A DNA stretch of 64,000 nt from the IMG/VR virus record IMGVR_UViG_3300045988_137040; one strand, 5' to 3'. This document shows, piece after piece, positions 1 through 64,000 of this stretch. The stretch is from a virus. The translations under genes were made by a program, and so were the position numbers. Below the pieces are notes generated by a model. That model worked only from the letters and a program-made list of their open reading frames with translations, made no database searches and was not told where the DNA came from. Every line of letters begins with the position of its first letter. The stretch's first letter is position 1.

Positions 1-49
1 GACTGATACGTAATATCTCTTCATAACTCTTGTAATTTTGGTTAATATT

Positions 50-96
50 GTTCCGTGTCGGGTCTCGAACCCGATGTGCGCCTGTCGCTCACGGAT
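50..96 (-). ncRNA. tRNA-like minihelix R1 (acceptor-like stem plus T-arm, no D-arm)
   Basis: On the minus strand: aTCCGTG, a 15-nt spacer, T-arm TCGGG-TTCGAGA-CCCGA, then CACGGAA and discriminator C. The stem and T-arm pairing was read directly from the sequence. The element lies about 25 nt upstream of a minus-strand ATG at position 24. Confidence 0.3.
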
Positions 97-104
97 GATA
101 GATG

Positions 105-512
105 TTAGAGTCTCTTGAGAGCAGCTTCGATGCCTGCGACTTTTTTGTCCTCAATCTTCGATATTTCTTGTAATATCTCGTCCAAGTGAGTAACAAAACT
201 AAGTGCATCTACTACGCGACCAACCTTCACATTAAGGTCACCAGCATATATGTCGCATATACCAAACTCTTGCAACAAATAGTAAATGGTGCCACTATTT
301 AGCGCAAGAAGATTGCATTTAACACAACTTATTTGCACGGTAATAACGCTGAAGGTAATACCACAGCGAGGGATGAAGATTTCTGTCATGTCAAGCTCAA
401 TGAGCTTATCGCATATAGCTTTCGCCAGTTCCTCGCACTTTTTTTTCAGTTCTTGAGACTTGTGTGCGTAATCGTCACGTCCAAGTACTTTCCACATTTC
501 TTTTTTCTCCAT
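105..512 (-). CDS. hypothetical protein (135 aa)
   Basis: ATG-initiated ORF, co-oriented and tightly packed in the minus-strand early operon. I recognise no motif. Confidence 0.55.
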   Translation of the reverse strand: MEKKEMWKVLGRDDYAHKSQELKKKCEELAKAICDKLIELDMTEIFIPRCGITFSVITVQISCVKCNLLALNSGTIYYLLQEFGICDIYAGDLNVKVGRVVDALSFVTHLDEILQEISKIEDKKVAGIEAALKRL

Positions 513-562
513 AATTCTCTGTAATTTGGTTCATAGAAGAGGAGCTTGCAAGCTCCCCCTTG

Positions 563-1405
563 TTAGGCTGCGTCATTCTTCTTGATGCCGTTCTCTGTGA
601 GAACCTCGTCGATCAGCTTATCGGTATCCATGTAGTAGCCCCAGCAGGAAACAATCTGCTCCCAGTCGTAGTCGTCCTCCGGCTCACGACCTATTTCCGT
701 GAAGACTTTCTTGTAATGGACTTTCTTCTCCAAGACGAATCCCTTGACATCTCCCCACATCCAAAGACCTATGCACTTAATCTCATGCTCGAATAAGTCC
801 AAGGCTCGCTTTCTCCAGTTTTTTGTATTAGTGTCATAATACTTGGAGAAACGCTCCTTGTCGCAGTAAGCATATCCGCTAACATAGTCTCCCTGGCAAT
901 ATCCGCTGGATGACCACTCGTAGAATGCAATATCCTCGCAATCATGCAGAAGATACGTGAAATCGTCCTCTTCGAGGATATCGCAAAGTTCTTCTCTATA
1001 GACGAATCTCTTTAAGTCGCTCGGGCAGAACTCTTCGTGGTTGTACCACTCGCCCTTGTACAGATTCTCAAGATACCACATGCGGTCACTCTTGTCATAG
1101 CGCATACGGTAATTATCGACGTTTTCACTATTGATGTAGTCGATAATCTTCTTTTGCGACACATATATGCAGACAAGCTCTTTCAAAGCATCCTCTGCAT
1201 TTTTAGCGTCAACTTCGCTGCTGCAACAACGAGACAGACCTCTATTGTATCCGTTGTCGGAATAGTCCCAGAAGTAAACTCCCACCAAATCCCATGCAGT
1301 GCAAGGGCATTCGGCATCCTCATCCTGGTAAATGGTGATTCTGTAATCACCGATTTCCTTCTTTGCAAATTCGTAACTCACATCATTTAATAAATGGTTA
1401 AACAT
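563..1405 (-). CDS. hypothetical protein (280 aa), acidic and rich in Cys and Trp
   Basis: Long ORF immediately downstream of the ArdC-like gene. Motifs such as ITIYQDEDAECP..WD and WGDVKGFVLEK resemble an uncharacterised family I associate with plasmid and phage anti-restriction neighbourhoods. This is from memory, not a search. Confidence 0.6.
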   Translation of the reverse strand: MFNHLLNDVSYEFAKKEIGDYRITIYQDEDAECPCTAWDLVGVYFWDYSDNGYNRGLSRCCSSEVDAKNAEDALKELVCIYVSQKKIIDYINSENVDNYRMRYDKSDRMWYLENLYKGEWYNHEEFCPSDLKRFVYREELCDILEEDDFTYLLHDCEDIAFYEWSSSGYCQGDYVSGYAYCDKERFSKYYDTNTKNWRKRALDLFEHEIKCIGLWMWGDVKGFVLEKKVHYKKVFTEIGREPEDDYDWEQIVSCWGYYMDTDKLIDEVLTENGIKKNDAA

Positions 1406-1425
1406 TGAATATCCCCATACAAGGG

Positions 1426-2520
1426 TTACGCAACCGTGAGCAGCTTGGGGCTCTCATTGCCATTAGCCGCCTCGTCGTACTTGCGCAGGATATAGTTCAC
1501 GGCTTTCTGTACCTGGTCGATGACAGCCGGCACGAAGTCCTTGTCAGTGCGCAGGGCGCGTCGCCAACTCTCAACATAGGCGATAGTGTTCTCGTCGAGC
1601 AGCTTGCCGATGCCGAGCATAGAGCAGACACACGCCGACGAGAGTTCAGCCACAAACTCCTCCATGGCATAGTCCTCAGTACCGAAGGCGCCCGTCACCT
1701 CACGGTTCACGGCCTTGGCCGTGGAGTGTGCCATCTCGTGCAGAGCGGTGCCATAGAACTGGGCATCGCCGAGGAAGTTCTTACGCTCGGGCAGATGTAT
1801 CTCGTCCTTGCCTATGAGGTAGCAACTCTCTCGTCCACCGAAACGGATAGGACAACGCCAACCGCCAAAGAGTATCATGTGCTCCAACACGTCGTCACGC
1901 ACACCCTCCTTGTAGTCATGCTCCGGTGTCTTGGTCATCTCGGCATAGTCGTCGGGGTAGAGCGTGGCGAAGTTCGTTTGGTCGAGGTTATAGACCAGAT
2001 AGCTCTCCTGTATGAACCACGTCTTGCCTTCTTGCTTCTCCTCAAGGGTCAGCTCGTCCCATTCCTCGTCGGTCAGCTTGTTGCCATCGGCATCGTAGTG
2101 GACAGGCTTGTAGAAGATAATCGGAAACCTGCGCTCCACGTCCATCTCCGGCATCCCGTTGTCGCCGAGGATAACCATGCCGTCGTCGTCGAGTTTCGGA
2201 GTGGCGTTAGCCATCAGGCCGTCGTACTTCAATTCTCCGTTCTCGTTCTTCATCTGACTCTTGGTGATGAAGTACGGAGTGTTCCAGCCTCTCACGCTGA
2301 TAAGCATAGAGAGCCAGAAATAATTGCTCTTACGGTATGGCTTTCCCTTGCGGTAGAGGTTGCAGGGCGCACCCACCGTGGCAGCCACCCACGGCTGCTT
2401 GTAGTCGTGCTGCTCCATAGAGTTCAGTGCCTCGATGAACAGCTCGGCATACTTGGCCTTCATAGAGTCCGACATGCGCAGACCCTTACGGCCACCCTTG
2501 TGATTTCTTTTCGTTGCCAT
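1426..2520 (-). CDS. ardC: ArdC-like antirestriction protein (N-terminal ssDNA-binding DUF1738 domain plus zincin metallopeptidase domain)
   Basis: N-terminal region PW..(N)..KPYRKSNYFWL..YFITKSQ matches the ArdC N-domain pattern. C-terminal HEMAHST ... EDYAMEEFVAELSSA matches the HExxH/EELVAE zincin signature of ArdC. Confidence 0.8.
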   Translation of the reverse strand: MATKRNHKGGRKGLRMSDSMKAKYAELFIEALNSMEQHDYKQPWVAATVGAPCNLYRKGKPYRKSNYFWLSMLISVRGWNTPYFITKSQMKNENGELKYDGLMANATPKLDDDGMVILGDNGMPEMDVERRFPIIFYKPVHYDADGNKLTDEEWDELTLEEKQEGKTWFIQESYLVYNLDQTNFATLYPDDYAEMTKTPEHDYKEGVRDDVLEHMILFGGWRCPIRFGGRESCYLIGKDEIHLPERKNFLGDAQFYGTALHEMAHSTAKAVNREVTGAFGTEDYAMEEFVAELSSACVCSMLGIGKLLDENTIAYVESWRRALRTDKDFVPAVIDQVQKAVNYILRKYDEAANGNESPKLLTVA

Positions 2521-2564
2521 AATAGTTCCTCCAATAATTTATGGTTGGTTATTCTGATTGTGTT

Positions 2565-2757
2565 GGTCGCTATCGCTCCACGAATTTTTAGGGTCGCTAC
2601 GCTTGAAATGGAACGTTATCCGTAAAATTAAATTTAGAATTATACTGCACAATCTACCACACGGATAGGGTATGCAATAGCTTAATTCTAAAGTTAATTT
2701 TACGTTTAATTTCAAGCACGAAGTGCGACCCAAAAGAATAAGTACGAAGTGCGACCC
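2565..2757. repeat. composite hairpin repeat, copy A
   Basis: GGTCGCTATCGCTCC module, then a long imperfect palindrome closed by GGGTCGC (2591) and GCGACCC (2731). The arms are built from 12-bp AT-rich modules (CGTAAAATTA / TTTAGAATTA). A second ACGAAGTGCGACCC lies at 2744-2757. Confidence 0.85.
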
Positions 2758-2762
2758 GATAG

Positions 2763-3605
2763 TTATGCGTCAGCCCAGTAAGTCCACGTCTTTAACTTAC
2801 GTGTGCCATAGCGTTTGAGATAGGCGTTGAGACGTTTCTCGAACTTCTCACGCTCGTGCTTCACCCCTTCTAAGATAGTCTTGCGGTCAGCCTCCGTCAT
2901 CTTCATGTGGTCGCCATGGTATTTCGACGGATTTTCCTGCACGTCCCATTCCGACCACGCTTTCCACTGCCATAGGTTCAGCGGCTCCGTCTGGGAATAA
3001 CTCTCACGCTGGAGATAGAGCGTTGTGCCGTCATGCGACAGCGATTGCAACTGCTCAATATCCTTATCGAACTGTGCAAGGTTCTCACGAAGGAAGTATT
3101 GTTTCAGCCGCTCCTCGCTCGACGTTATGCGGTTGTAAGCGTCAAGGCTCGGCCCCTCGTCAGCCCAACAGAAGCGGTTCTCGATAGACGGCTTCTTAAA
3201 TTTGAGGATGCCTCCATTCTGCAAACGCACGGCATAAGAGAACTGCTTGCACTCATAATAGTCAAGCATGTGCTCATCGCTCCACACCTTAGCCATCTCC
3301 CGTTTGAACTCGGGCAACAGAGCCTTGTCGCCCGACGGCTTCTTTTCCGCCGTCTCCTCGGCCTTGATAGCGGCAAGCACGTCATTGAAATCTTCTTCGC
3401 CAAAGCTCTCACCACAAGAGAGCCCATCGGGAAAGTCGCTCGTGTCTTGCACCATCAGTTCCGGCTCGCGCTCATCACGGTGGAGCGCATAGCACTTACT
3501 AAGAAAGTCGTCATAGTTCTTGCAACTCTTAAGGCTTATCCAACCACCGGCAATAGAGCCGTTGTTATACTTGGCGTATGTGCCAACATATACTTTAGGA
3601 TTCAT
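2763..3605 (-). CDS. ardA: ArdA-like antirestriction protein (N-terminal ArdA domain, extended C-terminus)
   Basis: N-terminus KVYVGTYAKYNNGSIAGGWISL ... DDF ... matches the conserved ArdA N-domain pattern (YvanLaaYNeGkLvGeWi). Confidence 0.6.
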   Translation of the reverse strand: MNPKVYVGTYAKYNNGSIAGGWISLKSCKNYDDFLSKCYALHRDEREPELMVQDTSDFPDGLSCGESFGEEDFNDVLAAIKAEETAEKKPSGDKALLPEFKREMAKVWSDEHMLDYYECKQFSYAVRLQNGGILKFKKPSIENRFCWADEGPSLDAYNRITSSEERLKQYFLRENLAQFDKDIEQLQSLSHDGTTLYLQRESYSQTEPLNLWQWKAWSEWDVQENPSKYHGDHMKMTEADRKTILEGVKHEREKFEKRLNAYLKRYGTRKLKTWTYWADA

Positions 3606-3628
3606 ATCGTTGTGATTTAGAATTGTTG

Positions 3629-5041
3629 TTATGCTGCTTTAGCTTGTGTTCTCGATTTCTTCTCCAGCTTCACGAACTCCGCCTTGTTGTCCGTGATAAG
3701 CTTCCGTATCTCCTTGTCACGCTCCGGCACCGCGTTGCAGGCGGCACGGCACTGCACGATAGTGTTCGATGCCATGTTGTACTCGATGGTGGCCAAACGC
3801 TTGCCGTTGTCGTCCTTGGCAGAGAGGATAAGACTTTCGGGGTGGGTAAAATAATTCCAATAGCCCATGCGGTACACGCAGTGGTGCATGTGCTCGGCTT
3901 CTTCCTTGAACTCGTCAACGCTTTGCAGCGGACGGATAGTAAGGTTCGTGGAAGTCAAGTCGATTGTCAGCATCTTGCCCATGTGCTCGGGATAGTGTTG
4001 CGCTGCCTCGGCCTCCCGCTTGGCACGCTTAGCGCACTCCGCATTGTAGAGTATCATGTCTTGCCTCCGTCGCTCAGCCGCCATAGCCTGTAGTCTGGCT
4101 TCGGCAATTTCGTCGATACGCCTCTTGCGCTTCAGCAACATGTCATGCAGGGCGTGCAGATTGTCGGGACACACAAACTTAGGATTGTGGATGTCCATGT
4201 GCAGGAACGTCAGCAGATAGAGCGTGTCAAGCCATAGCGAAGGGTCGTCGATATGATATTTATGTCGGATGCAAATCTTCACGGCCGCCTCCCCACCATG
4301 GGGCAGACGGGTTCGGTTACGCACAAGATGGTCGAAGAGCGGTGTCTGAGAAGCAGACAGCATCGTCTCAGCGATAGGATAGGCTATCACACGGATGCAG
4401 CTGGTGTTATAGTCGTACTTGTCCATCAGTCCCGGCACGTCCTTGTACTGCCACTGCTTAGTGAGCGATTTTATCTCATAGTTCCACACATAGAGATTCT
4501 TCCGCATCATGGAGCCCCAACCCATGCAGTTAGGTGACAACTCCCGGCGAAGTATCAATGGTGAGGACTTGCTGAAGGCGTCATACGCATAGGACATAAC
4601 ATTTACAGTACGCTCATATACCTTGCGCTCTCCCGTAGGAGCATACATGATGCGCTCAATCTCCCACGCATGCACCTGCGCTGCCTTGCCATATTGCAGC
4701 TTACGCTCCACGCGGACATAGCGCACCAACTGAATGTCACGCTTAGCCTCGAAGATAGCAATATCACGAAGCTCGGTATCCACTCGGCGGCGATTTAGCT
4801 CCACCGTCTTTTTCTCCGTCCACTTGGCATGGCACTGAGGACATTCGTGCTGGCCGATAGGGTTGATAGAGCAACCGCACTCGGTGCAGAAGTAAACCAG
4901 CTCGCCACGCAACACCCTCGAAGCAAGACCGGGCTTGAACAGTTTACGATAGAGGCGGTGGGTCTCCGTCTTGCCGGGTTCGTCATGCAGACGCTTGTTG
5001 ATAGCGGCGCAGCGTCTGCCAAATTCTGTCACTCGTTTCAT
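3629..5041 (-). CDS. pcfJ: PcfJ-like protein
   Basis: C-terminal FKEEAEHMHHCVYRMGYWNY ... RLATIEY ... IVQCRAACN matches the PcfJ domain signature. The start overlaps the stop of the PcfK-like gene by 4 nt, as in pcfK-pcfJ pairs of Bacteroides conjugative elements. Confidence 0.75.
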   Translation of the reverse strand: MKRVTEFGRRCAAINKRLHDEPGKTETHRLYRKLFKPGLASRVLRGELVYFCTECGCSINPIGQHECPQCHAKWTEKKTVELNRRRVDTELRDIAIFEAKRDIQLVRYVRVERKLQYGKAAQVHAWEIERIMYAPTGERKVYERTVNVMSYAYDAFSKSSPLILRRELSPNCMGWGSMMRKNLYVWNYEIKSLTKQWQYKDVPGLMDKYDYNTSCIRVIAYPIAETMLSASQTPLFDHLVRNRTRLPHGGEAAVKICIRHKYHIDDPSLWLDTLYLLTFLHMDIHNPKFVCPDNLHALHDMLLKRKRRIDEIAEARLQAMAAERRRQDMILYNAECAKRAKREAEAAQHYPEHMGKMLTIDLTSTNLTIRPLQSVDEFKEEAEHMHHCVYRMGYWNYFTHPESLILSAKDDNGKRLATIEYNMASNTIVQCRAACNAVPERDKEIRKLITDNKAEFVKLEKKSRTQAKAA

Positions 5042-5442
5042 TTCTTTTCCTCCTGCTTTAAGTCCTCGTCCGTTTCGTCATAGTAGTGTACGGCCATGCT
5101 GTAGATTACCTCTGGAGAGCGGAAGATGCCCACGGCAGACTTGCCTTTGCGGTTAGCCTTGGCCACCTTCAGCATCTTGCCGAAGATGTATTCACAGCAT
5201 CCGTCGATGCTCTTTCCGGGTGCTGCAAGTTTCTCGATGATGTCGGGACGGGAATACAGATAACCCTCGATAGCCTCCTTGAACTCCTTGGGGATGACAT
5301 AGCTCGCACCGCCCTCGCTCTTTTTGGTATCGGCGTGGGCCTTGGAAGTACGCTTAGACTCGCTCTTAGGCTGAGCCTCTTGTTCACGCTGCTGCTTCAG
5401 TTCCTCGGCAGCGGCTTTGATAGCTGATAAATCAATAGCCAT
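5038..5442 (-). CDS. pcfK: PcfK-like protein
   Basis: FKEAIEGYL....GKSIDGCCEYIFGKM...VIYSMAVHYYDE matches the PcfK-like family pattern. It sits immediately upstream of PcfJ. Confidence 0.7.
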   Translation of the reverse strand: MAIDLSAIKAAAEELKQQREQEAQPKSESKRTSKAHADTKKSEGGASYVIPKEFKEAIEGYLYSRPDIIEKLAAPGKSIDGCCEYIFGKMLKVAKANRKGKSAVGIFRSPEVIYSMAVHYYDETDEDLKQEEKK

Positions 5443-5477
5443 AATTGCTTGAAATTTGAAAGTTGTTATTGTGTGTT

Positions 5478-5682
5478 GATCGCTAACGCTCCCATGATTT
5501 AGTGGTCGCTACACTCGAAATGAAACGTAAAATTATCCGTAAAATTAAATTTAGAATTATCCTGCGCAACCTGCAACGAGCATGGTATGCGATAGCTAAT
5601 TTTACGTTTAATTCTAAAGTTAATTTTACGTTCCATTTCAAGCCGCGAAGCGGCGACCGAAAAAGAAGAGCGCGTAGCGCCC
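5478..5682. repeat. composite hairpin repeat, copy B
   Basis: Same architecture as copy A: GATCGCTAACGCTCC module, a TGGTCGC...GGCGACCG closing stem, and arms with three 12-bp modules each (CGTAAAATTA, CGTAAAATTA, TTTAGAATTA). Confidence 0.85.
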
Positions 5683-5689
5683 AATAAAA

Positions 5690-6682
5690 TTACGCTGCCT
5701 TGATGATAGGCTCTAAATCTTTTATCTTGCAGCCTAACGACTTGGCCAGCGTCTCGAACGCGCGGCGGATGCGTGCTTTCACCTGTGCCTCGGTATAGAG
5801 CTCCTCGCCATCGGTAGCGGACGACTTAGAAGCCTTGGCCGTCGCCTTGGCTTTCTCAGCCTCCTGCTTCTTTGCCTCACGCTGAGCCTTGCGCTCCAGA
5901 TACTCCGCCTTCTGCTCGGCACGCTTAGCAACCAGGGCCTCGGTGTTCGTCTCAACGATGTCGAGGAGGTCGTCGAAGTCGCAGCCCTCGTTCAGAGCGT
6001 TGCACACCTCACGGGCAGCGTCGGTATAGCGTGGGCTAAACAAGAGCACATAGACACGCTTGCCGTCCTTGCGCTCCCATGTGTGGGAGGCGTGGATTTC
6101 ACCTGCACGCTGATAGGCGGGCTCGTCCTCGTCGAGACCCACAATCTTTCCGGCTTCCTTGCCACGCTTGGTGGTGTATGTCGCAAAGGTGTACTTGCCC
6201 TTAGCGGTGCGCTTAGCGGTGCGCTTAGTGGCCTTCGGCTTAGGCTTGGCCTTAGGCTCGTCCTCGATAGGCTCGTCCTCGATAGGCTCTTCCTCGCCCT
6301 CGTCCTCGACAGGCTGCTCACGCACCTTATCCTTGACGATGCGCCCAGTGACCACACGGAGCTTGGCTTTCGGGCGTACAGGCACCGGCTCCTCGTCGAT
6401 AACGTCATCGGCGTTCTCTTCCTCGACCTCGTCCTCGATGGGTTCGCTCTTAGGCTCGGCCTTTGCCTTGGGTGCCTCCTGCTTAGGCTCGTCGTCAGCC
6501 CAGTGCATCTTGCCCTGCTCGACGAGAGAATTGATCGCTCCCTTCGTCATGGGGAATGTCTGTTTCATGCCCTCGCGCTGGAAGTCTACGACCACGCGGT
6601 CGCCGTCAACGCTCTTTATTGTGTACGTGGCAGCACCGCTACCGATAACTAACACTCTGCCTACTTCAAAATTGTTTGCCAT
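5690..6682 (-). CDS. hypothetical protein (330 aa) with an acidic/lysine-rich low-complexity centre
   Basis: Long ORF. The central region has PIEDE-type repeats (EEEPIEDEPIEDEPKAKPKPK). The flanking N- and C-terminal regions look globular. Confidence 0.6.
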   Translation of the reverse strand: MANNFEVGRVLVIGSGAATYTIKSVDGDRVVVDFQREGMKQTFPMTKGAINSLVEQGKMHWADDEPKQEAPKAKAEPKSEPIEDEVEEENADDVIDEEPVPVRPKAKLRVVTGRIVKDKVREQPVEDEGEEEPIEDEPIEDEPKAKPKPKATKRTAKRTAKGKYTFATYTTKRGKEAGKIVGLDEDEPAYQRAGEIHASHTWERKDGKRVYVLLFSPRYTDAAREVCNALNEGCDFDDLLDIVETNTEALVAKRAEQKAEYLERKAQREAKKQEAEKAKATAKASKSSATDGEELYTEAQVKARIRRAFETLAKSLGCKIKDLEPIIKAA

Positions 6683-6722
6683 AGTTGTAAGAAATTAAAA
6701 AGTTGAATATGTTGATTGATTG

Positions 6723-7031
6723 TTATGCGACCTTAGTGTCTAAGTCCTTCATCATACCCTCGGCCACTACTTCCGTAGGGGTAGAGCCGTCGGGGGTGGC
6801 GATGATGGCATAGTGGGCATCGTCACGGGTCAGTGTACGAAAGAGCCATTGAAGGTTTTTCTCAATGGCCTGCTTACGCCACCCTGCGAGATACTTTAGA
6901 GCCGTGGACGCTCGTTTGCATGCAACACGGTTGAAATCGAGGTCGATGGTCTCACCATTCGACAGACGCGATGCGTCAAGATAGGTAGGAGCACCATACC
7001 AGTGCTCTACGATAAATGTCTGTTTACCCAT
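6723..7031 (-). CDS. hypothetical protein (102 aa)
   Basis: I moved the start to the internal ATG at 7031 (MGKQTF...). The longer ORF would read through hairpin D. Confidence 0.5.
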   Translation of the reverse strand: MGKQTFIVEHWYGAPTYLDASRLSNGETIDLDFNRVACKRASTALKYLAGWRKQAIEKNLQWLFRTLTRDDAHYAIIATPDGSTPTEVVAEGMMKDLDTKVA

Positions 7032-7044
7032 GGAATTTGATTTA

Positions 7045-7082
7045 GGGTCGCTACGCTCCAACGGATTAGGAGCGATAGCGAC
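7045..7082. repeat. mini hairpin, copy D, made of the GGTCGCTAnCGCTCC module
   Basis: GGGTCGCTACGCTCC - AACGGATTA - GGAGCGATAGCGAC. This is the same 15-mer module that precedes copies A and B, here in inverted orientation. Confidence 0.8.
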
Positions 7083-7092
7083 AAATGAAATA

Positions 7093-7335
7093 CTATGCGA
7101 TGAGTCCTCCGAATGGGTCATCATCGGGGTGTACACTCTGCACGTCTGCGATGATGGCACGTGCCTGACGTGCGCCACCCTCACGTGCGATGTCCTGCAG
7201 GGCTGCCTTGGCAGCCTCCGTTTCCTCAGCCGTTAGGCCGAGGTTCATAGCCATGGCAGCAGTGGCAGCTGCGATGGACATGCGTTTAACACTTTTGCGA
7301 ATAAGGCTCTTGCGAAAATCAAACTTGATAATCAT
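7093..7335 (-). CDS. hypothetical protein (80 aa)
   Basis: ORF preceded by the AACTTTCAAAAA-type leader seen before other genes in this operon. Confidence 0.45.
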   Translation of the reverse strand: MIIKFDFRKSLIRKSVKRMSIAAATAAMAMNLGLTAEETEAAKAALQDIAREGGARQARAIIADVQSVHPDDDPFGGLIA

Positions 7336-7370
7336 AGCGATAAGTTTTTGAAAGTTGATACGAATAGATA

Positions 7371-7592
7371 TTAGTCGAGGGTGATATTACACGCATGGGC
7401 GACATGCTCCAAAGCGAGGAACACCACCACGCCAACACATACGGTCACGATAGCGTCGGGGAACACCCAGAACCCCGTGAGGTCGAGATAATCAACCATG
7501 AAGTTGGCCACCAAAACGGCTGCATAGATAGCCGCGCCAAGATTTGCCGCGATGACCACGATAGCCATAGCTACACGAACGATTTTCTTCAT
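7371..7592 (-). CDS. small membrane protein (73 aa, 2 predicted TM segments)
   Basis: Hydrophobic stretches VAMAIVVIAANLGAAIYAAVLVA and AIVTVCVGVVVFLAL. Confidence 0.5.
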   Translation of the reverse strand: MKKIVRVAMAIVVIAANLGAAIYAAVLVANFMVDYLDLTGFWVFPDAIVTVCVGVVVFLALEHVAHACNITLD

Positions 7593-7634
7593 TTTTTGAA
7601 AGTTAAGTGTTTGTTTACTCTGTTACTTTGTCTC

Positions 7635-7853
7635 TTAGGCGACGTTGCTCATGTCGTCGTGGTGCATATCCTTGCGGATAGCACGATGGTCGTCCTCGTC
7701 GACGTCGAAAGCACCGACAACGCAGCCCACAACAAAAAGCACCGTGACAGTCACGGCAATGACAGCATTGTCGCTCCAGTCGAGCATGATAGCGGCAACG
7801 CCTGCGTTCATGGCCACGATGATGGTCACGAACATACGAAGTATAGTTTTCAT
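7635..7853 (-). CDS. small membrane protein (72 aa)
   Basis: Start set at the internal ATG (MKTILRMFVTIIVAMNAG...) to avoid overlap with the upstream gene. Two hydrophobic segments. Confidence 0.45.
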   Translation of the reverse strand: MKTILRMFVTIIVAMNAGVAAIMLDWSDNAVIAVTVTVLFVVGCVVGAFDVDEDDHRAIRKDMHHDDMSNVA

Positions 7854-7866
7854 AAGCGAATAAGAT

Positions 7867-8070
7867 TTAGTCGAAATCGAAAGCGGACTCGATAAAAGTC
7901 CGCAACTTAGTCTCACTCCACCTGCACCCTAAATCCCGGGCGAAAGCGTATAAGATATTCTTCACCTGCACCTCGGTGTAGGTGCGCTCGTTCCTAAGCT
8001 GCTGAAACTTGGGGACGAGCTTTATAACCAGTGCTTTTTCTGCCATAGCGATATTACTCAAGCAGGGCAT
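7867..8070 (-). CDS. hypothetical protein (67 aa)
   Basis: Short ORF in operon register. The start could instead be the ATG at 8046. Confidence 0.4.
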   Translation of the reverse strand: MPCLSNIAMAEKALVIKLVPKFQQLRNERTYTEVQVKNILYAFARDLGCRWSETKLRTFIESAFDFD

Positions 8071-8110
8071 TAAGCAACCATGATGCGTTCATAGTCTGTC
8101 CTCCGATAGT

Positions 8111-8338
8111 TTATTTTTTGAATGGATATTTATATAATCCCAGTAAAACGAACCACGAGACAGCGCAGCTTATTACACAGCCCAATGGCAAAAAGGCCAG
8201 GCACCACGCGCCCTTGATTGATAGCTCGTCCTCTATCCAATGGCACACCAGCGCACCCACATAGAGCGAGCAGAGACCTATTACCATCATAGTTGCAATG
8301 AATGATACCATGGATACGATTGATAAAAACTTCTTCAT
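8111..8338 (-). CDS. small membrane protein (75 aa)
   Basis: Two long hydrophobic segments (IVSMVSFIATMMVIGLCSLYVGALV; AWCLAFLPLGCVISCAVSWFVLLGL). Confidence 0.5.
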   Translation of the reverse strand: MKKFLSIVSMVSFIATMMVIGLCSLYVGALVCHWIEDELSIKGAWCLAFLPLGCVISCAVSWFVLLGLYKYPFKK

Positions 8339-8356
8339 TGTTTTGTCCTCCGAAAA

Positions 8357-8779
8357 TTAAAAAATTCTACTTTTGCAAACACAGGTAACACGGCTACCTG
8401 CAAATCTCTTCACCACGATACGACGGGCAACAGTGCCCATCTTTTCGCTTGATACTTTGTTTTTGGCCTTCTTTGGCTGACGCACCCCCTGCCCATAGAA
8501 GAACATCTGTTTGGTGCTCTCTTTGCGCATAGGCTCCGGCATCGTCTCACGGCGCACCGCCCGACGGCTGCCCTCCAGAGAAACGCCATGCTCACCCCGA
8601 CGGATAGCACGACGCTGCTCTCTCTCACGATAGGCACGCAAACGCTCTCTATTCGCTTTGCGCTGCTCTTTCCATGCAAGGCTTTTTGATAAGCGGATAG
8701 CCTCGTTACGCTCTTTCTTTTCCTCACGCTCTACCCACTCCGTGGGCAGGATAGCGCACAGGTCTGATAATGTTGTCAT
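8357..8779 (-). CDS. hypothetical highly basic protein (140 aa)
   Basis: Start set at the ATG at 8779 (MTTLSDL...). The longer ORF would overlap the upstream gene and element R2. Rich in Arg and Lys. Confidence 0.5.
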   Translation of the reverse strand: MTTLSDLCAILPTEWVEREEKKERNEAIRLSKSLAWKEQRKANRERLRAYREREQRRAIRRGEHGVSLEGSRRAVRRETMPEPMRKESTKQMFFYGQGVRQPKKAKNKVSSEKMGTVARRIVVKRFAGSRVTCVCKSRIF

Positions 8780-8808
8780 AGTCGTAATTTTTTGAAAGTT
8801 ATACAAAA

Positions 8809-8866
8809 GTTCCGTGTGGGGAATCGAACCCCATAGCACCTTTGCAGTGCCACACCATGCACGGAA
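8809..8866 (-). ncRNA. tRNA-like element R2 (7-bp acceptor-like stem, one stem-loop, canonical T-arm, no D-arm)
   Basis: Minus strand: TTCCGTG - CAT - GGCAC/TGCAAAG/GTGCT region - TGGGG-TTCGATT-CCCCA - CACGGAA - C. Total is about 57 nt, too short for a canonical tRNA. Confidence 0.35.
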
Positions 8867-8912
8867 AGCACACCCCCACCCCGTAGGGGATAGGGTGCAT
8901 GATAGTGTTGCA

Positions 8913-9608
8913 TTAAGCAGCCTTCTTGCTGCTCTTGCGTGTGCTCTTGCGAGCGGACTTTTTAGCCTCCTTTTTTGCGCCCGTAGCAACCTCCTGCTTA
9001 GGCTGCTCTTCAACGAACATAGTCCACGTGCCATCAGCATCCTTCACGACGTGTGCCCACTGCTCCACCTTTTTGTCGGTAGATACGTTGACATAGCCCT
9101 CCTTGATAGCGGCACACGCTTTCTCCGACTTGTCAATCTTTGCGAATGTGTCCTCCACAAAGACGCTCTGCTGCAAACCACGCAGAATGTTGGTCTGATT
9201 GACAACGACGGCGTTGTCAAACTTTTTCTTGTCGGTAGCACTCACCACAGGGCAAAGGGTCTGCACTGATACACGGGTGTACTTGCCCTCCACTTTCTGC
9301 TGATAGAGCGGATATTCGTAGCCCATGAAGTTCACCATATAGGGCACACCATGTGCCATATACACCTGCCCGTCCTTCATCATGCGCCCGCTCCAAGCCG
9401 TGAAGATGTCCTTTGGCTTGTAGCTGTTCTTTGCCACGTGTACACCGAGGGACTGCATGAGTTCCAACGGGCGCACCTTCTCCTTGTCGCTGATAGCCAC
9501 GTAGCCACCGATGCCAGAGATAGCCTTGCACACCTGATTCCATGACATAGCCTTTGCAGCCATAGACTTAACACCATTGTTGATTGACTTTTTGCTTGTG
9601 ATAATCAT
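8913..9608 (-). CDS. hypothetical protein (231 aa) with a lysine-rich C-terminal tail
   Basis: First long ORF of the early-left operon. The C-terminus is KKEAKKSARKSTRKSSKKAA. Confidence 0.6.
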   Translation of the reverse strand: MIITSKKSINNGVKSMAAKAMSWNQVCKAISGIGGYVAISDKEKVRPLELMQSLGVHVAKNSYKPKDIFTAWSGRMMKDGQVYMAHGVPYMVNFMGYEYPLYQQKVEGKYTRVSVQTLCPVVSATDKKKFDNAVVVNQTNILRGLQQSVFVEDTFAKIDKSEKACAAIKEGYVNVSTDKKVEQWAHVVKDADGTWTMFVEEQPKQEVATGAKKEAKKSARKSTRKSSKKAA

Positions 9609-9641
9609 AATCGTAAATTTTGAAGTGAAATATTATTGTTA

Positions 9642-9698
9642 GCCCCTAACTCAAGGGAATTGAACCCAAGACACCCAAAGGGTGCAACCATTTAGGGA
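9642..9698 (-). ncRNA. tRNA-like element R3
   Basis: Minus strand: TCCCTAA - hairpin CACCC-TTT-GGGTG - GGG-TTCAATT-CCC - TTAGGGG - C. The closing stem is 7 bp (one G-U pair) and the T-stem is weaker than in R1 and R2. Confidence 0.25.
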
Positions 9699-10109
9699 TA
9701 GTACCTGCCCCCTGCTTATTTCCATAGTCTGTTTTTCGCTTTCCCTTTTGCACTCCGTGCTTTCCGTGTTTTCTTTTGCAAGAACTTTGCACTTATTAAG
9801 GGAGACAAAATTGCATACAAAAGCAATTTAATGCGATTACCCTTAACGTTACTCGCTGAAACATAGCTATTTATTAAGCGTTTAGCAACTTTTCTAACAC
9901 GTACTACAAAGACACTTATCCTGCATACACCGGGTTATGGTACCCTCCGGTATATTGCTTTCGGCCGGCGTAAAAACGCACCCAAACTATTAAGTAGGCT
10001 TACACTCTATTACAAGTGTAACATTGCAGGCAGTCTATCCCCCCCTCCGTGTCGTATGTAAGTAAGTCAAAGATCGCTAGCAAAACATTTTGTTTCTGTG
10101 TTACGTTTG

Positions 10110-10141
10110 CAAAGGTATAACACTTTTTGTTACCCCGCAAA
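10110..10141 (-). promoter_or_regulatory. Bacteroidota-type promoter for the early-left operon
   Basis: Minus strand reads TTTG - 20 nt - TAccTTTG, matching the Bacteroides -33/-7 consensus. No other good match lies between here and the gene at 9608. Confidence 0.55.
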
Positions 10142-10300
10142 TGTTTTTTGGGTTTTAACATGAAATTAACATAATCTTTTTTGTTCACCTTATTATATAG
10201 GGAATTAAGGGTTGTTAACAGTTGTACTGACTACTTGCATACGTACATATTTATCGCGCGCACGTACCTATTAAGCGAAAAAAGTTCATCTCTGGTTATC

Positions 10301-10349
10301 CACACACCACACCAACACCACACCAACACCACACCAACACCACACACAC
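10301..10349. repeat. 11-bp tandem repeat (CACCACACCAA), about 3.5 units
   Basis: Direct reading: caccacaccaa caccacaccaa caccacaccaa caccacacacac, in non-coding DNA. Confidence 0.8.
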
Positions 10350-10490
10350 TACCTTTGCATATTTACGGCAACCGCCTGAGAGAGAGCAGCCCCCCACCGC
10401 GTAGCGAGGCGCGCGCTGTTCTTTTCAAAAAAAAAAGAATTTGAAACATTTTTTTGCGACATGTTACAAAAAAAGAGGATTGGCAAAAAA

Positions 10491-10534
10491 ACAAAAGGCA
10501 ATCCGCAAGAAAACTGCGGATTGCCTTTTGTTTC
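10491..10534. terminator. bidirectional intrinsic terminator
   Basis: 11-bp perfect stem GGCAATCCGCA / TGCGGATTGCC with a 7-nt loop, an A-run upstream and TTTTGTTT downstream. It sits just 3' of the 10605..11153 gene. Confidence 0.7.
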
Positions 10535-10604
10535 AAAACGAATAGGAAAGTTTAAGTCCTATTCATTGACAGCGACGATTTCGCAAATGGAAACCACCAC
10601 CTTA

Positions 10605-11153
10605 TTATTTAGAGCTGCTTGAACTGCTGTTGTCAAAAGCGTTTTCGTCAGGCACAACTTCCACATTCTCCAAGAAACCGACTATAGACATAATCTCCAC
10701 ATTGATAATATCGACATCATCTTCACTGATATTACCATAGTTGTTACTTGACGGGCCACCAAAAATCATGCGTTTCTTCGTCTTACTCCAGCCCAACATG
10801 CGTTCCATGAGAGCCGTGGCGTTAAGATATTTACCTAACTGGTTGATTGGCTCTATCATGCCTGGATCATAGGTGCGTCCATGCTTATTGGTGTACATCT
10901 TGTCAGTACCAAAGTGCAATAGACAACCACGCAACTCATTGGCAAAAACATGGAGTGCATCATTGAGCTTCTGAATATTCTCAACCGTGAAGTAGCGAGG
11001 ATTGCCGTGCCGGTTCGGGCGATGGCAGAAATCAGAGAGAACTGTAGAGGGGGTACTGCCCATCAACTCCGCAATGCGAGACATCTTTATGCCATGTTCA
11101 AGAATAAACTTGTACAATGTGTCTTGAGACACTTTCATTTTTTCCTTATTCAT
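10605..11153 (-). CDS. putative HTH DNA-binding protein (182 aa)
   Basis: The N-terminal segment IKMSRIAELMGSTPSTVLSDF looks like a helix-turn-helix. The gene has its own promoter and terminator. Confidence 0.55.
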   Translation of the reverse strand: MNKEKMKVSQDTLYKFILEHGIKMSRIAELMGSTPSTVLSDFCHRPNRHGNPRYFTVENIQKLNDALHVFANELRGCLLHFGTDKMYTNKHGRTYDPGMIEPINQLGKYLNATALMERMLGWSKTKKRMIFGGPSSNNYGNISEDDVDIINVEIMSIVGFLENVEVVPDENAFDNSSSSSSK

Positions 11154-11179
11154 ATTGTTGTAGCTTTATTTTTCATTTG

Positions 11180-11211
11180 CAAATGTACAACATTTTCTTT
11201 TCACCTCCAAA
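11180..11211 (-). promoter_or_regulatory. Bacteroidota-type promoter
   Basis: Minus strand reads TTTG - 20 nt - TAcaTTTG, about 25 nt upstream of the ATG at 11153. Confidence 0.6.
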
Positions 11212-11488
11212 CAATCTCGCAAATTTTTTTCACTGACCCCCTCATTTTTAACAATTATACAATGTTTTTATTTCACCCTAATTTGTCCTATTAAAATTTA
11301 TATATCATCCATTAATTCTTTTACTATAATGTCTATTTTCTGAAAAACATAGTTCTGTTTGCTGGAAATCATAGTTGTGAATCTCCTAAGCCACTATTGT
11401 GACTTCCCGGGCGCTCCATCGTCGGAATGGTGAAAGAGTGTGAAAGGTATGGGTCAAACTTGTTTTTCAACTCCTAATTCCTCACTTC

Positions 11489-11986
11489 TCACTGCTCACT
11501 CTCCTGCTTTCCCATCACTACCCGACTTCTGAGGTTGCTGTCCTTGGGGTTGTCGAGCTCCACCAGTCCGTCCATGGCGATGAATATTTTCTTCTTCTTC
11601 CCTTTTGACTCAATGGCCTTGCGGACCCGGATGCCGCGCTCGCCGGGGAAGAGGGCGAAGGCCTCATGGGTGGGGTCAAAGTGTGACTCAGCCACCTCAC
11701 GTTTGAGGTTGTTGGCAGGCAGGAACTTCACGATGAGACGTGGCGGCAGCTCCACCATGCGTGTGGTGCCGTCTTTCTCGATACGCTTATAATGGCGTGC
11801 AGGACGCTGGCGCACGACGAAGGTGCCGAAGCTCTCCACCGTCACGCAGCGGTAGTTGCCCTCGCAGAGCATATACCGCATCTCGTCGAAGAGGGCAGGG
11901 AGCACCACCTGGCAAGTGGCGATGCTGATACCACTGCGTTTAGATACGGCCTGCGCAAGCCTGTATAGGTACTTCTTCGGTTCCAT
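11489..11986 (-). CDS. HU/IHF-family DNA-binding protein with a C-terminal extension
   Basis: VTVESFGTFVVRQRPARHYKRIEKDGTTRMVELPPRLIVKFLPANNLKREV matches the HU fold beta-arm pattern (FGtFevrer.aR.grNP.TGe.i.ip....v.Fkp...Lk). Confidence 0.75.
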   Translation of the reverse strand: MEPKKYLYRLAQAVSKRSGISIATCQVVLPALFDEMRYMLCEGNYRCVTVESFGTFVVRQRPARHYKRIEKDGTTRMVELPPRLIVKFLPANNLKREVAESHFDPTHEAFALFPGERGIRVRKAIESKGKKKKIFIAMDGLVELDNPKDSNLRSRVVMGKQESEQ

Positions 11987-12018
11987 GAGCTAATCAAGAA
12001 AAAGAGTTGTTGACGATA

Positions 12019-12846
12019 TTAATAATTGCTAATCGTGTGGGACAAATGGCGGTTCAGCTCCACATATAACATGACAGCATAGCTTGCCATGTCCTTCAAC
12101 GTGTCCATCAGACTCTCGTCTTTGACTTCCGCCTTGCCATTCTTCACAAGACTCTTCACACGCTCCATCTTATCATTAAGGCGTACAACACCGGCAGTAA
12201 CACCGAACTCCTCGAAGCTCTTGTGGAACGCATCACCGTAGTCCTTGTTCTTCTTGGCGTGAAGGTCTCTCATTTCATTGAGAACGGACTCAAAGGTGTC
12301 GGATTCGATACCTTTTGTTTTGCCATGCGAGTACTCTTTCTCTTTGTTGCTTGCCATCTCTTTCAATCCATCAGAGAGCTTGACTTCCTCGTGGGTCTTT
12401 TCATAGCCTTTGCAAAGGTTGTCAATCTTTATATGGGCTGGGGTGATACATACTCCTGCGTCCAAAGATGGCGCTGATCTAAAGACATCCTTAAAGCCTT
12501 TGAAGAACTCATCACGACCGTCAAGAGCCTCCTTGAGGATATTGCTCATGCCTTCCCTGTCAATGCCTTTGCAGTCGTCTTCCTGCACTTCCTCAAAGGT
12601 CTTTCTGAAAGTGGCATCCTTGTAGAACTGAAAGGTTTTGCCATTTCTCACAACCCATCCGAACTTAGGAACGACAACATTAAAATTACGCCCCTTAAGG
12701 TCTGCGTAGGATATATTAAGGTTGCCGGAATGGTCGTCCAGCGTACGATAGGACTTGGTAGTAGGACTGATAAAATTAGAGACTTCTTTCTGGTTGTCCC
12801 CCTTCCACTGGATAGCCTCTACTGGCGTTTTTCTCATGTACTTCAT
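12019..12846 (-). CDS. DUF1599-domain protein (nucleotide-modification-associated / MazG-like all-alpha domain) fused to an unknown N-terminal domain
   Basis: C-terminal KKNKDYGDAF...GVVRLNDKMERVKSL......ESLMDTLKDMASYAVM matches my recollection of the DUF1599 pattern. Confidence 0.6.
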   Translation of the reverse strand: MKYMRKTPVEAIQWKGDNQKEVSNFISPTTKSYRTLDDHSGNLNISYADLKGRNFNVVVPKFGWVVRNGKTFQFYKDATFRKTFEEVQEDDCKGIDREGMSNILKEALDGRDEFFKGFKDVFRSAPSLDAGVCITPAHIKIDNLCKGYEKTHEEVKLSDGLKEMASNKEKEYSHGKTKGIESDTFESVLNEMRDLHAKKNKDYGDAFHKSFEEFGVTAGVVRLNDKMERVKSLVKNGKAEVKDESLMDTLKDMASYAVMLYVELNRHLSHTISNY

Positions 12847-12897
12847 AAGCTATTATAATTATTCATGTATGTTGTATTACTCATGTATCTTCTTTCC

Positions 12898-13167
12898 TTA
12901 AACCACCAGTTCGTAATCGTCCGCCCTGATGATGCAGCAGTCACGCAGCCTTCTAGTTTGGCCGCTTTGCGTGAATTGGACGAGCCGTGAGGGATAGGCT
13001 CCTGGACAATGAGGTGGCACGTCAACGCTAAGGGTGACCACTTCCTCACCACGAATACAGTCTCCGTTGGATGCCGCCACATACCACACCCTCCAAGGCA
13101 TGCGCTCGTGGTTGGCGGTGAATCGCTCGGCAACACGCCGCAGTTCTGATAATGCAAGTTGCTTCAT
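12898..13167 (-). CDS. hypothetical protein (89 aa)
   Basis: ORF with a TAtcTTTG -7 box (plus-strand CAAAGATA at 13186-13193) about 19 nt upstream of the ATG. Confidence 0.45.
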   Translation of the reverse strand: MKQLALSELRRVAERFTANHERMPWRVWYVAASNGDCIRGEEVVTLSVDVPPHCPGAYPSRLVQFTQSGQTRRLRDCCIIRADDYELVV

Positions 13168-13262
13168 GACATGAATTTTACGTCACAAAGATAAGGCAAC
13201 ACGATAGCGATGGCAAGGGCGTTTAGTACATAATGTACGAATTAGAATGTTGTCAACGAAAA

Positions 13263-13369
13263 CGCCACTACCCCCAAAAGCTACAACAGGAGTAGTGGCG
13301 CGGACGGATATAATCTCGTTTCAACGTCGGTCGAAAACGAGGATAACGATGCAAGTCGTCTTATATCCG
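13263..13369. other. two adjacent strong secondary-structure elements in non-coding DNA
   Basis: A 9-bp perfect hairpin CGCCACTAC...GTAGTGGCG (13263-13300). Then a three-way junction (13305-13369): P1 CGGATATAA/TTATATCCG, P2 CTCGTTT/AAACGAG, P3 ACGA/TCGT. Confidence 0.4.
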
Positions 13370-14031
13370 ATAAAATTAGTGTTACTCAAGTGCAAAGGTA
13401 CGAAGATTCACAAAGAACACAAACTTTGTTTCAACTTTAATTGGCCACGCCGATATTTAAGCTTACGGATAAGAGTACATAATATGTTGTTAATCAGACG
13501 GTTAAATGGCATAAAGTATTTTGCCGTTTAAGTTGGTGGGTTCCGTTTTACTTTTTGTATATTGCTGATTTTCAACGGTTTACAAAAAAATTGCGCGGTT
13601 TTTAGTACATAGAATATATTTATTATTATTTTTTTATTTGAAATTTTAGCTTAAAATATATATTATATTATATAACTAATTGATAATCAACTTCTTTTCT
13701 TATTTTATAATACTATTCCTTTATTGATTGGGGTGCGGGGAATTTTCCGTATATGTACGATAAAAAATAATAGAGAGAGAAAGTTTCGGCAAATATGGCA
13801 TATTTCGCTAAAGTCGTGAGCAGTCGATTCGTAATTGCTTGATTTTCAAATGGTTTGAATGGAGAAAACTCGGTTCCACGGTTTTGGTTTTCTCCCACAA
13901 AGGCAGAGCCGATTTCTCGAAGCACCCCATAACCCACTGATTATCAATGCGTATTAAGCAATAAACGCGTTTAGGTGACAACTTAAAAAGATTTTAGTCC
14001 TTAAACGCACAGTCTTATCAGGTTTTTTGCG

Positions 14032-14039
14032 TATATTTG
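14032..14039 (+). promoter_or_regulatory. -7 box TAtaTTTG upstream of the 14073 gene
   Basis: Matches TAnnTTTG 34 nt upstream of the ATG. I found no clean -33 TTTG. Confidence 0.4.
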
Positions 14040-14072
14040 CACCAGACAAACAAAAGGCTACAATAACAACTG

Positions 14073-14651
14073 ATGGGACATATCTGCTGGCTACGTATCA
14101 CGGATTATATGCGAGGATGGGCTCGCATGGCTCTCGGAAACGGAAAGAGCGTGAAAGGCATTCCTGTGCTTGACATTAAGAGTCTTGACGGGATGGAACA
14201 GGTACGGCTCATGTCTACCGACGATGAGCTGCCTGGAGATGGCGTGCCTGGCAACGTGATGTGTGACACGTGGCACGCGACACTGACGGCAGGGATAGAG
14301 ATGGACCCATGGGGCATGGAACAGGAGTTCGGAATCACCAGCGAGGTTCTTGACCAGTACCTGCCGGTGGAGTGCCCAGATTATGCCGTAGGGCAGGATG
14401 GGGCAATACGTCCGTGGGATAACAACACCTGTTTCGGGAAGCAACAGGCCATAGCCATCCTACGGCTCGTCAGAGAGACTTTTTGGGCGTCAGTGGGCAA
14501 CTATGCGTCTGAATACCGGAAAGTCCATTTTGGCACCAAATACGCGCAAATAGACATGCTTGAAAGCTTTTGCAAGGATTACCACATAGACGACACGTGC
14601 ATAGAAGCCATGAGGAGAGAATGGCAGAGGAGGAGTAAAAGGGGTGGCTGA
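14073..14651 (+). CDS. hypothetical protein (192 aa)
   Basis: ATG-initiated ORF convergent with the large terminase gene. No motif recognised. Confidence 0.55.
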   Translation: MGHICWLRITDYMRGWARMALGNGKSVKGIPVLDIKSLDGMEQVRLMSTDDELPGDGVPGNVMCDTWHATLTAGIEMDPWGMEQEFGITSEVLDQYLPVECPDYAVGQDGAIRPWDNNTCFGKQQAIAILRLVRETFWASVGNYASEYRKVHFGTKYAQIDMLESFCKDYHIDDTCIEAMRREWQRRSKRGG

Positions 14652-14662
14652 CCTCTATTCCC

Positions 14663-16582
14663 TCAGCTTTGCATTACCAGGTTTTTGAATCTCCCTCTCA
14701 GTCTTCCTCCTACTTTCCTTTCTCCCTCGGCTCCCATCTTGACACCGATAACGAGATCGTCGAAGGCATCGGTGATGTCGGTACGTGTACGTGGGTCACC
14801 GGCTACGCCGTCGGCACTCTTGTATTTCTCCAGGCTTTTATCCTTTTGGAAGTTGTTGAGCACGCCTGCGTTGTTGATAGCGGTAAGGAGATACTGGCAT
14901 CGTCCGCTCTCCTTACAGATGTAAACGCTCGGGGAAGTCTGGAAGGAGAAGACATCGCAGAACAATTGCCACTTGCGTTCATGACGCCACACGCTGAACT
15001 CCCCACGTGTGACTTTCCATCCATAGCTCTCCAGCTCCAAAACCATAACGTTGTCAAAGCGACTATCTTCAGAGCCTTCTACAGCGTATGCCGTAGCTCC
15101 ACCTTGCTTGATGGTCTGCGTGTAATAGAAGATGACCTCCCCTGCCCCACCAGCCGCGCTGTTTCTTCTACGGAGGTACGGACGGTAGTAATTCGTAAAC
15201 TCTCTCACGAGGCCACGCAACCGCACCTCGCCCTGCACGAAAAACTCATTCATGACGAGAAGGCTCGGCTTACCTTGATAGTTGACAGTCTGCCCTACCA
15301 CCATGCAGCTCATGTCGTGGCCAGCGTCGATGGCGATACGTAATGGCTCGTCATAGCGCAAATCGAGGTCGCAAGAGCAATCCTCTCCCGCGCTCTGCAT
15401 GGCGTCCATGTCAAGTGTCATATATTCAACATCGGTAGGCCACCGTTGCGCGTCGAGGAAACGTCCCTTTGTCTTATGGCTGAACTTGTCGAGGATAAGA
15501 TCCGTACAGTCGGCACTCTCATAGGTGTTAAGCTCTTCGCTGAACTGGCAGTAGAAACCATCCGAAGCCTTGCCAGGCGGCTGACCGAGTATCTGCAGGC
15601 GGAACATCAGGTCTGGCAATTCTCGCTTCATGTCGCGCAGCCACGCCTCGCCACCAAGCATGGCGATGTTCTCAATGCTGCTGAACTGCCAAAAGACTTC
15701 AGACTTGGAACGTAAAAGATTGAGTTTGCGCAGGTAGTTGTCGTTACGTGACAAGGCAATGGCGGTCTTCGGGCTATGCTTCTCCAGGTATTTGAGTTCC
15801 GCGAGCATCTCGGCAATCTGTGCGTTGACGTCTTTAGTCTCATAGTCTTTTTCTTTCTCCCACTCGCATTGTTTCTGCGTCAGTCCCGCGTCGCTGACCC
15901 ATAACTGACTGCAATAGTAAGGATTGATTTTAGGGTCTGTGCCGTAGCCCCACCGCTTGACTTCTGCCTTGCGTGCCGACAACGGCATGAAATCGCCACG
16001 CAGGGTAGGCAATACCTCCTCCTTAACCCTTTGCCACGGGAGGTATTTCGTCTCGTCGCCGATAAGGAAAGCGAGGTTCAGACCGTTCGAGCTTCCCTTG
16101 ACTGCCATGGAGAGCATCTGCACGACCACGCCATTGCTGAAGTGGACACAGTTTTCCCACACTCTCGGCTTGGCAAGAGGTACGTCCCAATGGAGCTTGG
16201 CGGGTGCCTGGCCAAGAAAATAAAATCCCTCGAAGCCTAACTGGTTGACAACCTTTAGCGCGTTGGGCATGGTACGGGTGTAAAGCTGTTTAGCGCTCGC
16301 CCCAACAAAACCACCCATCTGGCGAGGCATGCCGAGGACGCATTTCATCATGTGGCAACCTATATAAGAGGTCTTGCCAAAACCACGCGCGGCGCGTACT
16401 TTCGTGTTCCTCGCGCCAAAGTTGTAGACGTCAAGCTGGCCACGATGCATGTAGATTTTATGTACGCCGTCGCCGACAATATCCACCTCGCCACCGTCTT
16501 GCCCCTGCTCCTCCATGCCGGGGAGCATACGAGCTTCAAGCTTGTCACTGCTCCTGCCTACGTTCGTCCCTACTCTCGTCAT
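14663..16582 (-). CDS. terL: terminase large subunit
   Basis: N-terminal ATPase Walker A-like AARGFGKTS, Walker B-like LIGDETKY, and a C-terminal nuclease-like acidic motif (RIAIDAGHD). The size is typical. An alternative start at 16528 is possible. Confidence 0.75.
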   Translation of the reverse strand: MTRVGTNVGRSSDKLEARMLPGMEEQGQDGGEVDIVGDGVHKIYMHRGQLDVYNFGARNTKVRAARGFGKTSYIGCHMMKCVLGMPRQMGGFVGASAKQLYTRTMPNALKVVNQLGFEGFYFLGQAPAKLHWDVPLAKPRVWENCVHFSNGVVVQMLSMAVKGSSNGLNLAFLIGDETKYLPWQRVKEEVLPTLRGDFMPLSARKAEVKRWGYGTDPKINPYYCSQLWVSDAGLTQKQCEWEKEKDYETKDVNAQIAEMLAELKYLEKHSPKTAIALSRNDNYLRKLNLLRSKSEVFWQFSSIENIAMLGGEAWLRDMKRELPDLMFRLQILGQPPGKASDGFYCQFSEELNTYESADCTDLILDKFSHKTKGRFLDAQRWPTDVEYMTLDMDAMQSAGEDCSCDLDLRYDEPLRIAIDAGHDMSCMVVGQTVNYQGKPSLLVMNEFFVQGEVRLRGLVREFTNYYRPYLRRRNSAAGGAGEVIFYYTQTIKQGGATAYAVEGSEDSRFDNVMVLELESYGWKVTRGEFSVWRHERKWQLFCDVFSFQTSPSVYICKESGRCQYLLTAINNAGVLNNFQKDKSLEKYKSADGVAGDPRTRTDITDAFDDLVIGVKMGAEGERKVGGRLRGRFKNLVMQS

Positions 16583-17240
16583 CGTTAATCACTTCACCTG
16601 GTTTATCCTTAACCTCGCCGCTACGCGCCTCCATCTTGGCAACTTCATCTTCCACCATCTTGCGCTTGTCGTCCACATAAGCACCATATTTCGCGGCAAT
16701 GCGCTTCGTCTCTTCGTCGTCATAGTTCTCCTTTGTCTCGTCCACCTCCTTGATGTTCGTGACGACCACGGACGGGAGAAAAGAAACCTTATTGATGTCA
16801 GTCTTGTTGTCCTCTGGCTTGTCGAGACCCGCCACTTCAAAGAGACGCTTGCCACCCAGGTTGAGGGCGTTCACGTTGTCAGTCTCCATGCCAATACGCA
16901 ACATCTTCTCCGCGGCGACCTGCACTTTGACCTTAGCCTCGTTACGGCTCATCGGGCTTACGGTGTCACGTATAAACTTAAAGAGCAACACGTCTTTGGT
17001 CAAAGCGTGAGTCTCGGACGGCGCGTCGGCATAGGCGTGACTGTTCTTGATAATCTGCCGAAGCAATCCTTTATAGTCTACGGAGAACGGGTTGCGCAGC
17101 CACTGCCAATAAACGTGATCCACTCTCGCCAACCGTCGTTTCTGTTCTGCACGGAGGGAAAGGTCATCGATTGGCACGCCACTTTGGAAATGGAGCAATG
17201 AGCTTTTCATGAGCTCTGCTGATAATGATGATTCGTACAT
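16545..17240 (-). CDS. putative small terminase subunit or DNA-packaging accessory protein (231 aa)
   Basis: Assigned by position only. It lies immediately upstream of terL and overlaps it. I moved the start to the ATG at 17240 because the longer ORF reads through the octamer-repeat palindrome. Confidence 0.35.
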   Translation of the reverse strand: MYESSLSAELMKSSLLHFQSGVPIDDLSLRAEQKRRLARVDHVYWQWLRNPFSVDYKGLLRQIIKNSHAYADAPSETHALTKDVLLFKFIRDTVSPMSRNEAKVKVQVAAEKMLRIGMETDNVNALNLGGKRLFEVAGLDKPEDNKTDINKVSFLPSVVVTNIKEVDETKENYDDEETKRIAAKYGAYVDDKRKMVEDEVAKMEARSGEVKDKPGEVINDDESRDERRQEQ

Positions 17241-17268
17241 GATAATTTGAAATTTTATGATTATTGTT

Positions 17269-17347
17269 TTGCGGTTTCGCAAACATGTGCTTTTGTGCAA
17301 CCGCATGGTCGTGCAACCGCACGGTTGCACGACCATGCGGTTATGCA
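17269..17347. repeat. 8-bp-register GGTT/AACC box array O1, containing a 22-bp-arm palindrome
   Basis: caaccgca tggtcgtg caaccgca cggttgca cgaccatg cggttatg. Positions 17297-17346 form a near-perfect inverted repeat. Confidence 0.85.
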
Positions 17348-17349
17348 AA

Positions 17350-17703
17350 TTAATCACCTTCTTGCGATGGCTTCAAGGAGAGAGGTTTCGCTTCTTGCCA
17401 TCCTGTCTCCTCCACATATCCGTCTTTCTCTTTTAAGTACATGACACGCTGACCATTTAACCAGTGCCACACGAACCCTTGTTCCAGAAGCATCCTCTCT
17501 GCTTCCGGCCAAGGGTCTCCGATGTCAATGGTGGCTCGCATGCCCATGGCGTCTCGAAGTTGGCCTACATCCATGACCTCTACACCGAGGTTGAAATTAG
17601 GCCACGGCATCCAGCGACTCACAAATGAGAAGACCATCGTCTCTATGTTGCTTTTTGCGGAGTCAATATCCGTCACATACGTTGGTTTCTTGTCATTACT
17701 CAT
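17350..17703 (-). CDS. hypothetical protein (117 aa)
   Basis: ATG-initiated ORF between two octamer arrays in the terminase block. Confidence 0.55.
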   Translation of the reverse strand: MSNDKKPTYVTDIDSAKSNIETMVFSFVSRWMPWPNFNLGVEVMDVGQLRDAMGMRATIDIGDPWPEAERMLLEQGFVWHWLNGQRVMYLKEKDGYVEETGWQEAKPLSLKPSQEGD

Positions 17704-17726
17704 GATTTTCCCTTTTGATTTTATGT

Positions 17727-17790
17727 TACACGGTTGTGCGGTTACACGACTATGCAGCTATGCGGCTATGCGGTTACACGACTATGCGAC
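17727..17790. repeat. 8-bp-register array O2
   Basis: cggttgtg cggttaca cgactatg cagctatg cggctatg cggttaca cgactatg cgactcga. Includes an 18-bp direct repeat. Confidence 0.85.
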
Positions 17791-17800
17791 TCGAATAAGG

Positions 17801-18310
17801 CTAAACGTATAAGCCCTTGTCAACACATAGGTTCAACGGCTCTTCTCTTGTGAACTGTACGAGGACGGCAAACCAGCCGTTTTCCAAAGGTCCAACGGAT
17901 TGATAAGAAACGTCGGTATCGTCGAGGGCGATACGCGCGTAGTCGCCGTCCATCTTCCCCTCGTTTATTTCTTTGTCGTGCTTGTCGAGGAGCCACGCCA
18001 CGAAGTTGCGGGCATGATGCAACGCCTCTTGCTTTGCCACGGCAGCGTCATTGCCGTCTGCCATCTTGTTTGCTCGGACGAAGAAATAAACCGGGTAATT
18101 GAACTCTGGCCTGCGGATTGAGCCCCTGTCGCTCTCTATGGTGCTCTCCATCACGACACATGGCGACTGCATGTTACTTATGCCTTTGGCCATCTCAACC
18201 ACTCCCTTCCACGAGTCGGTGAACATGAACCGTATGTTCCCATTGTTCGGATTATGCAGCATATACATGTACCGTGAACACCAATGCTCTACTATTGAAT
18301 AGAATGTCAT
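17801..18310 (-). CDS. hypothetical protein (169 aa)
   Basis: ATG-initiated ORF in the terminase block. No motif recognised. Confidence 0.55.
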   Translation of the reverse strand: MTFYSIVEHWCSRYMYMLHNPNNGNIRFMFTDSWKGVVEMAKGISNMQSPCVVMESTIESDRGSIRRPEFNYPVYFFVRANKMADGNDAAVAKQEALHHARNFVAWLLDKHDKEINEGKMDGDYARIALDDTDVSYQSVGPLENGWFAVLVQFTREEPLNLCVDKGLYV

Positions 18311-18335
18311 GTCTCTTAAAATCTATGTTCTTGAT

Positions 18336-18372
18336 TATGCAACCGCATGGTTGTGCGGTTGGGCGGTTGCTT
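18336..18372. repeat. 8-bp-register array O3
   Basis: atgcaaccgcatggttgtgcggttgggcggttgc, with GGTT boxes every 8 bp. Confidence 0.8.
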
Positions 18373-18378
18373 GATTTG

Positions 18379-19440
18379 TTACTTGGGGATTCTGATTTTA
18401 TAAAACGCCGCAGTCTTTTTCATGCTCTCAGAAAGTTCCACGCCGAGCCCTATCAGTTCTTTAGCGTTCTCTTTCCATTGTTTCTTATGTTCAGGCGTGC
18501 CGGCAGGTCTTGGGTCCCGCAGCCACTTTTGGAGGTATTTAACACGTGCGGCTTTTTCCTCGTCGGTATATATCTTCGATGGCGCGCGTTTCTTTTTGTG
18601 TCTTGTTTGACGTTCACCATCCTGTCCCTTGTCAATACTCGGAGTTCGTGTCTCATCCGCCACCTTGCCGTTCTCGTCAAGGACATGCGCCATGCCTAAA
18701 TCATCCACGACAACACGTCCGGTGCTCGCCACTTTATCCCATTCTTTATCGAGCTCCCTTCTGAGGTCACCAATTCCCTTGTCGAGCGCCACGGCAGTTT
18801 TAGCCCATCGCTCCCTTTCTGTAGCCGTGGCTCCAACGTCATCCATGAGCAACCGCATGTTTCCGCGAGCAGTTCCAAGGTCTTTCATCATCTGACCATA
18901 ATTAGCCGCACGCTTCCGCGTCTCCTCTGGTAACAAATGTGCGTATTGGTCAATATGCTTCGGGCGAGGGACAGCCGCCCCAACCTCAGTGACGACAGCG
19001 TTTATTTTTGCGGTTGTGCTGTCTTGCGGTTGCACGACCGTGCAACTTTGCGGTTGTGCAGCCAACGTGGTATCATGCCCTGGTGTTGGCTTTACTCCTG
19101 GTCTTTGCAGACATTGTGTGAGGACATCTATAATACGGTGTATGCTGCGCTTGGCAGCCTTGGTATAAATCATGGTGGGTAGCCACGTGTCGACAATTCC
19201 CGCAAAGGGAGTCATTAGGCGCACGCCCTCGTTGAAGGCGTCTTGGGCGTCGGTAGACCAGCCACCGCACACTTGCTCAACGCTCATTATCCTCGCCGAC
19301 GGTTCATTGGCTTTAGGCAAAAGGATATTGGCTTCCTGCTTCAGCCACTCCCCTACCCTCTTAGAGAGGTCTTGCTTTTCGCCTTCCGTCATGTTGCTCA
19401 CTCTTCTAAGCCACTCGTTAGACGCTATCCGGTATATCAT
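18379..19440 (-). CDS. hypothetical protein (353 aa), containing intragenic octamer array O4
   Basis: Continuous ORF. The C-terminal half is charged and helical. Confidence 0.55.
   Translation of the reverse strand: MIYRIASNEWLRRVSNMTEGEKQDLSKRVGEWLKQEANILLPKANEPSARIMSVEQVCGGWSTDAQDAFNEGVRLMTPFAGIVDTWLPTMIYTKAAKRSIHRIIDVLTQCLQRPGVKPTPGHDTTLAAQPQSCTVVQPQDSTTAKINAVVTEVGAAVPRPKHIDQYAHLLPEETRKRAANYGQMMKDLGTARGNMRLLMDDVGATATERERWAKTAVALDKGIGDLRRELDKEWDKVASTGRVVVDDLGMAHVLDENGKVADETRTPSIDKGQDGERQTRHKKKRAPSKIYTDEEKAARVKYLQKWLRDPRPAGTPEHKKQWKENAKELIGLGVELSESMKKTAAFYKIRIPK
19008..19062. repeat. 8-bp-register array O4, inside the 353-aa CDS
   Basis: cggttgtg ctgtcttg cggttgca cgaccgtg caactttg cggttgtg. 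On the minus strand it encodes ...AAQPQSCTVVQPQDSTT... Confidence 0.8.
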
Positions 19441-19540
19441 ATTGATAGTATATAATTGTTTTATGGGCTAAAGATAATACAGACGTGACAAGTAGGCAAG
19501 GGCAAGGGCAAGAGTTCTCATTATTAAAAATGTTTAATAT

Positions 19541-19688
19541 TATGCGGTTTTGCGGTCGCACGGTTGTGCGGTTGCAGAATTTTCAATAACTTTGCATCGC
19601 TACAACAAAACAAGACCGTTCGATTTTGTGGTTACACAGTCGCACAACCGCATAATTGCAGTAACTTGCGGTCGCACATCTGCGCATA
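19541..19688. promoter_or_regulatory. parA-upstream centromere/operator candidate (arrays O5a 19541-19580 and O5b 19626-19688 flanking a promoter)
   Basis: O5a: atgcggtt ttgcggtc gcacggtt gtgcggtt. O5b: cgattttg tggttaca cagtcgca caaccgca taattgca gtaacttg cggtcgca. Between them lies TTGT - 19 nt - TAacTTTG (19563-19594). Confidence 0.55.
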
Positions 19689-19714
19689 TTCATATTTTAT
19701 ATAAAGCTACATTT

Positions 19715-20581
19715 ATGAGTAAGGTAAAATCTACACATCTCCGGCACATAGTTGCCGTGAGCAACAACAAGGGTGGGGCAGGGAAGACCACCACGGTATT
19801 GAACCTCGCTGCGGCAATCGCGCGCAAAGGCTACCACGTGCTTGTCATCGACACTGACCCTCAATGCAACCTCTCGCTCTCTGTAGGATGGGACACGACA
19901 AGAGAGGGCACGCGAACCAAACCTGGCGAGCCGACTATCTTCAATGCGATATGCCTCGGACAGAACATCCCCGTCTATCGCAATGAGACAGGGTTGTACT
20001 ATACGCCGTCATCTCCGCGCATGGAAGACGCCGACATCCACTTGAACAGCTCTGAGGTGACAGACCCTGTGCGTGTGTTGAAGATGCTCTTCGCTGAACC
20101 TATAGACGACCACACGGGCGAGGGCTTGAAAGAGTGGGAAAGCAGCTTCGACTTCATCTTCATCGACACACAGCCTGCCATGAGCCGAGTCACGGTCAAC
20201 GTGATATGCGCGGCCACGGGTATCATCATACCAGTTGAACTGGAGCCGTTGGCCGTTGACGGCTATGTCAAGACCATCGGTAAAATCATGAAGATTAAAA
20301 AGGTGAGCAATCCATCCCTGCAAATCCACGGTATCCTGCTCACCAAGAAAGACCGACGACTGGTAAGCGCACGGAGTTTCGAGGAACAACTGCGTGAGGA
20401 GGGAGACGTTTTCGAGACGACCATCAGCCGCACCAACGATGTGCCCAACTCGCAAGACCGGGACTACGACGAACGGCCCGGTATCTGTCACGACATCTTC
20501 AGCTACCAAAAAGGCAGAGGACGTGCCAAGGAAGATTTCACCAACCTTGCCGAAGAGTATATCAAGAAGTGGGGAAAGTAA
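19715..20581 (+). CDS. parA: ParA/Soj-family partition ATPase
   Basis: Deviant Walker A VAVSNNKGGAGKTTT and VLVIDTDPQCNLS. The start is set at the ATG at 19715; the listed ORF begins at a TTG inside the repeat array. Confidence 0.85.
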   Translation: MSKVKSTHLRHIVAVSNNKGGAGKTTTVLNLAAAIARKGYHVLVIDTDPQCNLSLSVGWDTTREGTRTKPGEPTIFNAICLGQNIPVYRNETGLYYTPSSPRMEDADIHLNSSEVTDPVRVLKMLFAEPIDDHTGEGLKEWESSFDFIFIDTQPAMSRVTVNVICAATGIIIPVELEPLAVDGYVKTIGKIMKIKKVSNPSLQIHGILLTKKDRRLVSARSFEEQLREEGDVFETTISRTNDVPNSQDRDYDERPGICHDIFSYQKGRGRAKEDFTNLAEEYIKKWGK

Positions 20582-20740
20582 CACAACCGCACGACCATGC
20601 AACTGCATAACTGCAATAATATGCAACCACTTAACTACATAACCGCATAGTTGAGCAGTTGGGCAGTTACTAAAACACACGTATGTGCAACTATGTGGTT
20701 GCATAGTTGTGTGGTCGCACAGATAAGCAACCGCAAAAAA
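20581..20740. repeat. 8-bp-register array O6 (20 consecutive octamers) between parA and the small downstream gene
   Basis: acacAACC gcacGACC atgcAACT gcatAACT gcaaTAAT atgcAACC acttAACT acatAACC gcatAGTT gagcAGTT gggcAGTT ... atgtGGTT gcatAGTT gtgtGGTC ... aagcAACC. Box orientation flips midway. Confidence 0.85.
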
Positions 20741-20748
20741 CATAAGAT

Positions 20749-21123
20749 ATGAACAAGAAAGAAAAACCGCAGCGCAGATCGCTAAACGCAAGAATAGACG
20801 CAGAGTTGGCAAGCGCAGAAAACATACCGTTGGCAGGAATGACCAGAGAGCCAGCAAAACCAGTGAAAACTCCATCGCAGAGCTCAACTTTGGGGCGGGG
20901 TGGGGGAGAGCCTATAGCAACCAAGAAGGCAACGACCATCATGCCCAAGGATGTGTTCGTGGCCCTGCAACGCTATTGCATCAACAAGGACACGCCCAAG
21001 CACCGTGCGCTCTATTTCTTCATCCTTGACGGACTGCATGCCGCTGGGGAAATCAATGATGCCGACTATCAACGCTTCCGCGATATGGCCGAGCAGATAA
21101 CTACGACATACGAAAAGAAGTAA
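20749..21123 (+). CDS. putative centromere-binding protein (ParG/RHH-like, 124 aa)
   Basis: Position directly after parA. The N-terminal half looks basic and disordered. The C-terminal TTIMPKDVFVALQRYCINKD...LYFFILDGL is compatible with a ribbon-helix-helix fold. Inference only. Confidence 0.4.
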   Translation: MNKKEKPQRRSLNARIDAELASAENIPLAGMTREPAKPVKTPSQSSTLGRGGGEPIATKKATTIMPKDVFVALQRYCINKDTPKHRALYFFILDGLHAAGEINDADYQRFRDMAEQITTTYEKK

Positions 21124-21136
21124 ACAATCAAGACAA

Positions 21137-21571
21137 ATGAAACAAGAAAAATTATTTACTATTCTCATGCTCCTCTTCCTGAGCATGATGGCCATCAGCT
21201 TCGCCGCGTGCAGCAGCAGCGACGACGAAGAGGACGACGGATCGCAACGTTACAAGAATCAAATCATCGGAACATGGTATTGCGACCGCGTTTCGTATGT
21301 GTTCGAGTCGGACGGCACCGGATGGTCTAACAGCGACAGCTGGGACGTTATTGCCCACTTCAAGTACACCATCGAGGGGCAAGGCGTGCAGATGCATCAG
21401 TTCACCTACGTTAACACCACCACTGGCAGTCTTTGGTACGGCGAGGACCAATCCGCTTCCTACAATCCTGAGCAGAACACCATGCGCATCGAAGGACGTG
21501 TCTTCACGCGTCAGAAGCCGACACACAAACCGCCCACAGAGGAGCCGGTGGACACCGTGGTGACGGAGTAG
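21137..21571 (+). CDS. lipoprotein (144 aa)
   Basis: Signal peptide plus lipobox MKQEKLFTILMLLFLSMMAISFAAC followed by SSSDDEEDD. Followed by an intrinsic terminator. Confidence 0.65.
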   Translation: MKQEKLFTILMLLFLSMMAISFAACSSSDDEEDDGSQRYKNQIIGTWYCDRVSYVFESDGTGWSNSDSWDVIAHFKYTIEGQGVQMHQFTYVNTTTGSLWYGEDQSASYNPEQNTMRIEGRVFTRQKPTHKPPTEEPVDTVVTE

Positions 21572-21607
21572 GGTAGGGCGTCCATCATCACACCCGACAC
21601 TTCAACG

Positions 21608-21637
21608 GCAAGGAGCGTGGCTCCTTGCCTTTTTTTG
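21608..21637 (+). terminator. intrinsic terminator after the par-lipoprotein operon
   Basis: GCAAGGAGC-gtg-GCTCCTTGC followed by CTTTTTTTG. Confidence 0.7.
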
Positions 21638-21894
21638 TTTGGCACTCACATCTATAGCCGACACTTCCGTTTTTGTCGGGATTTTCAACTTGCTAAATAC
21701 TTCTAACTCAAAGGTTTACAAATTTAGCTATTTCTAATTATTCTTTGAAGTTACTAATTTGTCGGTAAAGCTATAAATCTGTCATCAAAGTTGTGTTTTT
21801 CCGACCGACCTAATTATTAGGCAGTTACGGCTATATATTTGGATTATACTATATCGACCACTCTATATATCAACAACTTATGGACTTTGCCAAA

Positions 21895-22284
21895 TTGAGG
21901 ACAGATTAACAGCTAAAAGAAAAAATCAAAAATACTCGATTCTTATTATATAATTATTGGTATAGATAGTATATAGTATATAAGGCTTTGTAACTTATTG
22001 ATAATCAAATAATAGCAAGGTGAATTGAGGACAGATTAATAGCTTTTTGAGGACAGATTAATAGGTTTCGGGGGACAGATTAATAGCTTTTTGAGGACGG
22101 ATTAATAGGTATTATCTATGAATTGAGGACAAATTAATAGCTTTGGAAACTCCGACAAATAGGTAACTCCATATTATTGAGGACAATTTTATAGCTTTAT
22201 CAATTATTTAAGGAGTGCTAAAATTCAAAACTATCTGAAAATAAACACGTAAAGCCTTGTGTAATTGAGGACAAATTTATAACT
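21895..22284 (+). promoter_or_regulatory. iteron-type replication origin (8 iterons plus an AT-rich unwinding region)
   Basis: Eight copies of about 20 bp, consensus TTGAGGACAGATTAATAGCT, at 21895, 22025, 22047, 22069, 22091, 22123, 22177 and 22265. The central four are spaced exactly 22 bp apart. A very AT-rich tract lies at about 21925-22015. The last iteron overlaps a TAacTTTG -7 box (22280-22287) upstream of rep. Confidence 0.85.
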
Positions 22285-22350
22285 TTGCCAACAAATGGTA
22301 AAAGACATGGCTACAACTGTCCGAGCTACCACACATTAAAAGCTACAAAC

Positions 22351-23562
22351 ATGGCAAGAAAATCACGAAAGGCTGAGCAGCTCAAGCAAGAGTTGTTGAG
22401 CACAGTGCAGCAGCAGGAGCTGATTACTCAGCCTGTTACCTTCGCTTACATCAAAGGTGAGATGTCAGTGATGCAGGCACGTATTCAGACAATCATCATG
22501 GAGAAGCTGCAACTGCGCATCGCAAAGTTCTTAAAGGAGAGGGCGCATGATGGCTTTGCTGGATGCTTATTCTCCGATGAAGATTTCGCCCCGCTCAAGG
22601 GGGAAAATGACAAGAGCAGGTATCTCACGTTCAGTGTGAAATACTCAGAGCTCGGCATACCGTCGGCAAATTACCGCTACGTCTCGGACGCTGCGAGAGC
22701 CATGCAGGGCTCTTTGGTATATGAAAAAAGCATTGTTGACGACGGAAAGACTTATAAGCGATATATCGTTGCTTTTCCCGTAGTCGATGTCCCGGACGAG
22801 AGCCTTGGAGAGCGACGCACTGACATCAAGCTCCACATGACAGAGAGCACTGCAAAATATCTCTTCCGTATTACGCCCTATCACCGATACCTTAAAGACG
22901 CGGTGTTTCTATTCAACAGCGGATATACGGGCAGGATATATCTGCTTATCAATGCCAATAAGCAGTTGGGTACATGGAATATTGACTACGACGAGCTGCG
23001 CAAGATACTCCTTACCACCTATGACAAAGAAAATGATAAATATGTCTGTGACAAATACCCTGATATTAGGGATTTCAAGCGCCGTGTCCTCGAACCGGCC
23101 CGCAAGGAAATCATGGAGGTCGCAAAACGTATTGACTGCACTTTCGACTACGAAATAAAAAAGAAGCGTGGCTCGAATGAGAACATCAAGATAGTTTTCC
23201 ATATCCACCTCACAGACCTCGGAAAGAACATCAAGCAGGGGCAGCTGGAAAGCCAGGAGGCCGTGACGCTGCGCAATGCGCTGATGAACCTGCATATCAC
23301 CATCACCGACGCAAACAGGTTGATGAAGCAAGTCTCCGCCGAGCAATATCCAGCTCTAACCAACAAGGCAAGAGAACTGATGAAATACTACCAAGACGTC
23401 AGAGAGGGGAGGGCAAAGGGAGTCTCAATCAAGGACTACCGAGCCCATGCCGTTAAGTCCCTTCAAAACATTATCTTAGGAAAAGGCAACTTCTTCAGCG
23501 AAGCCGTCGAGATAAATGACAAGCCTATTTCAGAACCCCAAAAATCATTAAACGAATGGTAA
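22351..23562 (+). CDS. rep: plasmid-type replication initiator (Rep_3/RepB-like, iteron-binding)
   Basis: Lies directly downstream of the iterons. NSGYTGRIYLLI......GTWNIDYDELRKIL.....YPDIRDFKRRVLEPARKEI matches the second winged-helix pattern of the Rep_3 family (S.Y.iRlYell...G...i...eLr..L....Y..f.dfkrrVlepa.kEi). Confidence 0.75.
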   Translation: MARKSRKAEQLKQELLSTVQQQELITQPVTFAYIKGEMSVMQARIQTIIMEKLQLRIAKFLKERAHDGFAGCLFSDEDFAPLKGENDKSRYLTFSVKYSELGIPSANYRYVSDAARAMQGSLVYEKSIVDDGKTYKRYIVAFPVVDVPDESLGERRTDIKLHMTESTAKYLFRITPYHRYLKDAVFLFNSGYTGRIYLLINANKQLGTWNIDYDELRKILLTTYDKENDKYVCDKYPDIRDFKRRVLEPARKEIMEVAKRIDCTFDYEIKKKRGSNENIKIVFHIHLTDLGKNIKQGQLESQEAVTLRNALMNLHITITDANRLMKQVSAEQYPALTNKARELMKYYQDVREGRAKGVSIKDYRAHAVKSLQNIILGKGNFFSEAVEINDKPISEPQKSLNEW

Positions 23563-24434
23563 GAACAACGAAACCCAATTATACCGCCCTCTGGCAGCAG
23601 TGCCTTAACTATATCCGTGACCGTTACCCTAAGGGCGAGAAGTACGACCACTGGTTCAACGTCTGGTACGGCGACGTGAAGTTTGAGAGCTATGATGCCG
23701 ACAAACGTCAGTTGCGTATCAACGTGCCGTCGAAGTATGTGTACGAGTACCTCGAGACGCACCAACTGGAAACGCTCAATGAGGCTCTGCGGGCCACTTT
23801 TAAGGAACAGGTGGTGCTGTCCTACCATATAGCTCCGCAAGAGCCGTCATTCGCTGATATGGCTGCTTACCTGCAACGGCAGTCGGGTGGGGTAGGACAG
23901 GGTAAAATCCATATCCATATCGACAACGCAAGAGAACGGTTGGAAGATGGTTTGAAATACTATCTGAAGGATAAACCTGTCACATGGCTACCGGGTTATG
24001 AGCATATCGTCCGATGGTTGACCGACAACGACAACCGGGGACTGTTGTGTTTCGGCTATTCGGGGGTGGGAAAAACATTGATATGTCAAAAGATTCTTCC
24101 GATACTGATAGGCCGGCCCGTTGTCAGTGTCAGGGCAACAGACCTGCACGACCGTCTCGAAGAGCTGAAGCGTGAGCGCATCGTCGTCATCGACGACCTC
24201 GGCAAGGAGCCACGCAAACACTATGGCGACACCGACCAGAGTTTCTACGAGTTGTGCGACAATGCCGAGCATACTGGCAACATCCTTATCATCACCACGA
24301 ACCTCTCCACCAATACCGTTGACGACCCACACTATCCCGACAGCATAAAGAACCGCTATGGTGAAGAAGTTTTTACCCGGCTGAAGGCCATCACTCACAC
24401 CGCACGTATTGAAGCCGAGAGCCTGCGCGAGTGA
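23556..24434 (+). CDS. DnaA-N-like / DnaC-IstB-like AAA+ ATPase (putative helicase loader)
   Basis: Walker A GYSGVGKT and Walker B RIVVIDDLG. The N-terminus LWQQCLNYIRDRY....W...V....FESYD...LRINVPSKYVYEYLE resembles DnaA domain I. ATGGTAA overlaps the rep stop. Confidence 0.7.
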   Translation: MVRTTKPNYTALWQQCLNYIRDRYPKGEKYDHWFNVWYGDVKFESYDADKRQLRINVPSKYVYEYLETHQLETLNEALRATFKEQVVLSYHIAPQEPSFADMAAYLQRQSGGVGQGKIHIHIDNARERLEDGLKYYLKDKPVTWLPGYEHIVRWLTDNDNRGLLCFGYSGVGKTLICQKILPILIGRPVVSVRATDLHDRLEELKRERIVVIDDLGKEPRKHYGDTDQSFYELCDNAEHTGNILIITTNLSTNTVDDPHYPDSIKNRYGEEVFTRLKAITHTARIEAESLRE

Positions 24435-24437
24435 TAT

Positions 24438-24543
24438 GGGCGCCGCTTCGCAGCTTGAAATTAAACGTAAAATTATCCGTAAAATTAAACTTAAAATTAT
24501 TCAACCAACCAAGGCTTGCTGAGAGATAGGGTAGTGGGCGCCC
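24438..24543. repeat. composite repeat, copy C (half-size variant)
   Basis: GGGCGCC...GGCGCCC closing stem and GCTTGAAATT, followed by four direct 12-bp modules (aattaaacgtaa aattatccgtaa aattaaacttaa aattattc). Located at the convergent junction between the replication module and the late block. Confidence 0.75.
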
Positions 24544-24586
24544 AAAGGAAAGGAATTGATGCGACCAGTATCAATTCCACGTCTCT

Positions 24587-25504
24587 CTATGTTCCCATGC
24601 ACACCGTGCGTTTTGCGGTTGTGCGACCGCATAGCTTTGCGGTTATCGTCTCACGCACGAGTTTAGCGCGTGATTCCCAATCCGCGATATTCTCGTTGTC
24701 ATTGAGACAGACGACGCCAGCCATCGGGTCGTTGATGAGCGCAGGGAGGTCGGCGGTGGGCGTGTCCTCGTCGGCGTACTGCATACGCGGGGAATGGTCG
24801 ATGTCAAGACCCGCGAAGTGCTGATAGAGCAAGTAGATGTACTGGTTGAACGAATGCTCGGTGCGAACGAGAGGACTCATCCACCGCTCTATCTCCTCGC
24901 CATGCCGTTGCCAAACCGCCTCGCAAGCAGAGCGGAGGATGGGCGCATAGGAATGGCCCGTCGTCAGCCAGGTGCGCACATAGTGTCTACCAAAAGGTCT
25001 GCCAATCATGTTCTGCTGATTCAGACATTTTCGATGAAAGATATTCGGCACATCGGGAAAGAGTTTTTCTTTGAAGTGGACACACGGACGACCGTCAAGA
25101 AAGAAGTCGGACGGCTGTAAAGGTGAGAGCGGGAACATATCGTCGTTGGCATAGACAAACCTTTCCGACAGCCCCGGTATGCGGCCTAAGAACATCTCAA
25201 TGCAGGGCGAGGAAAAGCAAGGAAGATACTTCTCCGGAATGAAGTCACGATGAAAGACGATATGCACCTTATCGTAGCGTGACATCCACGGCTGCACCTG
25301 ACTCTCACGGGCGAGAAGGATATGGATGGTACGGAGCCATGGCATATACTTCATGCAACAACGAACCAACAACTCTTCCGTCCCCCATGAACGGAAGCGG
25401 ACGTTGGCACAAGCGTCATCGCCGTGGTAACGGCGATAATCGCTGAGCCAGTCCGCATCCTGGGGAAACACCATCGGAACTACTAAATCAATATTTTTCT
25501 CCAT
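24587..25504 (-). CDS. Stealth-family protein (putative sugar-1-phosphate transferase, capsule-modification type)
   Basis: IDLVVPMVFPQDADW (CR1-like). RFRSWGTEELLVRCCMKYMPWLRTIHIL and FIPEKYLPCFSSPCIEMFLGRIPGLSERFVYANDDMF match my recollection of Stealth CR2/CR3 (RF.d..ELrYSlRS....PW.r.i.iv ... lP.FnS.aIE..l..IpgLsE.F.Y.NDD.f). Confidence 0.55.
   Translation of the reverse strand: MEKNIDLVVPMVFPQDADWLSDYRRYHGDDACANVRFRSWGTEELLVRCCMKYMPWLRTIHILLARESQVQPWMSRYDKVHIVFHRDFIPEKYLPCFSSPCIEMFLGRIPGLSERFVYANDDMFPLSPLQPSDFFLDGRPCVHFKEKLFPDVPNIFHRKCLNQQNMIGRPFGRHYVRTWLTTGHSYAPILRSACEAVWQRHGEEIERWMSPLVRTEHSFNQYIYLLYQHFAGLDIDHSPRMQYADEDTPTADLPALINDPMAGVVCLNDNENIADWESRAKLVRETITAKLCGRTTAKRTVCMGT
24605..24647. 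repeat. 8-bp-register array O7, at the 3' end of the Stealth gene
   Basis: cgttttg cggttgtg cgaccgca tagctttg cggttatc. Confidence 0.75.
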
Positions 25505-28500
25505 ATCTTCCTACATTTTTCTTGCCCGTGTCATAACTATCTATTATTCCACCTTTGCCATAGACATTAAAGACACCCTTGATACCATTGCTGACAGCTT
25601 TCTCCATAACCTCGCTGTTACGGTCAAGACTTGCTTGAATGGCCGCAAGCATATCGGTGAATGCAGGTTGTGCTGAGCCAGCAGAGCCTTGTGCGCTCGC
25701 GCCATCGGCAAATTCATCGAGGTTACCGTCGGCAAAGTTGCTCATGCCACCGCCACGCTGACGGGTAGCACGCACACGGCCTCCATTGTAAAGCGTTTGG
25801 ATTGCCTGCCAAATGCCCGTATCGTTCATCTGCAACTTGCGGGTGGTATTGGCGTCGATAATCGCCTCACGGCCACGCTCACCGACAAGGTGGAACTCTG
25901 GGCCGTTGGTGAGGTGAGTAGTTGGGTTCGCACCCATATATCGCGCGCGATACGTTTTACCATCAGCGGCATCCACGTTGTATCGCTGCCCAGGGGTAAG
26001 CGACGACGGGTTCGTGAACTCATTGACGTTACCCTCGGCATAGGTCAGCATACCCGTGGAGAGACGACCGGCGGAAACGTTAGCACCAGTTGCTTGAGCG
26101 ATTTGCGATTTACTCTTTGACGCTTGACTTACGGCCAAGGCCATCAAACCGCCCATTAGAGCAGTCACGGCGGCATAAGTTGCTATTGCAGCCGGATATG
26201 GCATCTCACCCAACAACTTGCCGAGGATTCCAGGCATCTGCACCGTTTGCTTAGCTTGTTGCTGGAACAAGTCGGTTGTCAGCATTGTTATGGCTGCTTG
26301 GCCAGCGGCTTGCACAGCGAACATCTGAAATTTCTGCGAGGTGCTCAAGTTGTTATTACTCATTGCTTGGTAGGCGGTGCCGTAAAGATTGGCGGCTTGT
26401 GTCATCTTGGCGAAAGCACTGCGGGTGCCTTCTTCGTTTGCCTTGTTAACGCTTTTAGTGGAAGCAATGATTTTATTGTTATTGGCGATTTGTACCTTGG
26501 CAGACCCGTTGGAAGCGGCTATCTGCGCGTCGGCAATTTGTTGGCTCTGTTCGGTGATGTTCTGCACTTGCTCATCTGAGGTGCCCGTCGACCACGACTT
26601 GCCGTTCCAGCCATCTTGCGTTTCGTCAGGCCATGGAGACTGCCACTGGTCGGCCGGCTCTTTTGCGCTGTTTGCTTGTGTGTTGTCAAAAGGATTCTCA
26701 TTCACCGGTAACCCCGCACGTTTACGACGGGCGCGTAGCCATGTGGATGGATTATTCTCATCTTGATAAGGGGTTTCCACGTCGTCAGGAGAAACAGGGT
26801 TGATAGGGTAGACTATGTTACCCAACGCGTCCACAGCCATGCCCTCAAGATTTCGTTCAAGGTTCGTGAAATCGTTACTCTCCACGGGGCGCGTAGCATA
26901 CAGGGCTTCGGTGTTGGCAATCAACGCCGAGGTGTTGTTGTCCACGGCTTGGTTTTGCATGGCCGCGTTCATCCAGTCGGTGATTTGTTCGTTTATCTTA
27001 CTGTTGACGTCGTCCATCACCTTCTTCCACGCGTCAGCCGTGGCGTTCTTCTGTTCAATCTCAAGCTGTCGCTTTAAGGCGTCCTCGCCATCGAGACTCT
27101 CATAATGAGACACGGCTTCTTTCGTGCCCGCATGCTCGGTTATTATATAAGTGCCCCCGGCACTGCCCTCACCCGTTAGGCGCATCTTGGCGAGGCTGTT
27201 GTAATAGTCGGCCTCGCCCGTCACACTCGCTTCAAACACACTCTTAGCGGAACTGGACAGCAGCGAGCCCCATTCCCTCAAAGACGTATAAAGGCGGTTC
27301 TCGCTTTCCTCCGCCTTTGCAGCGAGGTCGGCGCGCTGCTTGGCGAGGTCGGCTTCCTCTTCAGAGAGAGTGAGGTTCAGGCTCATCTTGGCGTGCTTGG
27401 CATCAAGACGGAGCTGTTCGGCTTTATCCATTTCACCCTGTTCCTCTTTCAGTTTAGCTTGCCTTTCAAGGTCGTCTATGCGCTGTTGTCCTGTCTTACG
27501 CACGAGGGCGTAATAATGATCTTGCATATTCAGCTGAATCTGCATCTGCTTGATGGCGAGACGGTCAGCGACTCGCCCGGAGGCTGGCCCTGCATTGATA
27601 AGCGAGTTGGCACGCGAGACGCTGCTTTGCTCCATGCCCAACGCCGAGGACGCTTTCTCATACAGTTGCTTCATGCTTATGTCACCGACGACAGTAGTGT
27701 CGTTCCAAGTAATCTCCACCTGTTTTTTTACCTCCGACGCCTCTCTCTTGATAGCGTCTTGAACAGTATCATAAACCGTGCGAAGCTGGGCGAGCAACGC
27801 CTCCTTCATGTCCTCGGCATGTTCGTTGTTAAGGATGGCGTCGGCCCAATCGCCAAAGCCACTCACCCGCATGTTGTTGACAAGCCGCTCCCATGTCATG
27901 TTGTAAGCATCCTCACTCTGTTGGAGGAGGAACGTGAGTCGAGGGTTGCGCTGTGTGCCATATTCGGCATTAAGGTTCTGCATCTCGTCACTGCCATAAC
28001 CCTTGCCGGAGAGCAGAATCTTTTCCTTGCGCTTGTCAAGGTCGGTATAGAGCAATCCCATCTTTTCCACGTTTTGACGCAGATTCTTGACAATGCCGTC
28101 AAAAGGCCGTTCCTTGCTGACGATTTCCTCAATGGCGTCGAGCTGCTTTTTCACGGCGGCACGCATCTTCAAGAAATCCTGTTCAACACCCTTGTCGAGG
28201 TCGCCATAAATCTTGCGCATAGCAGGAGCACTCTTGTCGCCTACCTGCTTAATCAAGTTCACCGTGGTACCGATATTCGACTTGATGAACGCCACGCTGT
28301 CACCTGTGCGGTCGGCAAGAATCTCATAGATGGTGTCGGCTTCCTGCTGCGTCACCTCCTTGCTGTTCTTAGAGTAGAGCTGTTGCAGTTCAGCGCGCTT
28401 CTGACGATACACCTGTTCGTTCTGCAACATCCGCCGCCAACCCTCTTCCTCGGTAATCTCGCCACTGTTCTGCGCATCCTCAATCTGCGACTTCTGTTCG

Positions 28501-31500
28501 GTGTAGTAGGCATCGAGCTCGTCCATATAGTAAGCCATGTCGTCCTTGACGAGCTTACTGATGGACTTCGCCCGCTTGTGTGCCTGCTTCGGGTCCTGCC
28601 AGTTGCCAGTGTTGGACAGCGCACGGGAGTGGAGCACCTGCTGGATAGCCAACCGCTGCTTGTCATACCATGCCATCACGCTGTCAGCATCTTTCTTCAC
28701 TGCTCCTTTCTTGATAGCTGCCATCAATGCCGGATCCTCACTCAGCACGCTCTCCACATCGGTGTCACCCTGGAGAGCCAGCACGAACTCGTTCATCTGC
28801 TTGCGACGGGCAACGAGATCCTTGCCGTTCATCTTCGACCAGTTGGTGGATGCGGCATCGGGGTTAGCACCCCATGGGTTATTCTTGTCGGTGCCGCCAC
28901 CACCACCGCCGCTGATACCACCTCCGCCGCCAGTACCACTGTCGTTGCCATTCCCGTTTCCTTTTTTACCAAGAGAGTTCGCAAGGTCGCTTTCGGCAAT
29001 TTGGTTTCCGAAGCTGTCTTGCAATGCCTGTAATGCGTCGTTGGCCTCACGGTTTTTGTTTTGCAGACTTCTCAACTTTGATTTCATTCCCAAAATTTCC
29101 ATCGACGCAGCAGCCCGTGCTTGTACGCTTACGGGGGCAGCGGTTCCTTGCGAAGTTTGTGGTCTCGCTTGCATAGCACCAGCTGCTTCCTTACTCCGGT
29201 CTTTAATGGCTTTCTCTTGCTTGGTAATTTCTACCGTTGTATGAGCTACCTCTTTACCCAAAGACTGCATTTCTTCTTTAGCTCCCTCAACAAGAGCCTT
29301 TTCCTTGAGTTTATTAATATAGGCTGTTAATAACGCCGTATTTCGCTTATAGGCTTTCCCCTCTCCATTCACGGTAGCAATATAGTTAGGTACGGCTTTC
29401 TGTATCTCAAGGATAGCCGCCTTCCTTTCTTTCACCGACCTTGTGTTGTCATTAACGATTTTTCTCAGATTCTCCAATCGGCCACTTTCTTCCGCCGCTT
29501 TTACTTCTGCTTGGTCTTGGACTTTATTTAGCTCTTTCTGAGCTCTTGTCATCGAAGTAAGTTGCCTAACATACTTTATCGCAGTCATCGTCAGGAATAC
29601 GACAGCCATTGCTACAGCTGCGATTACATTCGCCTTTTGCGCTGCGTTCAGCCTACGCCATGCAGTTGTAAATAGATTCGTCTTAGCTGCCGCGGTAGCA
29701 TTAGCATTTCCGAGCGCAACGGTTGAAGTAGTCTCGAAGGCTTTAGCTGTGGCATCAGCGGTTGACGCAACAGTAGAGGCTTTCGTAGTAAAGATGAGTT
29801 TACCCAAATACATGATACCAGAGCCGATAGCTTCAGTCCACTTCGCTTTCAGCATCGCGAGGTAAACAACCGTATATCGTAAGGCTCTGCCAATAGGCCC
29901 ATCATCGGTAATGAAATTGACCAATACACGTAAAGCGCTGATGATACCGCCAAAGAACCGCTGAGAGGAATCATTAACGAAAAACTCTTGAAGCTGATTC
30001 TTTAAACGCTCCCATCTGGCAGCAGTTGTATCGTTCATCTTGTCATACTCCTGCTGAATGGCAATATTATCGGCATAGGCTTCTTTAGCCGTACCGAGGT
30101 TTTTACGCAATTCGCCAACATTCTGGGAAAGACCGGCGAATACAATACCTGCACGAGCACCCTGCTGATCGAGTTCCTTCATAATCTCGCCCATGCCGCC
30201 CGTACCTAATAGTTTTTCGATACCGTCTGGATTCAAATTCTGGTCGTGGATATGTTGCAGAATCATCAGAATGACATCCATAGCCTTACCACTATCATAT
30301 AAATCACGGATGGTCTTTGGCGTAACACCAATAGCCCGCGCAATATCAAACGCATGGTTCTTGATAGCCGGTATCATTCTGGAGATTGCCGTGGCCGCCA
30401 TTTCGGTACCCATACCGAGCTCGTCCACGGTGGCACCGAGGGCGGCTACTTGGTCCACGGTGATGCCACTCTGCGCACCCACGGCACCGACACGTTTCAC
30501 AAAGTCGGCAACAGGCTGGGCGGCGGCAGCAGTGGTGGCACGCAGACGGTCGATGGTAGACGCGATCTTCTCCATGGCCACGGCGGTAGCCGACGAACCC
30601 TCTACGGTACCGTCCTCCATCTGCTTGCGAATCTTATTTACTTCTCCCGTTGCCAAAGCCACTTTCATCATTTCCGTAGCACCTTCCTCACCCAACTCGG
30701 GCAGAGCAACGTGCAACATATTGGCAGCCTCGGTGAAGCCACGCACGTCCTCCTCGGTATGCAAACCGAGCTGACCGGCGGCGGCGGCCATATCCATAAG
30801 GTCTTGAATAGGGGTACGTGTATCGAGTTTGGCAAGATTATCAGACAACCGTCCTACCTGGTCCGCCGTGAATCCTGTTGTCTTTCGCACCTCACCCATC
30901 TTGTCGGAGAGGGTCATCATGTCGCCCATGGCACCACTAATCTTCTGGATGGCCACGGCGGTACCCATATACAGCGTGATATAGGTCTTCAGTCGTGACA
31001 CAGCCTTCTCAAACGCACTCGTGGTACCCTTGGATTCATTGCCGAGATTCTTCATCTCCAAATCGGCATTGCGCACCTTCTCGGCCAGCTCGTCATACGC
31101 CTTCTGACCCTCCTTGGTGGTACGGCTCATGTCGTTCAACGCCTTGCGCCCCTGCTCCACGGCCATCTTCAGCTCGTTGAAGGAACGACCCTTGGGAGCG
31201 TCGAGAACAGCCTGCATCTCCTTGGTGACACCTCCAACACGTTTTTCTTCGAGGGCGACACCGTCGAGGGCGCGACGGAGTTGCTCGTATCTATGCGAGC
31301 CTTTTTCAGTAGTCGCCAATGTTTCTTCCAGTACCTGCTTGGCTTGTTTGAGTTGTTCGGGTGTACCCTTAAATATGTTGGCAGCACCCTGCAATCCCAT
31401 ACGGAAAGCGTCACGCAACGACATTATCGGCCCAGCCGCACCTTGTGCAGCCTGTCCCGTTTGTGCCAAATACCCATTGATTTCGCGGATGACATCTGCG

Positions 31501-34439
31501 TTGGTCTGTTGCGGCAGCGAGTCGCGGTATTTCTTCAATGCCTCGGCTTGCGTGCGTATCTCTTCGGCGGACGCATCGCCCGTACCATTACGGAAGAAGC
31601 TAAGCGCCTTACCACCGGCATCCTCCATCATCAGTTTTTGTGCGAGATGTACTTTGTCGAGGTTGGCTTTATATTGTGACAGACTTGACGCTGCTGTCTT
31701 AGGATCATCAATCAGTCGCTTCCAATAGCTCTCCTGCGCCTTCAACGCCGATGCCGTGAGACTGCTGCTGTTTTGCAGTTGCGACTCCATAAGTTGATTA
31801 GCTTTGGCACGCTCGTCAGCCGCTTTCTTCACAGCTTCACGCTCTCTCACGGCTGACCGCTCAGCTTCGAGGCCATACTGCTTCAAGTGCTGCTCGGCAT
31901 TGACAATCTGCTGAGCCAATTTCTTTGCAGCAGGGTCTGCGGTGTTATAGGTCTGAATGAGTTGTTTGCCGGCTTCGATGGCCTGGCGTATCTCGCTCTC
32001 GCTCAACTGGCCGAGGTTGCCACCGAGTTTCTGCACCGCCATCTCATTGGAGAGTTGGCGGCGCTCGGCTTCCTCCTGCTTAACCTTATCGAGGTTGACT
32101 TGGTACTGTTTCAGTTCGTTGCTACCCTTGGCGGCACTGTCCACTTGCCCCTGCCAAAACTTCTTCGTCTCGGCCAAAGCAGAATCGGAGAGGGTCGTCA
32201 GCTTCTGCATCTGACCCTCAAACTTGACAACGCTGTCCACCTGCGCCCACTCTTGCAGATACTTCTTACCCTGTTCTACAAGACTGTTGTAGTGGTTCCA
32301 CTCCTTAGAGCCGTGGGCTTGCGCGTCACGCAGTTCCTCCATCGCTTTCACAGCCTGGCGGATTTCAGCGTCACCATAGTTTTCGGGCTTTGCCATCACG
32401 CGCATACCCCATGATGCCTTGTGGGTCTGCTCTACCTGCGCAATCTTTTCAAGGTTGGCAGCAGCTTGCTTGTATTCATCCGATGTGCGCTCAGCACTCT
32501 CCATCTGCGATTGCCAAAACTTCTTGGTCTCGGCAAGGGTGGAATCTGAGAGAGTCATCAGAGTGGTCATGCGGGAGGTCATCGTAGCCTTCAGCTGTTC
32601 CTCTTTCAGTTTGGCTTTGTCGGCCTCGATGCCATATTGCTTCAGATATTCCTCGGCAGTGAAGATGGCTTTCGATAAACTGGTATAAGCATCGCTGTCA
32701 GCCTGTAAGGTCTTTTGATATTCACGGGCAGCGTCGATGGCCTTGCGTATCTCGCCCTCGCCCATACCTTTCAGTGCGGACGTACCACCCATGAGTTTGT
32801 TGGCCGAGGCGAGATTCTGCGCCTGCACCAACTTACGCTGACGCTCTACGATGGCATCGAGGTTGGTCTTGTAAGTGTTGTAAGCCTTACTGCCACGCTC
32901 AGCACCATCCATCTGTGCCTGCCAGAACTTACGGGTTTCCTCCAACGCACCGTCGGACAATTTGGAGAGATGGCTCATGCGGTCGTTCATAGCCTGCATC
33001 TGTTCGACAGCCATACGGGAACTGCGCTGACCCTCCAGTCCGAACTCCTTGACGTACTTCTCGGCACGCATGATATTATTCACAAGGTCCTTGTAGGCTT
33101 GATCGCCCGGCTTCATAGACTGAGCAAGCTGCTTGGCGGCAGCGATGGAGGCTTGCAGCTCTTTCTCCGACAATAGTCCGAGATTTTTCCGTTCCAACTG
33201 CTTGGCGCTCTTTTGCAACTGGAGTGTGTTGAGACGCTGCTGTTCATTGGCAAGTGCTTTCAGATTGCGCTCCGCCTCCTTATAGGCCGTACTGCCACGC
33301 TTCGAGCCATCGAGCTGCTCCTGCCAAAAGCGTTGTGTCTCGGTGAACGCTCCACGTGAGAGTTTGGTGATATTGCTCATGCGGTCCTGCATGAGTTTAT
33401 ACTTATCGGCAGCCTGTAGTGCGGCATCGGCTTGCTGACGGGCAGCACGGGCACCCTCCACGCCGACGGTCTTTAGATACGACTCGGCATTGACAATCTG
33501 CGCGGCCAACGTCTGCGCCTGCTTGCTCGACGTGCCATAGACTTGTATCAGTTCCTTGGCGCTGGCAATGGCCTGGCGGATGTCGCCCTCGCTCTGACGA
33601 CCGAGGTTGCCACCGAGTACTTTTTGTACACGACGCTCCTGCTCAGCACGAATCTCTTTCATGGCTTGCTTGTTCTCACGCATGATGCTCGTGCTGACCT
33701 TTCCCGCGCGGTTGGTCTGCTCCAACTCCGTGTACATCGTGCGCAACGTTTCGCTCGACACGCGCTTGGTGTCGGTGATATGCTTACGCACAAACTCATA
33801 GCTGCCACCCATCTTCTTCAGCTCATACTCAAGAGTGGCCACCTGCTCAACCGTACGCTTATAACCTCTGTCCTTTTCAGACAGGACATTGAGAAGTTCC
33901 TTCTGCTGCTGTAACTCCTCGGTAAGTGCCTGGCGAGATACCTTTCCACCCTTGCTGATTGTGTCAAGCACTTTCTGCGTGTCAGTTTGTATGGACGCAT
34001 AATATTGCTGGGTAGCGTCCATAAGGGCTGTCATTTCCTCTCTGTCTTTCTTGTAACTCGCTGAAGTACGGTCAAGTCTCGATCTCGTCAGTTTGGCAGC
34101 ATTATAAACTGCCTTCTGAAAAGCTGCGTTCATCGTAGCCAACGAACCATCGTTGAACGCCTTGATGCCTTGATCGAGAACGCGCATACCCTTAGCGAGC
34201 TCACCGTAAGCCTTGTTGAACTGACGGGCTTGTTTGGTTGCCGCATCCAAATTATCTCGCAGTTTTTGGATTTGACTCGACGGAAGATTGGCTTCTATTC
34301 CATCCTTCAACTTTTTTTGGAGATCCTTGACCTGCTTGTTGCATCTTTCACTCTCTTGACGCATAGACTCTATGGCGGCATTGGCATTTCGCGCGTTTGC
34401 CTGAAAGTCAATATGGATAATATCGTATCTCTGTGCCAT
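25488..34439 (-). CDS. tail tape measure protein (2983 aa)
   Basis: Very long coiled-coil-rich ORF. TMP core-like segment TGFTADQVGRLSDNLAKLDTRTPIQDLMDMAAAAGQLGLHTEEDVRGFTEAANML. Hydrophobic segments and a glycine tract (GNGNGNDSGTGGGGGISGGGGGG). Confidence 0.75.
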   Translation of the reverse strand: MAQRYDIIHIDFQANARNANAAIESMRQESERCNKQVKDLQKKLKDGIEANLPSSQIQKLRDNLDAATKQARQFNKAYGELAKGMRVLDQGIKAFNDGSLATMNAAFQKAVYNAAKLTRSRLDRTSASYKKDREEMTALMDATQQYYASIQTDTQKVLDTISKGGKVSRQALTEELQQQKELLNVLSEKDRGYKRTVEQVATLEYELKKMGGSYEFVRKHITDTKRVSSETLRTMYTELEQTNRAGKVSTSIMRENKQAMKEIRAEQERRVQKVLGGNLGRQSEGDIRQAIASAKELIQVYGTSSKQAQTLAAQIVNAESYLKTVGVEGARAARQQADAALQAADKYKLMQDRMSNITKLSRGAFTETQRFWQEQLDGSKRGSTAYKEAERNLKALANEQQRLNTLQLQKSAKQLERKNLGLLSEKELQASIAAAKQLAQSMKPGDQAYKDLVNNIMRAEKYVKEFGLEGQRSSRMAVEQMQAMNDRMSHLSKLSDGALEETRKFWQAQMDGAERGSKAYNTYKTNLDAIVERQRKLVQAQNLASANKLMGGTSALKGMGEGEIRKAIDAAREYQKTLQADSDAYTSLSKAIFTAEEYLKQYGIEADKAKLKEEQLKATMTSRMTTLMTLSDSTLAETKKFWQSQMESAERTSDEYKQAAANLEKIAQVEQTHKASWGMRVMAKPENYGDAEIRQAVKAMEELRDAQAHGSKEWNHYNSLVEQGKKYLQEWAQVDSVVKFEGQMQKLTTLSDSALAETKKFWQGQVDSAAKGSNELKQYQVNLDKVKQEEAERRQLSNEMAVQKLGGNLGQLSESEIRQAIEAGKQLIQTYNTADPAAKKLAQQIVNAEQHLKQYGLEAERSAVREREAVKKAADERAKANQLMESQLQNSSSLTASALKAQESYWKRLIDDPKTAASSLSQYKANLDKVHLAQKLMMEDAGGKALSFFRNGTGDASAEEIRTQAEALKKYRDSLPQQTNADVIREINGYLAQTGQAAQGAAGPIMSLRDAFRMGLQGAANIFKGTPEQLKQAKQVLEETLATTEKGSHRYEQLRRALDGVALEEKRVGGVTKEMQAVLDAPKGRSFNELKMAVEQGRKALNDMSRTTKEGQKAYDELAEKVRNADLEMKNLGNESKGTTSAFEKAVSRLKTYITLYMGTAVAIQKISGAMGDMMTLSDKMGEVRKTTGFTADQVGRLSDNLAKLDTRTPIQDLMDMAAAAGQLGLHTEEDVRGFTEAANMLHVALPELGEEGATEMMKVALATGEVNKIRKQMEDGTVEGSSATAVAMEKIASTIDRLRATTAAAAQPVADFVKRVGAVGAQSGITVDQVAALGATVDELGMGTEMAATAISRMIPAIKNHAFDIARAIGVTPKTIRDLYDSGKAMDVILMILQHIHDQNLNPDGIEKLLGTGGMGEIMKELDQQGARAGIVFAGLSQNVGELRKNLGTAKEAYADNIAIQQEYDKMNDTTAARWERLKNQLQEFFVNDSSQRFFGGIISALRVLVNFITDDGPIGRALRYTVVYLAMLKAKWTEAIGSGIMYLGKLIFTTKASTVASTADATAKAFETTSTVALGNANATAAAKTNLFTTAWRRLNAAQKANVIAAVAMAVVFLTMTAIKYVRQLTSMTRAQKELNKVQDQAEVKAAEESGRLENLRKIVNDNTRSVKERKAAILEIQKAVPNYIATVNGEGKAYKRNTALLTAYINKLKEKALVEGAKEEMQSLGKEVAHTTVEITKQEKAIKDRSKEAAGAMQARPQTSQGTAAPVSVQARAAASMEILGMKSKLRSLQNKNREANDALQALQDSFGNQIAESDLANSLGKKGNGNGNDSGTGGGGGISGGGGGGTDKNNPWGANPDAASTNWSKMNGKDLVARRKQMNEFVLALQGDTDVESVLSEDPALMAAIKKGAVKKDADSVMAWYDKQRLAIQQVLHSRALSNTGNWQDPKQAHKRAKSISKLVKDDMAYYMDELDAYYTEQKSQIEDAQNSGEITEEEGWRRMLQNEQVYRQKRAELQQLYSKNSKEVTQQEADTIYEILADRTGDSVAFIKSNIGTTVNLIKQVGDKSAPAMRKIYGDLDKGVEQDFLKMRAAVKKQLDAIEEIVSKERPFDGIVKNLRQNVEKMGLLYTDLDKRKEKILLSGKGYGSDEMQNLNAEYGTQRNPRLTFLLQQSEDAYNMTWERLVNNMRVSGFGDWADAILNNEHAEDMKEALLAQLRTVYDTVQDAIKREASEVKKQVEITWNDTTVVGDISMKQLYEKASSALGMEQSSVSRANSLINAGPASGRVADRLAIKQMQIQLNMQDHYYALVRKTGQQRIDDLERQAKLKEEQGEMDKAEQLRLDAKHAKMSLNLTLSEEEADLAKQRADLAAKAEESENRLYTSLREWGSLLSSSAKSVFEASVTGEADYYNSLAKMRLTGEGSAGGTYIITEHAGTKEAVSHYESLDGEDALKRQLEIEQKNATADAWKKVMDDVNSKINEQITDWMNAAMQNQAVDNNTSALIANTEALYATRPVESNDFTNLERNLEGMAVDALGNIVYPINPVSPDDVETPYQDENNPSTWLRARRKRAGLPVNENPFDNTQANSAKEPADQWQSPWPDETQDGWNGKSWSTGTSDEQVQNITEQSQQIADAQIAASNGSAKVQIANNNKIIASTKSVNKANEEGTRSAFAKMTQAANLYGTAYQAMSNNNLSTSQKFQMFAVQAAGQAAITMLTTDLFQQQAKQTVQMPGILGKLLGEMPYPAAIATYAAVTALMGGLMALAVSQASKSKSQIAQATGANVSAGRLSTGMLTYAEGNVNEFTNPSSLTPGQRYNVDAADGKTYRARYMGANPTTHLTNGPEFHLVGERGREAIIDANTTRKLQMNDTGIWQAIQTLYNGGRVRATRQRGGGMSNFADGNLDEFADGASAQGSAGSAQPAFTDMLAAIQASLDRNSEVMEKAVSNGIKGVFNVYGKGGIIDSYDTGKKNVGRYGEKY
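31650..33632 (-). repeat. five tandem repeats of about 120-136 aa inside the tape measure protein
   Basis: Recurrent pattern GNLG..SE.EIRQAI.A.K.L......AE.YLK.YG.E......LS..AL.ET.KFWQ.Q.D.A.RGS..Y...NL, with the FWQ/YWK motif at aa 371, 505, 641, 761 and 905. Confidence 0.75.
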
Positions 34440-34461
34440 GATTCGGTGTTTTTATTGTGTT

Positions 34462-35025
34462 TTATCTATTTGTCTTGCCTTGCTCCAATGCCCATTCAAC
34501 AGCCTGGTTGTAAGCGGCGGAAGCCGACTTATTGCTTCCCATGGCGTAGAGCATGTAGATAGTTCCTGTAAAGGAGAGCCGTCCGCGGACAAAGGCGGTA
34601 AATTTACTTGCCTGACTGCGCATCTCGGTGACAACATGCGGACGGCCTTTGCGAGACCTTGAAGGAACCGGTATAGGTCCCCATTTGGGATGGGGAATAT
34701 CAGGTACAGGGCCATTGTATTTCTCCTTGCCACCGACAGCGAGCTCCAGGAACTTGGCATAGTAAATATAACGTGCCTCGAAAACCTGCGAGTCGCCATT
34801 GCTGGCAGCCCATGTCTTCCATGCAAGAGTCCGACGGAGTCTGCCTGTGCGATTTTTAATCTGACGATCTACGTTGGCTAAGGTGTTAGAACCTGTGATT
34901 TCGTCGAAATGGTTGATCCAGTCTACGATGTGTTGGTCACGCCAATCGAACTTCCACGACAATACCTTCTCCCCATATTTGTCGGTAGCCCAAGAGCGTT
35001 CCGTTTGTTCGGATAACAAAGGCAT
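34462..35025 (-). CDS. hypothetical protein (187 aa)
   Basis: ORF immediately upstream of the tape measure gene. A tail-assembly-chaperone role is possible by position only. Confidence 0.45.
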   Translation of the reverse strand: MPLLSEQTERSWATDKYGEKVLSWKFDWRDQHIVDWINHFDEITGSNTLANVDRQIKNRTGRLRRTLAWKTWAASNGDSQVFEARYIYYAKFLELAVGGKEKYNGPVPDIPHPKWGPIPVPSRSRKGRPHVVTEMRSQASKFTAFVRGRLSFTGTIYMLYAMGSNKSASAAYNQAVEWALEQGKTNR

Positions 35026-35037
35026 AGCTTGATGTTT

Positions 35038-35568
35038 TTAAGCGTTGTCTTTTCCTTTGCCGGCCTCGTTCATATTTGGCTCCTCTTTGTCGTCCGGCAA
35101 AGGAGCGTTCATCAGTCGAAGCGTCACTTCCGCAAGACAGTGCTGCCACCGCTTTTTCATGTCGCCACCCTCGCGTTCCACGACATCGAGCCGTTTATAC
35201 AGTTCCGTCTCTAACAAGGCGATGGAGCCGTGGCCATAGGCGGGGACGTCTGGGTTCGACAGCTGTTGCTCGCAGTAGCAAAGGAAACGCAGGGCACGCT
35301 GACGAGCCGCATGATATGCTTCACGGATATGCTCTGAGAGGTGCTTGTAGTAAGCCACCCCATTCCTATCTCCGCTTTTCTCCAAGTCTTTGTCTTTTTT
35401 ATGCTTTTTCCACTTCTTGGCTTTCTTCTCTAATAAGATTTCGAGGATTGCCTGAGCTGCGATTTCCGTATCGTCTGGTTCTGGTGTCATAGGCGCGTCA
35501 TCTATGCCTTGGATGCGCAAAGGCGTTATGGGCGAGGCCTTCTTGCGTTTGAATATGTTTATTTTCAT
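35038..35568 (-). CDS. hypothetical charged helical protein (176 aa)
   Basis: ORF between the putative portal gene and the tape measure gene. No motif recognised. Confidence 0.45.
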   Translation of the reverse strand: MKINIFKRKKASPITPLRIQGIDDAPMTPEPDDTEIAAQAILEILLEKKAKKWKKHKKDKDLEKSGDRNGVAYYKHLSEHIREAYHAARQRALRFLCYCEQQLSNPDVPAYGHGSIALLETELYKRLDVVEREGGDMKKRWQHCLAEVTLRLMNAPLPDDKEEPNMNEAGKGKDNA

Positions 35569-35579
35569 GATTTCACTGT

Positions 35580-37508
35580 TTATGCGTTCTCACCGGAGAT
35601 GGTTTCCACCGTGCCGGTCTTACTGTTATCGAGGGTTGTGAGCGTCTGCTGCTTGATATGCCATTCGGCTTTCGCCCAGCCATTATAGTTTGCTACGGCG
35701 TTGAGAAAACGGCAATAGCCACGTTGGTGTATAGATAGCATCTGTTGCTTGAGCAATTGCATCTCACGCAGTGCCGTGCCACCATTAGAGGCCGCCACCA
35801 TTGGCACTCCCACGAGACGAGGATCCACCTGCAGGGCAAGGAAGATAGGGGAGGTGCTTAACTCTAATTCATCCTTACCGGCTTTCACCGTGTCGGAGGA
35901 CGTGTCTTTTACATCAACCACCTCGATGTTATGGTGCTCCTTGCCATCAGCTCCGAGCCACATGAATTGACGCATCATTTTGCCGTTGTTCTCCCTGTGC
36001 CGCAAGAACTCTTCCACGTTGCTGTCGAGGTTGTCAATGAACTCCCGTTGCTTCTCGGCATTGCCTTTATAGCCTTCGTCGGCAAACACTTGGTCAAGGT
36101 AGTCAAGGGAGATGTAGATAATCCTGCCCCACGACGTGTTGTTCTCACGCTGCTTATACTTGTCGTAGAGGATGGTGGCCGAGAAGTCGAAAGCCTTGGA
36201 GGTAAACACGCTCCACCATGTGCATTGCGGGTAATAAGGCTTTTGACCGCTTGGATAGAATGTAGGGCATACTATCCATGTTGGGCGATCCTTGATGCGT
36301 GTCTTGACATTCGACTGCACGAGATAGCGTATCTCGGATAAAAGATGTTGTGGCATGGCACAAGGATACATCTTGAACGAGTTGTCAACAGGCGTGCCGA
36401 CAACCTCTACTTTCGTGCCAAAGGCACCCTTGGTGCGAAGACTGTCAGAAAAATAGACATTACGGATGTAGCGGTTCCTGTTCATCACTCCCAACCTTGT
36501 TGAATGGCACGGCAAGAAACCTATTCGTGTGATACGAGGTTTCTCTGGATAATCCCAACGCCGAGACCGTCCTCGCTGCAACCCCACAGTGGGAAAGTAG
36601 ATGTTCAGCATCATGTTGTCTGTCATGCACTGCGACAGGTGCAAATCAATGTCATTCTCCTCGACAAATTCCTTCGCCCCTGGAATATGGGTATAGGTGC
36701 GCAAGTCCTCGTTTGGCTCATTGGGATTATCACATACTTCGTAGCCGTAGTATGATTTTTCCCAGTCTTGCAGTTCTTGCTTCGCCCTTTGCAAAGCCAC
36801 ACTGTCTTTGTGAGTTGGTTCGTATAGGTTTGACACGATGCTTGACGCGTCAGAGGAACGCTCTTGTTCCTCGAGTTCGTCGATGCGCTGCCGCAGAACA
36901 TCTCCTGCATCCTTGTATTCTACAAGGTCATTAGGGCCGAGACGGTACATAAGCCTGGCACCTAACCCTCCTGCAAGGTCGGCGAGGTACTGGAGTGGGG
37001 CGGCGGTGTAAGGACTTGACATCGCCAAAGGTGGAATTACGGATGGAATATTATCAGCAGTTCCCCATTTGACATAGCCATCGCCCAACGTTTTACCATC
37101 TTCACCCGTAGGCTTGACGATAGGTTCGTTATTACTATAAAAGCTCCACGCCACGCTTGCCAATGGCCCATTGCTCCAAGAGCCTGCGCCTAACGCGCAC
37201 GCCATATCTTGTGCTCCAGACCGGGCGGCATCTGCGACAGCAAGACTGATGTTTCTCACGTCGCCATTCTTCAGCAAATCGACGGCGACATAGCCACGTC
37301 CATTGAGATCGCGGTTAATACGCTCAAAGTCCTGTTTAGTTTTAGGGTGCTGTATCATGATGCCGCCCATGCTTGTAGGGTTTAATCTTGCAGATTTCCT
37401 ACCCAGATTTGCCATCGACTTTCCGGTACCATTCTTTCTACTCATAATTTTTTTGAGATGTAAATTTACCCGAAAGTTATCTTTTTTTTGTGTTGCCGTC
37501 AAGGGCAT
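35580..37508 (-). CDS. putative portal protein (642 aa)
   Basis: Size is right, and the C-terminal segment LELSTSPIFLALQVDPRLVGVPMVAASNGGTALREMQLLKQQM resembles portal clip/tunnel regions (..gvP..l.g..). The functional call is weak. Confidence 0.35.
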   Translation of the reverse strand: MPLTATQKKDNFRVNLHLKKIMSRKNGTGKSMANLGRKSARLNPTSMGGIMIQHPKTKQDFERINRDLNGRGYVAVDLLKNGDVRNISLAVADAARSGAQDMACALGAGSWSNGPLASVAWSFYSNNEPIVKPTGEDGKTLGDGYVKWGTADNIPSVIPPLAMSSPYTAAPLQYLADLAGGLGARLMYRLGPNDLVEYKDAGDVLRQRIDELEEQERSSDASSIVSNLYEPTHKDSVALQRAKQELQDWEKSYYGYEVCDNPNEPNEDLRTYTHIPGAKEFVEENDIDLHLSQCMTDNMMLNIYFPTVGLQRGRSRRWDYPEKPRITRIGFLPCHSTRLGVMNRNRYIRNVYFSDSLRTKGAFGTKVEVVGTPVDNSFKMYPCAMPQHLLSEIRYLVQSNVKTRIKDRPTWIVCPTFYPSGQKPYYPQCTWWSVFTSKAFDFSATILYDKYKQRENNTSWGRIIYISLDYLDQVFADEGYKGNAEKQREFIDNLDSNVEEFLRHRENNGKMMRQFMWLGADGKEHHNIEVVDVKDTSSDTVKAGKDELELSTSPIFLALQVDPRLVGVPMVAASNGGTALREMQLLKQQMLSIHQRGYCRFLNAVANYNGWAKAEWHIKQQTLTTLDNSKTGTVETISGENA

Positions 37509-37760
37509 AAAAGTGGTGAAAAACGGCGTGTCCCGACCTCACGGCCAAGCCACGCCCTCTGGTTCAGCCGTCTCCCGACGGCCGTCCCCCTCATAAGTTT
37601 AATTAACCTATCACAAAAAGAAAACCAAAAACTAAATCAAATACGTTATCCTGAATAATCTCTTTTACCTTTGTCTACCCAATGCCTATCACGCCTATAT
37701 CGTTTCTTCCCTCGTTCTTTCCTTTCCTCGTTCTTTCCTTCCCTCGCTCTTTCCTTTCCT

Positions 37761-38282
37761 TCACTTCGTCCACAGCGTCAGCCACACGTCCGCGAACCCT
37801 GCCACCTCGGCCCAATAGAGCCTGTGAAAGTACGTCTTGCCCCTGCTCATGTACCAAACGTTATCCAGTATCTTATATGCCTCCGCCACGGCCACATAAG
37901 CCGCATACATGGACGCCACGAGCACCGTAGGCCACCAGTTCACGCTCGTCGCCCAGCCCACGCAGCCAATGGCCGCCACCATCGCGCCGCCCTTGTGTAC
38001 CGGGTACGTGTCCCTGTCGCAGTAGTTAGGCGCGACACCCACTATCATGAGCCCCACGCAGCCCAGGAACGCCAGCGGTTGCGCGCCGCCTGCCTCCAGC
38101 ATCACGGGCAGCATGGCGAGCGCGCTGCACATCATCACCATAGAGAACACGAACCCCATATTCTTCCTCCAGTCCTCAAGCTGATAGAACGTGTCGCTCA
38201 CCATTTCGGGCAGTCCGAATTTCCATGCCATAATCACAAAATACGCGGCCAGCACCGCGAACGCAATAATCGAAATCATCAT
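37761..38282 (-). CDS. polytopic membrane protein (173 aa)
   Basis: At least four hydrophobic segments. Adjacent to the lysis genes. Confidence 0.55.
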   Translation of the reverse strand: MMISIIAFAVLAAYFVIMAWKFGLPEMVSDTFYQLEDWRKNMGFVFSMVMMCSALAMLPVMLEAGGAQPLAFLGCVGLMIVGVAPNYCDRDTYPVHKGGAMVAAIGCVGWATSVNWWPTVLVASMYAAYVAVAEAYKILDNVWYMSRGKTYFHRLYWAEVAGFADVWLTLWTK

Positions 38283-38361
38283 AATATCTTTTTTGTCTTA
38301 AAAATCTATCTATAATAGTCTATAAAGGCCTATCGCCCTTAAAGAGATTCTTCCGTCTTCA

Positions 38362-38976
38362 CTAAAAGATTCTCCACGTGCATCCCACGCCCACCCACAC
38401 GTCGGGCTTCCTCGTGAAGACCCCATACCCGAAGCCACCCGTCAGCCCCACGTTGAAGCGCCTGTTCTTCACTCTCCCCTCTACGCTCTTCGTTACGACC
38501 ACCGTCTTCCGATACACCTCAATGCTGTCCAGCCTCGGCTCATATCCGCTCACCCACGCCGTGTAAGTGCTGTCCCCGTATCGCTTCTGCGTCCGTGGGA
38601 CAACAGCCCATACCGTGTCCTTCCGTGCGAACTTACCTATTTCCTGCGCCTTTGAGTCACCGTCATTGCCCGTATGTCCGTCCATGACCTCAGACAGGCG
38701 GCCCGGCTCAAAGACCTCTATCTCTGCCTTGGGAACGGTCGGTTCTGTGGGGAGTGCCACCGGCACCCGTATCACCCCTGTCACCACGCTATCCTTGGCC
38801 ATCGGCATCGTCTGCCTCACAGTGTCCCTTATCGTCACCGTGTCCACGGTCACCATTCCCTTGCCGTCGCGCGAATGGTAGTTGCAGTGGTTAGCCAGCC
38901 CAGCCCCAAGGCAGAAGCCAGCGAACGCCACCGCCGCCATCACCCCGACAATATTGTCTTTCTCTTTCTTGTTCAT
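38362..38976 (-). CDS. membrane-anchored protein (204 aa), possible spanin-like lysis accessory
   Basis: N-terminal TM segment VGVMAAVAFAGFCLGAGLA. The C-terminus GLTGGFGYGVF...VGVGCTWRIF ends in an aromatic residue like outer-membrane beta-signals. Located directly downstream of the endolysin. Confidence 0.45.
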   Translation of the reverse strand: MNKKEKDNIVGVMAAVAFAGFCLGAGLANHCNYHSRDGKGMVTVDTVTIRDTVRQTMPMAKDSVVTGVIRVPVALPTEPTVPKAEIEVFEPGRLSEVMDGHTGNDGDSKAQEIGKFARKDTVWAVVPRTQKRYGDSTYTAWVSGYEPRLDSIEVYRKTVVVTKSVEGRVKNRRFNVGLTGGFGYGVFTRKPDVWVGVGCTWRIF

Positions 38977-39006
38977 GTCTATCTTGTCTATAAAAGTTTA
39001 CTTTCT

Positions 39007-39546
39007 CTAAACCTCCGATATGCAGCTGTTCGCCTTCTTCAGCCACGCCAAGCGGTCGGCCATGCCGTTCGTGCCGCCGTTGATCCGCTTGGTGAGAGCC
39101 GTATAAGCGTCTTTGTCGGCGTAGATGTTCAAGTTGTTCCGCCGCCAGAACCACAGCGCCGACAGTATCGCGTATTTCGGCCGCTCCAGCAGCTCCGGGT
39201 GGTTCACGCAGTCAATCTTCAAATCCTTGGCCAGAGCCGTATAGTTCGCTTTCCCCGTGATTTGTATGTACCCACGACCCTTGTACCGTTGACCGTCTCC
39301 GTCCTTCTCAGGCGTGTTGCCGAGCATCCTCGCCTTTCGCCCCGTGTCATAGGCAGCTCCTGAGCCTATCTCCTTCGTGTACGTCAACCCCGCGCTCTCG
39401 TGCCCAATCTGCGCCAAGAAGTATCTCAATCTCCTCACCGTGTCGAATCCATATTCCGCCATCAACGGGTTCATGGTTCTCACTATCTCGAATATCTGCC
39501 TTTCCTTTCCTTTCCCGAAAAGGCTAACTAATTCACTTGCCAGCAT
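39007..39546 (-). CDS. endolysin, glycoside hydrolase family 19 type
   Basis: YFLAQIGHESAGL and YKGRGYIQITGKANY match the GH19 catalytic signatures. Also ALWFWRRNNLN and INGGTNG. Confidence 0.85.
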   Translation of the reverse strand: MLASELVSLFGKGKERQIFEIVRTMNPLMAEYGFDTVRRLRYFLAQIGHESAGLTYTKEIGSGAAYDTGRKARMLGNTPEKDGDGQRYKGRGYIQITGKANYTALAKDLKIDCVNHPELLERPKYAILSALWFWRRNNLNIYADKDAYTALTKRINGGTNGMADRLAWLKKANSCISEV

Positions 39547-39615
39547 CTTTTCTGCCTCCTGTTTTTTTATGTTATCGTTGTTATTGTCATTGCCTATTCA
39601 GCCAGTCAGGTCTAT

Positions 39616-40305
39616 TCAGCCCACCAAGCTATCCTTGCCGCCGTGTTCGCCGTCACCCTCGGCGGGACCTGTGTTCCCCTCGCTGGAGCTTGCGTCAAAG
39701 TCAATCATCTCCGGGTAGCCTGTGGTGTAGTCATAGTCGCACACCTCCTCCACGGTCGTCAGCTTCTCCACCGCTTGCAGGTGCTTCTCCGTCGCGTTCT
39801 GACATTCTGAGGCATACTGCTCAATCTTGGCCAGCATATCCCTGTAGGTCTCTATCGGCATCGTGTATTCCGTGCCGTCCCACATCTTCGTCATCGTCTT
39901 CTCCCCGTTGTGCTCGTAAGCGTCCAGCGCGATGGTCACCGCCAGCCTCTCTTGCAGCGTCAGCCACATCCGCTTGCCGCCCAGCTTAAAGCCGTTCACC
40001 TCCGCGGAGTTGTTGTAGGCGTTTATCTCGGCCACCTTGCCGGCAATAGCGTCGGAGAGCGTAGGCACGAGATGGGGCGGCTCTGGCGTCTCCTCCGTAC
40101 CCGGTGAAGAGCCTTCGCCAACATGCTCAGCGGCGTGCTCCTTCACGTATGCCTCATATTCGTCACGGCATACTTCCGTGTAGTTCTCCGCCTTGTCGTA
40201 ACGTCCGAGGACAACAGTTTCCGAAAAGCTGTCACCGTTCCTCAGCATCATGCCCTCCGAGGCCGAAAGCACCGTCAGGCCGTTTATCTTCTTTGTTTCT
40301 TCCAT
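39616..40305 (-). CDS. tail-fiber chaperone-like protein (229 aa), paralog of 43836..44273
   Basis: Immediately downstream of the LRR fiber gene. The C-terminal ~130 aa are near-identical to the other paralog (NGFKLGGKRMWLTL.ER.AV.IALDAYEHNGE ... TTVEEVCDYDYTTGYPEMIDFDASSS). Confidence 0.5.
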   Translation of the reverse strand: MEETKKINGLTVLSASEGMMLRNGDSFSETVVLGRYDKAENYTEVCRDEYEAYVKEHAAEHVGEGSSPGTEETPEPPHLVPTLSDAIAGKVAEINAYNNSAEVNGFKLGGKRMWLTLQERLAVTIALDAYEHNGEKTMTKMWDGTEYTMPIETYRDMLAKIEQYASECQNATEKHLQAVEKLTTVEEVCDYDYTTGYPEMIDFDASSSEGNTGPAEGDGEHGGKDSLVG

Positions 40306-40329
40306 AATGTTGTTTTTTAATCATTCCGT

Positions 40330-42690
40330 TTATTCAAACTGCACCGTCCAGCCCTTGTCCGTAGCTATCTTCAGGTCGTCGTCCGATATGGAGTCTGAAC
40401 CCTTGCCGCCAAGGCTCACCGGCTTGTTGTTAACGCCGAGAGTCAGCGTCTTGGCCTCCGTCACCATCTCCAAACCGTTGATGACGACCATGCAGCTGTC
40501 ACGGGTCATGCGGCTTGACACTGCCCTGAAGTCGTTACGTATGCCCCTCAGCGTACCTGTAAGCTCCCTGGGGTTAGTTCCCCACTCGAAGAGGTCGATA
40601 CTGTCGCACGGCGAAAAGTCTATAAGTCCTATCCTCAGCGTCTTGAGCCGGTTTAAGCCAGTGAAACATCCACCCCAGTCATTGCATTTCGTGATATTGC
40701 AGCTGCTGAGGTCTATTTCCCGAAGGCTCGCGCAGTCTCGGAAGCATAATCTCATATTCGTCACGTTTCCTAACGTCCACTTGCTCGTATCAAGAGTCAG
40801 AAGAGAGCTGCATGCGAAGAAGCATTCAAACATATTCGTCACGTTCGCAAGCGTCCATTTGCTCGTGTCGAGAGACTGAAGTTTCTCGCACTTACCGAGG
40901 CATCTTGACATATTCGTCACGTTCGCAAGCGTCCACTTGCTCGTGTCAAGAGTCAGAAGATTCGCGCAGCCATTGAAGCAACTTTCCATATTCGTCACGT
41001 TTCCTAACGTCCACTTGCTCGTGTCAAGAGACATAAGATTCGCGCAGCCATTGAAGCAACTTTCCATATTCGTCACGTTTCCTAACGTCCACTTGCTCGT
41101 GTCAAGAGACATAAGAAGTCTGCAATCGTAGAAGCATCGAAGCATATTCGTCACGTTCGCAAGCATCATATTTTCGGGGAGCGTGAGCGTCTTGAGGCCC
41201 GAAGCATAATATAAGAAATAAGTCATATCAGTAGCTGCCTCGAAGTCCCAGCCGCTGAGGTCAAGACTTCTGATTAATATGTTTCTGCGATAACCTATCA
41301 CCATGCAATTCCCTTCTCCCGGCATGATGCTCCGCTTCCCTGCGTAATAGACAGCAGCTGCGTTCGGACCAAGCTGTTCCGTGTTCGGCATGCTCTTGAC
41401 ATTTCCATCATTAGCGTCGAGATACACGAACTCGTCCGTGCCCTTGATGGTGTTCTTTATCGCCTCCACAAGCTTGACATCCACCTCGAGGTGGTTGTCC
41501 TTGATATACTGCAACAGCTCTTCGAGATGCGCCGCCTTCTCCGTGAATCCCTGCTCCCTTTCGCCCTCAGCCGTCACCCTTTCGCCCTCAGCCGTCACCC
41601 TTTCGCCCTCAGCTGTCACCCTTTCGCCCTCTGCTGTCACCCTTGCGTTCTCTGCTGTTACACGGGCGTTCTCGGCTATTACGCGTCCCTGCTCGGCAGC
41701 CAATCTTTGCCCCTCGCTGTTCTCGCGCACCTGTTCGGCTTGCACTCTCTCCGCCTCACTGCTTGCGCGTGTCTTCTCGGCTTCCTGCCTTGCCTCTTCC
41801 GCCTCAGTTCTCGCGTTTTCAGCCGTCACCCTTTCGCTCTCTGCCGTCGCCCTTGCGTTCTCAGCGTCAGCCCTCGCGTCCTCTGCCGTAACACGGGCGT
41901 TTTCAGCCGTCACCCTTGCGTTCTCTGCGTCAGCCCTCGCGCCCTCTGCCGTAACACGGACGTTTTCTGTCTCTACGCGTCCCTGCTCTGCCGTCACCCT
42001 TGTGTTTTCTGCGTCAACCCTTGCGCTCTCAGCCGTCACACGGACGGCTTCTGCCTCTACGCGAGCGTTCTCGGCGTCAGCCCTCGCGTTCTCGGCTGAC
42101 TCGCGCACCTGTTCTGCTTGCACTCTTTCCGCCTCAGTGCTTGCGCGTGTAAGCTCAGCTTGCACCCTTGCCTCTTCGCTCTTCGCCCTTAGTTCTTCAC
42201 TTTTTACCCTTCCCTCTTCACTCGCCTTTATCGTGTCGCTCAGCTCGCTCATCACCTTATTCTGCGCCTGCGCCTCCTTTACCAGCGCTTCCAGCTCCCT
42301 GTCAGGCGGCAGCACCACCACAGCCGTGTCCATCTCCACCGAGTTCTCGCCCTCGTCGGTCTCGCCCAGTTCCGTGTCGGCGTCAGCGTTCCTGTCAACG
42401 ATAGCCACCTGCTCATACTCGTTGCTACGCCAATCATTCCCGAATATCTTTCCGCGCACCTCCAGCGCGTAAGTGCCCAGTGGTATCCGGTCTCCCTCGA
42501 CCCTCGCCACAATCACGTTGTCCTCTTTCGCGTCAATTGTGTGAGCCAGCTCCAGCCGCCTGTACGCCGAGCACAACCTCACCACGATGTCGGTACAGCC
42601 CGGCAACGGGAACGCCACCTTCTCGCCCTCAACTATCTTCACCACGGGTATCCTCATTGTGAAGTCATTACCTCTCACTATCCTTTTCAT
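40330..42690 (-). CDS. receptor-binding tail fiber with heptad-repeat stalk and C-terminal DUF285/BspA-like leucine-rich repeats (786 aa)
   Basis: About 245 aa of AENARVT/GERVTAE heptads, then seven or more 23-aa units of the type LDTSKWTLGNVTNMxxCFxGCxxLxS. Confidence 0.65.
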   Translation of the reverse strand: MKRIVRGNDFTMRIPVVKIVEGEKVAFPLPGCTDIVVRLCSAYRRLELAHTIDAKEDNVIVARVEGDRIPLGTYALEVRGKIFGNDWRSNEYEQVAIVDRNADADTELGETDEGENSVEMDTAVVVLPPDRELEALVKEAQAQNKVMSELSDTIKASEEGRVKSEELRAKSEEARVQAELTRASTEAERVQAEQVRESAENARADAENARVEAEAVRVTAESARVDAENTRVTAEQGRVETENVRVTAEGARADAENARVTAENARVTAEDARADAENARATAESERVTAENARTEAEEARQEAEKTRASSEAERVQAEQVRENSEGQRLAAEQGRVIAENARVTAENARVTAEGERVTAEGERVTAEGERVTAEGEREQGFTEKAAHLEELLQYIKDNHLEVDVKLVEAIKNTIKGTDEFVYLDANDGNVKSMPNTEQLGPNAAAVYYAGKRSIMPGEGNCMVIGYRRNILIRSLDLSGWDFEAATDMTYFLYYASGLKTLTLPENMMLANVTNMLRCFYDCRLLMSLDTSKWTLGNVTNMESCFNGCANLMSLDTSKWTLGNVTNMESCFNGCANLLTLDTSKWTLANVTNMSRCLGKCEKLQSLDTSKWTLANVTNMFECFFACSSLLTLDTSKWTLGNVTNMRLCFRDCASLREIDLSSCNITKCNDWGGCFTGLNRLKTLRIGLIDFSPCDSIDLFEWGTNPRELTGTLRGIRNDFRAVSSRMTRDSCMVVINGLEMVTEAKTLTLGVNNKPVSLGGKGSDSISDDDLKIATDKGWTVQFE
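40740..41170 (-). repeat. 69-bp tandem repeats encoding the LRR units
   Basis: Units begin catattcgtcacgtt...gtccacttgctcgtgtcaagag. Two adjacent units (about 40986-41054 and 41055-41123) appear identical. Confidence 0.8.
41505..42243 (-). repeat. 21-bp (heptad) tandem repeat tract
   Basis: For example, four consecutive near-perfect copies of ccctttcgccctcagccgtca at about 41556-41645. Degenerate copies continue across the whole tract. Confidence 0.8.
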
Positions 42691-42748
42691 GTACTGTTTC
42701 CTTATTAAGCCTATTGTTTACCTACATTGATTCCTCACTCTCCCATCT

Positions 42749-43357
42749 TCACTCGTCACTTTTCCTTCCCTCTTCACTCTCCGCCTTCCTGAACGCCTCG
42801 TTCACGGCCTCGCCCATGGCTGGGTCTTTCTGCCTTGCCAACGCCACGGCGAAACCCTTGCCAAAAGCCATCAGATACCCCTTGATGGTGCGCTTCTCTA
42901 TCCTCACGTTGTGTATGTAGAGGAAGTGGCCACCTATGGAGCTTATCTCGCACAGGCAGGCTATCACGCCGCCGACCCACGCGCCGAAGATGTAGTTTAT
43001 GCCCACGAGCGGCAGAAAGCCAGCGCCTATCGCTTCAGCCACCATCATCAGCATGAGGTAGTCGATAAACTTGTTCAGGCTACGCCGCCACGCCCGCGAG
43101 CGGTGGAACTTATACACCTCCGCCAGCACCTTGTCACCTTGCTTTAACGCCTTGTCGCGCCTTAGCCTGCTCTCCTTGCAGCCGAAGCGGAAGTCGAGCA
43201 TACATAGCAAGCCTATCGCTATCCAAATCCACTTAGAGTCCGCCAGCATCTGCGTTATCTCCGAGGAGAACAACGTCATGCCGAATGCTCTTACCCCTGT
43301 ATGCACGCTGTTCCCCGTAAGAAAACTTGTCTGTAATACCGAGCTGCCCATCGTCAT
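42749..43357 (-). CDS. membrane protein, possible holin-family protein (202 aa)
   Basis: Several TM segments. The segment LDFRFG...SRAWRRSLNKFIDYLML is reminiscent of phage holin_4-type proteins. Weak call. Confidence 0.4.
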   Translation of the reverse strand: MTMGSSVLQTSFLTGNSVHTGVRAFGMTLFSSEITQMLADSKWIWIAIGLLCMLDFRFGCKESRLRRDKALKQGDKVLAEVYKFHRSRAWRRSLNKFIDYLMLMMVAEAIGAGFLPLVGINYIFGAWVGGVIACLCEISSIGGHFLYIHNVRIEKRTIKGYLMAFGKGFAVALARQKDPAMGEAVNEAFRKAESEEGRKSDE

Positions 43358-43445
43358 ACCTTACTTGTTATTGTCGTTATCGTTCTTTTCGTTCTCACGA
43401 TTCTATATTCTTCACTCTTCGTTCTTCACTCTAAGGGGGAGGGGT

Positions 43446-43742
43446 CTACATCATCCACAACCCGCAACCAATCACGCCGCCAATGCACATGAAAGCCCAG
43501 TCCAGCGCGTCGCTCTCACCCTCATAGGTCTGGTCGGCGACCTCCTTCAAGATGCCCACCACCACTGTCACCATCAAGGCGAAGCCAGCGCACGTCCAGC
43601 GTCCCTCGCCAGCCACGCCCTGCATCAGCATGGCCGTGAAGAAGGCTATCACCAAGCCAGCCAATAAGTGCAAGTACCTGTCAGCCCCTGCCTTTGCCAG
43701 CCACTCACCAATACTCTTAAACACATTGTAAACCTTTTTCAT
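43446..43742 (-). CDS. small 3-TM membrane protein (98 aa), holin/antiholin candidate
   Basis: Three hydrophobic segments, small size, adjacent to another membrane protein. Confidence 0.45.
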   Translation of the reverse strand: MKKVYNVFKSIGEWLAKAGADRYLHLLAGLVIAFFTAMLMQGVAGEGRWTCAGFALMVTVVVGILKEVADQTYEGESDALDWAFMCIGGVIGCGLWMM

Positions 43743-43835
43743 AATTTCTTTGCCTTTAATCGTTAAACATTCATTTCCGTTCTCCTCTGCCCAATATGCC
43801 CATCAAAGCCCAAGGGGTAGCCGCACGGCCATTCT

Positions 43836-44273
43836 TCACTCATCAAAAGAGCCCCCCTTGCTGGAGCTTGCGTCAAAGTCAATCATCTCCGGGTAGCCTG
43901 TGGTGTAGTCATAGTCGCACACCTCCTCCACGGTCGTCAGTTTCTCCACGGCTTGCAAGTGCCTCTCCGTGACGTTCTGACACTCCGAGGCGTACTGCTC
44001 AATCCTCGCCAGCATGTCCCTGTAAGTCGCCAGTGGGAACGTGTATTCCACGCCGTCCCAAATCTTCGTCATTTCGGTCTCGCCGTTGTGCTCGTAAGCG
44101 TCCAGGGCTATCTTCACCGCCTGTCGCTCCTCCAGCGTGAGCCACATCCGCTTGCCGCCCATCTTGAAGCCGTTTACCTCCGATGAGTTGTTGTAGCCGT
44201 TAATCTCGGTTATAGTGTCGTTCTTCGCGCCTTGCAAGTAGCGCGCCTTCATTGCCTCACTGTCCCTTGCCAT
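43836..44273 (-). CDS. tail-fiber chaperone-like protein (145 aa), paralog of 39616..40305
   Basis: Immediately downstream of the 1642-aa fiber gene. Shares an 80-81-bp stretch identical at the DNA level with the paralog (43861-43940 vs 39682-39762). Confidence 0.5.
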   Translation of the reverse strand: MARDSEAMKARYLQGAKNDTITEINGYNNSSEVNGFKMGGKRMWLTLEERQAVKIALDAYEHNGETEMTKIWDGVEYTFPLATYRDMLARIEQYASECQNVTERHLQAVEKLTTVEEVCDYDYTTGYPEMIDFDASSSKGGSFDE

Positions 44274-44305
44274 AATCTGTCCGTTTTTATTAAGTCTATC
44301 ATTGT

Positions 44306-47300
44306 CTAAAATATCAATATCTCTTCATAGCTCCCGGCGTACTCAAACTTCGAGGCCAGCAGGTCCGAGTGGGTGTTGCGCTTCATGTACGCCCTCACCG
44401 TCCTTGCCACCTTGCCGCCCTCGTAGTAGTAGAACGTCTGGTAATACAGCGTCGGCGTCGGGTCATCCACCATCTGCCGCTTTATGGGCAGCTGGCCGTC
44501 GTTAGGCTTAACGTACCAGCCGTTTGGCAAGAGGTTGCCGCCGTTTGGCCAGTTCATGCCCGAATATTCCTTGGTGAACACGCAGCCGTCATAGATGTCG
44601 TAATTCTTGCTCGCGTCCGTCGTCGGTATCTGCTTGCGGTAGATGTACCGCATGTCATTCTTCTCCCCGCTCGCCACGTATAGCCATTCGAAGCCCTTCA
44701 GCGTCGAGTTATTAATATACACCGAGCCTGTAGCATCCCTTAAATACGCCGTGTCGCTGTGTGCACGTTGTATCGAGCTTATCAAGCTCTGCAACCCGCT
44801 CGGCCCGATGTCATACTTCTGCTTGCCGTCCGTGCCGTAAAAGGCGAGATGGGGCACGCCTGCCGCGTCGTAAAACACCGCTATTCCCGGCGTCACGCCG
44901 TCTTTTTGGAACCACACCGTCGTGTTGCCTTCTATCACCGTGTGGCCCTGTCCCCTGTCCGTCGTAGCTATCCTCGTGGCCCGCAAGCCGTCATGGTCTA
45001 TCACCGCCATCTCGTTGCCGTCGTTGTCGCGGAACTTGGTGTTGTCCGCCGTCAGCGTTATCTTCCGGTTCTCTATGTCTATCCCCGTGGCGTACAACGC
45101 CCGCTTGTCCACCATGTCCGCGCGCTTCTCCGTCCACTCCGTCATCGTCGCGCCCACCTCAAGTTTCGGCCGGGCAATCTCTATCGCGAACTCCGTCGCC
45201 TCCCAGTAGCTCGACGCGCCGGGCTCATATCCCGACCCGGCCTTCTGGCACACGTAGTACGTGCCGCCATACAGCACCACGTCTCCCACGTTGTAGCTCG
45301 TGGATGAGTCGTAACTTCCCTGGTCCGTGCCAGGTCTCAGCAAGCGGAACAGTACGTGTAGTGGGACGTTCCCCATCGGCCTCCAATGCACCCAGTAGCG
45401 TTTCCATGCCGTCGGCGGCGTGATATGGGTGTGCAAGTCCCCATCGCCTGGATTCCACAAGAAATCTAACTTCTCATGACTGCTTTCCGTCATGACGATT
45501 CCCGTGCTTGGATCGTAGAGATAGCATTGCAGCTCGCCGTGCGCGTAGCCGCTCGCCGCCCTCGCGTAAAACGACAGCATGCAGTCCTCGCCGACATTCA
45601 GCCCCATGTCCGTCGTGGAGTATCGCAGGAAGTCGTATTCTTTCCAGGTAGGCTGGAGTATCGCTTTCACGCTCGCGCTCTCGTTGTTGTAGCCGCCTTG
45701 CTTCACGGTCGTCTCGTCCAGCACCTCCACGTTTCCCGTCTTCGTCAGCGTGCCCGTGCCGTCCAGCAGGTTACCGCCCACGTAGTCATAGTCCTGTTCC
45801 GAGAGCGTCCAGCCATTATACTCCTCGCCTTCCTCCAACATAGGCTTGCAGATATAACCGTCAACGAAAAAGTCGTTCTGCACCCCCCTTGCGAAGATAT
45901 TTATCTCTTCATGCTCATACTTAGCTTTAGATGGAACAGAAACCTTCACGGTAAACAATTCCCACTTATTGGCTTCTGATACAGAAAAAGTCGTGCTATG
46001 GCCTGTAGGACCATCATATTTAGCAGGGCGAGAAGTGTCTATCTTGGAACCTTGGTATAGAACTTCCGCAATGAAATAAATATCATTTGGTGTAGGCGTC
46101 TTGGCATAGAACGAGAGAACATAGTTCTTCCCCTTCTCCAACTTGATGTTGCCTTGTGGCGAAATACCATTCCAGCTAAAACCAGACAAGTGATAACTGT
46201 CCGTTCCTGTCCGTTTAGTGCGGCAATGGATGCAATTAACGCCATCAATGCCACTGTTTATCTCTATCTGTTCTAACGGATAGCCATCATAATACTGCGT
46301 CTCCGAACCGCTCATGTACGTAAATCCGTCCCCGTATTTACGGCACGCGCTTCCCACAAGCATATTTCTTCTGCCCACTGACTTCTCGCTCACCTTCAGG
46401 CTTATCTCTTTGGCCGTCTGCAATATCTCGCTCTTATACTCTTTCAAGTCCGTTACCGTGCCGTTGTTTGTCAAAATCGAGTATTGCGATTGCAGCTTCT
46501 TGTTGTCGGCTTTCAAGCCTCCCGTGTACCTCGCCACGTTCACCGCGAACGGCACCGTCTTTACATACGTAGTCTTCGTCGTCGGGTCCGTGACGCTCAC
46601 CGTCACGCTTCCGCTCGTGCAGCTCACCTCTACCGTCTGGCCGTCCACGGTCACGCTCTGCTTATCCACGCGGGTTATCGCCACCACGTGAGTGTTAGTA
46701 TTCACCGTTGCTTCGCAGTTCACGCACGAGCCCTTCTTGTAGGTCACGCCGCTCACCTCCTTGCCGTCCCTCAGGCACATCAGCGAAGCATAGGCGTTAT
46801 CCAGTCCAGTGGCCAGCCCGTTGTCGTCGGTGTCTATCACTATCGTCTCAGGGTCGCACAATATCTCGAAAGCACCGATGCCGTCGGCACCGTTTATTTT
46901 CACGGGCGTAGACCACGGCAATACGCACTTGCCGCCGCTCACCTTGGCCTGGCTCATCCACACCGTGTCCGAGACCGCCACCTCGTTGTCGGAGAGGTCG
47001 AGGCGGAAAAGGCCGTAGTCACCGTTGTCATCCCCCGAGATGTCCTTAGCGTAGGTCACGCAGATGAAGTGCCGGCCCGCCTTGGCCACGGTGAACGAGT
47101 ACGCCTGCTCCACACCGTTGCCCGATGCTTGGGCAAGTCCCTGCCCGCGGAAGGAGGTGCCAGTGGAGGGCGCGGTGTCCAGCGCCCACACCTCCACAAG
47201 GTCGTAGTTCTGCTCCGAGTAGGCCTTTATCTCCACGTCCACCGTGGTATTGTCGTATTGCGTGATGAACGACACCTTCATCATTGCGTAGCCATAGTTG

Positions 47301-49234
47301 TAGCTCAGGCCGCTCGGCGACTTCATCCACGTCCGCCCGTCGTCCTCGGCCTCCGCCCACTCCTTGGCTGTCGCATCCGTTCCCTTGTTGGTGCCGTCAT
47401 ACGTGCCGCTCTCGTAGCCGCCGTACCTCACGTCAGTCACCTTCTCCCCGGCCGTGGCCGCGTCGGGCGAGAGGCTCCATCCGTCGCCTGGGTATTCAGG
47501 GTCGGTGCCCGTGGGCGCGTCAGGCTGCGTGTCGGCGTGCTTGTAGGCCATCACCACGCCGTCGCCCTGCTTGCCGTTGGAGTAGTTGGCCGTGGCCACC
47601 ACCGTGTCGTCCACAAGCAGCTCCACCGTTATCACGCTCGCCGTGCCTATCGACGCGGTGTTGTTAGTGCCGTCAAAGGTATAGTAGTCGAATATTATCC
47701 TGCTGTAGCCACTGTTGAGGTGGTCGCTCGCTCTCTTTATCTCCGTGCCGTCAGCGTACACCTTGGCGGCGCCCAACACCTGCACGTTGTCGTAGCTCGA
47801 TACCGTCATGCCCGTGGTCTTGGTGTACGCCACCTTTATGCCAGCGTGCTTCTTGGCGTCGCTCGATACCTCATAGGTAGACGATAGCTGCACGCCATAC
47901 GTCACGGCGTCCTCTCCCTTGTCTCCTTTCTCACCCTTACGGATGAAAGCTATGTGGGAACGATAAATCTCCAAGTAGTGCGCCTTGACTATGCGAACAT
48001 TGACGTTCTGTTGTGCCTCGAAAGCCTTAATGGGAATATTCGCTTTCGCTACGGCAGTGGCAGCACCATTAAAATCACAGTTGGACCATATTTCGGGGTG
48101 TTCAAGGCTGTACTGTACGAGAAGGTTCGCTGCTCCAAGTTGAGCATTAGTAAGTTTGAATACTTTGCCCCTTTGGTCGGTGGCACGCACCATGACATCA
48201 ATCCCATTTGCAGGATTGTAAGTTCCTGACGAAGGATCATAATTGACGACTGACGAGGACATTTCCAACGCATATTGCTCGCCGGTCTCTGCCATGATGT
48301 TGATAGACTTCTCCGCCAATTTCTCATAGACATTAGCCGTGACAGTGCCACTCGTGCTGCTGGAAGATGACGTGTTGTCTGCCACATTTGCTTTTAAGCC
48401 CCAGGCTATTACGGTCCAAATAGAAGACACCGTGCCATTGAACACATCTCCGGTGCCCCTGGCATGGCTAAGGGTGATAATGCCATTATCCATTTGCCTG
48501 CCCGATGACGGATTCTCGCTATCGCTCTTTTCGTCCGGGTAATTATATTTCTTATCGGACAACTCATCTCCCGTGTTTCTTTGAATCGTAAAATGGTGGA
48601 AACGCTGCACGTTGGCATTGGCCCAGCCTTCAAGGAGATTAGCTTTTAGAGTGAGCTTCTTGTCCCATTCTACATAGGGTTTATCACCGGCGTCCTTCGC
48701 ATCAATCGTTGCGGAAAGCTCAATGCGCAAAGGCATCTGGTCGGGGTCAATGTTCCAGTCTGTATTAAATTTGTCTGTGCCGAGTATGCCCGTGTCAAGG
48801 GTTACGGTACGGGCATTATTCGTAGGTAGGCTAACATCACCAAGCTTGACATACCAATAGTCTTCGCTGTTCTTGTTAGCCGTACCCGTTGCCAGGCCAC
48901 CGACCGTGACATAAGCGTACTTGTCGAGCCATTCTGTTCCGCTTGCCACCTTTGGGGCGAACACAAGATAACCATCTTCCTTGTTGCTCTTCGCAAGTCG
49001 GGCGTATATAGAGTAGGGCTTCGTATTATCTGCAAGGCGACGGTTTAGTCCCGTTAAAGTCCATTGCTGAAAACTGACATCAGAATATCCCAAGGCAGGC
49101 ACCCCCGGACTGTAAACCTTTATTTTCGCGCCCCTTACCACATTGACGGCAATGTCGCTCGCCGAGCCATTAGCGTTAGGCGAGACGGAGATAGCAGTCG
49201 GTGCTATATAAAAACATGGAGATGTCCTTGCCAT
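44306..49234 (-). CDS. large tail fiber / receptor-binding protein (1642 aa) with carbohydrate-binding-module-like domains
   Basis: Size, position, and a following chaperone-like gene. A short collagen-like GEKGDKGED. Two segments end in the CBM4/9-like pattern (KGKNYVLSFYAKT; VGEDCMLSFYARA). Confidence 0.6.
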   Translation of the reverse strand: MARTSPCFYIAPTAISVSPNANGSASDIAVNVVRGAKIKVYSPGVPALGYSDVSFQQWTLTGLNRRLADNTKPYSIYARLAKSNKEDGYLVFAPKVASGTEWLDKYAYVTVGGLATGTANKNSEDYWYVKLGDVSLPTNNARTVTLDTGILGTDKFNTDWNIDPDQMPLRIELSATIDAKDAGDKPYVEWDKKLTLKANLLEGWANANVQRFHHFTIQRNTGDELSDKKYNYPDEKSDSENPSSGRQMDNGIITLSHARGTGDVFNGTVSSIWTVIAWGLKANVADNTSSSSSTSGTVTANVYEKLAEKSINIMAETGEQYALEMSSSVVNYDPSSGTYNPANGIDVMVRATDQRGKVFKLTNAQLGAANLLVQYSLEHPEIWSNCDFNGAATAVAKANIPIKAFEAQQNVNVRIVKAHYLEIYRSHIAFIRKGEKGDKGEDAVTYGVQLSSTYEVSSDAKKHAGIKVAYTKTTGMTVSSYDNVQVLGAAKVYADGTEIKRASDHLNSGYSRIIFDYYTFDGTNNTASIGTASVITVELLVDDTVVATANYSNGKQGDGVVMAYKHADTQPDAPTGTDPEYPGDGWSLSPDAATAGEKVTDVRYGGYESGTYDGTNKGTDATAKEWAEAEDDGRTWMKSPSGLSYNYGYAMMKVSFITQYDNTTVDVEIKAYSEQNYDLVEVWALDTAPSTGTSFRGQGLAQASGNGVEQAYSFTVAKAGRHFICVTYAKDISGDDNGDYGLFRLDLSDNEVAVSDTVWMSQAKVSGGKCVLPWSTPVKINGADGIGAFEILCDPETIVIDTDDNGLATGLDNAYASLMCLRDGKEVSGVTYKKGSCVNCEATVNTNTHVVAITRVDKQSVTVDGQTVEVSCTSGSVTVSVTDPTTKTTYVKTVPFAVNVARYTGGLKADNKKLQSQYSILTNNGTVTDLKEYKSEILQTAKEISLKVSEKSVGRRNMLVGSACRKYGDGFTYMSGSETQYYDGYPLEQIEINSGIDGVNCIHCRTKRTGTDSYHLSGFSWNGISPQGNIKLEKGKNYVLSFYAKTPTPNDIYFIAEVLYQGSKIDTSRPAKYDGPTGHSTTFSVSEANKWELFTVKVSVPSKAKYEHEEINIFARGVQNDFFVDGYICKPMLEEGEEYNGWTLSEQDYDYVGGNLLDGTGTLTKTGNVEVLDETTVKQGGYNNESASVKAILQPTWKEYDFLRYSTTDMGLNVGEDCMLSFYARAASGYAHGELQCYLYDPSTGIVMTESSHEKLDFLWNPGDGDLHTHITPPTAWKRYWVHWRPMGNVPLHVLFRLLRPGTDQGSYDSSTSYNVGDVVLYGGTYYVCQKAGSGYEPGASSYWEATEFAIEIARPKLEVGATMTEWTEKRADMVDKRALYATGIDIENRKITLTADNTKFRDNDGNEMAVIDHDGLRATRIATTDRGQGHTVIEGNTTVWFQKDGVTPGIAVFYDAAGVPHLAFYGTDGKQKYDIGPSGLQSLISSIQRAHSDTAYLRDATGSVYINNSTLKGFEWLYVASGEKNDMRYIYRKQIPTTDASKNYDIYDGCVFTKEYSGMNWPNGGNLLPNGWYVKPNDGQLPIKRQMVDDPTPTLYYQTFYYYEGGKVARTVRAYMKRNTHSDLLASKFEYAGSYEEILIF

Positions 49235-49323
49235 TTGTCTTCTTATATTTTTTGGGTGAAGTTACAACAAGATGCCACAAGAATCAAGGGCATATTGCCC
49301 TTGAAACTTTAAGTTCAGATGAC

Positions 49324-49331
49324 TAACTTTG
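49324..49331 (+). promoter_or_regulatory. -7 box TAacTTTG in the divergent late control region
   Basis: Matches TAnnTTTG 40 nt upstream of the ATG at 49372, with CTTG 20 nt upstream of it. Confidence 0.4.
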
Positions 49332-49371
49332 TCATGGATAGGCACAAGCAAGTGCCGAAAAACGGAATAAC

Positions 49372-52300
49372 ATGGAACATCTATCTCTTGAGATATTTGA
49401 CCGCAACGGAAAAGGCAGTCAATACGCTTACCTTACCGAGGACGCCAACATCACCATCACCGACACGAGCGAGATCTTCGCGAGTGGAGATGTTTGGAGC
49501 TTGCCGTTCTCGCTCAATGTCGTAGCCAACGCAAAGATTTTCGGGACAAGCGGCGACCTTCATGGCGGTCGTCTGCATGAACAGTTGAACGAACGGCGTG
49601 CTCGTTTGTGGGTAGACGGGTTACCTCTCTACCTTGGTTATCTAAAGCTTGACAGCGAAGTGGACGTGGATGATGACGGCAATGTCGACGTAATTTTTGA
49701 GAGCGGTCAAAAGACCTTCAACGAGCTTATCGAGGGGGGGAAGGCCAACCAAGTGCCAATGCTGAGCGACGTACAGTTCGGCATGGCGTTGTGGAGGAAG
49801 CGGTGGACGCGGGTGCAGATGCAACTTGCCGCAAAAGTAAACTACGAGAAAAACAACGCGAACGAAAACGAAGAAATCATAATTACTCATGATAGACATA
49901 GTATAGACGCGAGCGATGAAGACGAACAGTTGACAGACTTTATATGCGATGGTGAGGACGATGGTAGTTCCATACAATTATACCCTCGCATGGTGTTCCC
50001 GAAAGGTACATTCTACAATATGGACACAGAACAAGAGGAGGACGTTGATTTCCTTAATACGGATACTCCTTATGACGATTCCCATCCTTATTGCAACGTC
50101 GCTCTCTGTTACCAGAAATATGGCTATACTGTGACGACGGAAAGCTCCGGAGTGAAATATACCCATGATGATTATTCGAGCGACCCTACCGCCCAGCGAG
50201 GCTATGAGGTTATGCCTGCAAATCGCGTTAATTCCGCCCCTAACTTTTTCGTCATTTACTGGCTGAGAGCCTTGATGTCGCACCTTGGTATCCATATAGA
50301 CGAGAACCAGATGATGGAAATGGAGGATTTGCGCCGGTTGTTTTTCGTGAATACAAATTGTGCTTACGAAGAGACAAAGTATCTCCGGAAAGGAGTTTCG
50401 GGCAATTACTACGGCAAGTATCAGTTTGGCGACAATGGACCATTGGTGGCAGAATATTTCGGCGATTTAGTAGAAGAAAAATACGAACGCAAAAGGAAGA
50501 GGTGGAACGGGATTAAGAATATCGCCAAAATTGAGAACTGCGGGCTTGTGTGCAGTGAATTCACGGAGGGTACATGGCATGAGAAAATACTATCATCAGA
50601 TGATAATGGCTACGATGTCTGGGAGGAAGTAGATGCCACGGATGTAGTGAAAAGAGTTCTTGGCGGAATTAAGAGAATAACAATCACTCCTAAATCGATT
50701 GCCGGTATGGGTGAAGAAACAAGAGCATATTATGATGGGTATGGTCGTGACTCTGCCCCTGGCCGCGGCGATCGAAAAGACCAGAAAAACCTTTTGCTTC
50801 ATCGTGCTATCGCGTCAAGCGAGTGTTTCCCTAACGAGGACATTTCCACGGTTATCAAGGCACTTGAAAATGGTTTTGGCATCCGTCTCTTGTTCGACAA
50901 TAGTTATAAGCGCGTTCGTATCGTATTGCTGAAAAACATCTTCCGCAATAGTAGTGTACAGAATATAACATGCAATATCCTCAATGAGACGAAGAGCGAG
51001 AACTGTATTCGTGGGTTCATGATGACCTATGGAGACAGCAATGACACCTCGTTTTACTACAAGGGTTTCGCCGACCTATTGCCGCACAAGAAACAGTTGT
51101 GGATAGATAATAGCGACAAGCACGACTACTCACATTGGGATTTGAACGCAAAATATGCGGACTTACTAAACAAGGTGTCAGCTTTCGACAAGACTTGTTA
51201 TATAGAGCTAACTACAGGCAACGCTTACGGCATTAAGGTAGATAAGGACGCAAAACGCTTTGATGATTTGCATCCGTCGCTCTTTGAGTTTGCTGGGTTC
51301 ATGGATGCCGAAGACGGAGACTGCACTGGCGAGGACGAGACGATTGAAACTATCAACGTCGGATTCAAGCCTGCAATCATGAACGACACCAACTATGAGA
51401 ACGAGCGCGGGACTCTAAAAACCAAAGAACAGCATTACGCGCTGTTCGTTGATGAGACCATGCGACCGCGTCGACCAGACCTTAAAGACCTGCCCAACAA
51501 CAAACAGCCAAAAGTAAAATCATATAACGATTCCGATGCTGTATACAGTACCGACAAGCTCTACGCACTCCATGGAAACAACGGCACAGATGTGAAAATG
51601 GTAAGCGGTGGTGTTGTCACCCCGGGGTCGTTTGCCGTGGCCTCCGATATGTCAGTTGAGAAGACGCTCCCAAGTCTGCCAGTATCCGTAACGTTCTATG
51701 AACGTGACGGAAATATGGAAGGAGTTGAGCACAAGTGTTACTGCACGCTGACGAATCTTAAAATATCGGGGTATATCAACGAAGGTTATCGGCTGTACTT
51801 GCAGGACAACTTCGAGCCTAACGATGATGGGGTGTGCCCGATAGAGTCGCACGACTGGGGGCTGACATTGGGTATAATGAGAGGAAGCGGAAGTGATGCT
51901 TACGTAGATTACTATAACGACCCTAACGATGAGGAAGGTAACGACACATGGAGTATCGTACAGGGCAGTAGTGCAACGGCACACCCGGATATATGTAACA
52001 ACTATGGAGAGCTCTGGGACTATAACGGCACACTACACGTAAGCACTCCAGCTGACGCGAAAGCGGCAATCGAGGCGCGTTGCCCATCTACTGCGGACAA
52101 TATGCTAACCGAGCGTGTTGTCGTCCAGGTACAAGAACTTAAAAACGCGGGGTGGACAGTCAGCGGAGACATGACACGCACGGCAAAGTATTTTTACTAT
52201 AAGCTTGTTATCAACTCACGCTCGAAAGGCAATGTCACTGTTTATGCCACGCCTATAGCAGCGCTGACGACACAGCAAGCAATGGGCAAACCTGTCTACA

Positions 52301-52830
52301 CACAAAAAGAGATAAAAGATTACATTCTCGCCTTGTGGAATAAGCACGCAACCGACTTGATAAGTCATGACGAATATAAACTAATATTAGCCGTGTCTCC
52401 GTCAGATTGGTCTACGCTTGCTTATCTAAGAGCCATTTACTTTGGCTACCGCAGTGAGAAAGACTTTGATAATGGCGTGGGCCCAACCGATGATCGTTTC
52501 TCCTTGAAACTGCGCGCAGAAAAGCTCAACCCCTACTATGTTAAGGGCAGTACCGAAGAAGGCAAGAACAATCAATATCTACCTATCAGCAACGACGCGC
52601 TGAAGGGTCGCGGACTGATGGACAAGTTCTACAAGGAATATAGTTATTGGGTTCGTAACGCACGAATCGTGAAATTGACGGCGCGCATGACTTTGGCCCA
52701 GTTCCTCGCTATTGATAAGACAGAGAAAGTGCGTATGGGCGATTACTTAGGGTTCATTAAAAAGATGCAGTTCAACGTGAGCAATAAGACGGGCTTCGGA
52801 AATGTGACCGTAGAGCTGATGTATATCTAA
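49372..52830 (+). CDS. large virion-associated protein (1152 aa), putative baseplate/tail component
   Basis: Long ORF divergent from the fiber gene. The functional call rests on context only. Confidence 0.45.
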   Translation: MEHLSLEIFDRNGKGSQYAYLTEDANITITDTSEIFASGDVWSLPFSLNVVANAKIFGTSGDLHGGRLHEQLNERRARLWVDGLPLYLGYLKLDSEVDVDDDGNVDVIFESGQKTFNELIEGGKANQVPMLSDVQFGMALWRKRWTRVQMQLAAKVNYEKNNANENEEIIITHDRHSIDASDEDEQLTDFICDGEDDGSSIQLYPRMVFPKGTFYNMDTEQEEDVDFLNTDTPYDDSHPYCNVALCYQKYGYTVTTESSGVKYTHDDYSSDPTAQRGYEVMPANRVNSAPNFFVIYWLRALMSHLGIHIDENQMMEMEDLRRLFFVNTNCAYEETKYLRKGVSGNYYGKYQFGDNGPLVAEYFGDLVEEKYERKRKRWNGIKNIAKIENCGLVCSEFTEGTWHEKILSSDDNGYDVWEEVDATDVVKRVLGGIKRITITPKSIAGMGEETRAYYDGYGRDSAPGRGDRKDQKNLLLHRAIASSECFPNEDISTVIKALENGFGIRLLFDNSYKRVRIVLLKNIFRNSSVQNITCNILNETKSENCIRGFMMTYGDSNDTSFYYKGFADLLPHKKQLWIDNSDKHDYSHWDLNAKYADLLNKVSAFDKTCYIELTTGNAYGIKVDKDAKRFDDLHPSLFEFAGFMDAEDGDCTGEDETIETINVGFKPAIMNDTNYENERGTLKTKEQHYALFVDETMRPRRPDLKDLPNNKQPKVKSYNDSDAVYSTDKLYALHGNNGTDVKMVSGGVVTPGSFAVASDMSVEKTLPSLPVSVTFYERDGNMEGVEHKCYCTLTNLKISGYINEGYRLYLQDNFEPNDDGVCPIESHDWGLTLGIMRGSGSDAYVDYYNDPNDEEGNDTWSIVQGSSATAHPDICNNYGELWDYNGTLHVSTPADAKAAIEARCPSTADNMLTERVVVQVQELKNAGWTVSGDMTRTAKYFYYKLVINSRSKGNVTVYATPIAALTTQQAMGKPVYTQKEIKDYILALWNKHATDLISHDEYKLILAVSPSDWSTLAYLRAIYFGYRSEKDFDNGVGPTDDRFSLKLRAEKLNPYYVKGSTEEGKNNQYLPISNDALKGRGLMDKFYKEYSYWVRNARIVKLTARMTLAQFLAIDKTEKVRMGDYLGFIKKMQFNVSNKTGFGNVTVELMYI

Positions 52831-52842
52831 AGACGACAAATT

Positions 52843-53907
52843 ATGGCAGTAGATATAAAAGGAATGTTTGGGGACAACAAGACCTACTTTGCAGGTTCTC
52901 CGGTTGTCATCGACATAACCGGGCTGGAATGGAATAGCAACAGTCCGTTTAACATCGTGCGTGTCAACGTGGTAGACTACAAAGACAACAACAAGGTTTT
53001 TGGCGACTTTCATGCCGACACGGGCGGTCAGACGGCTATCTCTTTTGACATTCAGTCGGCGCTGCGAAGCATTTGGGCTGACTACGATTTTGCCTCGGAA
53101 GTGAGTACGGCCACACTCACGGCGACAAGCGGCGTAGGGCAATCGGCGACGCGTAAATATAGACTTTACTCCATTCAGCTCTCTACAGAATATCTCGACA
53201 GCCATGATAATGAGTTTACGTCAACGGTGAGTAAGACATTCGAGGGCGGAAGTTGCATGATAGGAGCATTGACAGAATGGGAGCGCTACAATATCGAAAA
53301 CAAGGAAGAGGCCGACGCAAGCCATTTGGAGGGCACCAACCAGCGCAACGGTGACGCATCGACGAAGCCGACGAGCTCACCGGAAAGGGTAGGGAGGTCG
53401 AGCCTTACGTCGTGGGTGGATCTTAGCGGAGATGGCACGACGAGTGTATTTTACCCACCAGCGGCACCGCCCAGTGGCGACGACACGGAGAAACACGCAC
53501 CTCTCGTGTTGCGTGACACAATAGACTATCAAGACTTTCTCTTTGTCAACCGTCGTGGAGCCGTAGAGACAGCGAGCGCGCTAATGAAAGAGGCTCTGAA
53601 TGTCAGCGCAGAGGTAAAACAATACAACAAGGTGGAGCGGCCTGCGTTCAAGCCGTCACGTTCATTGCTCTCCGTGCCATCTGGAGGAAGACGATCATGG
53701 GAGATGTCGAGCGGATATGTCAGCCGAGAATGGGCAGCGTGGTGGGCACAGGAATTTCTTAAAGGACAACGCCACTGGATGCTTCTCGAAGGAATGTTTG
53801 TCCCTGTCATAGTGGAACCGGCAAAAAAGAGCGTGAGCATCTACGACCGTTCTAAGCAGCAGTTGTCACATGTTGACTTCACCGTGACACTGGCGTTGGA
53901 AGGGTGA
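52843..53907 (+). CDS. hypothetical virion-associated protein (354 aa)
   Basis: ORF 12 nt downstream of the 1152-aa gene. Confidence 0.45.
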   Translation: MAVDIKGMFGDNKTYFAGSPVVIDITGLEWNSNSPFNIVRVNVVDYKDNNKVFGDFHADTGGQTAISFDIQSALRSIWADYDFASEVSTATLTATSGVGQSATRKYRLYSIQLSTEYLDSHDNEFTSTVSKTFEGGSCMIGALTEWERYNIENKEEADASHLEGTNQRNGDASTKPTSSPERVGRSSLTSWVDLSGDGTTSVFYPPAAPPSGDDTEKHAPLVLRDTIDYQDFLFVNRRGAVETASALMKEALNVSAEVKQYNKVERPAFKPSRSLLSVPSGGRRSWEMSSGYVSREWAAWWAQEFLKGQRHWMLLEGMFVPVIVEPAKKSVSIYDRSKQQLSHVDFTVTLALEG

Positions 53908-54380
53908 CACCAACTTAACGCAATATAGTCAGCTGGGTCTCTCGCATCTTTGTTACAACGAGAAAATATAAGCTGAAAGACTTGAAAATAAAATATTTGC
54001 AGTATCTTTGTGGATATAAAAACTCTCTTTAGTGAACATTTCTTTTCATTGTTTTTAATGATTTAACTACGCGAAGTTATGTTGTATTAGGTTTTCTCTT
54101 TAGGAAGAGAATACTTTTGCATTTTGACAAGGTGTGACGTTGGGATAACGTTTGCCTTGTTCTTACTATTAAAGGTTAGTAAGGAACCAACGATTTTACA
54201 TTGAATGTTTTTTGTGAGGTTGGAGAACCAGCGCGTGCCGCCCCTGTCGTGATAGACAGAGGCGGCATTCGTCGTTTTTTTGGCACTTTGAAGTGTTAAA
54301 GGCCGTTGAGAGAGGCGTGAGTTATCAGAGAATTGTATAACTTTGCGATTATCCATACTAACTAACTGTTGTTTACGCTT

Positions 54381-54887
54381 ATGACAAAGGATGACGAGGA
54401 CAACCTTCTAAGGTGGTTGCAAGACAAAGACGTCAGCGAGATTATGTCGTTGCTGATGAAACATGGTAACAGATATTCAAGGAGAATTTTGAAGTTCTTT
54501 AGGTGGTTCTGCAAGTATGTTCCGATAATTATTATGTGCTTCCACGCATACGGGATGTGGGATTTTAGCCAGCATCCAAGGGAAATGTTTATCCCTTATG
54601 CGGAGAATATGCCTTGCTATCTCTACATATATTTCATGGTTTACATTCTGCCAATGGTTTTGATATTAGCGAGCCGATTCTTCTTCTTATGTTGGAAATA
54701 CCGCATTCCATTCTTTTATTTCTTTGGTATCAATGCGGCTCATATCGTGGAATGGAGTTGGTACACAACAAATGACATGATAGACTCCTGCTTTACCGTT
54801 ATGATTGTAACGGCAATGTTTTATTTATATGGATTTGTAGATATGTTTATTAACAGAACAAAGTTAGGACGTAAAATCTGTGCGTGA
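54381..54887 (+). CDS. polytopic membrane protein (about 168 aa)
   Basis: Start set at the ATG at 54381. Multiple hydrophobic segments (YVPIIIMCFHAYGMW, YIYFMVYILPMVLILASRFFFLCW). Confidence 0.5.
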   Translation: MTKDDEDNLLRWLQDKDVSEIMSLLMKHGNRYSRRILKFFRWFCKYVPIIIMCFHAYGMWDFSQHPREMFIPYAENMPCYLYIYFMVYILPMVLILASRFFFLCWKYRIPFFYFFGINAAHIVEWSWYTTNDMIDSCFTVMIVTAMFYLYGFVDMFINRTKLGRKICA

Positions 54888-54926
54888 AGGCGATTTCTGA
54901 GAGTTTTTCGTAAAAACAAAGGTAAT

Positions 54927-55268
54927 ATGGAAAAGATACTAAATTATAAGCTGCTCGGCACGGCTTTGAAGTCGCTAAGTGACGCTTGCTTTAAGGCAGA
55001 CGAACAGCAGAAGAACGGAGAAAAAGTCACCGCTTGCGGAATGAGCGATGAGGACTTGGATAGATTGTGCGACATCCTTCCCGACATGCTCAACCCGATG
55101 ATGAGCACAGAGGAAGTCAAGGAGAAGCTTCACGTTTCTGATGCTACACTCAATCGTATGGTGGCGAGAGGCGACCTGCCCAATGGCGAGCACAAGAAGC
55201 GAGGACATACGAGATATTGGAAGAAGTGGGATATACTACACTTCATAAAAAGCAAGAGAAAATCATAA
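54927..55268 (+). CDS. excisionase/AlpA-like HTH protein (113 aa)
   Basis: C-terminal MSTEEVKEKLHVSDATLNRMVARGDLP......RYWKKWDILHFI fits the HTH_17/Xis pattern. Confidence 0.5.
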   Translation: MEKILNYKLLGTALKSLSDACFKADEQQKNGEKVTACGMSDEDLDRLCDILPDMLNPMMSTEEVKEKLHVSDATLNRMVARGDLPNGEHKKRGHTRYWKKWDILHFIKSKRKS

Positions 55269-55306
55269 CGTATAAGCCCTATCGCAGTACGGATAAGCGA
55301 GCATGT

Positions 55307-55504
55307 ATGAGTATTATGGATTTTATGTTTCAGACTTTGATTATAGTAGCGATGCTAGTAATCATCAACAGCACTTTCATTGCATACCTATACTATTCTT
55401 ACGAGTATAAGAAGGTCGATAAGTACTTCTTAGCTTGGGTAACGGTGTCAACTATGATGTTGACAATGTGGTTCGGAGTAGGATTGTACGTGTATCTACA
55501 ATAA
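55307..55504 (+). CDS. small 2-TM membrane protein (65 aa)
   Basis: Start set at the internal ATG (MSIMDFMFQTLIIVAMLVII...). Confidence 0.4.
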   Translation: MSIMDFMFQTLIIVAMLVIINSTFIAYLYYSYEYKKVDKYFLAWVTVSTMMLTMWFGVGLYVYLQ

Positions 55505-55527
55505 CAAGTTCGACAACTGGTGGACGT

Positions 55528-55593
55528 GTTAACAAAAACGTTTTTTTTTAACATGAGCCATGCAATGTGTTAACTAATTCCCATTTTGTTAAC
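55528..55593. promoter_or_regulatory. cluster of GTTAAC palindromes (operator candidates)
   Basis: tGTTAACa at 55528, a partial ttaaca at about 55548, tGTTAACt at 55569 and tGTTAACt at 55588. All lie in the intergenic region upstream of 55737. Confidence 0.35.
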
Positions 55594-55736
55594 TTGACAG
55601 AACCTCCTATCATCTTAAAACACTGATAATCAACGAGAAATAAAAAGTGTGAGCGAGTTGCGGCCTTTATGGTGGTAACTCGCTAATTTTGTGGGCGTAA
55701 CGTTACTTAATGTTTAACCTCTAAAAGATTATCGTT

Positions 55737-56501
55737 ATGGAGATGACAGACGCAAAAGTCGTGGAGAAGAAAATCTACGAGGAAGGAAAAGAGAAGAAGG
55801 AGTACGCGAGCAAGGGTATTGCCGGCACTGGCTTAGGTCTCGGCATAGCCGGCACGGCACTCGGCCTTGGCGCATGGTTGCTCGGAAGTCGCAGTCCATT
55901 CGGTTCGCTCGGTGGAGGCAATATGCCCGACAACGTGAACATCAACGCAAACGGCGTTGGCGCAGGCTCAAATCAGCCATCCGCATTGCAAGTGCTGGAG
56001 AAAGAGAACGCCGATGAGGTGGCTCTCCTGGAGAAGATGTATGGCCTGAAACTCGACACAGCCAACAAGTTCTATGCCATGCGCGAGACTGACGTGGCAG
56101 AGAAGTTCGGTCTGTTCAAAGGCAGCGTGGAAGCTTTGAACGCGGAGAACCGTCGTGCCGAGCGCGCAGAGTTCGGTCTTTACAAGTCGCAAATTGAAGG
56201 CGACTTCGGTCTCTATAAGGCAGGCCGAGACCAGTACGACGCAGCCAACGCAAAGATTTCGGCGCTCGAAACAAAGATTGCCGTTTTGGAAGCTACGGCT
56301 CCTTACAAGGAGAAGATTATCATGCAAGCCATCGAGATGATGGGTGAGCGTGGCGTGAACTACACTGACAGGAAGACTTGCCGCTGCATCTATGGTGTAG
56401 TAGGCTTACCTTCTACTCCCACCACTACCGTTTTGGAGGGTGCAAGCCCTTTCGGTTGCAACTGCGCACGCAACACTACGACTCCTACAACAGGAGCGTA
56501 G
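55737..56501 (+). CDS. hypothetical glycine-zipper membrane / coiled-coil protein (254 aa)
   Basis: GIAGTGLGLGIAGTALGLGAWLLG segment, three FGL(F/Y)K repeats, and a Cys-rich, Thr/Pro-rich C-terminus. Confidence 0.5.
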   Translation: MEMTDAKVVEKKIYEEGKEKKEYASKGIAGTGLGLGIAGTALGLGAWLLGSRSPFGSLGGGNMPDNVNINANGVGAGSNQPSALQVLEKENADEVALLEKMYGLKLDTANKFYAMRETDVAEKFGLFKGSVEALNAENRRAERAEFGLYKSQIEGDFGLYKAGRDQYDAANAKISALETKIAVLEATAPYKEKIIMQAIEMMGERGVNYTDRKTCRCIYGVVGLPSTPTTTVLEGASPFGCNCARNTTTPTTGA

Positions 56502-56639
56502 CGACGCGTAAGGTCGCAAAGACCAAGAAGAAATGAGTTGGTGAGGGGTGTTCGCCCTCGTTGGCGGATGCCCTCTCACCACTCTCGCCTCTCACACAAA
56601 AACTTATCACCAACTTATCACCAACTTAAAAGACTTATA

Positions 56640-57131
56640 ATGATGAATTTCGGGAGCAGTCCATTGTTGGACTACAATCAACAAGCGCAGCCATCACAGC
56701 AAATAGACGGAGAACTACAAAAGCTGATGGAAGCCATAAACCAAAAACGAGCTTGCATCAACATGCAAGTCAATCAATCAAAGACACCTCTCTGGGACGA
56801 GATAGACAAGATAGAAGACAGCCTTACAGGAGCGCAACGACAATACTTGATGCAGAATCAGGAATATGCGGAAAGCTTGCAATACGTGACCAAGCTCATA
56901 CAGGACGAGGAATTGCGTATCATTCGCCCACGCATAGAGGCTACGCAACAAGGACAAGAGGCGTTGAAACGACACTTATCCTTGATGCAACACTTGAAGA
57001 AGGAGGCAACACAGGTAGAGGAACAGAAGAACGCTCTGCGTGACGAGTACTTCGAGCATTATGCCGACAAGATGAATTATGCCGAGTTTATCTCGATGAA
57101 GCAAGGCAAGAAAGGAGGAGCCAAGAAATGA
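56640..57131 (+). CDS. hypothetical coiled-coil protein (about 163 aa)
   Basis: Start set at the ATG at 56640. Gln- and Glu-rich helical sequence. Confidence 0.5.
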   Translation: MMNFGSSPLLDYNQQAQPSQQIDGELQKLMEAINQKRACINMQVNQSKTPLWDEIDKIEDSLTGAQRQYLMQNQEYAESLQYVTKLIQDEELRIIRPRIEATQQGQEALKRHLSLMQHLKKEATQVEEQKNALRDEYFEHYADKMNYAEFISMKQGKKGGAKK

Positions 57132-57559
57132 AGATAGACGACCTGAAAGATAAGCTGCTCACATCAATAGACCTATGGGCAGACGCGAGAATAGACGACA
57201 TGGTTAAGGGCAGTCCGATGTTGGCTATTCCGTCGGTTTACATGAAGCGAGCCGCGCACAACATGATAGCAAGGAAAAAGGACGCTTGGGGCAAGCAGCT
57301 GGACACTGCCTCCCTGTTCGTAGCAGACGAGAACGGCGAGATAAATGCGGACACCATCTTTGAGGACTTGACGCAGATGTTGAAGTCGATAGAGGACTAT
57401 CACTTTGATCTTGGCATCCTGCATGGCCACATTGACAATGGTACGATATTTATTGACTTGCCAGATAACATAGTCACAACATTGCTGTTTGGCAGCAAGA
57501 AGAGTATTGGGATAGGAGAGAGCGACCTTGCGGAGCTGAAAAACCTTATCGTGAGCTAA
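57128..57559 (+). CDS. hypothetical protein (143 aa)
   Basis: ATGA start/stop overlap with the upstream gene. Confidence 0.5.
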   Translation: MKIDDLKDKLLTSIDLWADARIDDMVKGSPMLAIPSVYMKRAAHNMIARKKDAWGKQLDTASLFVADENGEINADTIFEDLTQMLKSIEDYHFDLGILHGHIDNGTIFIDLPDNIVTTLLFGSKKSIGIGESDLAELKNLIVS

Positions 57560-57595
57560 GTTGCCGTAACCCTTGGCTTGGCGATAGCGAGGTCT

Positions 57596-58315
57596 TTACT
57601 CACTCTTTTGCGCATCAGGTCGCTCGTCTGCGGCGATACCGATGTGGTCAATGCCTATATGAGAGCTCTGCACGTTCTGAATGTTTACGTTCACACGCTT
57701 GGTAAGCTCCTCTTGACGATGCAATAATGTCGTGAACCTTTGCTTGAGGTCAGCAATATCGTGCTCGAGTGCATCCACCCTGTGCTGTAACTCTGCATAG
57801 GAAGGTATGGCGCCACGTCTTTTCGTCTTGCCTACGGGCCGGTTAGGGTCATTTAGAAACATGAAAGGAGAAAGGTTGAAAGCGTTGCAAGCCGTGAAGA
57901 AGTCGGTTACCTTGAATCGGGTTCGCAAAGCAAAACGCTCATGCGGCTTTTGTAAGCTGACGTTCATCGCCCCGGCCACATCTTTCCACTTAATGCGCCC
58001 TTCGCCATCTCCAAAAGTTTGCTCTACGACTTTTTTGTTCCAAGAGATTTCATGCCACTCGTTTTGAGGAATAGTAGCACTTTCTCGGTTAGGTATCACG
58101 AAATTGTTGTCTTCCGACACGAAATAATAGGCTGGCAAACGTAAAGCGTTGCAGAGTTTAAGAAGTACTTGGATAGTTACAACACTTTCGTTTGTTATGT
58201 AACGGCTCAGTACATTCTGTCGCAGTCCACAACGCCTTGCCATCTCAGTGACAGTGATGTCCAATACGTTGGGTAACTGGCAAAAAAGCGGCATGTTAAA
58301 GCTCCATTTGTTCAT
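57596..58315 (-). CDS. XRE-family HTH regulator (239 aa), CI-like repressor candidate
   Basis: N-terminal TEMARRCGLRQNVLSRYITNESVVTIQVLLKLCNALRLPAYYF. Divergent from a Cro-like operon. Confidence 0.6.
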   Translation of the reverse strand: MNKWSFNMPLFCQLPNVLDITVTEMARRCGLRQNVLSRYITNESVVTIQVLLKLCNALRLPAYYFVSEDNNFVIPNRESATIPQNEWHEISWNKKVVEQTFGDGEGRIKWKDVAGAMNVSLQKPHERFALRTRFKVTDFFTACNAFNLSPFMFLNDPNRPVGKTKRRGAIPSYAELQHRVDALEHDIADLKQRFTTLLHRQEELTKRVNVNIQNVQSSHIGIDHIGIAADERPDAQKSE

Positions 58316-58384
58316 ATTATGTCAAATCTATGGGTATATTTGTACAATTTTTATATGATATTGGATAAATTATATCATAAAAAG

Positions 58385-58426
58385 TTTGCGTATTCACGAA
58401 ATTGTTATATCTTTGCCACAAAGATA
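58385..58426. promoter_or_regulatory. divergent switch region: plus-strand promoter TTTG - 19 nt - TAtcTTTG, overlapping the palindrome TATCTTTGCCACAAAGATA
   Basis: TTTG at 58385-58388 and TAtcTTTG at 58408-58415. The palindrome's other half (CAAAGATA, 58419-58426) is a minus-strand TAtcTTTG box. A further CAAATCTA lies at 58324-58331, next to the repressor ATG. Confidence 0.55.
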
Positions 58427-58441
58427 CAACAATTCTGTGAG

Positions 58442-58783
58442 ATGAGCAATCGATTATACAAATCAATCGCGCGGTACTTTTATCGTCTCGGTCTCGCCAT
58501 CGTCGGTAAGGACTACATATATAGCAATGTGTATGTAGCACTGAACGAAAGCGTGGAGAAAGCTGAGTCTGATTTGAAGCAGTTGAAGGAAATGTACAAT
58601 GCTGTTCTTGACAAATGGAGTACGGATGCAAGTCTCGTGAAAAGGCTTGCTGAAGAAAGTACGCGATTACACACTGAAGTTAACAGCTATAAGCAACTTG
58701 TTGAGACCCTCCGCGGTAGCATCCGTGATAAGCAGTCGTTGATAGATGCCTATGCCAAGATGGAGAGAAAAAAAGAACGATGA
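58442..58783 (+). CDS. hypothetical coiled-coil protein (113 aa)
   Basis: Start set at the ATG at 58442, downstream of the promoter. First gene of the rightward operon. Confidence 0.45.
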   Translation: MSNRLYKSIARYFYRLGLAIVGKDYIYSNVYVALNESVEKAESDLKQLKEMYNAVLDKWSTDASLVKRLAEESTRLHTEVNSYKQLVETLRGSIRDKQSLIDAYAKMERKKER

Positions 58784-59068
58784 ATGGATATTGGTCAAGC
58801 TATAAGGACGCTTCGACAGAAGCAAAACATGACACAAGGCGATCTGGCTTCACGTATCGGAATGAGCGTGAATGCGGTGAGCTCGTGGGAGGTCGGCAAG
58901 AGTAATCCTCCTAAAGAAAGTATCAAGTTGATATGCGATGCCTTTCATGTGCCAGTGTCGTATCTTCTGCTTTCGACTGTTGAGGAAAAAGACTTTCCTG
59001 AAAACAAGCGTCTGCTTTATCGTGTTCTTTTAGAGTCGCTGAAAAACGAATTGTTAAGTAAGGCATGA
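58784..59068 (+). CDS. XRE-family HTH regulator (94 aa), Cro-like
   Basis: IRTLRQKQNMTQGDLASRIGMSVNAVSSWEVGKSNP is a classic HTH_3 motif. Confidence 0.75.
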   Translation: MDIGQAIRTLRQKQNMTQGDLASRIGMSVNAVSSWEVGKSNPPKESIKLICDAFHVPVSYLLLSTVEEKDFPENKRLLYRVLLESLKNELLSKA

Positions 59069-62000
59069 GAAAGGATAGCCTACATATACTTAGGAACATT
59101 TCGCTCGTGGAGGTGATGCGTGCCAATGGTCATGAGCCTGTGCGTTTGCCGAAGGGCAACGGGCGGGTGTGGTACCTCTGCCCGTTCCATGATGAGCATG
59201 AAGCCTCCTTTGCCGTGGAGCAGCATGCCAAGGATGGAGCGGATGCTCCAGGATGGGGATGCTTCGGATGTGGGCGCAAAGGCTATGGTGCCGTGGCACT
59301 GCAAGCCGCGTTGATGGGATTCGACTATACAGCTCTCAACGCACAGCAGATGCGCGAGGTTTGTCAACGCCTCGTGGATGATCATGACATAGAACTTCCC
59401 GATGTGAAGTCTACGGAGGAGAGTAAGCGCACTGAAGCTATTGCGCCACAAGATTGTGAGTTTGAACTCGCGCCGTGGACGGTGCAACATCTCAATTCTC
59501 TCGGTTTCGCTACCAAGCTTGCTACCGAGCAGCAAGGCGACGAACTCATTGTTAAGTGCAATGCGACCGACGGCAACGAGGAAGTTGAACCTCTTTACCT
59601 CTGTTCTCTTGACCGTGAATTTTGGTGGGGCGGGGGAGAGGTCCATACGGCAAAAGAGTGGGGCAATATACTTGAAAAAACATTTAACGTGTTCCCAGTG
59701 TCAACGTTTATCACAGACCCCGTAACCGTTACGAATGGAGCAGGGAAGGTGTCGCTGAAGATTTCGTCGAGAACGACTTACCCCATCTTTGTTTTCCCAT
59801 ATAAATGGGGCAAGAAAAAGTATGAGCCGAGAGGCAACAGGGCTCACAAATGGTATTGGAGCCGCAGTCAAGGTGTCGCCACGAAAGTTTATGGAGATAG
59901 CACAGCCGTGGCTGCTATGGAATGGGCAGCGCGCTCGAAAGACGAAAGCTCTATGCCTGTGGAGCCGTGGTTTGCTGATTCACTGAAGGACCGCCGTCAT
60001 CCTGTCGTTGTCACGCTGCGTGACGCGGACAAGAATCCGATTAAGGCGAAAATGAAAGAGCTTGTCCTTTGCTCGGGCCCAAGAGACGCAATGCAAATGT
60101 GGGCGGCCACTGACGCTCATGTGCTATGGCTTCATAATGAATTGGCTGGTATCAAGGACGGAGTGTTGGAAGGCTGGCTGAAGGTACTCTTAGTGAGGAT
60201 GTCTTTTGTGGCCGTGGAAGTCTATGTATGTTACGACCGTGACAATACGGGGGAAGCCTGCTCGTCTGCCATCGCGTTGGAAAACGCAAACGTGCGTTGG
60301 CTGCGCCTTCCGAAAGAAATGACTGAAGTGACATTGCCAGGCAAAGACAAGAACGACGTGAGACGGCTGAAGGACGTGACCGATTTCGTCACGCGCTTTA
60401 ACCAGATTCAAAAGCGTTTTGCCCCCGACACACGAAAAAACAACCCCTCAGAAGCGTTGATGCGGTTGCTTAAAAACTCGCTGACGATGCAGTTCTGGAT
60501 AGACAAACCGACAACGAAGAAAGACAAAGACGGGACGCGAGAAACGAATGTGCGTTATGTGTTGAGTGTGGCCAACCTCCTGCAGTTCCTTAGCGCCAAG
60601 GGAATCCGAAGCACTCAGGACGAGCACGGGCAGCGGGCGTTCTACCAGCTCTCGTTCAACAACACTTACCGCTATCTTGACACGTCGAGGGCGGGCAGTC
60701 AGTTGGAGAGCGTATGCCGTACCGCCATGCTCAACTGGATAGACGCGCATATCACTGACGAGGACGCACCCTACAAGGCCAACCTCGTGAACACCATCTT
60801 CACGGGCAAGGGCCTCGACCCACGCACGATGAACACCATGCCACCAACCAAAATTAACGAGCACTCATGGGGAGAGGACTTCGACCATTTCTTCTTTGCC
60901 AACTGTGCCGTGAGGGTTGACAAGGACAGCATTAGGGCGGTGCCCTACACCCAACTGCCGTATGTGACGAATGAAGAATGTATCCTGCCTGGTGACTACT
61001 CCTACATTAAACAACCGTGGCGCATCATCATCCACCCAAAATACGAGATGGAGAAGAAACGCCACGAAGACATAAGCAAGGATTGTAACACTCCAACCAT
61101 GCGTGCCGCCGAGAACAGGCGATGGACACAATGGGAACAGCTTTGGAAATACAAGCTTGTCATGGACAAGCCACTTGTAGAGATGCCGCTACATTTCCGA
61201 TTCCTCTACAATCTTGGAAGAATATTCTGGGAGAAGGAAAGCTATGGAGAGAAACTGACGGAGACGGAGAAACAAATGCAGGATATGCATTTCATAAACA
61301 AGGTCCATGCTATCGGCTATGCCATAACACGGTATCGCAGTCGTGCCCGTCAGCAGATTGTACACTTCACCGACTATGCTGTCAGTGATGAGCAGAAGGC
61401 AAGCGGGCGAAACGGTAAGAGCGCGGTCATAGATATGTTAGCTTCAGTTAGGCCATCCTCGGCAAACGTGGCAGGAAAAAGTATCAACGGCAATAATATC
61501 ACTTTGAGCATTATGCTGGGCGACGTGATAGCCGGAGTACATAGCCTGGTCTGTATCGACGAACTTCCTGACGGATTCAAGGCCGAGGAACTATACAACG
61601 CCCCTGTATCGCTTGTCTGCAAGACGCTCTACAAGCAACCCGTGACCCTCCGGGGCGACGACGTGCCCAAGCTCTTTATCGCAAGCAACAAGCCCTTCGA
61701 CCGATCCAGCGGTTCGACGAAAGGACGTATTTATCCTTGCTTCACGAGCGACTACTATCATGCCGCCACCGACGACGGACGTTGGTTGGACTTCTCGCCC
61801 AAGGATGAGTTCATGGAGCAGTACGGCGTGCAGGAGGTGGCCAACGGCCTCTCAGACGAGTTGCTGAATGAAGAGCGCAACATGTTATTGGCTTGTGCCC
61901 AGTTCTTCTTCCAGCACCCTACCGACACCATTCTACCGCCTGCGGAGAGCCGCTCGTTGCGACGCGAACTGTACGCGATGACGAAAGATTCAGGTCTAAC

Positions 62001-62499
62001 AGATTGGTTGCTCTCCTATTTTGAGGACACGCCCGACAATATGCACTTTGGTCAGCCTATACCTCCTGTCGAAATGGCGATTTCGTTGCTTGACTCAGAG
62101 AGTGACAACGTAACAGCTATAACGATAGAGAAAGCGAAGAAGCGCATCATGAAATACTTGAAGCCCTGTTTGAACAGGATGGGTGTTGTCATGGATCCTG
62201 ATGTAGTGCTGAACACAGCCTCATATCGCAGGCATGGCGGTCGTCACATGAGAGCCTGGTTGACGCAGCTCGATGCCGAGGGCAAGCCGATAGAGAAGAA
62301 GGTGAAAAACAAATACAGGCAAGAAGTAAGTACTGGTGAACGTGTGCCGCGTGAATTAAGCTCGCACGTCTTCGTTCATTACTTCTATCACAACCGTCCT
62401 GGTGGTGTGCCAACAAAGCCTTACGAGACTGGGCATGAAGGCGACATCAACCATGTACAGGGCGCGCTGAAAGACGACCCCGAAGGAAATGAAAAATAA
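59065..62499 (+). CDS. DNA primase (CHC2 zinc finger plus Toprim) fused to a P-loop SF3/D5-like helicase domain (1144 aa)
   Basis: CPFHDEHEASFAV...CFGCGRKG zinc finger. Toprim-like LCSGPRDAM and CYDRDNTGE. Walker A-like SGRNGKSA and Walker B-like LVCIDELPD in the C-terminal half. Confidence 0.75.
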   Translation: MRKDSLHILRNISLVEVMRANGHEPVRLPKGNGRVWYLCPFHDEHEASFAVEQHAKDGADAPGWGCFGCGRKGYGAVALQAALMGFDYTALNAQQMREVCQRLVDDHDIELPDVKSTEESKRTEAIAPQDCEFELAPWTVQHLNSLGFATKLATEQQGDELIVKCNATDGNEEVEPLYLCSLDREFWWGGGEVHTAKEWGNILEKTFNVFPVSTFITDPVTVTNGAGKVSLKISSRTTYPIFVFPYKWGKKKYEPRGNRAHKWYWSRSQGVATKVYGDSTAVAAMEWAARSKDESSMPVEPWFADSLKDRRHPVVVTLRDADKNPIKAKMKELVLCSGPRDAMQMWAATDAHVLWLHNELAGIKDGVLEGWLKVLLVRMSFVAVEVYVCYDRDNTGEACSSAIALENANVRWLRLPKEMTEVTLPGKDKNDVRRLKDVTDFVTRFNQIQKRFAPDTRKNNPSEALMRLLKNSLTMQFWIDKPTTKKDKDGTRETNVRYVLSVANLLQFLSAKGIRSTQDEHGQRAFYQLSFNNTYRYLDTSRAGSQLESVCRTAMLNWIDAHITDEDAPYKANLVNTIFTGKGLDPRTMNTMPPTKINEHSWGEDFDHFFFANCAVRVDKDSIRAVPYTQLPYVTNEECILPGDYSYIKQPWRIIIHPKYEMEKKRHEDISKDCNTPTMRAAENRRWTQWEQLWKYKLVMDKPLVEMPLHFRFLYNLGRIFWEKESYGEKLTETEKQMQDMHFINKVHAIGYAITRYRSRARQQIVHFTDYAVSDEQKASGRNGKSAVIDMLASVRPSSANVAGKSINGNNITLSIMLGDVIAGVHSLVCIDELPDGFKAEELYNAPVSLVCKTLYKQPVTLRGDDVPKLFIASNKPFDRSSGSTKGRIYPCFTSDYYHAATDDGRWLDFSPKDEFMEQYGVQEVANGLSDELLNEERNMLLACAQFFFQHPTDTILPPAESRSLRRELYAMTKDSGLTDWLLSYFEDTPDNMHFGQPIPPVEMAISLLDSESDNVTAITIEKAKKRIMKYLKPCLNRMGVVMDPDVVLNTASYRRHGGRHMRAWLTQLDAEGKPIEKKVKNKYRQEVSTGERVPRELSSHVFVHYFYHNRPGGVPTKPYETGHEGDINHVQGALKDDPEGNEK

Positions 62500-62512
62500 A
62501 TAATTAAACAAT

Positions 62513-62971
62513 ATGGTCAACAAGCAAAATGGAAAAGTACTTATCGTGAAACGCTCCTGCCTAACGGATAGGATTGTGTGGGTATATCACGGCACAAGTG
62601 AGGAAGCCGCGCGCAAAGCATATTGGAGAGCATGCAAAAAAGAAATTTTCCGCATTCGGAACTGGATGAATAAAATGATTCGCAGACGCAATCGGTTGCT
62701 GAGCATCATCACACATGGCGACAATAGTTCTGCGAGCAGTTCTGCCTTTAAGCTTACGCCCCCCGAAAAGCGAAAGTCAGCTCGCAAAATCATACAGCTC
62801 GCCAAGGATGAGCCACAACCCGACCGTGAGTTTTACGACCACATTATAGAGGAAAGCAGACGTCGCAACTGGGCCTCTGACAGATGGAAAGACAATCGCA
62901 TGAAGATGATAAAGTATGGTCAGACGCATGTCGCAAGTGAATATCAAGCAAAGGGAAAGAAAAATAAATAG
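62513..62971 (+). CDS. hypothetical basic protein (152 aa)
   Basis: ORF 13 nt downstream of the primase-helicase gene. Confidence 0.5.
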   Translation: MVNKQNGKVLIVKRSCLTDRIVWVYHGTSEEAARKAYWRACKKEIFRIRNWMNKMIRRRNRLLSIITHGDNSSASSSAFKLTPPEKRKSARKIIQLAKDEPQPDREFYDHIIEESRRRNWASDRWKDNRMKMIKYGQTHVASEYQAKGKKNK

Positions 62972-63018
62972 TGCAACCCGGCCAAACCCCAATGCGGTTC
63001 TTGAATATTACGCCAATT

Positions 63019-64000
63019 ATGATAAATACACGAAAAAGATTTCCTCCTCTGCCGGCATCTTGGTCCTCTCTCACATGGCAGCAGCTGTCTGACATGTGGA
63101 CTCTGAAACTCCGCTACAGTGAGGCCCCCGATGCCGCGCTATGCAAGGCATTGCTCAATCTCTTAGGACTGACCGTAACAGGACATGGAGAGGAAGATGG
63201 CAAGTCAGGAGAGACCACATACCTCTTCCGTGACGGTGGCGGACAAATGTGGACAGCTACTTCTCGAGAGATTGCCTATTATGCAAAAGAAGCGCTGAAG
63301 TGGTTTGAGTTCCCATACGGGGACTGTGGGCAGAGCGAGAAGAAAGACGAAAACGGCAACGTTATTCAGAAACGGCGCGACCCGCATATCGGTTTCGTTG
63401 GCAATCTTCGTGACGCTCTCTCGCTCCCAGTCGAAACAGTGGCTATCAGAGGCAAGGTTTTCGCCTTACCACAACTCGCCTGCAACAACCTTACATGGCA
63501 GCAATATCGCGCACTTCAAGCTATCACCCCCCAGTTGTGGCATGACGGTATCGGCGATGTTGAGATTGTTGACTTACAGGCGCAATTCATGGCCAACATT
63601 CTCGTACCTCGATCCGTGGCTCTCTTAGATAAGAGCGGTGATACTGTCCGACTACGCCCACACTTCACCTTCAAATATAATGTTGAACAGGCCGACAAGC
63701 TTGTCACGTATTGGGGGAAAAAGTTACAACGTGGAAGTATAAAGATTGTTGTGCTCTTCCACATCTGCCATCAGGCGTGGCAGACGGCTCTCCTGTATTA
63801 CTCGCGCGCCTATCCCCTACTCTTTGCCGAGACAGGCAAGGGTGACGCGATGAAAGACGCGCTACAAGGCGAGGTCGGGACAATAAACGCAATAATGAAA
63901 TATGCTGGCTACGCCGAGCAACAACAAGTCTACGATTCTAATCTTCCTTTTGTCTTAGACATCCTAAACACCATGACGAAAGAGGCAAAGGACATTGAAG
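63019..64000 (+). CDS. hypothetical protein, 3'-truncated by the window edge
   Basis: My own translation from the ATG at 63019 (MINTRKRFPPLPASWSSLTWQQLSDMW...) stays open to position 64000. It is absent from the ORF track because no stop lies in the window. Confidence 0.5.
   Translation, partial: MINTRKRFPPLPASWSSLTWQQLSDMWTLKLRYSEAPDAALCKALLNLLGLTVTGHGEEDGKSGETTYLFRDGGGQMWTATSREIAYYAKEALKWFEFPYGDCGQSEKKDENGNVIQKRRDPHIGFVGNLRDALSLPVETVAIRGKVFALPQLACNNLTWQQYRALQAITPQLWHDGIGDVEIVDLQAQFMANILVPRSVALLDKSGDTVRLRPHFTFKYNVEQADKLVTYWGKKLQRGSIKIVVLFHICHQAWQTALLYYSRAYPLLFAETGKGDAMKDALQGEVGTINAIMKYAGYAEQQQVYDSNLPFVLDILNTMTKEAKDIE

Follow-up and report, generated by a model that had tools for sequence, protein, structure and literature searches.

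The 64-kb window, by which we mean the whole stretch of DNA analysed here, carries a parA gene followed on the same strand by a small gene for a 124-aa protein, and arrays of 8-bp units lie before, between and beside these genes (Table 1). The sequence-only reading had called the first gene parA, and both Pfam and solved structures place its product among the ParA/Soj-type ATPases: a deviant Walker A motif, KGGAGKT, occupies residues 19-25, the families AAA_31 (3.6e-34) and CbiA (1.9e-20) match from residue 11 onwards, and the best solved relative is Soj of T. thermophilus (1.2e-25, most of the protein covered). ParF matched over residues 12-54 only, the P-loop region (3.4e-13), and delta (2oze) matched weakly (3.5e-8). 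No helix-turn-helix family was found among the Pfam matches, and the protein has no N-terminal or added DNA-binding domain. Features of a type Ib system are present, namely a deviant Walker A of the form KGGxGK[ST], an ATPase without an N-terminal DNA-binding domain, and a small gene directly downstream of parA.

Past the 124-aa gene lie genes for a DUF5640-like lipoprotein and for a Rep3-type initiator, the latter preceded by its own iterons, and a DnaA_N/AAA protein gene is also found on this side. On the other side of parA, the minus strand carries an operon that extends from 19440 to the gene for a 639-aa protein with a weak large-terminase match; in relatives, the counterparts of this operon encode lysis enzymes. 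Matches to virion proteins occur elsewhere in the window. Given that rep and par genes stand together with terminase and virion matches, the element looks like a phage with plasmid replication and partition genes. A blastn search of the 7.5-kb region against phage and plasmid collections gave no match in either, and no description of this element was found in the literature. Relatives of the small protein are encoded by contigs of Prevotellaceae MAGs and by viral contigs of 117-134 kb from IMG/VR, and these related loci are referred to below by L-numbers (L001 etc.).

Table 1. Genes, arrays and promoters at the partition locus of the window.
Feature	Position	Strand	Description
Six-unit array	17299..17346	n/a	AACC, GGTC, AACC, GGTT, GACC, GGTT; between the 117-aa gene and the next gene
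Eight-unit array	17732..17795	n/a	GGTT, GGTT, GACT, AGCT, GGCT, GGTT, GACT, GACT; between the 169-aa and 117-aa genes
Four-unit array	18341..18372	n/a	AACC, GGTT, GGTT, GGTT; gap between the 353-aa and 169-aa genes
353-aa gene	18379-19440	minus
Array inside the 353-aa gene	19012..19059	n/a	GGTT, (TGTC), GGTT, GACC, AACT, GGTT
Putative divergent promoter	19469..19476	-	TATCTTTA; 7/8 match to TAnnTTTG; minus-strand operon
Operator array (putative)	19546..19577	+	four direct 8-bp units: GGTT ttgc, GGTC gcac, GGTT gtgc, GGTT gcag
Putative parA promoter	19587..19594	+	TAACTTTG; matches the Bacteroidota -7 consensus TAnnTTTG
Leader array	19614..19677	+	promoter to parA start; mixed-orientation boxes: GACC 19614, GGTT 19630, AGTC 19638, AACC 19646, AACT 19663, GGTC 19670
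parA	19715..20581	+	288 aa; Soj-like deviant-Walker-A ATPase
Main array	20585..20736	+	19 consecutive 8-bp units; canonical box in 15
Main array, units 1-8			AACC, GACC, AACT, AACT, TAAT, AACC, AACT, AACC; 7/8 canonical
Main array, units 9-13			9-11 AGTT; 12-13 degenerate
Main array, units 14-19			14 AACT; 15 GGTT; 16 AGTT; 17 GGTC; 18 degenerate; 19 AACC
Putative centromere-binding adaptor gene	20749..21123	+	124 aa; starts 167 bp after parA
DUF5640-like lipoprotein gene	21137-21571		past the 124-aa gene
Rep iterons	22025-22108		22-bp array before rep
Rep3-type initiator gene	22285-23562

Arrays of 8-bp units around parA and in the minus-strand operon

The spacer between the parA stop codon and the small gene (20582-20748) holds 15 RACY/RGTY boxes, all of which are in phase modulo 8. 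Across this spacer, the autocorrelation of boxes was 11, 10, 9, 8 and 9 at lags of 8, 16, 24, 32 and 40 (sum 47) and zero at the other lags, while 1000 dinucleotide shuffles of the spacer gave a lag-8..40 sum of 0.23±0.50 with a maximum of 4, so that the period of 8 that had been read from the letters stands far above its shuffled background. Box orientation flips inside the main array, and for this reason plain Fourier power at period 8, computed with the four bases together, failed to reveal it; the box-based autocorrelation was therefore taken as the measure of periodicity. Boxes of AACC type come first and those of AGTT/GGTT type after, giving the array an overall dyad symmetry. The sequence-only reading had the first eight units ending in AACC, AACT or GACC, with a flip to AGTT, GGTT and GGTC thereafter; the first part holds for seven of the eight units but not for unit 5, and the flip holds for units 9-11 and 15-17 but not for units 14 and 19, units 12-13 and 18 being degenerate.

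Upstream of parA, the two arrays that had been reported to bracket a TAacTTTG promoter were both recovered with the promoter between them, and the lag-8..40 autocorrelation sum of this region was 15 (0.47±0.73 in shuffles). TAnnTTTG is the -7 promoter consensus of Bacteroidota, and TAACTTTG is its sole exact plus-strand occurrence within 19011-21700. Since the last box of the four-unit array ends 13 nt before this -7 box, the array covers the expected -33 region, as would be expected of an autoregulatory operator. The position and orientation of this array are kept in L012, L009, L010, L001 and L003, the five promoters aligned with that of the window; in all six, a direct array of 4-5 units ends exactly 13 nt before TAnnTTTG, and the relatives have TATCTTTG at the place of the parA -7 box. 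The leader array, in which the AACT box at 19663 is one base out of register, has longer equivalents in L001, L003, L009, L010 and L011. The putative promoter of the minus-strand operon lies 29 nt before the first start codon of that operon, and relatives carry TATCTTTG or TATATTTG at the equivalent place.

A further four arrays of this kind, overlooked by the sequence-only reading, were found at 17.3-19.1 kb. Three of them fill gaps of the minus-strand operon, and the fourth is placed within coding sequence, at the part of the 353-aa gene that encodes a hypervariable low-complexity linker. A lone GGTT at 17273 stands beside the six-unit array. The arrays in this operon have no exact TAnnTTTG beside them and are thus no obvious promoter operators. 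The 97%-identical relative L012 keeps the operon arrays, including the four-unit and eight-unit ones, with a counterpart of the six-unit array that is ~52 bp shorter, and its main array has exactly one 8-bp unit more than that of the window; these differences in length indicate that arrays change by whole units. In the more distant relatives L001, L003 and L009, the operon arrays are absent.

Scanning the 64-kb window for runs with at least 4 of 5 boxes in register returned 6 run clusters, all within 17.3-20.7 kb, compared with 0.17 in shuffles. When the same run statistic was taken at periods 5-13, it gave 17 matches at period 8, one at period 9 and none at the others. The oriented logo of 40 units reads YRYRY-RGTY-RYRYR: each unit joins a 4-bp RRYY box (GGTT/AACC and close variants) to a 4-bp spacer of alternating purines and pyrimidines, in most cases GCAY or RTGC. 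Seen as purines and pyrimidines only, the array is directionless, the orientation of a box being set only by its central GT or AC.

Two rival readings of these arrays can be weighed at this point. The first takes them for functionless, slippage-prone intergenic repeats that have spread, or for replication iterons. Array length does differ between 97%-identical genomes, and copies sit in several intergenic gaps and once within a gene; against slippage, relatives whose small proteins are only 58-73% identical to that of the window keep the array at exactly the same base position with respect to the promoter, and one box type persists over many loci. We regard this origin as very improbable. Iterons of Rep were rejected as an identity for the arrays, since the Rep3-type initiator has a separate set of 22-bp iterons.

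The second reading concerns the parA-adaptor array alone. Because the main array lies inside the par operon and is strongly self-complementary, it may have a role at the RNA level: in the parA-adaptor transcript it would then act mainly by folding into a long imperfect hairpin, which would set how much ParA is made relative to adaptor, through processing, stability, attenuation or translation control, and its periodicity would be secondary. The spacer of the window folds at -49.7 kcal/mol (z=-2.8 to -3.7), and the equivalent spacers of six relatives have z from -1.9 to -6.1. This dyad symmetry is, however, expected anyway from inverted boxes, and the upstream operator array consists of direct repeats that are unable to form a hairpin. 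Moreover, what is conserved is the 4-bp box and the 8-bp register and not the pairing partners (the repeats of L011 are mostly direct), indels comprise whole 8-bp units, no Rfam family matched, and no terminator-like run of T follows the main array. Together these points make a mainly RNA-based function improbable.

The 124-aa protein encoded after parA

The 124-aa protein is composed of a conserved basic peptide (residues 1-25), a disordered linker (residues 26-54) and a C-terminal domain (residues 55-124). Approximately 130 uncharacterised homologues share this plan, with a basic N-terminal peptide, a variable low-complexity linker and a nearly invariant C-terminal domain. Across these homologues the N-terminal peptide reads KKExPRRRSLNxRIDAELA (KKEKPQRRSLNARIDAELA in the window), and the nearly invariant C-terminal 65 residues read TKKATTIMPKEVF.ALQRYC...DTPKHRALY.FILDGLHAAG, with a predicted TKKATTIMPK strand and three helices. 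In the AlphaFold model the linker is disordered, and the C-terminal domain opens with an extended segment, after which come three helices (pLDDT above 90); a beta-ribbon is not visible because the model is a monomer. The adaptor role that had been proposed for this protein agrees with its layout, which is that of a ParG-like adaptor: a small C-terminal domain preceded by a basic tail and a disordered linker.

The sequence-only reading had named a ribbon-helix-helix fold as the one to look for in this protein. The best small Foldseek matches were ribbon-helix-helix proteins (Arc, CopA(SO), AtaR, CdbA and VapB), but all were non-significant, at E 0.2-5; TM values normalised to the target reached 0.7-0.8 for such non-significant fold matches and were 0.74-0.76 for Arc and 0.71-0.78 for the CopA(SO) antitoxin, and the viral matches, to CopG, HicB, NikA and PutA-type proteins, were likewise non-significant. 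Alignment to Arc by hhalign placed helices A and B in register (E=0.0037, probability 8.9%). None of 42 members of the 124-aa protein's own family matched a Pfam ribbon-helix-helix family at E≤10, and Pfam, PHROGs and sequence and profile searches of solved structures returned no family match for the protein. Against one sequence each of ParG and omega, hhalign aligned 9 columns only for ParG (E=0.15) and gave no alignment for omega, and neither protein's Pfam family matched. A profile search of 1.84 billion representatives retrieved 16 clusters only, with no bridge to a known ribbon-helix-helix family. In two of these 16 clusters the C-terminal domain is fused to HSDR_N-like nuclease domains, which fits a DNA-binding module. 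From its sequence, the 124-aa protein is a new family of putative adaptors, without a sequence link to ParG, to omega or to curated ribbon-helix-helix families.

Array type across related loci

All of the loci (at least 18) in which a full-length homologue follows a 288-aa ParA have GGTT/AACC arrays right after the parA stop codon, in 8-bp register and between 4-5 and 20 units long, and the order parA then adaptor is kept in L001-L004, L009-L022, L025 and L026. L147, on a contig of 1.5 kb, encodes a ParA that is 76% identical to that of the window and a small protein with the same N-terminal peptide and a different C-terminal domain; after its parA there is no GGTT array, and 8-bp repeats of ATTATTCG are found instead. 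The N-terminal peptide stays associated with its type of ParA, also where the C-terminal domain is a different one. In L005, L007 and L008, where the ParAs have only 35-47% identity, the small proteins encoded next are paralogues that keep the plan of tail, linker and domain, and the arrays are built of GTAC or GAAC boxes with AAAC spacers (L005), of 24-bp units (L007) and of GCAATA-type units (L008). More generally, loci with a different protein after parA have different arrays, mostly still with a period of 8 or 24. The swaps in L147 and in L005, L007 and L008 therefore suggest that array type follows the DNA-binding domain of the protein encoded after parA. This is the tie between arrays and a cognate small protein that the sequence-only reading had proposed: the arrays are conserved in position, and their type changes with the protein or with its C-terminal domain alone.

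The same comparison bears on whether the arrays are bound by another protein, such as ParA itself, a host nucleoid protein or a phage regulator, with the 124-aa protein serving as a ParA cofactor or as an unrelated regulator. L005-L008, L023 and L024 encode, further downstream, a homologue of 96-100 aa with an identical TKKATTIMPK strand and the N-terminal motif KKxYxVTExT, and in the 5-20 kb read per genome these loci have no GGTT arrays except for a weak run in L007 (one 4-of-5 run in an intergenic gap, 0.095 expected by chance). Phages with this N-terminally different homologue include IMGVR_UViG_3300028805_000074 and ERZ4903325 contig_26878. Such N-terminally different homologues, whose predicted DNA-reading strand is identical in genomes without GGTT arrays in the regions fetched, are the main argument against assigning the 124-aa protein as the reader, and the non-significant fold assignment points the same way. 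Set against this, array type tracks the C-terminal domain and not ParA or the N-terminal peptide, as L147 illustrates, ParA has no extra DNA-binding domain, and known adaptors have the same gene order and the same succession of tail, linker and domain. We accordingly hold a different reader to be improbable, and the 124-aa protein to be the most likely one. When viral contigs were queried with a 14-base array pattern, the matches listed were mostly to unrelated contigs.

A probable type Ib partition locus and its known counterparts

In plasmid TP228, parH/O_F is made of 4-bp ACTC boxes and 4-bp spacers, in direct and inverted orientation, and serves as operator and centromere at once (PMC3130281), a geometry that the sequence-only reading had described correctly. 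The locus described here resembles ParF-ParG-parH of TP228 in its degenerate 4-bp boxes and 4-bp spacers, repeated with an 8-bp period in direct and inverted orientation; in the use of about 20 boxes as operator and centromere, a double role that we infer for the present arrays; in a small adaptor with a flexible N-terminal tail and a C-terminal domain that here is predicted to bind DNA; and in a ParA-type ATPase without a DNA-binding domain of its own. It differs in that the box is GGTT/AACC rather than ACTC, the spacers alternate purines and pyrimidines with GC where those of TP228 are AT-rich, and the largest array lies between the parA and adaptor genes rather than upstream, with further arrays in a neighbouring operon. 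Furthermore, the ATPase is Soj-like and has 288 aa, whereas the ParF subgroup has about 206 aa, and the adaptor has no sequence similarity to ParG. Owing to these differences in ATPase, adaptor, spacer and array placement, the locus is not a sequence member of the TP228 family.

Two other systems share individual traits with this locus. The Firmicutes plasmid pSM19035 uses the ribbon-helix-helix protein omega, which binds short contiguous direct and inverted repeats with one dimer per repeat; its delta-omega arrays stand at several places, acting as centromeres and operators, their repeats are 7-bp heptads, and delta has about 284-298 aa. Arrays at several sites and a ParA of similar size are thus common to both, while the units here are of 8 bp, with no run match at period 7, and the adaptor has no similarity to omega. 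The phage-plasmid N15 disperses the sites of its sopC centromere and relies on a type Ia SopA/SopB system with a helix-turn-helix ParB and palindromic sites. The window likewise belongs to a candidate phage-plasmid with scattered, putative centromere sites beyond a single par-adjacent one, but none of its extra arrays is more than 3.5 kb away from par, and they occur in one lineage only.

The locus is probably a type Ib partition locus of a Prevotellaceae phage-plasmid of ~120-135 kb, comprising a Soj-like ParA, a downstream adaptor and arrays of 8-bp units as centromere and operator. As judged from sequence comparison, the arrays are most likely a centromere and an operator read by the small protein encoded after parA, an outcome that supports the earlier interpretation of both arrays and protein. 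Dimers of the 124-aa protein would bind one box each through their ribbon-helix-helix-like C-terminal domain and coat the arrays cooperatively. The basic N-terminal peptide KKEKPQRRSLNARIDAELA, held on its disordered linker, would contact ParA and stimulate it, and this stimulation would lead to segregation of plasmid copies over the nucleoid. The autoregulatory operator would be the four-unit array over the -33 region, the end of which is 13 nt from the -7 box, and the leader array together with the long parA-adaptor array would form the main centromere. The additional arrays in the minus-strand operon could enlarge the partition complex, or could allow the 124-aa protein to affect that operon.

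A broader variant, which we think possible though unlikely, has a single ribbon-helix-helix-like protein linking partition to control of the neighbouring operon, with arrays seeded there in this lineage and with domains, peptides and array types exchanged as modules across the wider phage family. Such a reading counts three DNA-binding domains that are paralogues of one another, N-terminal peptides of two kinds and the types of 8-bp array that match them. If true, this phage family would amount to a natural swap set for the evolution of centromere specificity.

To our knowledge, little work has been done on how plasmids and phage-plasmids of Bacteroidota are partitioned, and the probable type Ib locus described here offers a clear, testable example in Prevotellaceae. 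Since an adaptor unrelated in sequence to ParG and omega still uses the layout of TP228, with 4-bp boxes and an 8-bp period, this box geometry may be a recurring way of covering DNA with such dimers. The relatives provide natural swaps, either of the same ParA and tail with another DNA-binding domain and other arrays, or of the same domain without the tail, and these could guide work on specificity and incompatibility. The locus also marks the viral contigs of 117-134 kb as likely plasmid-prophages.

Repeats and motifs around parA and rep

The 22-bp iterons, which lie directly upstream of a Rep3-type initiator gene and are accompanied by further single, dispersed copies, are separate from the 8-bp GGTT/AACC-box arrays around parA, and their region is likely the plasmid origin. 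A GGCAAG repeat is located upstream of the -7-like box of the minus-strand operon, in the stretch that separates the divergent promoters. It has equivalent sites in five related loci (L005, L007, L008, L009 and L010) and may represent a -33 region or a site for another regulator. A second motif, (A)GCTACA(ACAAA), occurs twice in every relative, the first copy a few bases past the -7 box and the second 3-5 nt upstream of the parA start codon; in the lineage of the window, both copies flank the leader arrays.

The length of the 8-bp arrays is polymorphic. Comparison of the window with its 97%-identical relative, L012, revealed a length difference of ~52 bp in one array (17273-17346 versus 6295-6350 in L012) and of exactly one 8-bp unit in another array (20585-20625 versus 9579-9620).

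Features of the window and of related loci
Feature	Window	Relatives	Remarks
22-bp iterons, TTGAGGACAGATTAATAGCTTT	22025-22108		3.8 tandem copies
Single iteron copies	near 21945, 22120, 22170, 22260		
Rep3-type initiator gene	22285-23562		
GGCAAG repeat	19495-19512		3 tandem copies, inside conserved GTCAAGGGCAA motif
(A)GCTACA(ACAAA)	19599-19610; 19703-19710	leaders of L001, L003, L005, L007	
Tandem small-protein genes after parA		L005 5280-6300; L007 8854-10291; L008 9153-10303	
Transposase insertions		L002 7117-8394; L010 8091-9422; L009 11741-13198	
12-bp AAAATTTTACTT repeats		L007 6068-6218, 16770-16968, 18129-18278	
Large minus-strand ORFs	25488-34439; 44306-49234		2983 and 1642 aa
78-bp tandem repeat	40753-41162		~5 copies

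Paralogous small proteins and domain fusions

In related phages, three paralogous groups of small proteins, recognised by TKKATTIMPK, GALCYLPK or RLPNPxIPxEEY, share one common scaffold. In the loci with more distant ParAs (L005, L007 and L008), the copy adjacent to parA has a basic N-terminus, in place of which several other copies, namely all of the TKKATTIMPK type and the RLPNP-type protein of L008, start with KKxYxVTExT. Domains and tails seem to be swapped as modules among these phages. In two proteins retrieved by profile search (P0125 and P0127), the C-terminal domain known from the 124-aa family follows an HSDR_N-like (restriction-endonuclease-like) domain at the N-terminus; these fusions are 252-327 aa long.

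Other features of the window and its relatives

Transposase genes of the IS605 OrfB/TnpB and IS66 types adjoin the par-rep region in several relatives. Several intergenic regions of L007 carry inverted sets of a 12-bp repeat, which is absent from the par region of the window. Elsewhere, the window contains two very large minus-strand ORFs, and a 78-bp tandem repeat within the gene for a 786-aa virion protein.
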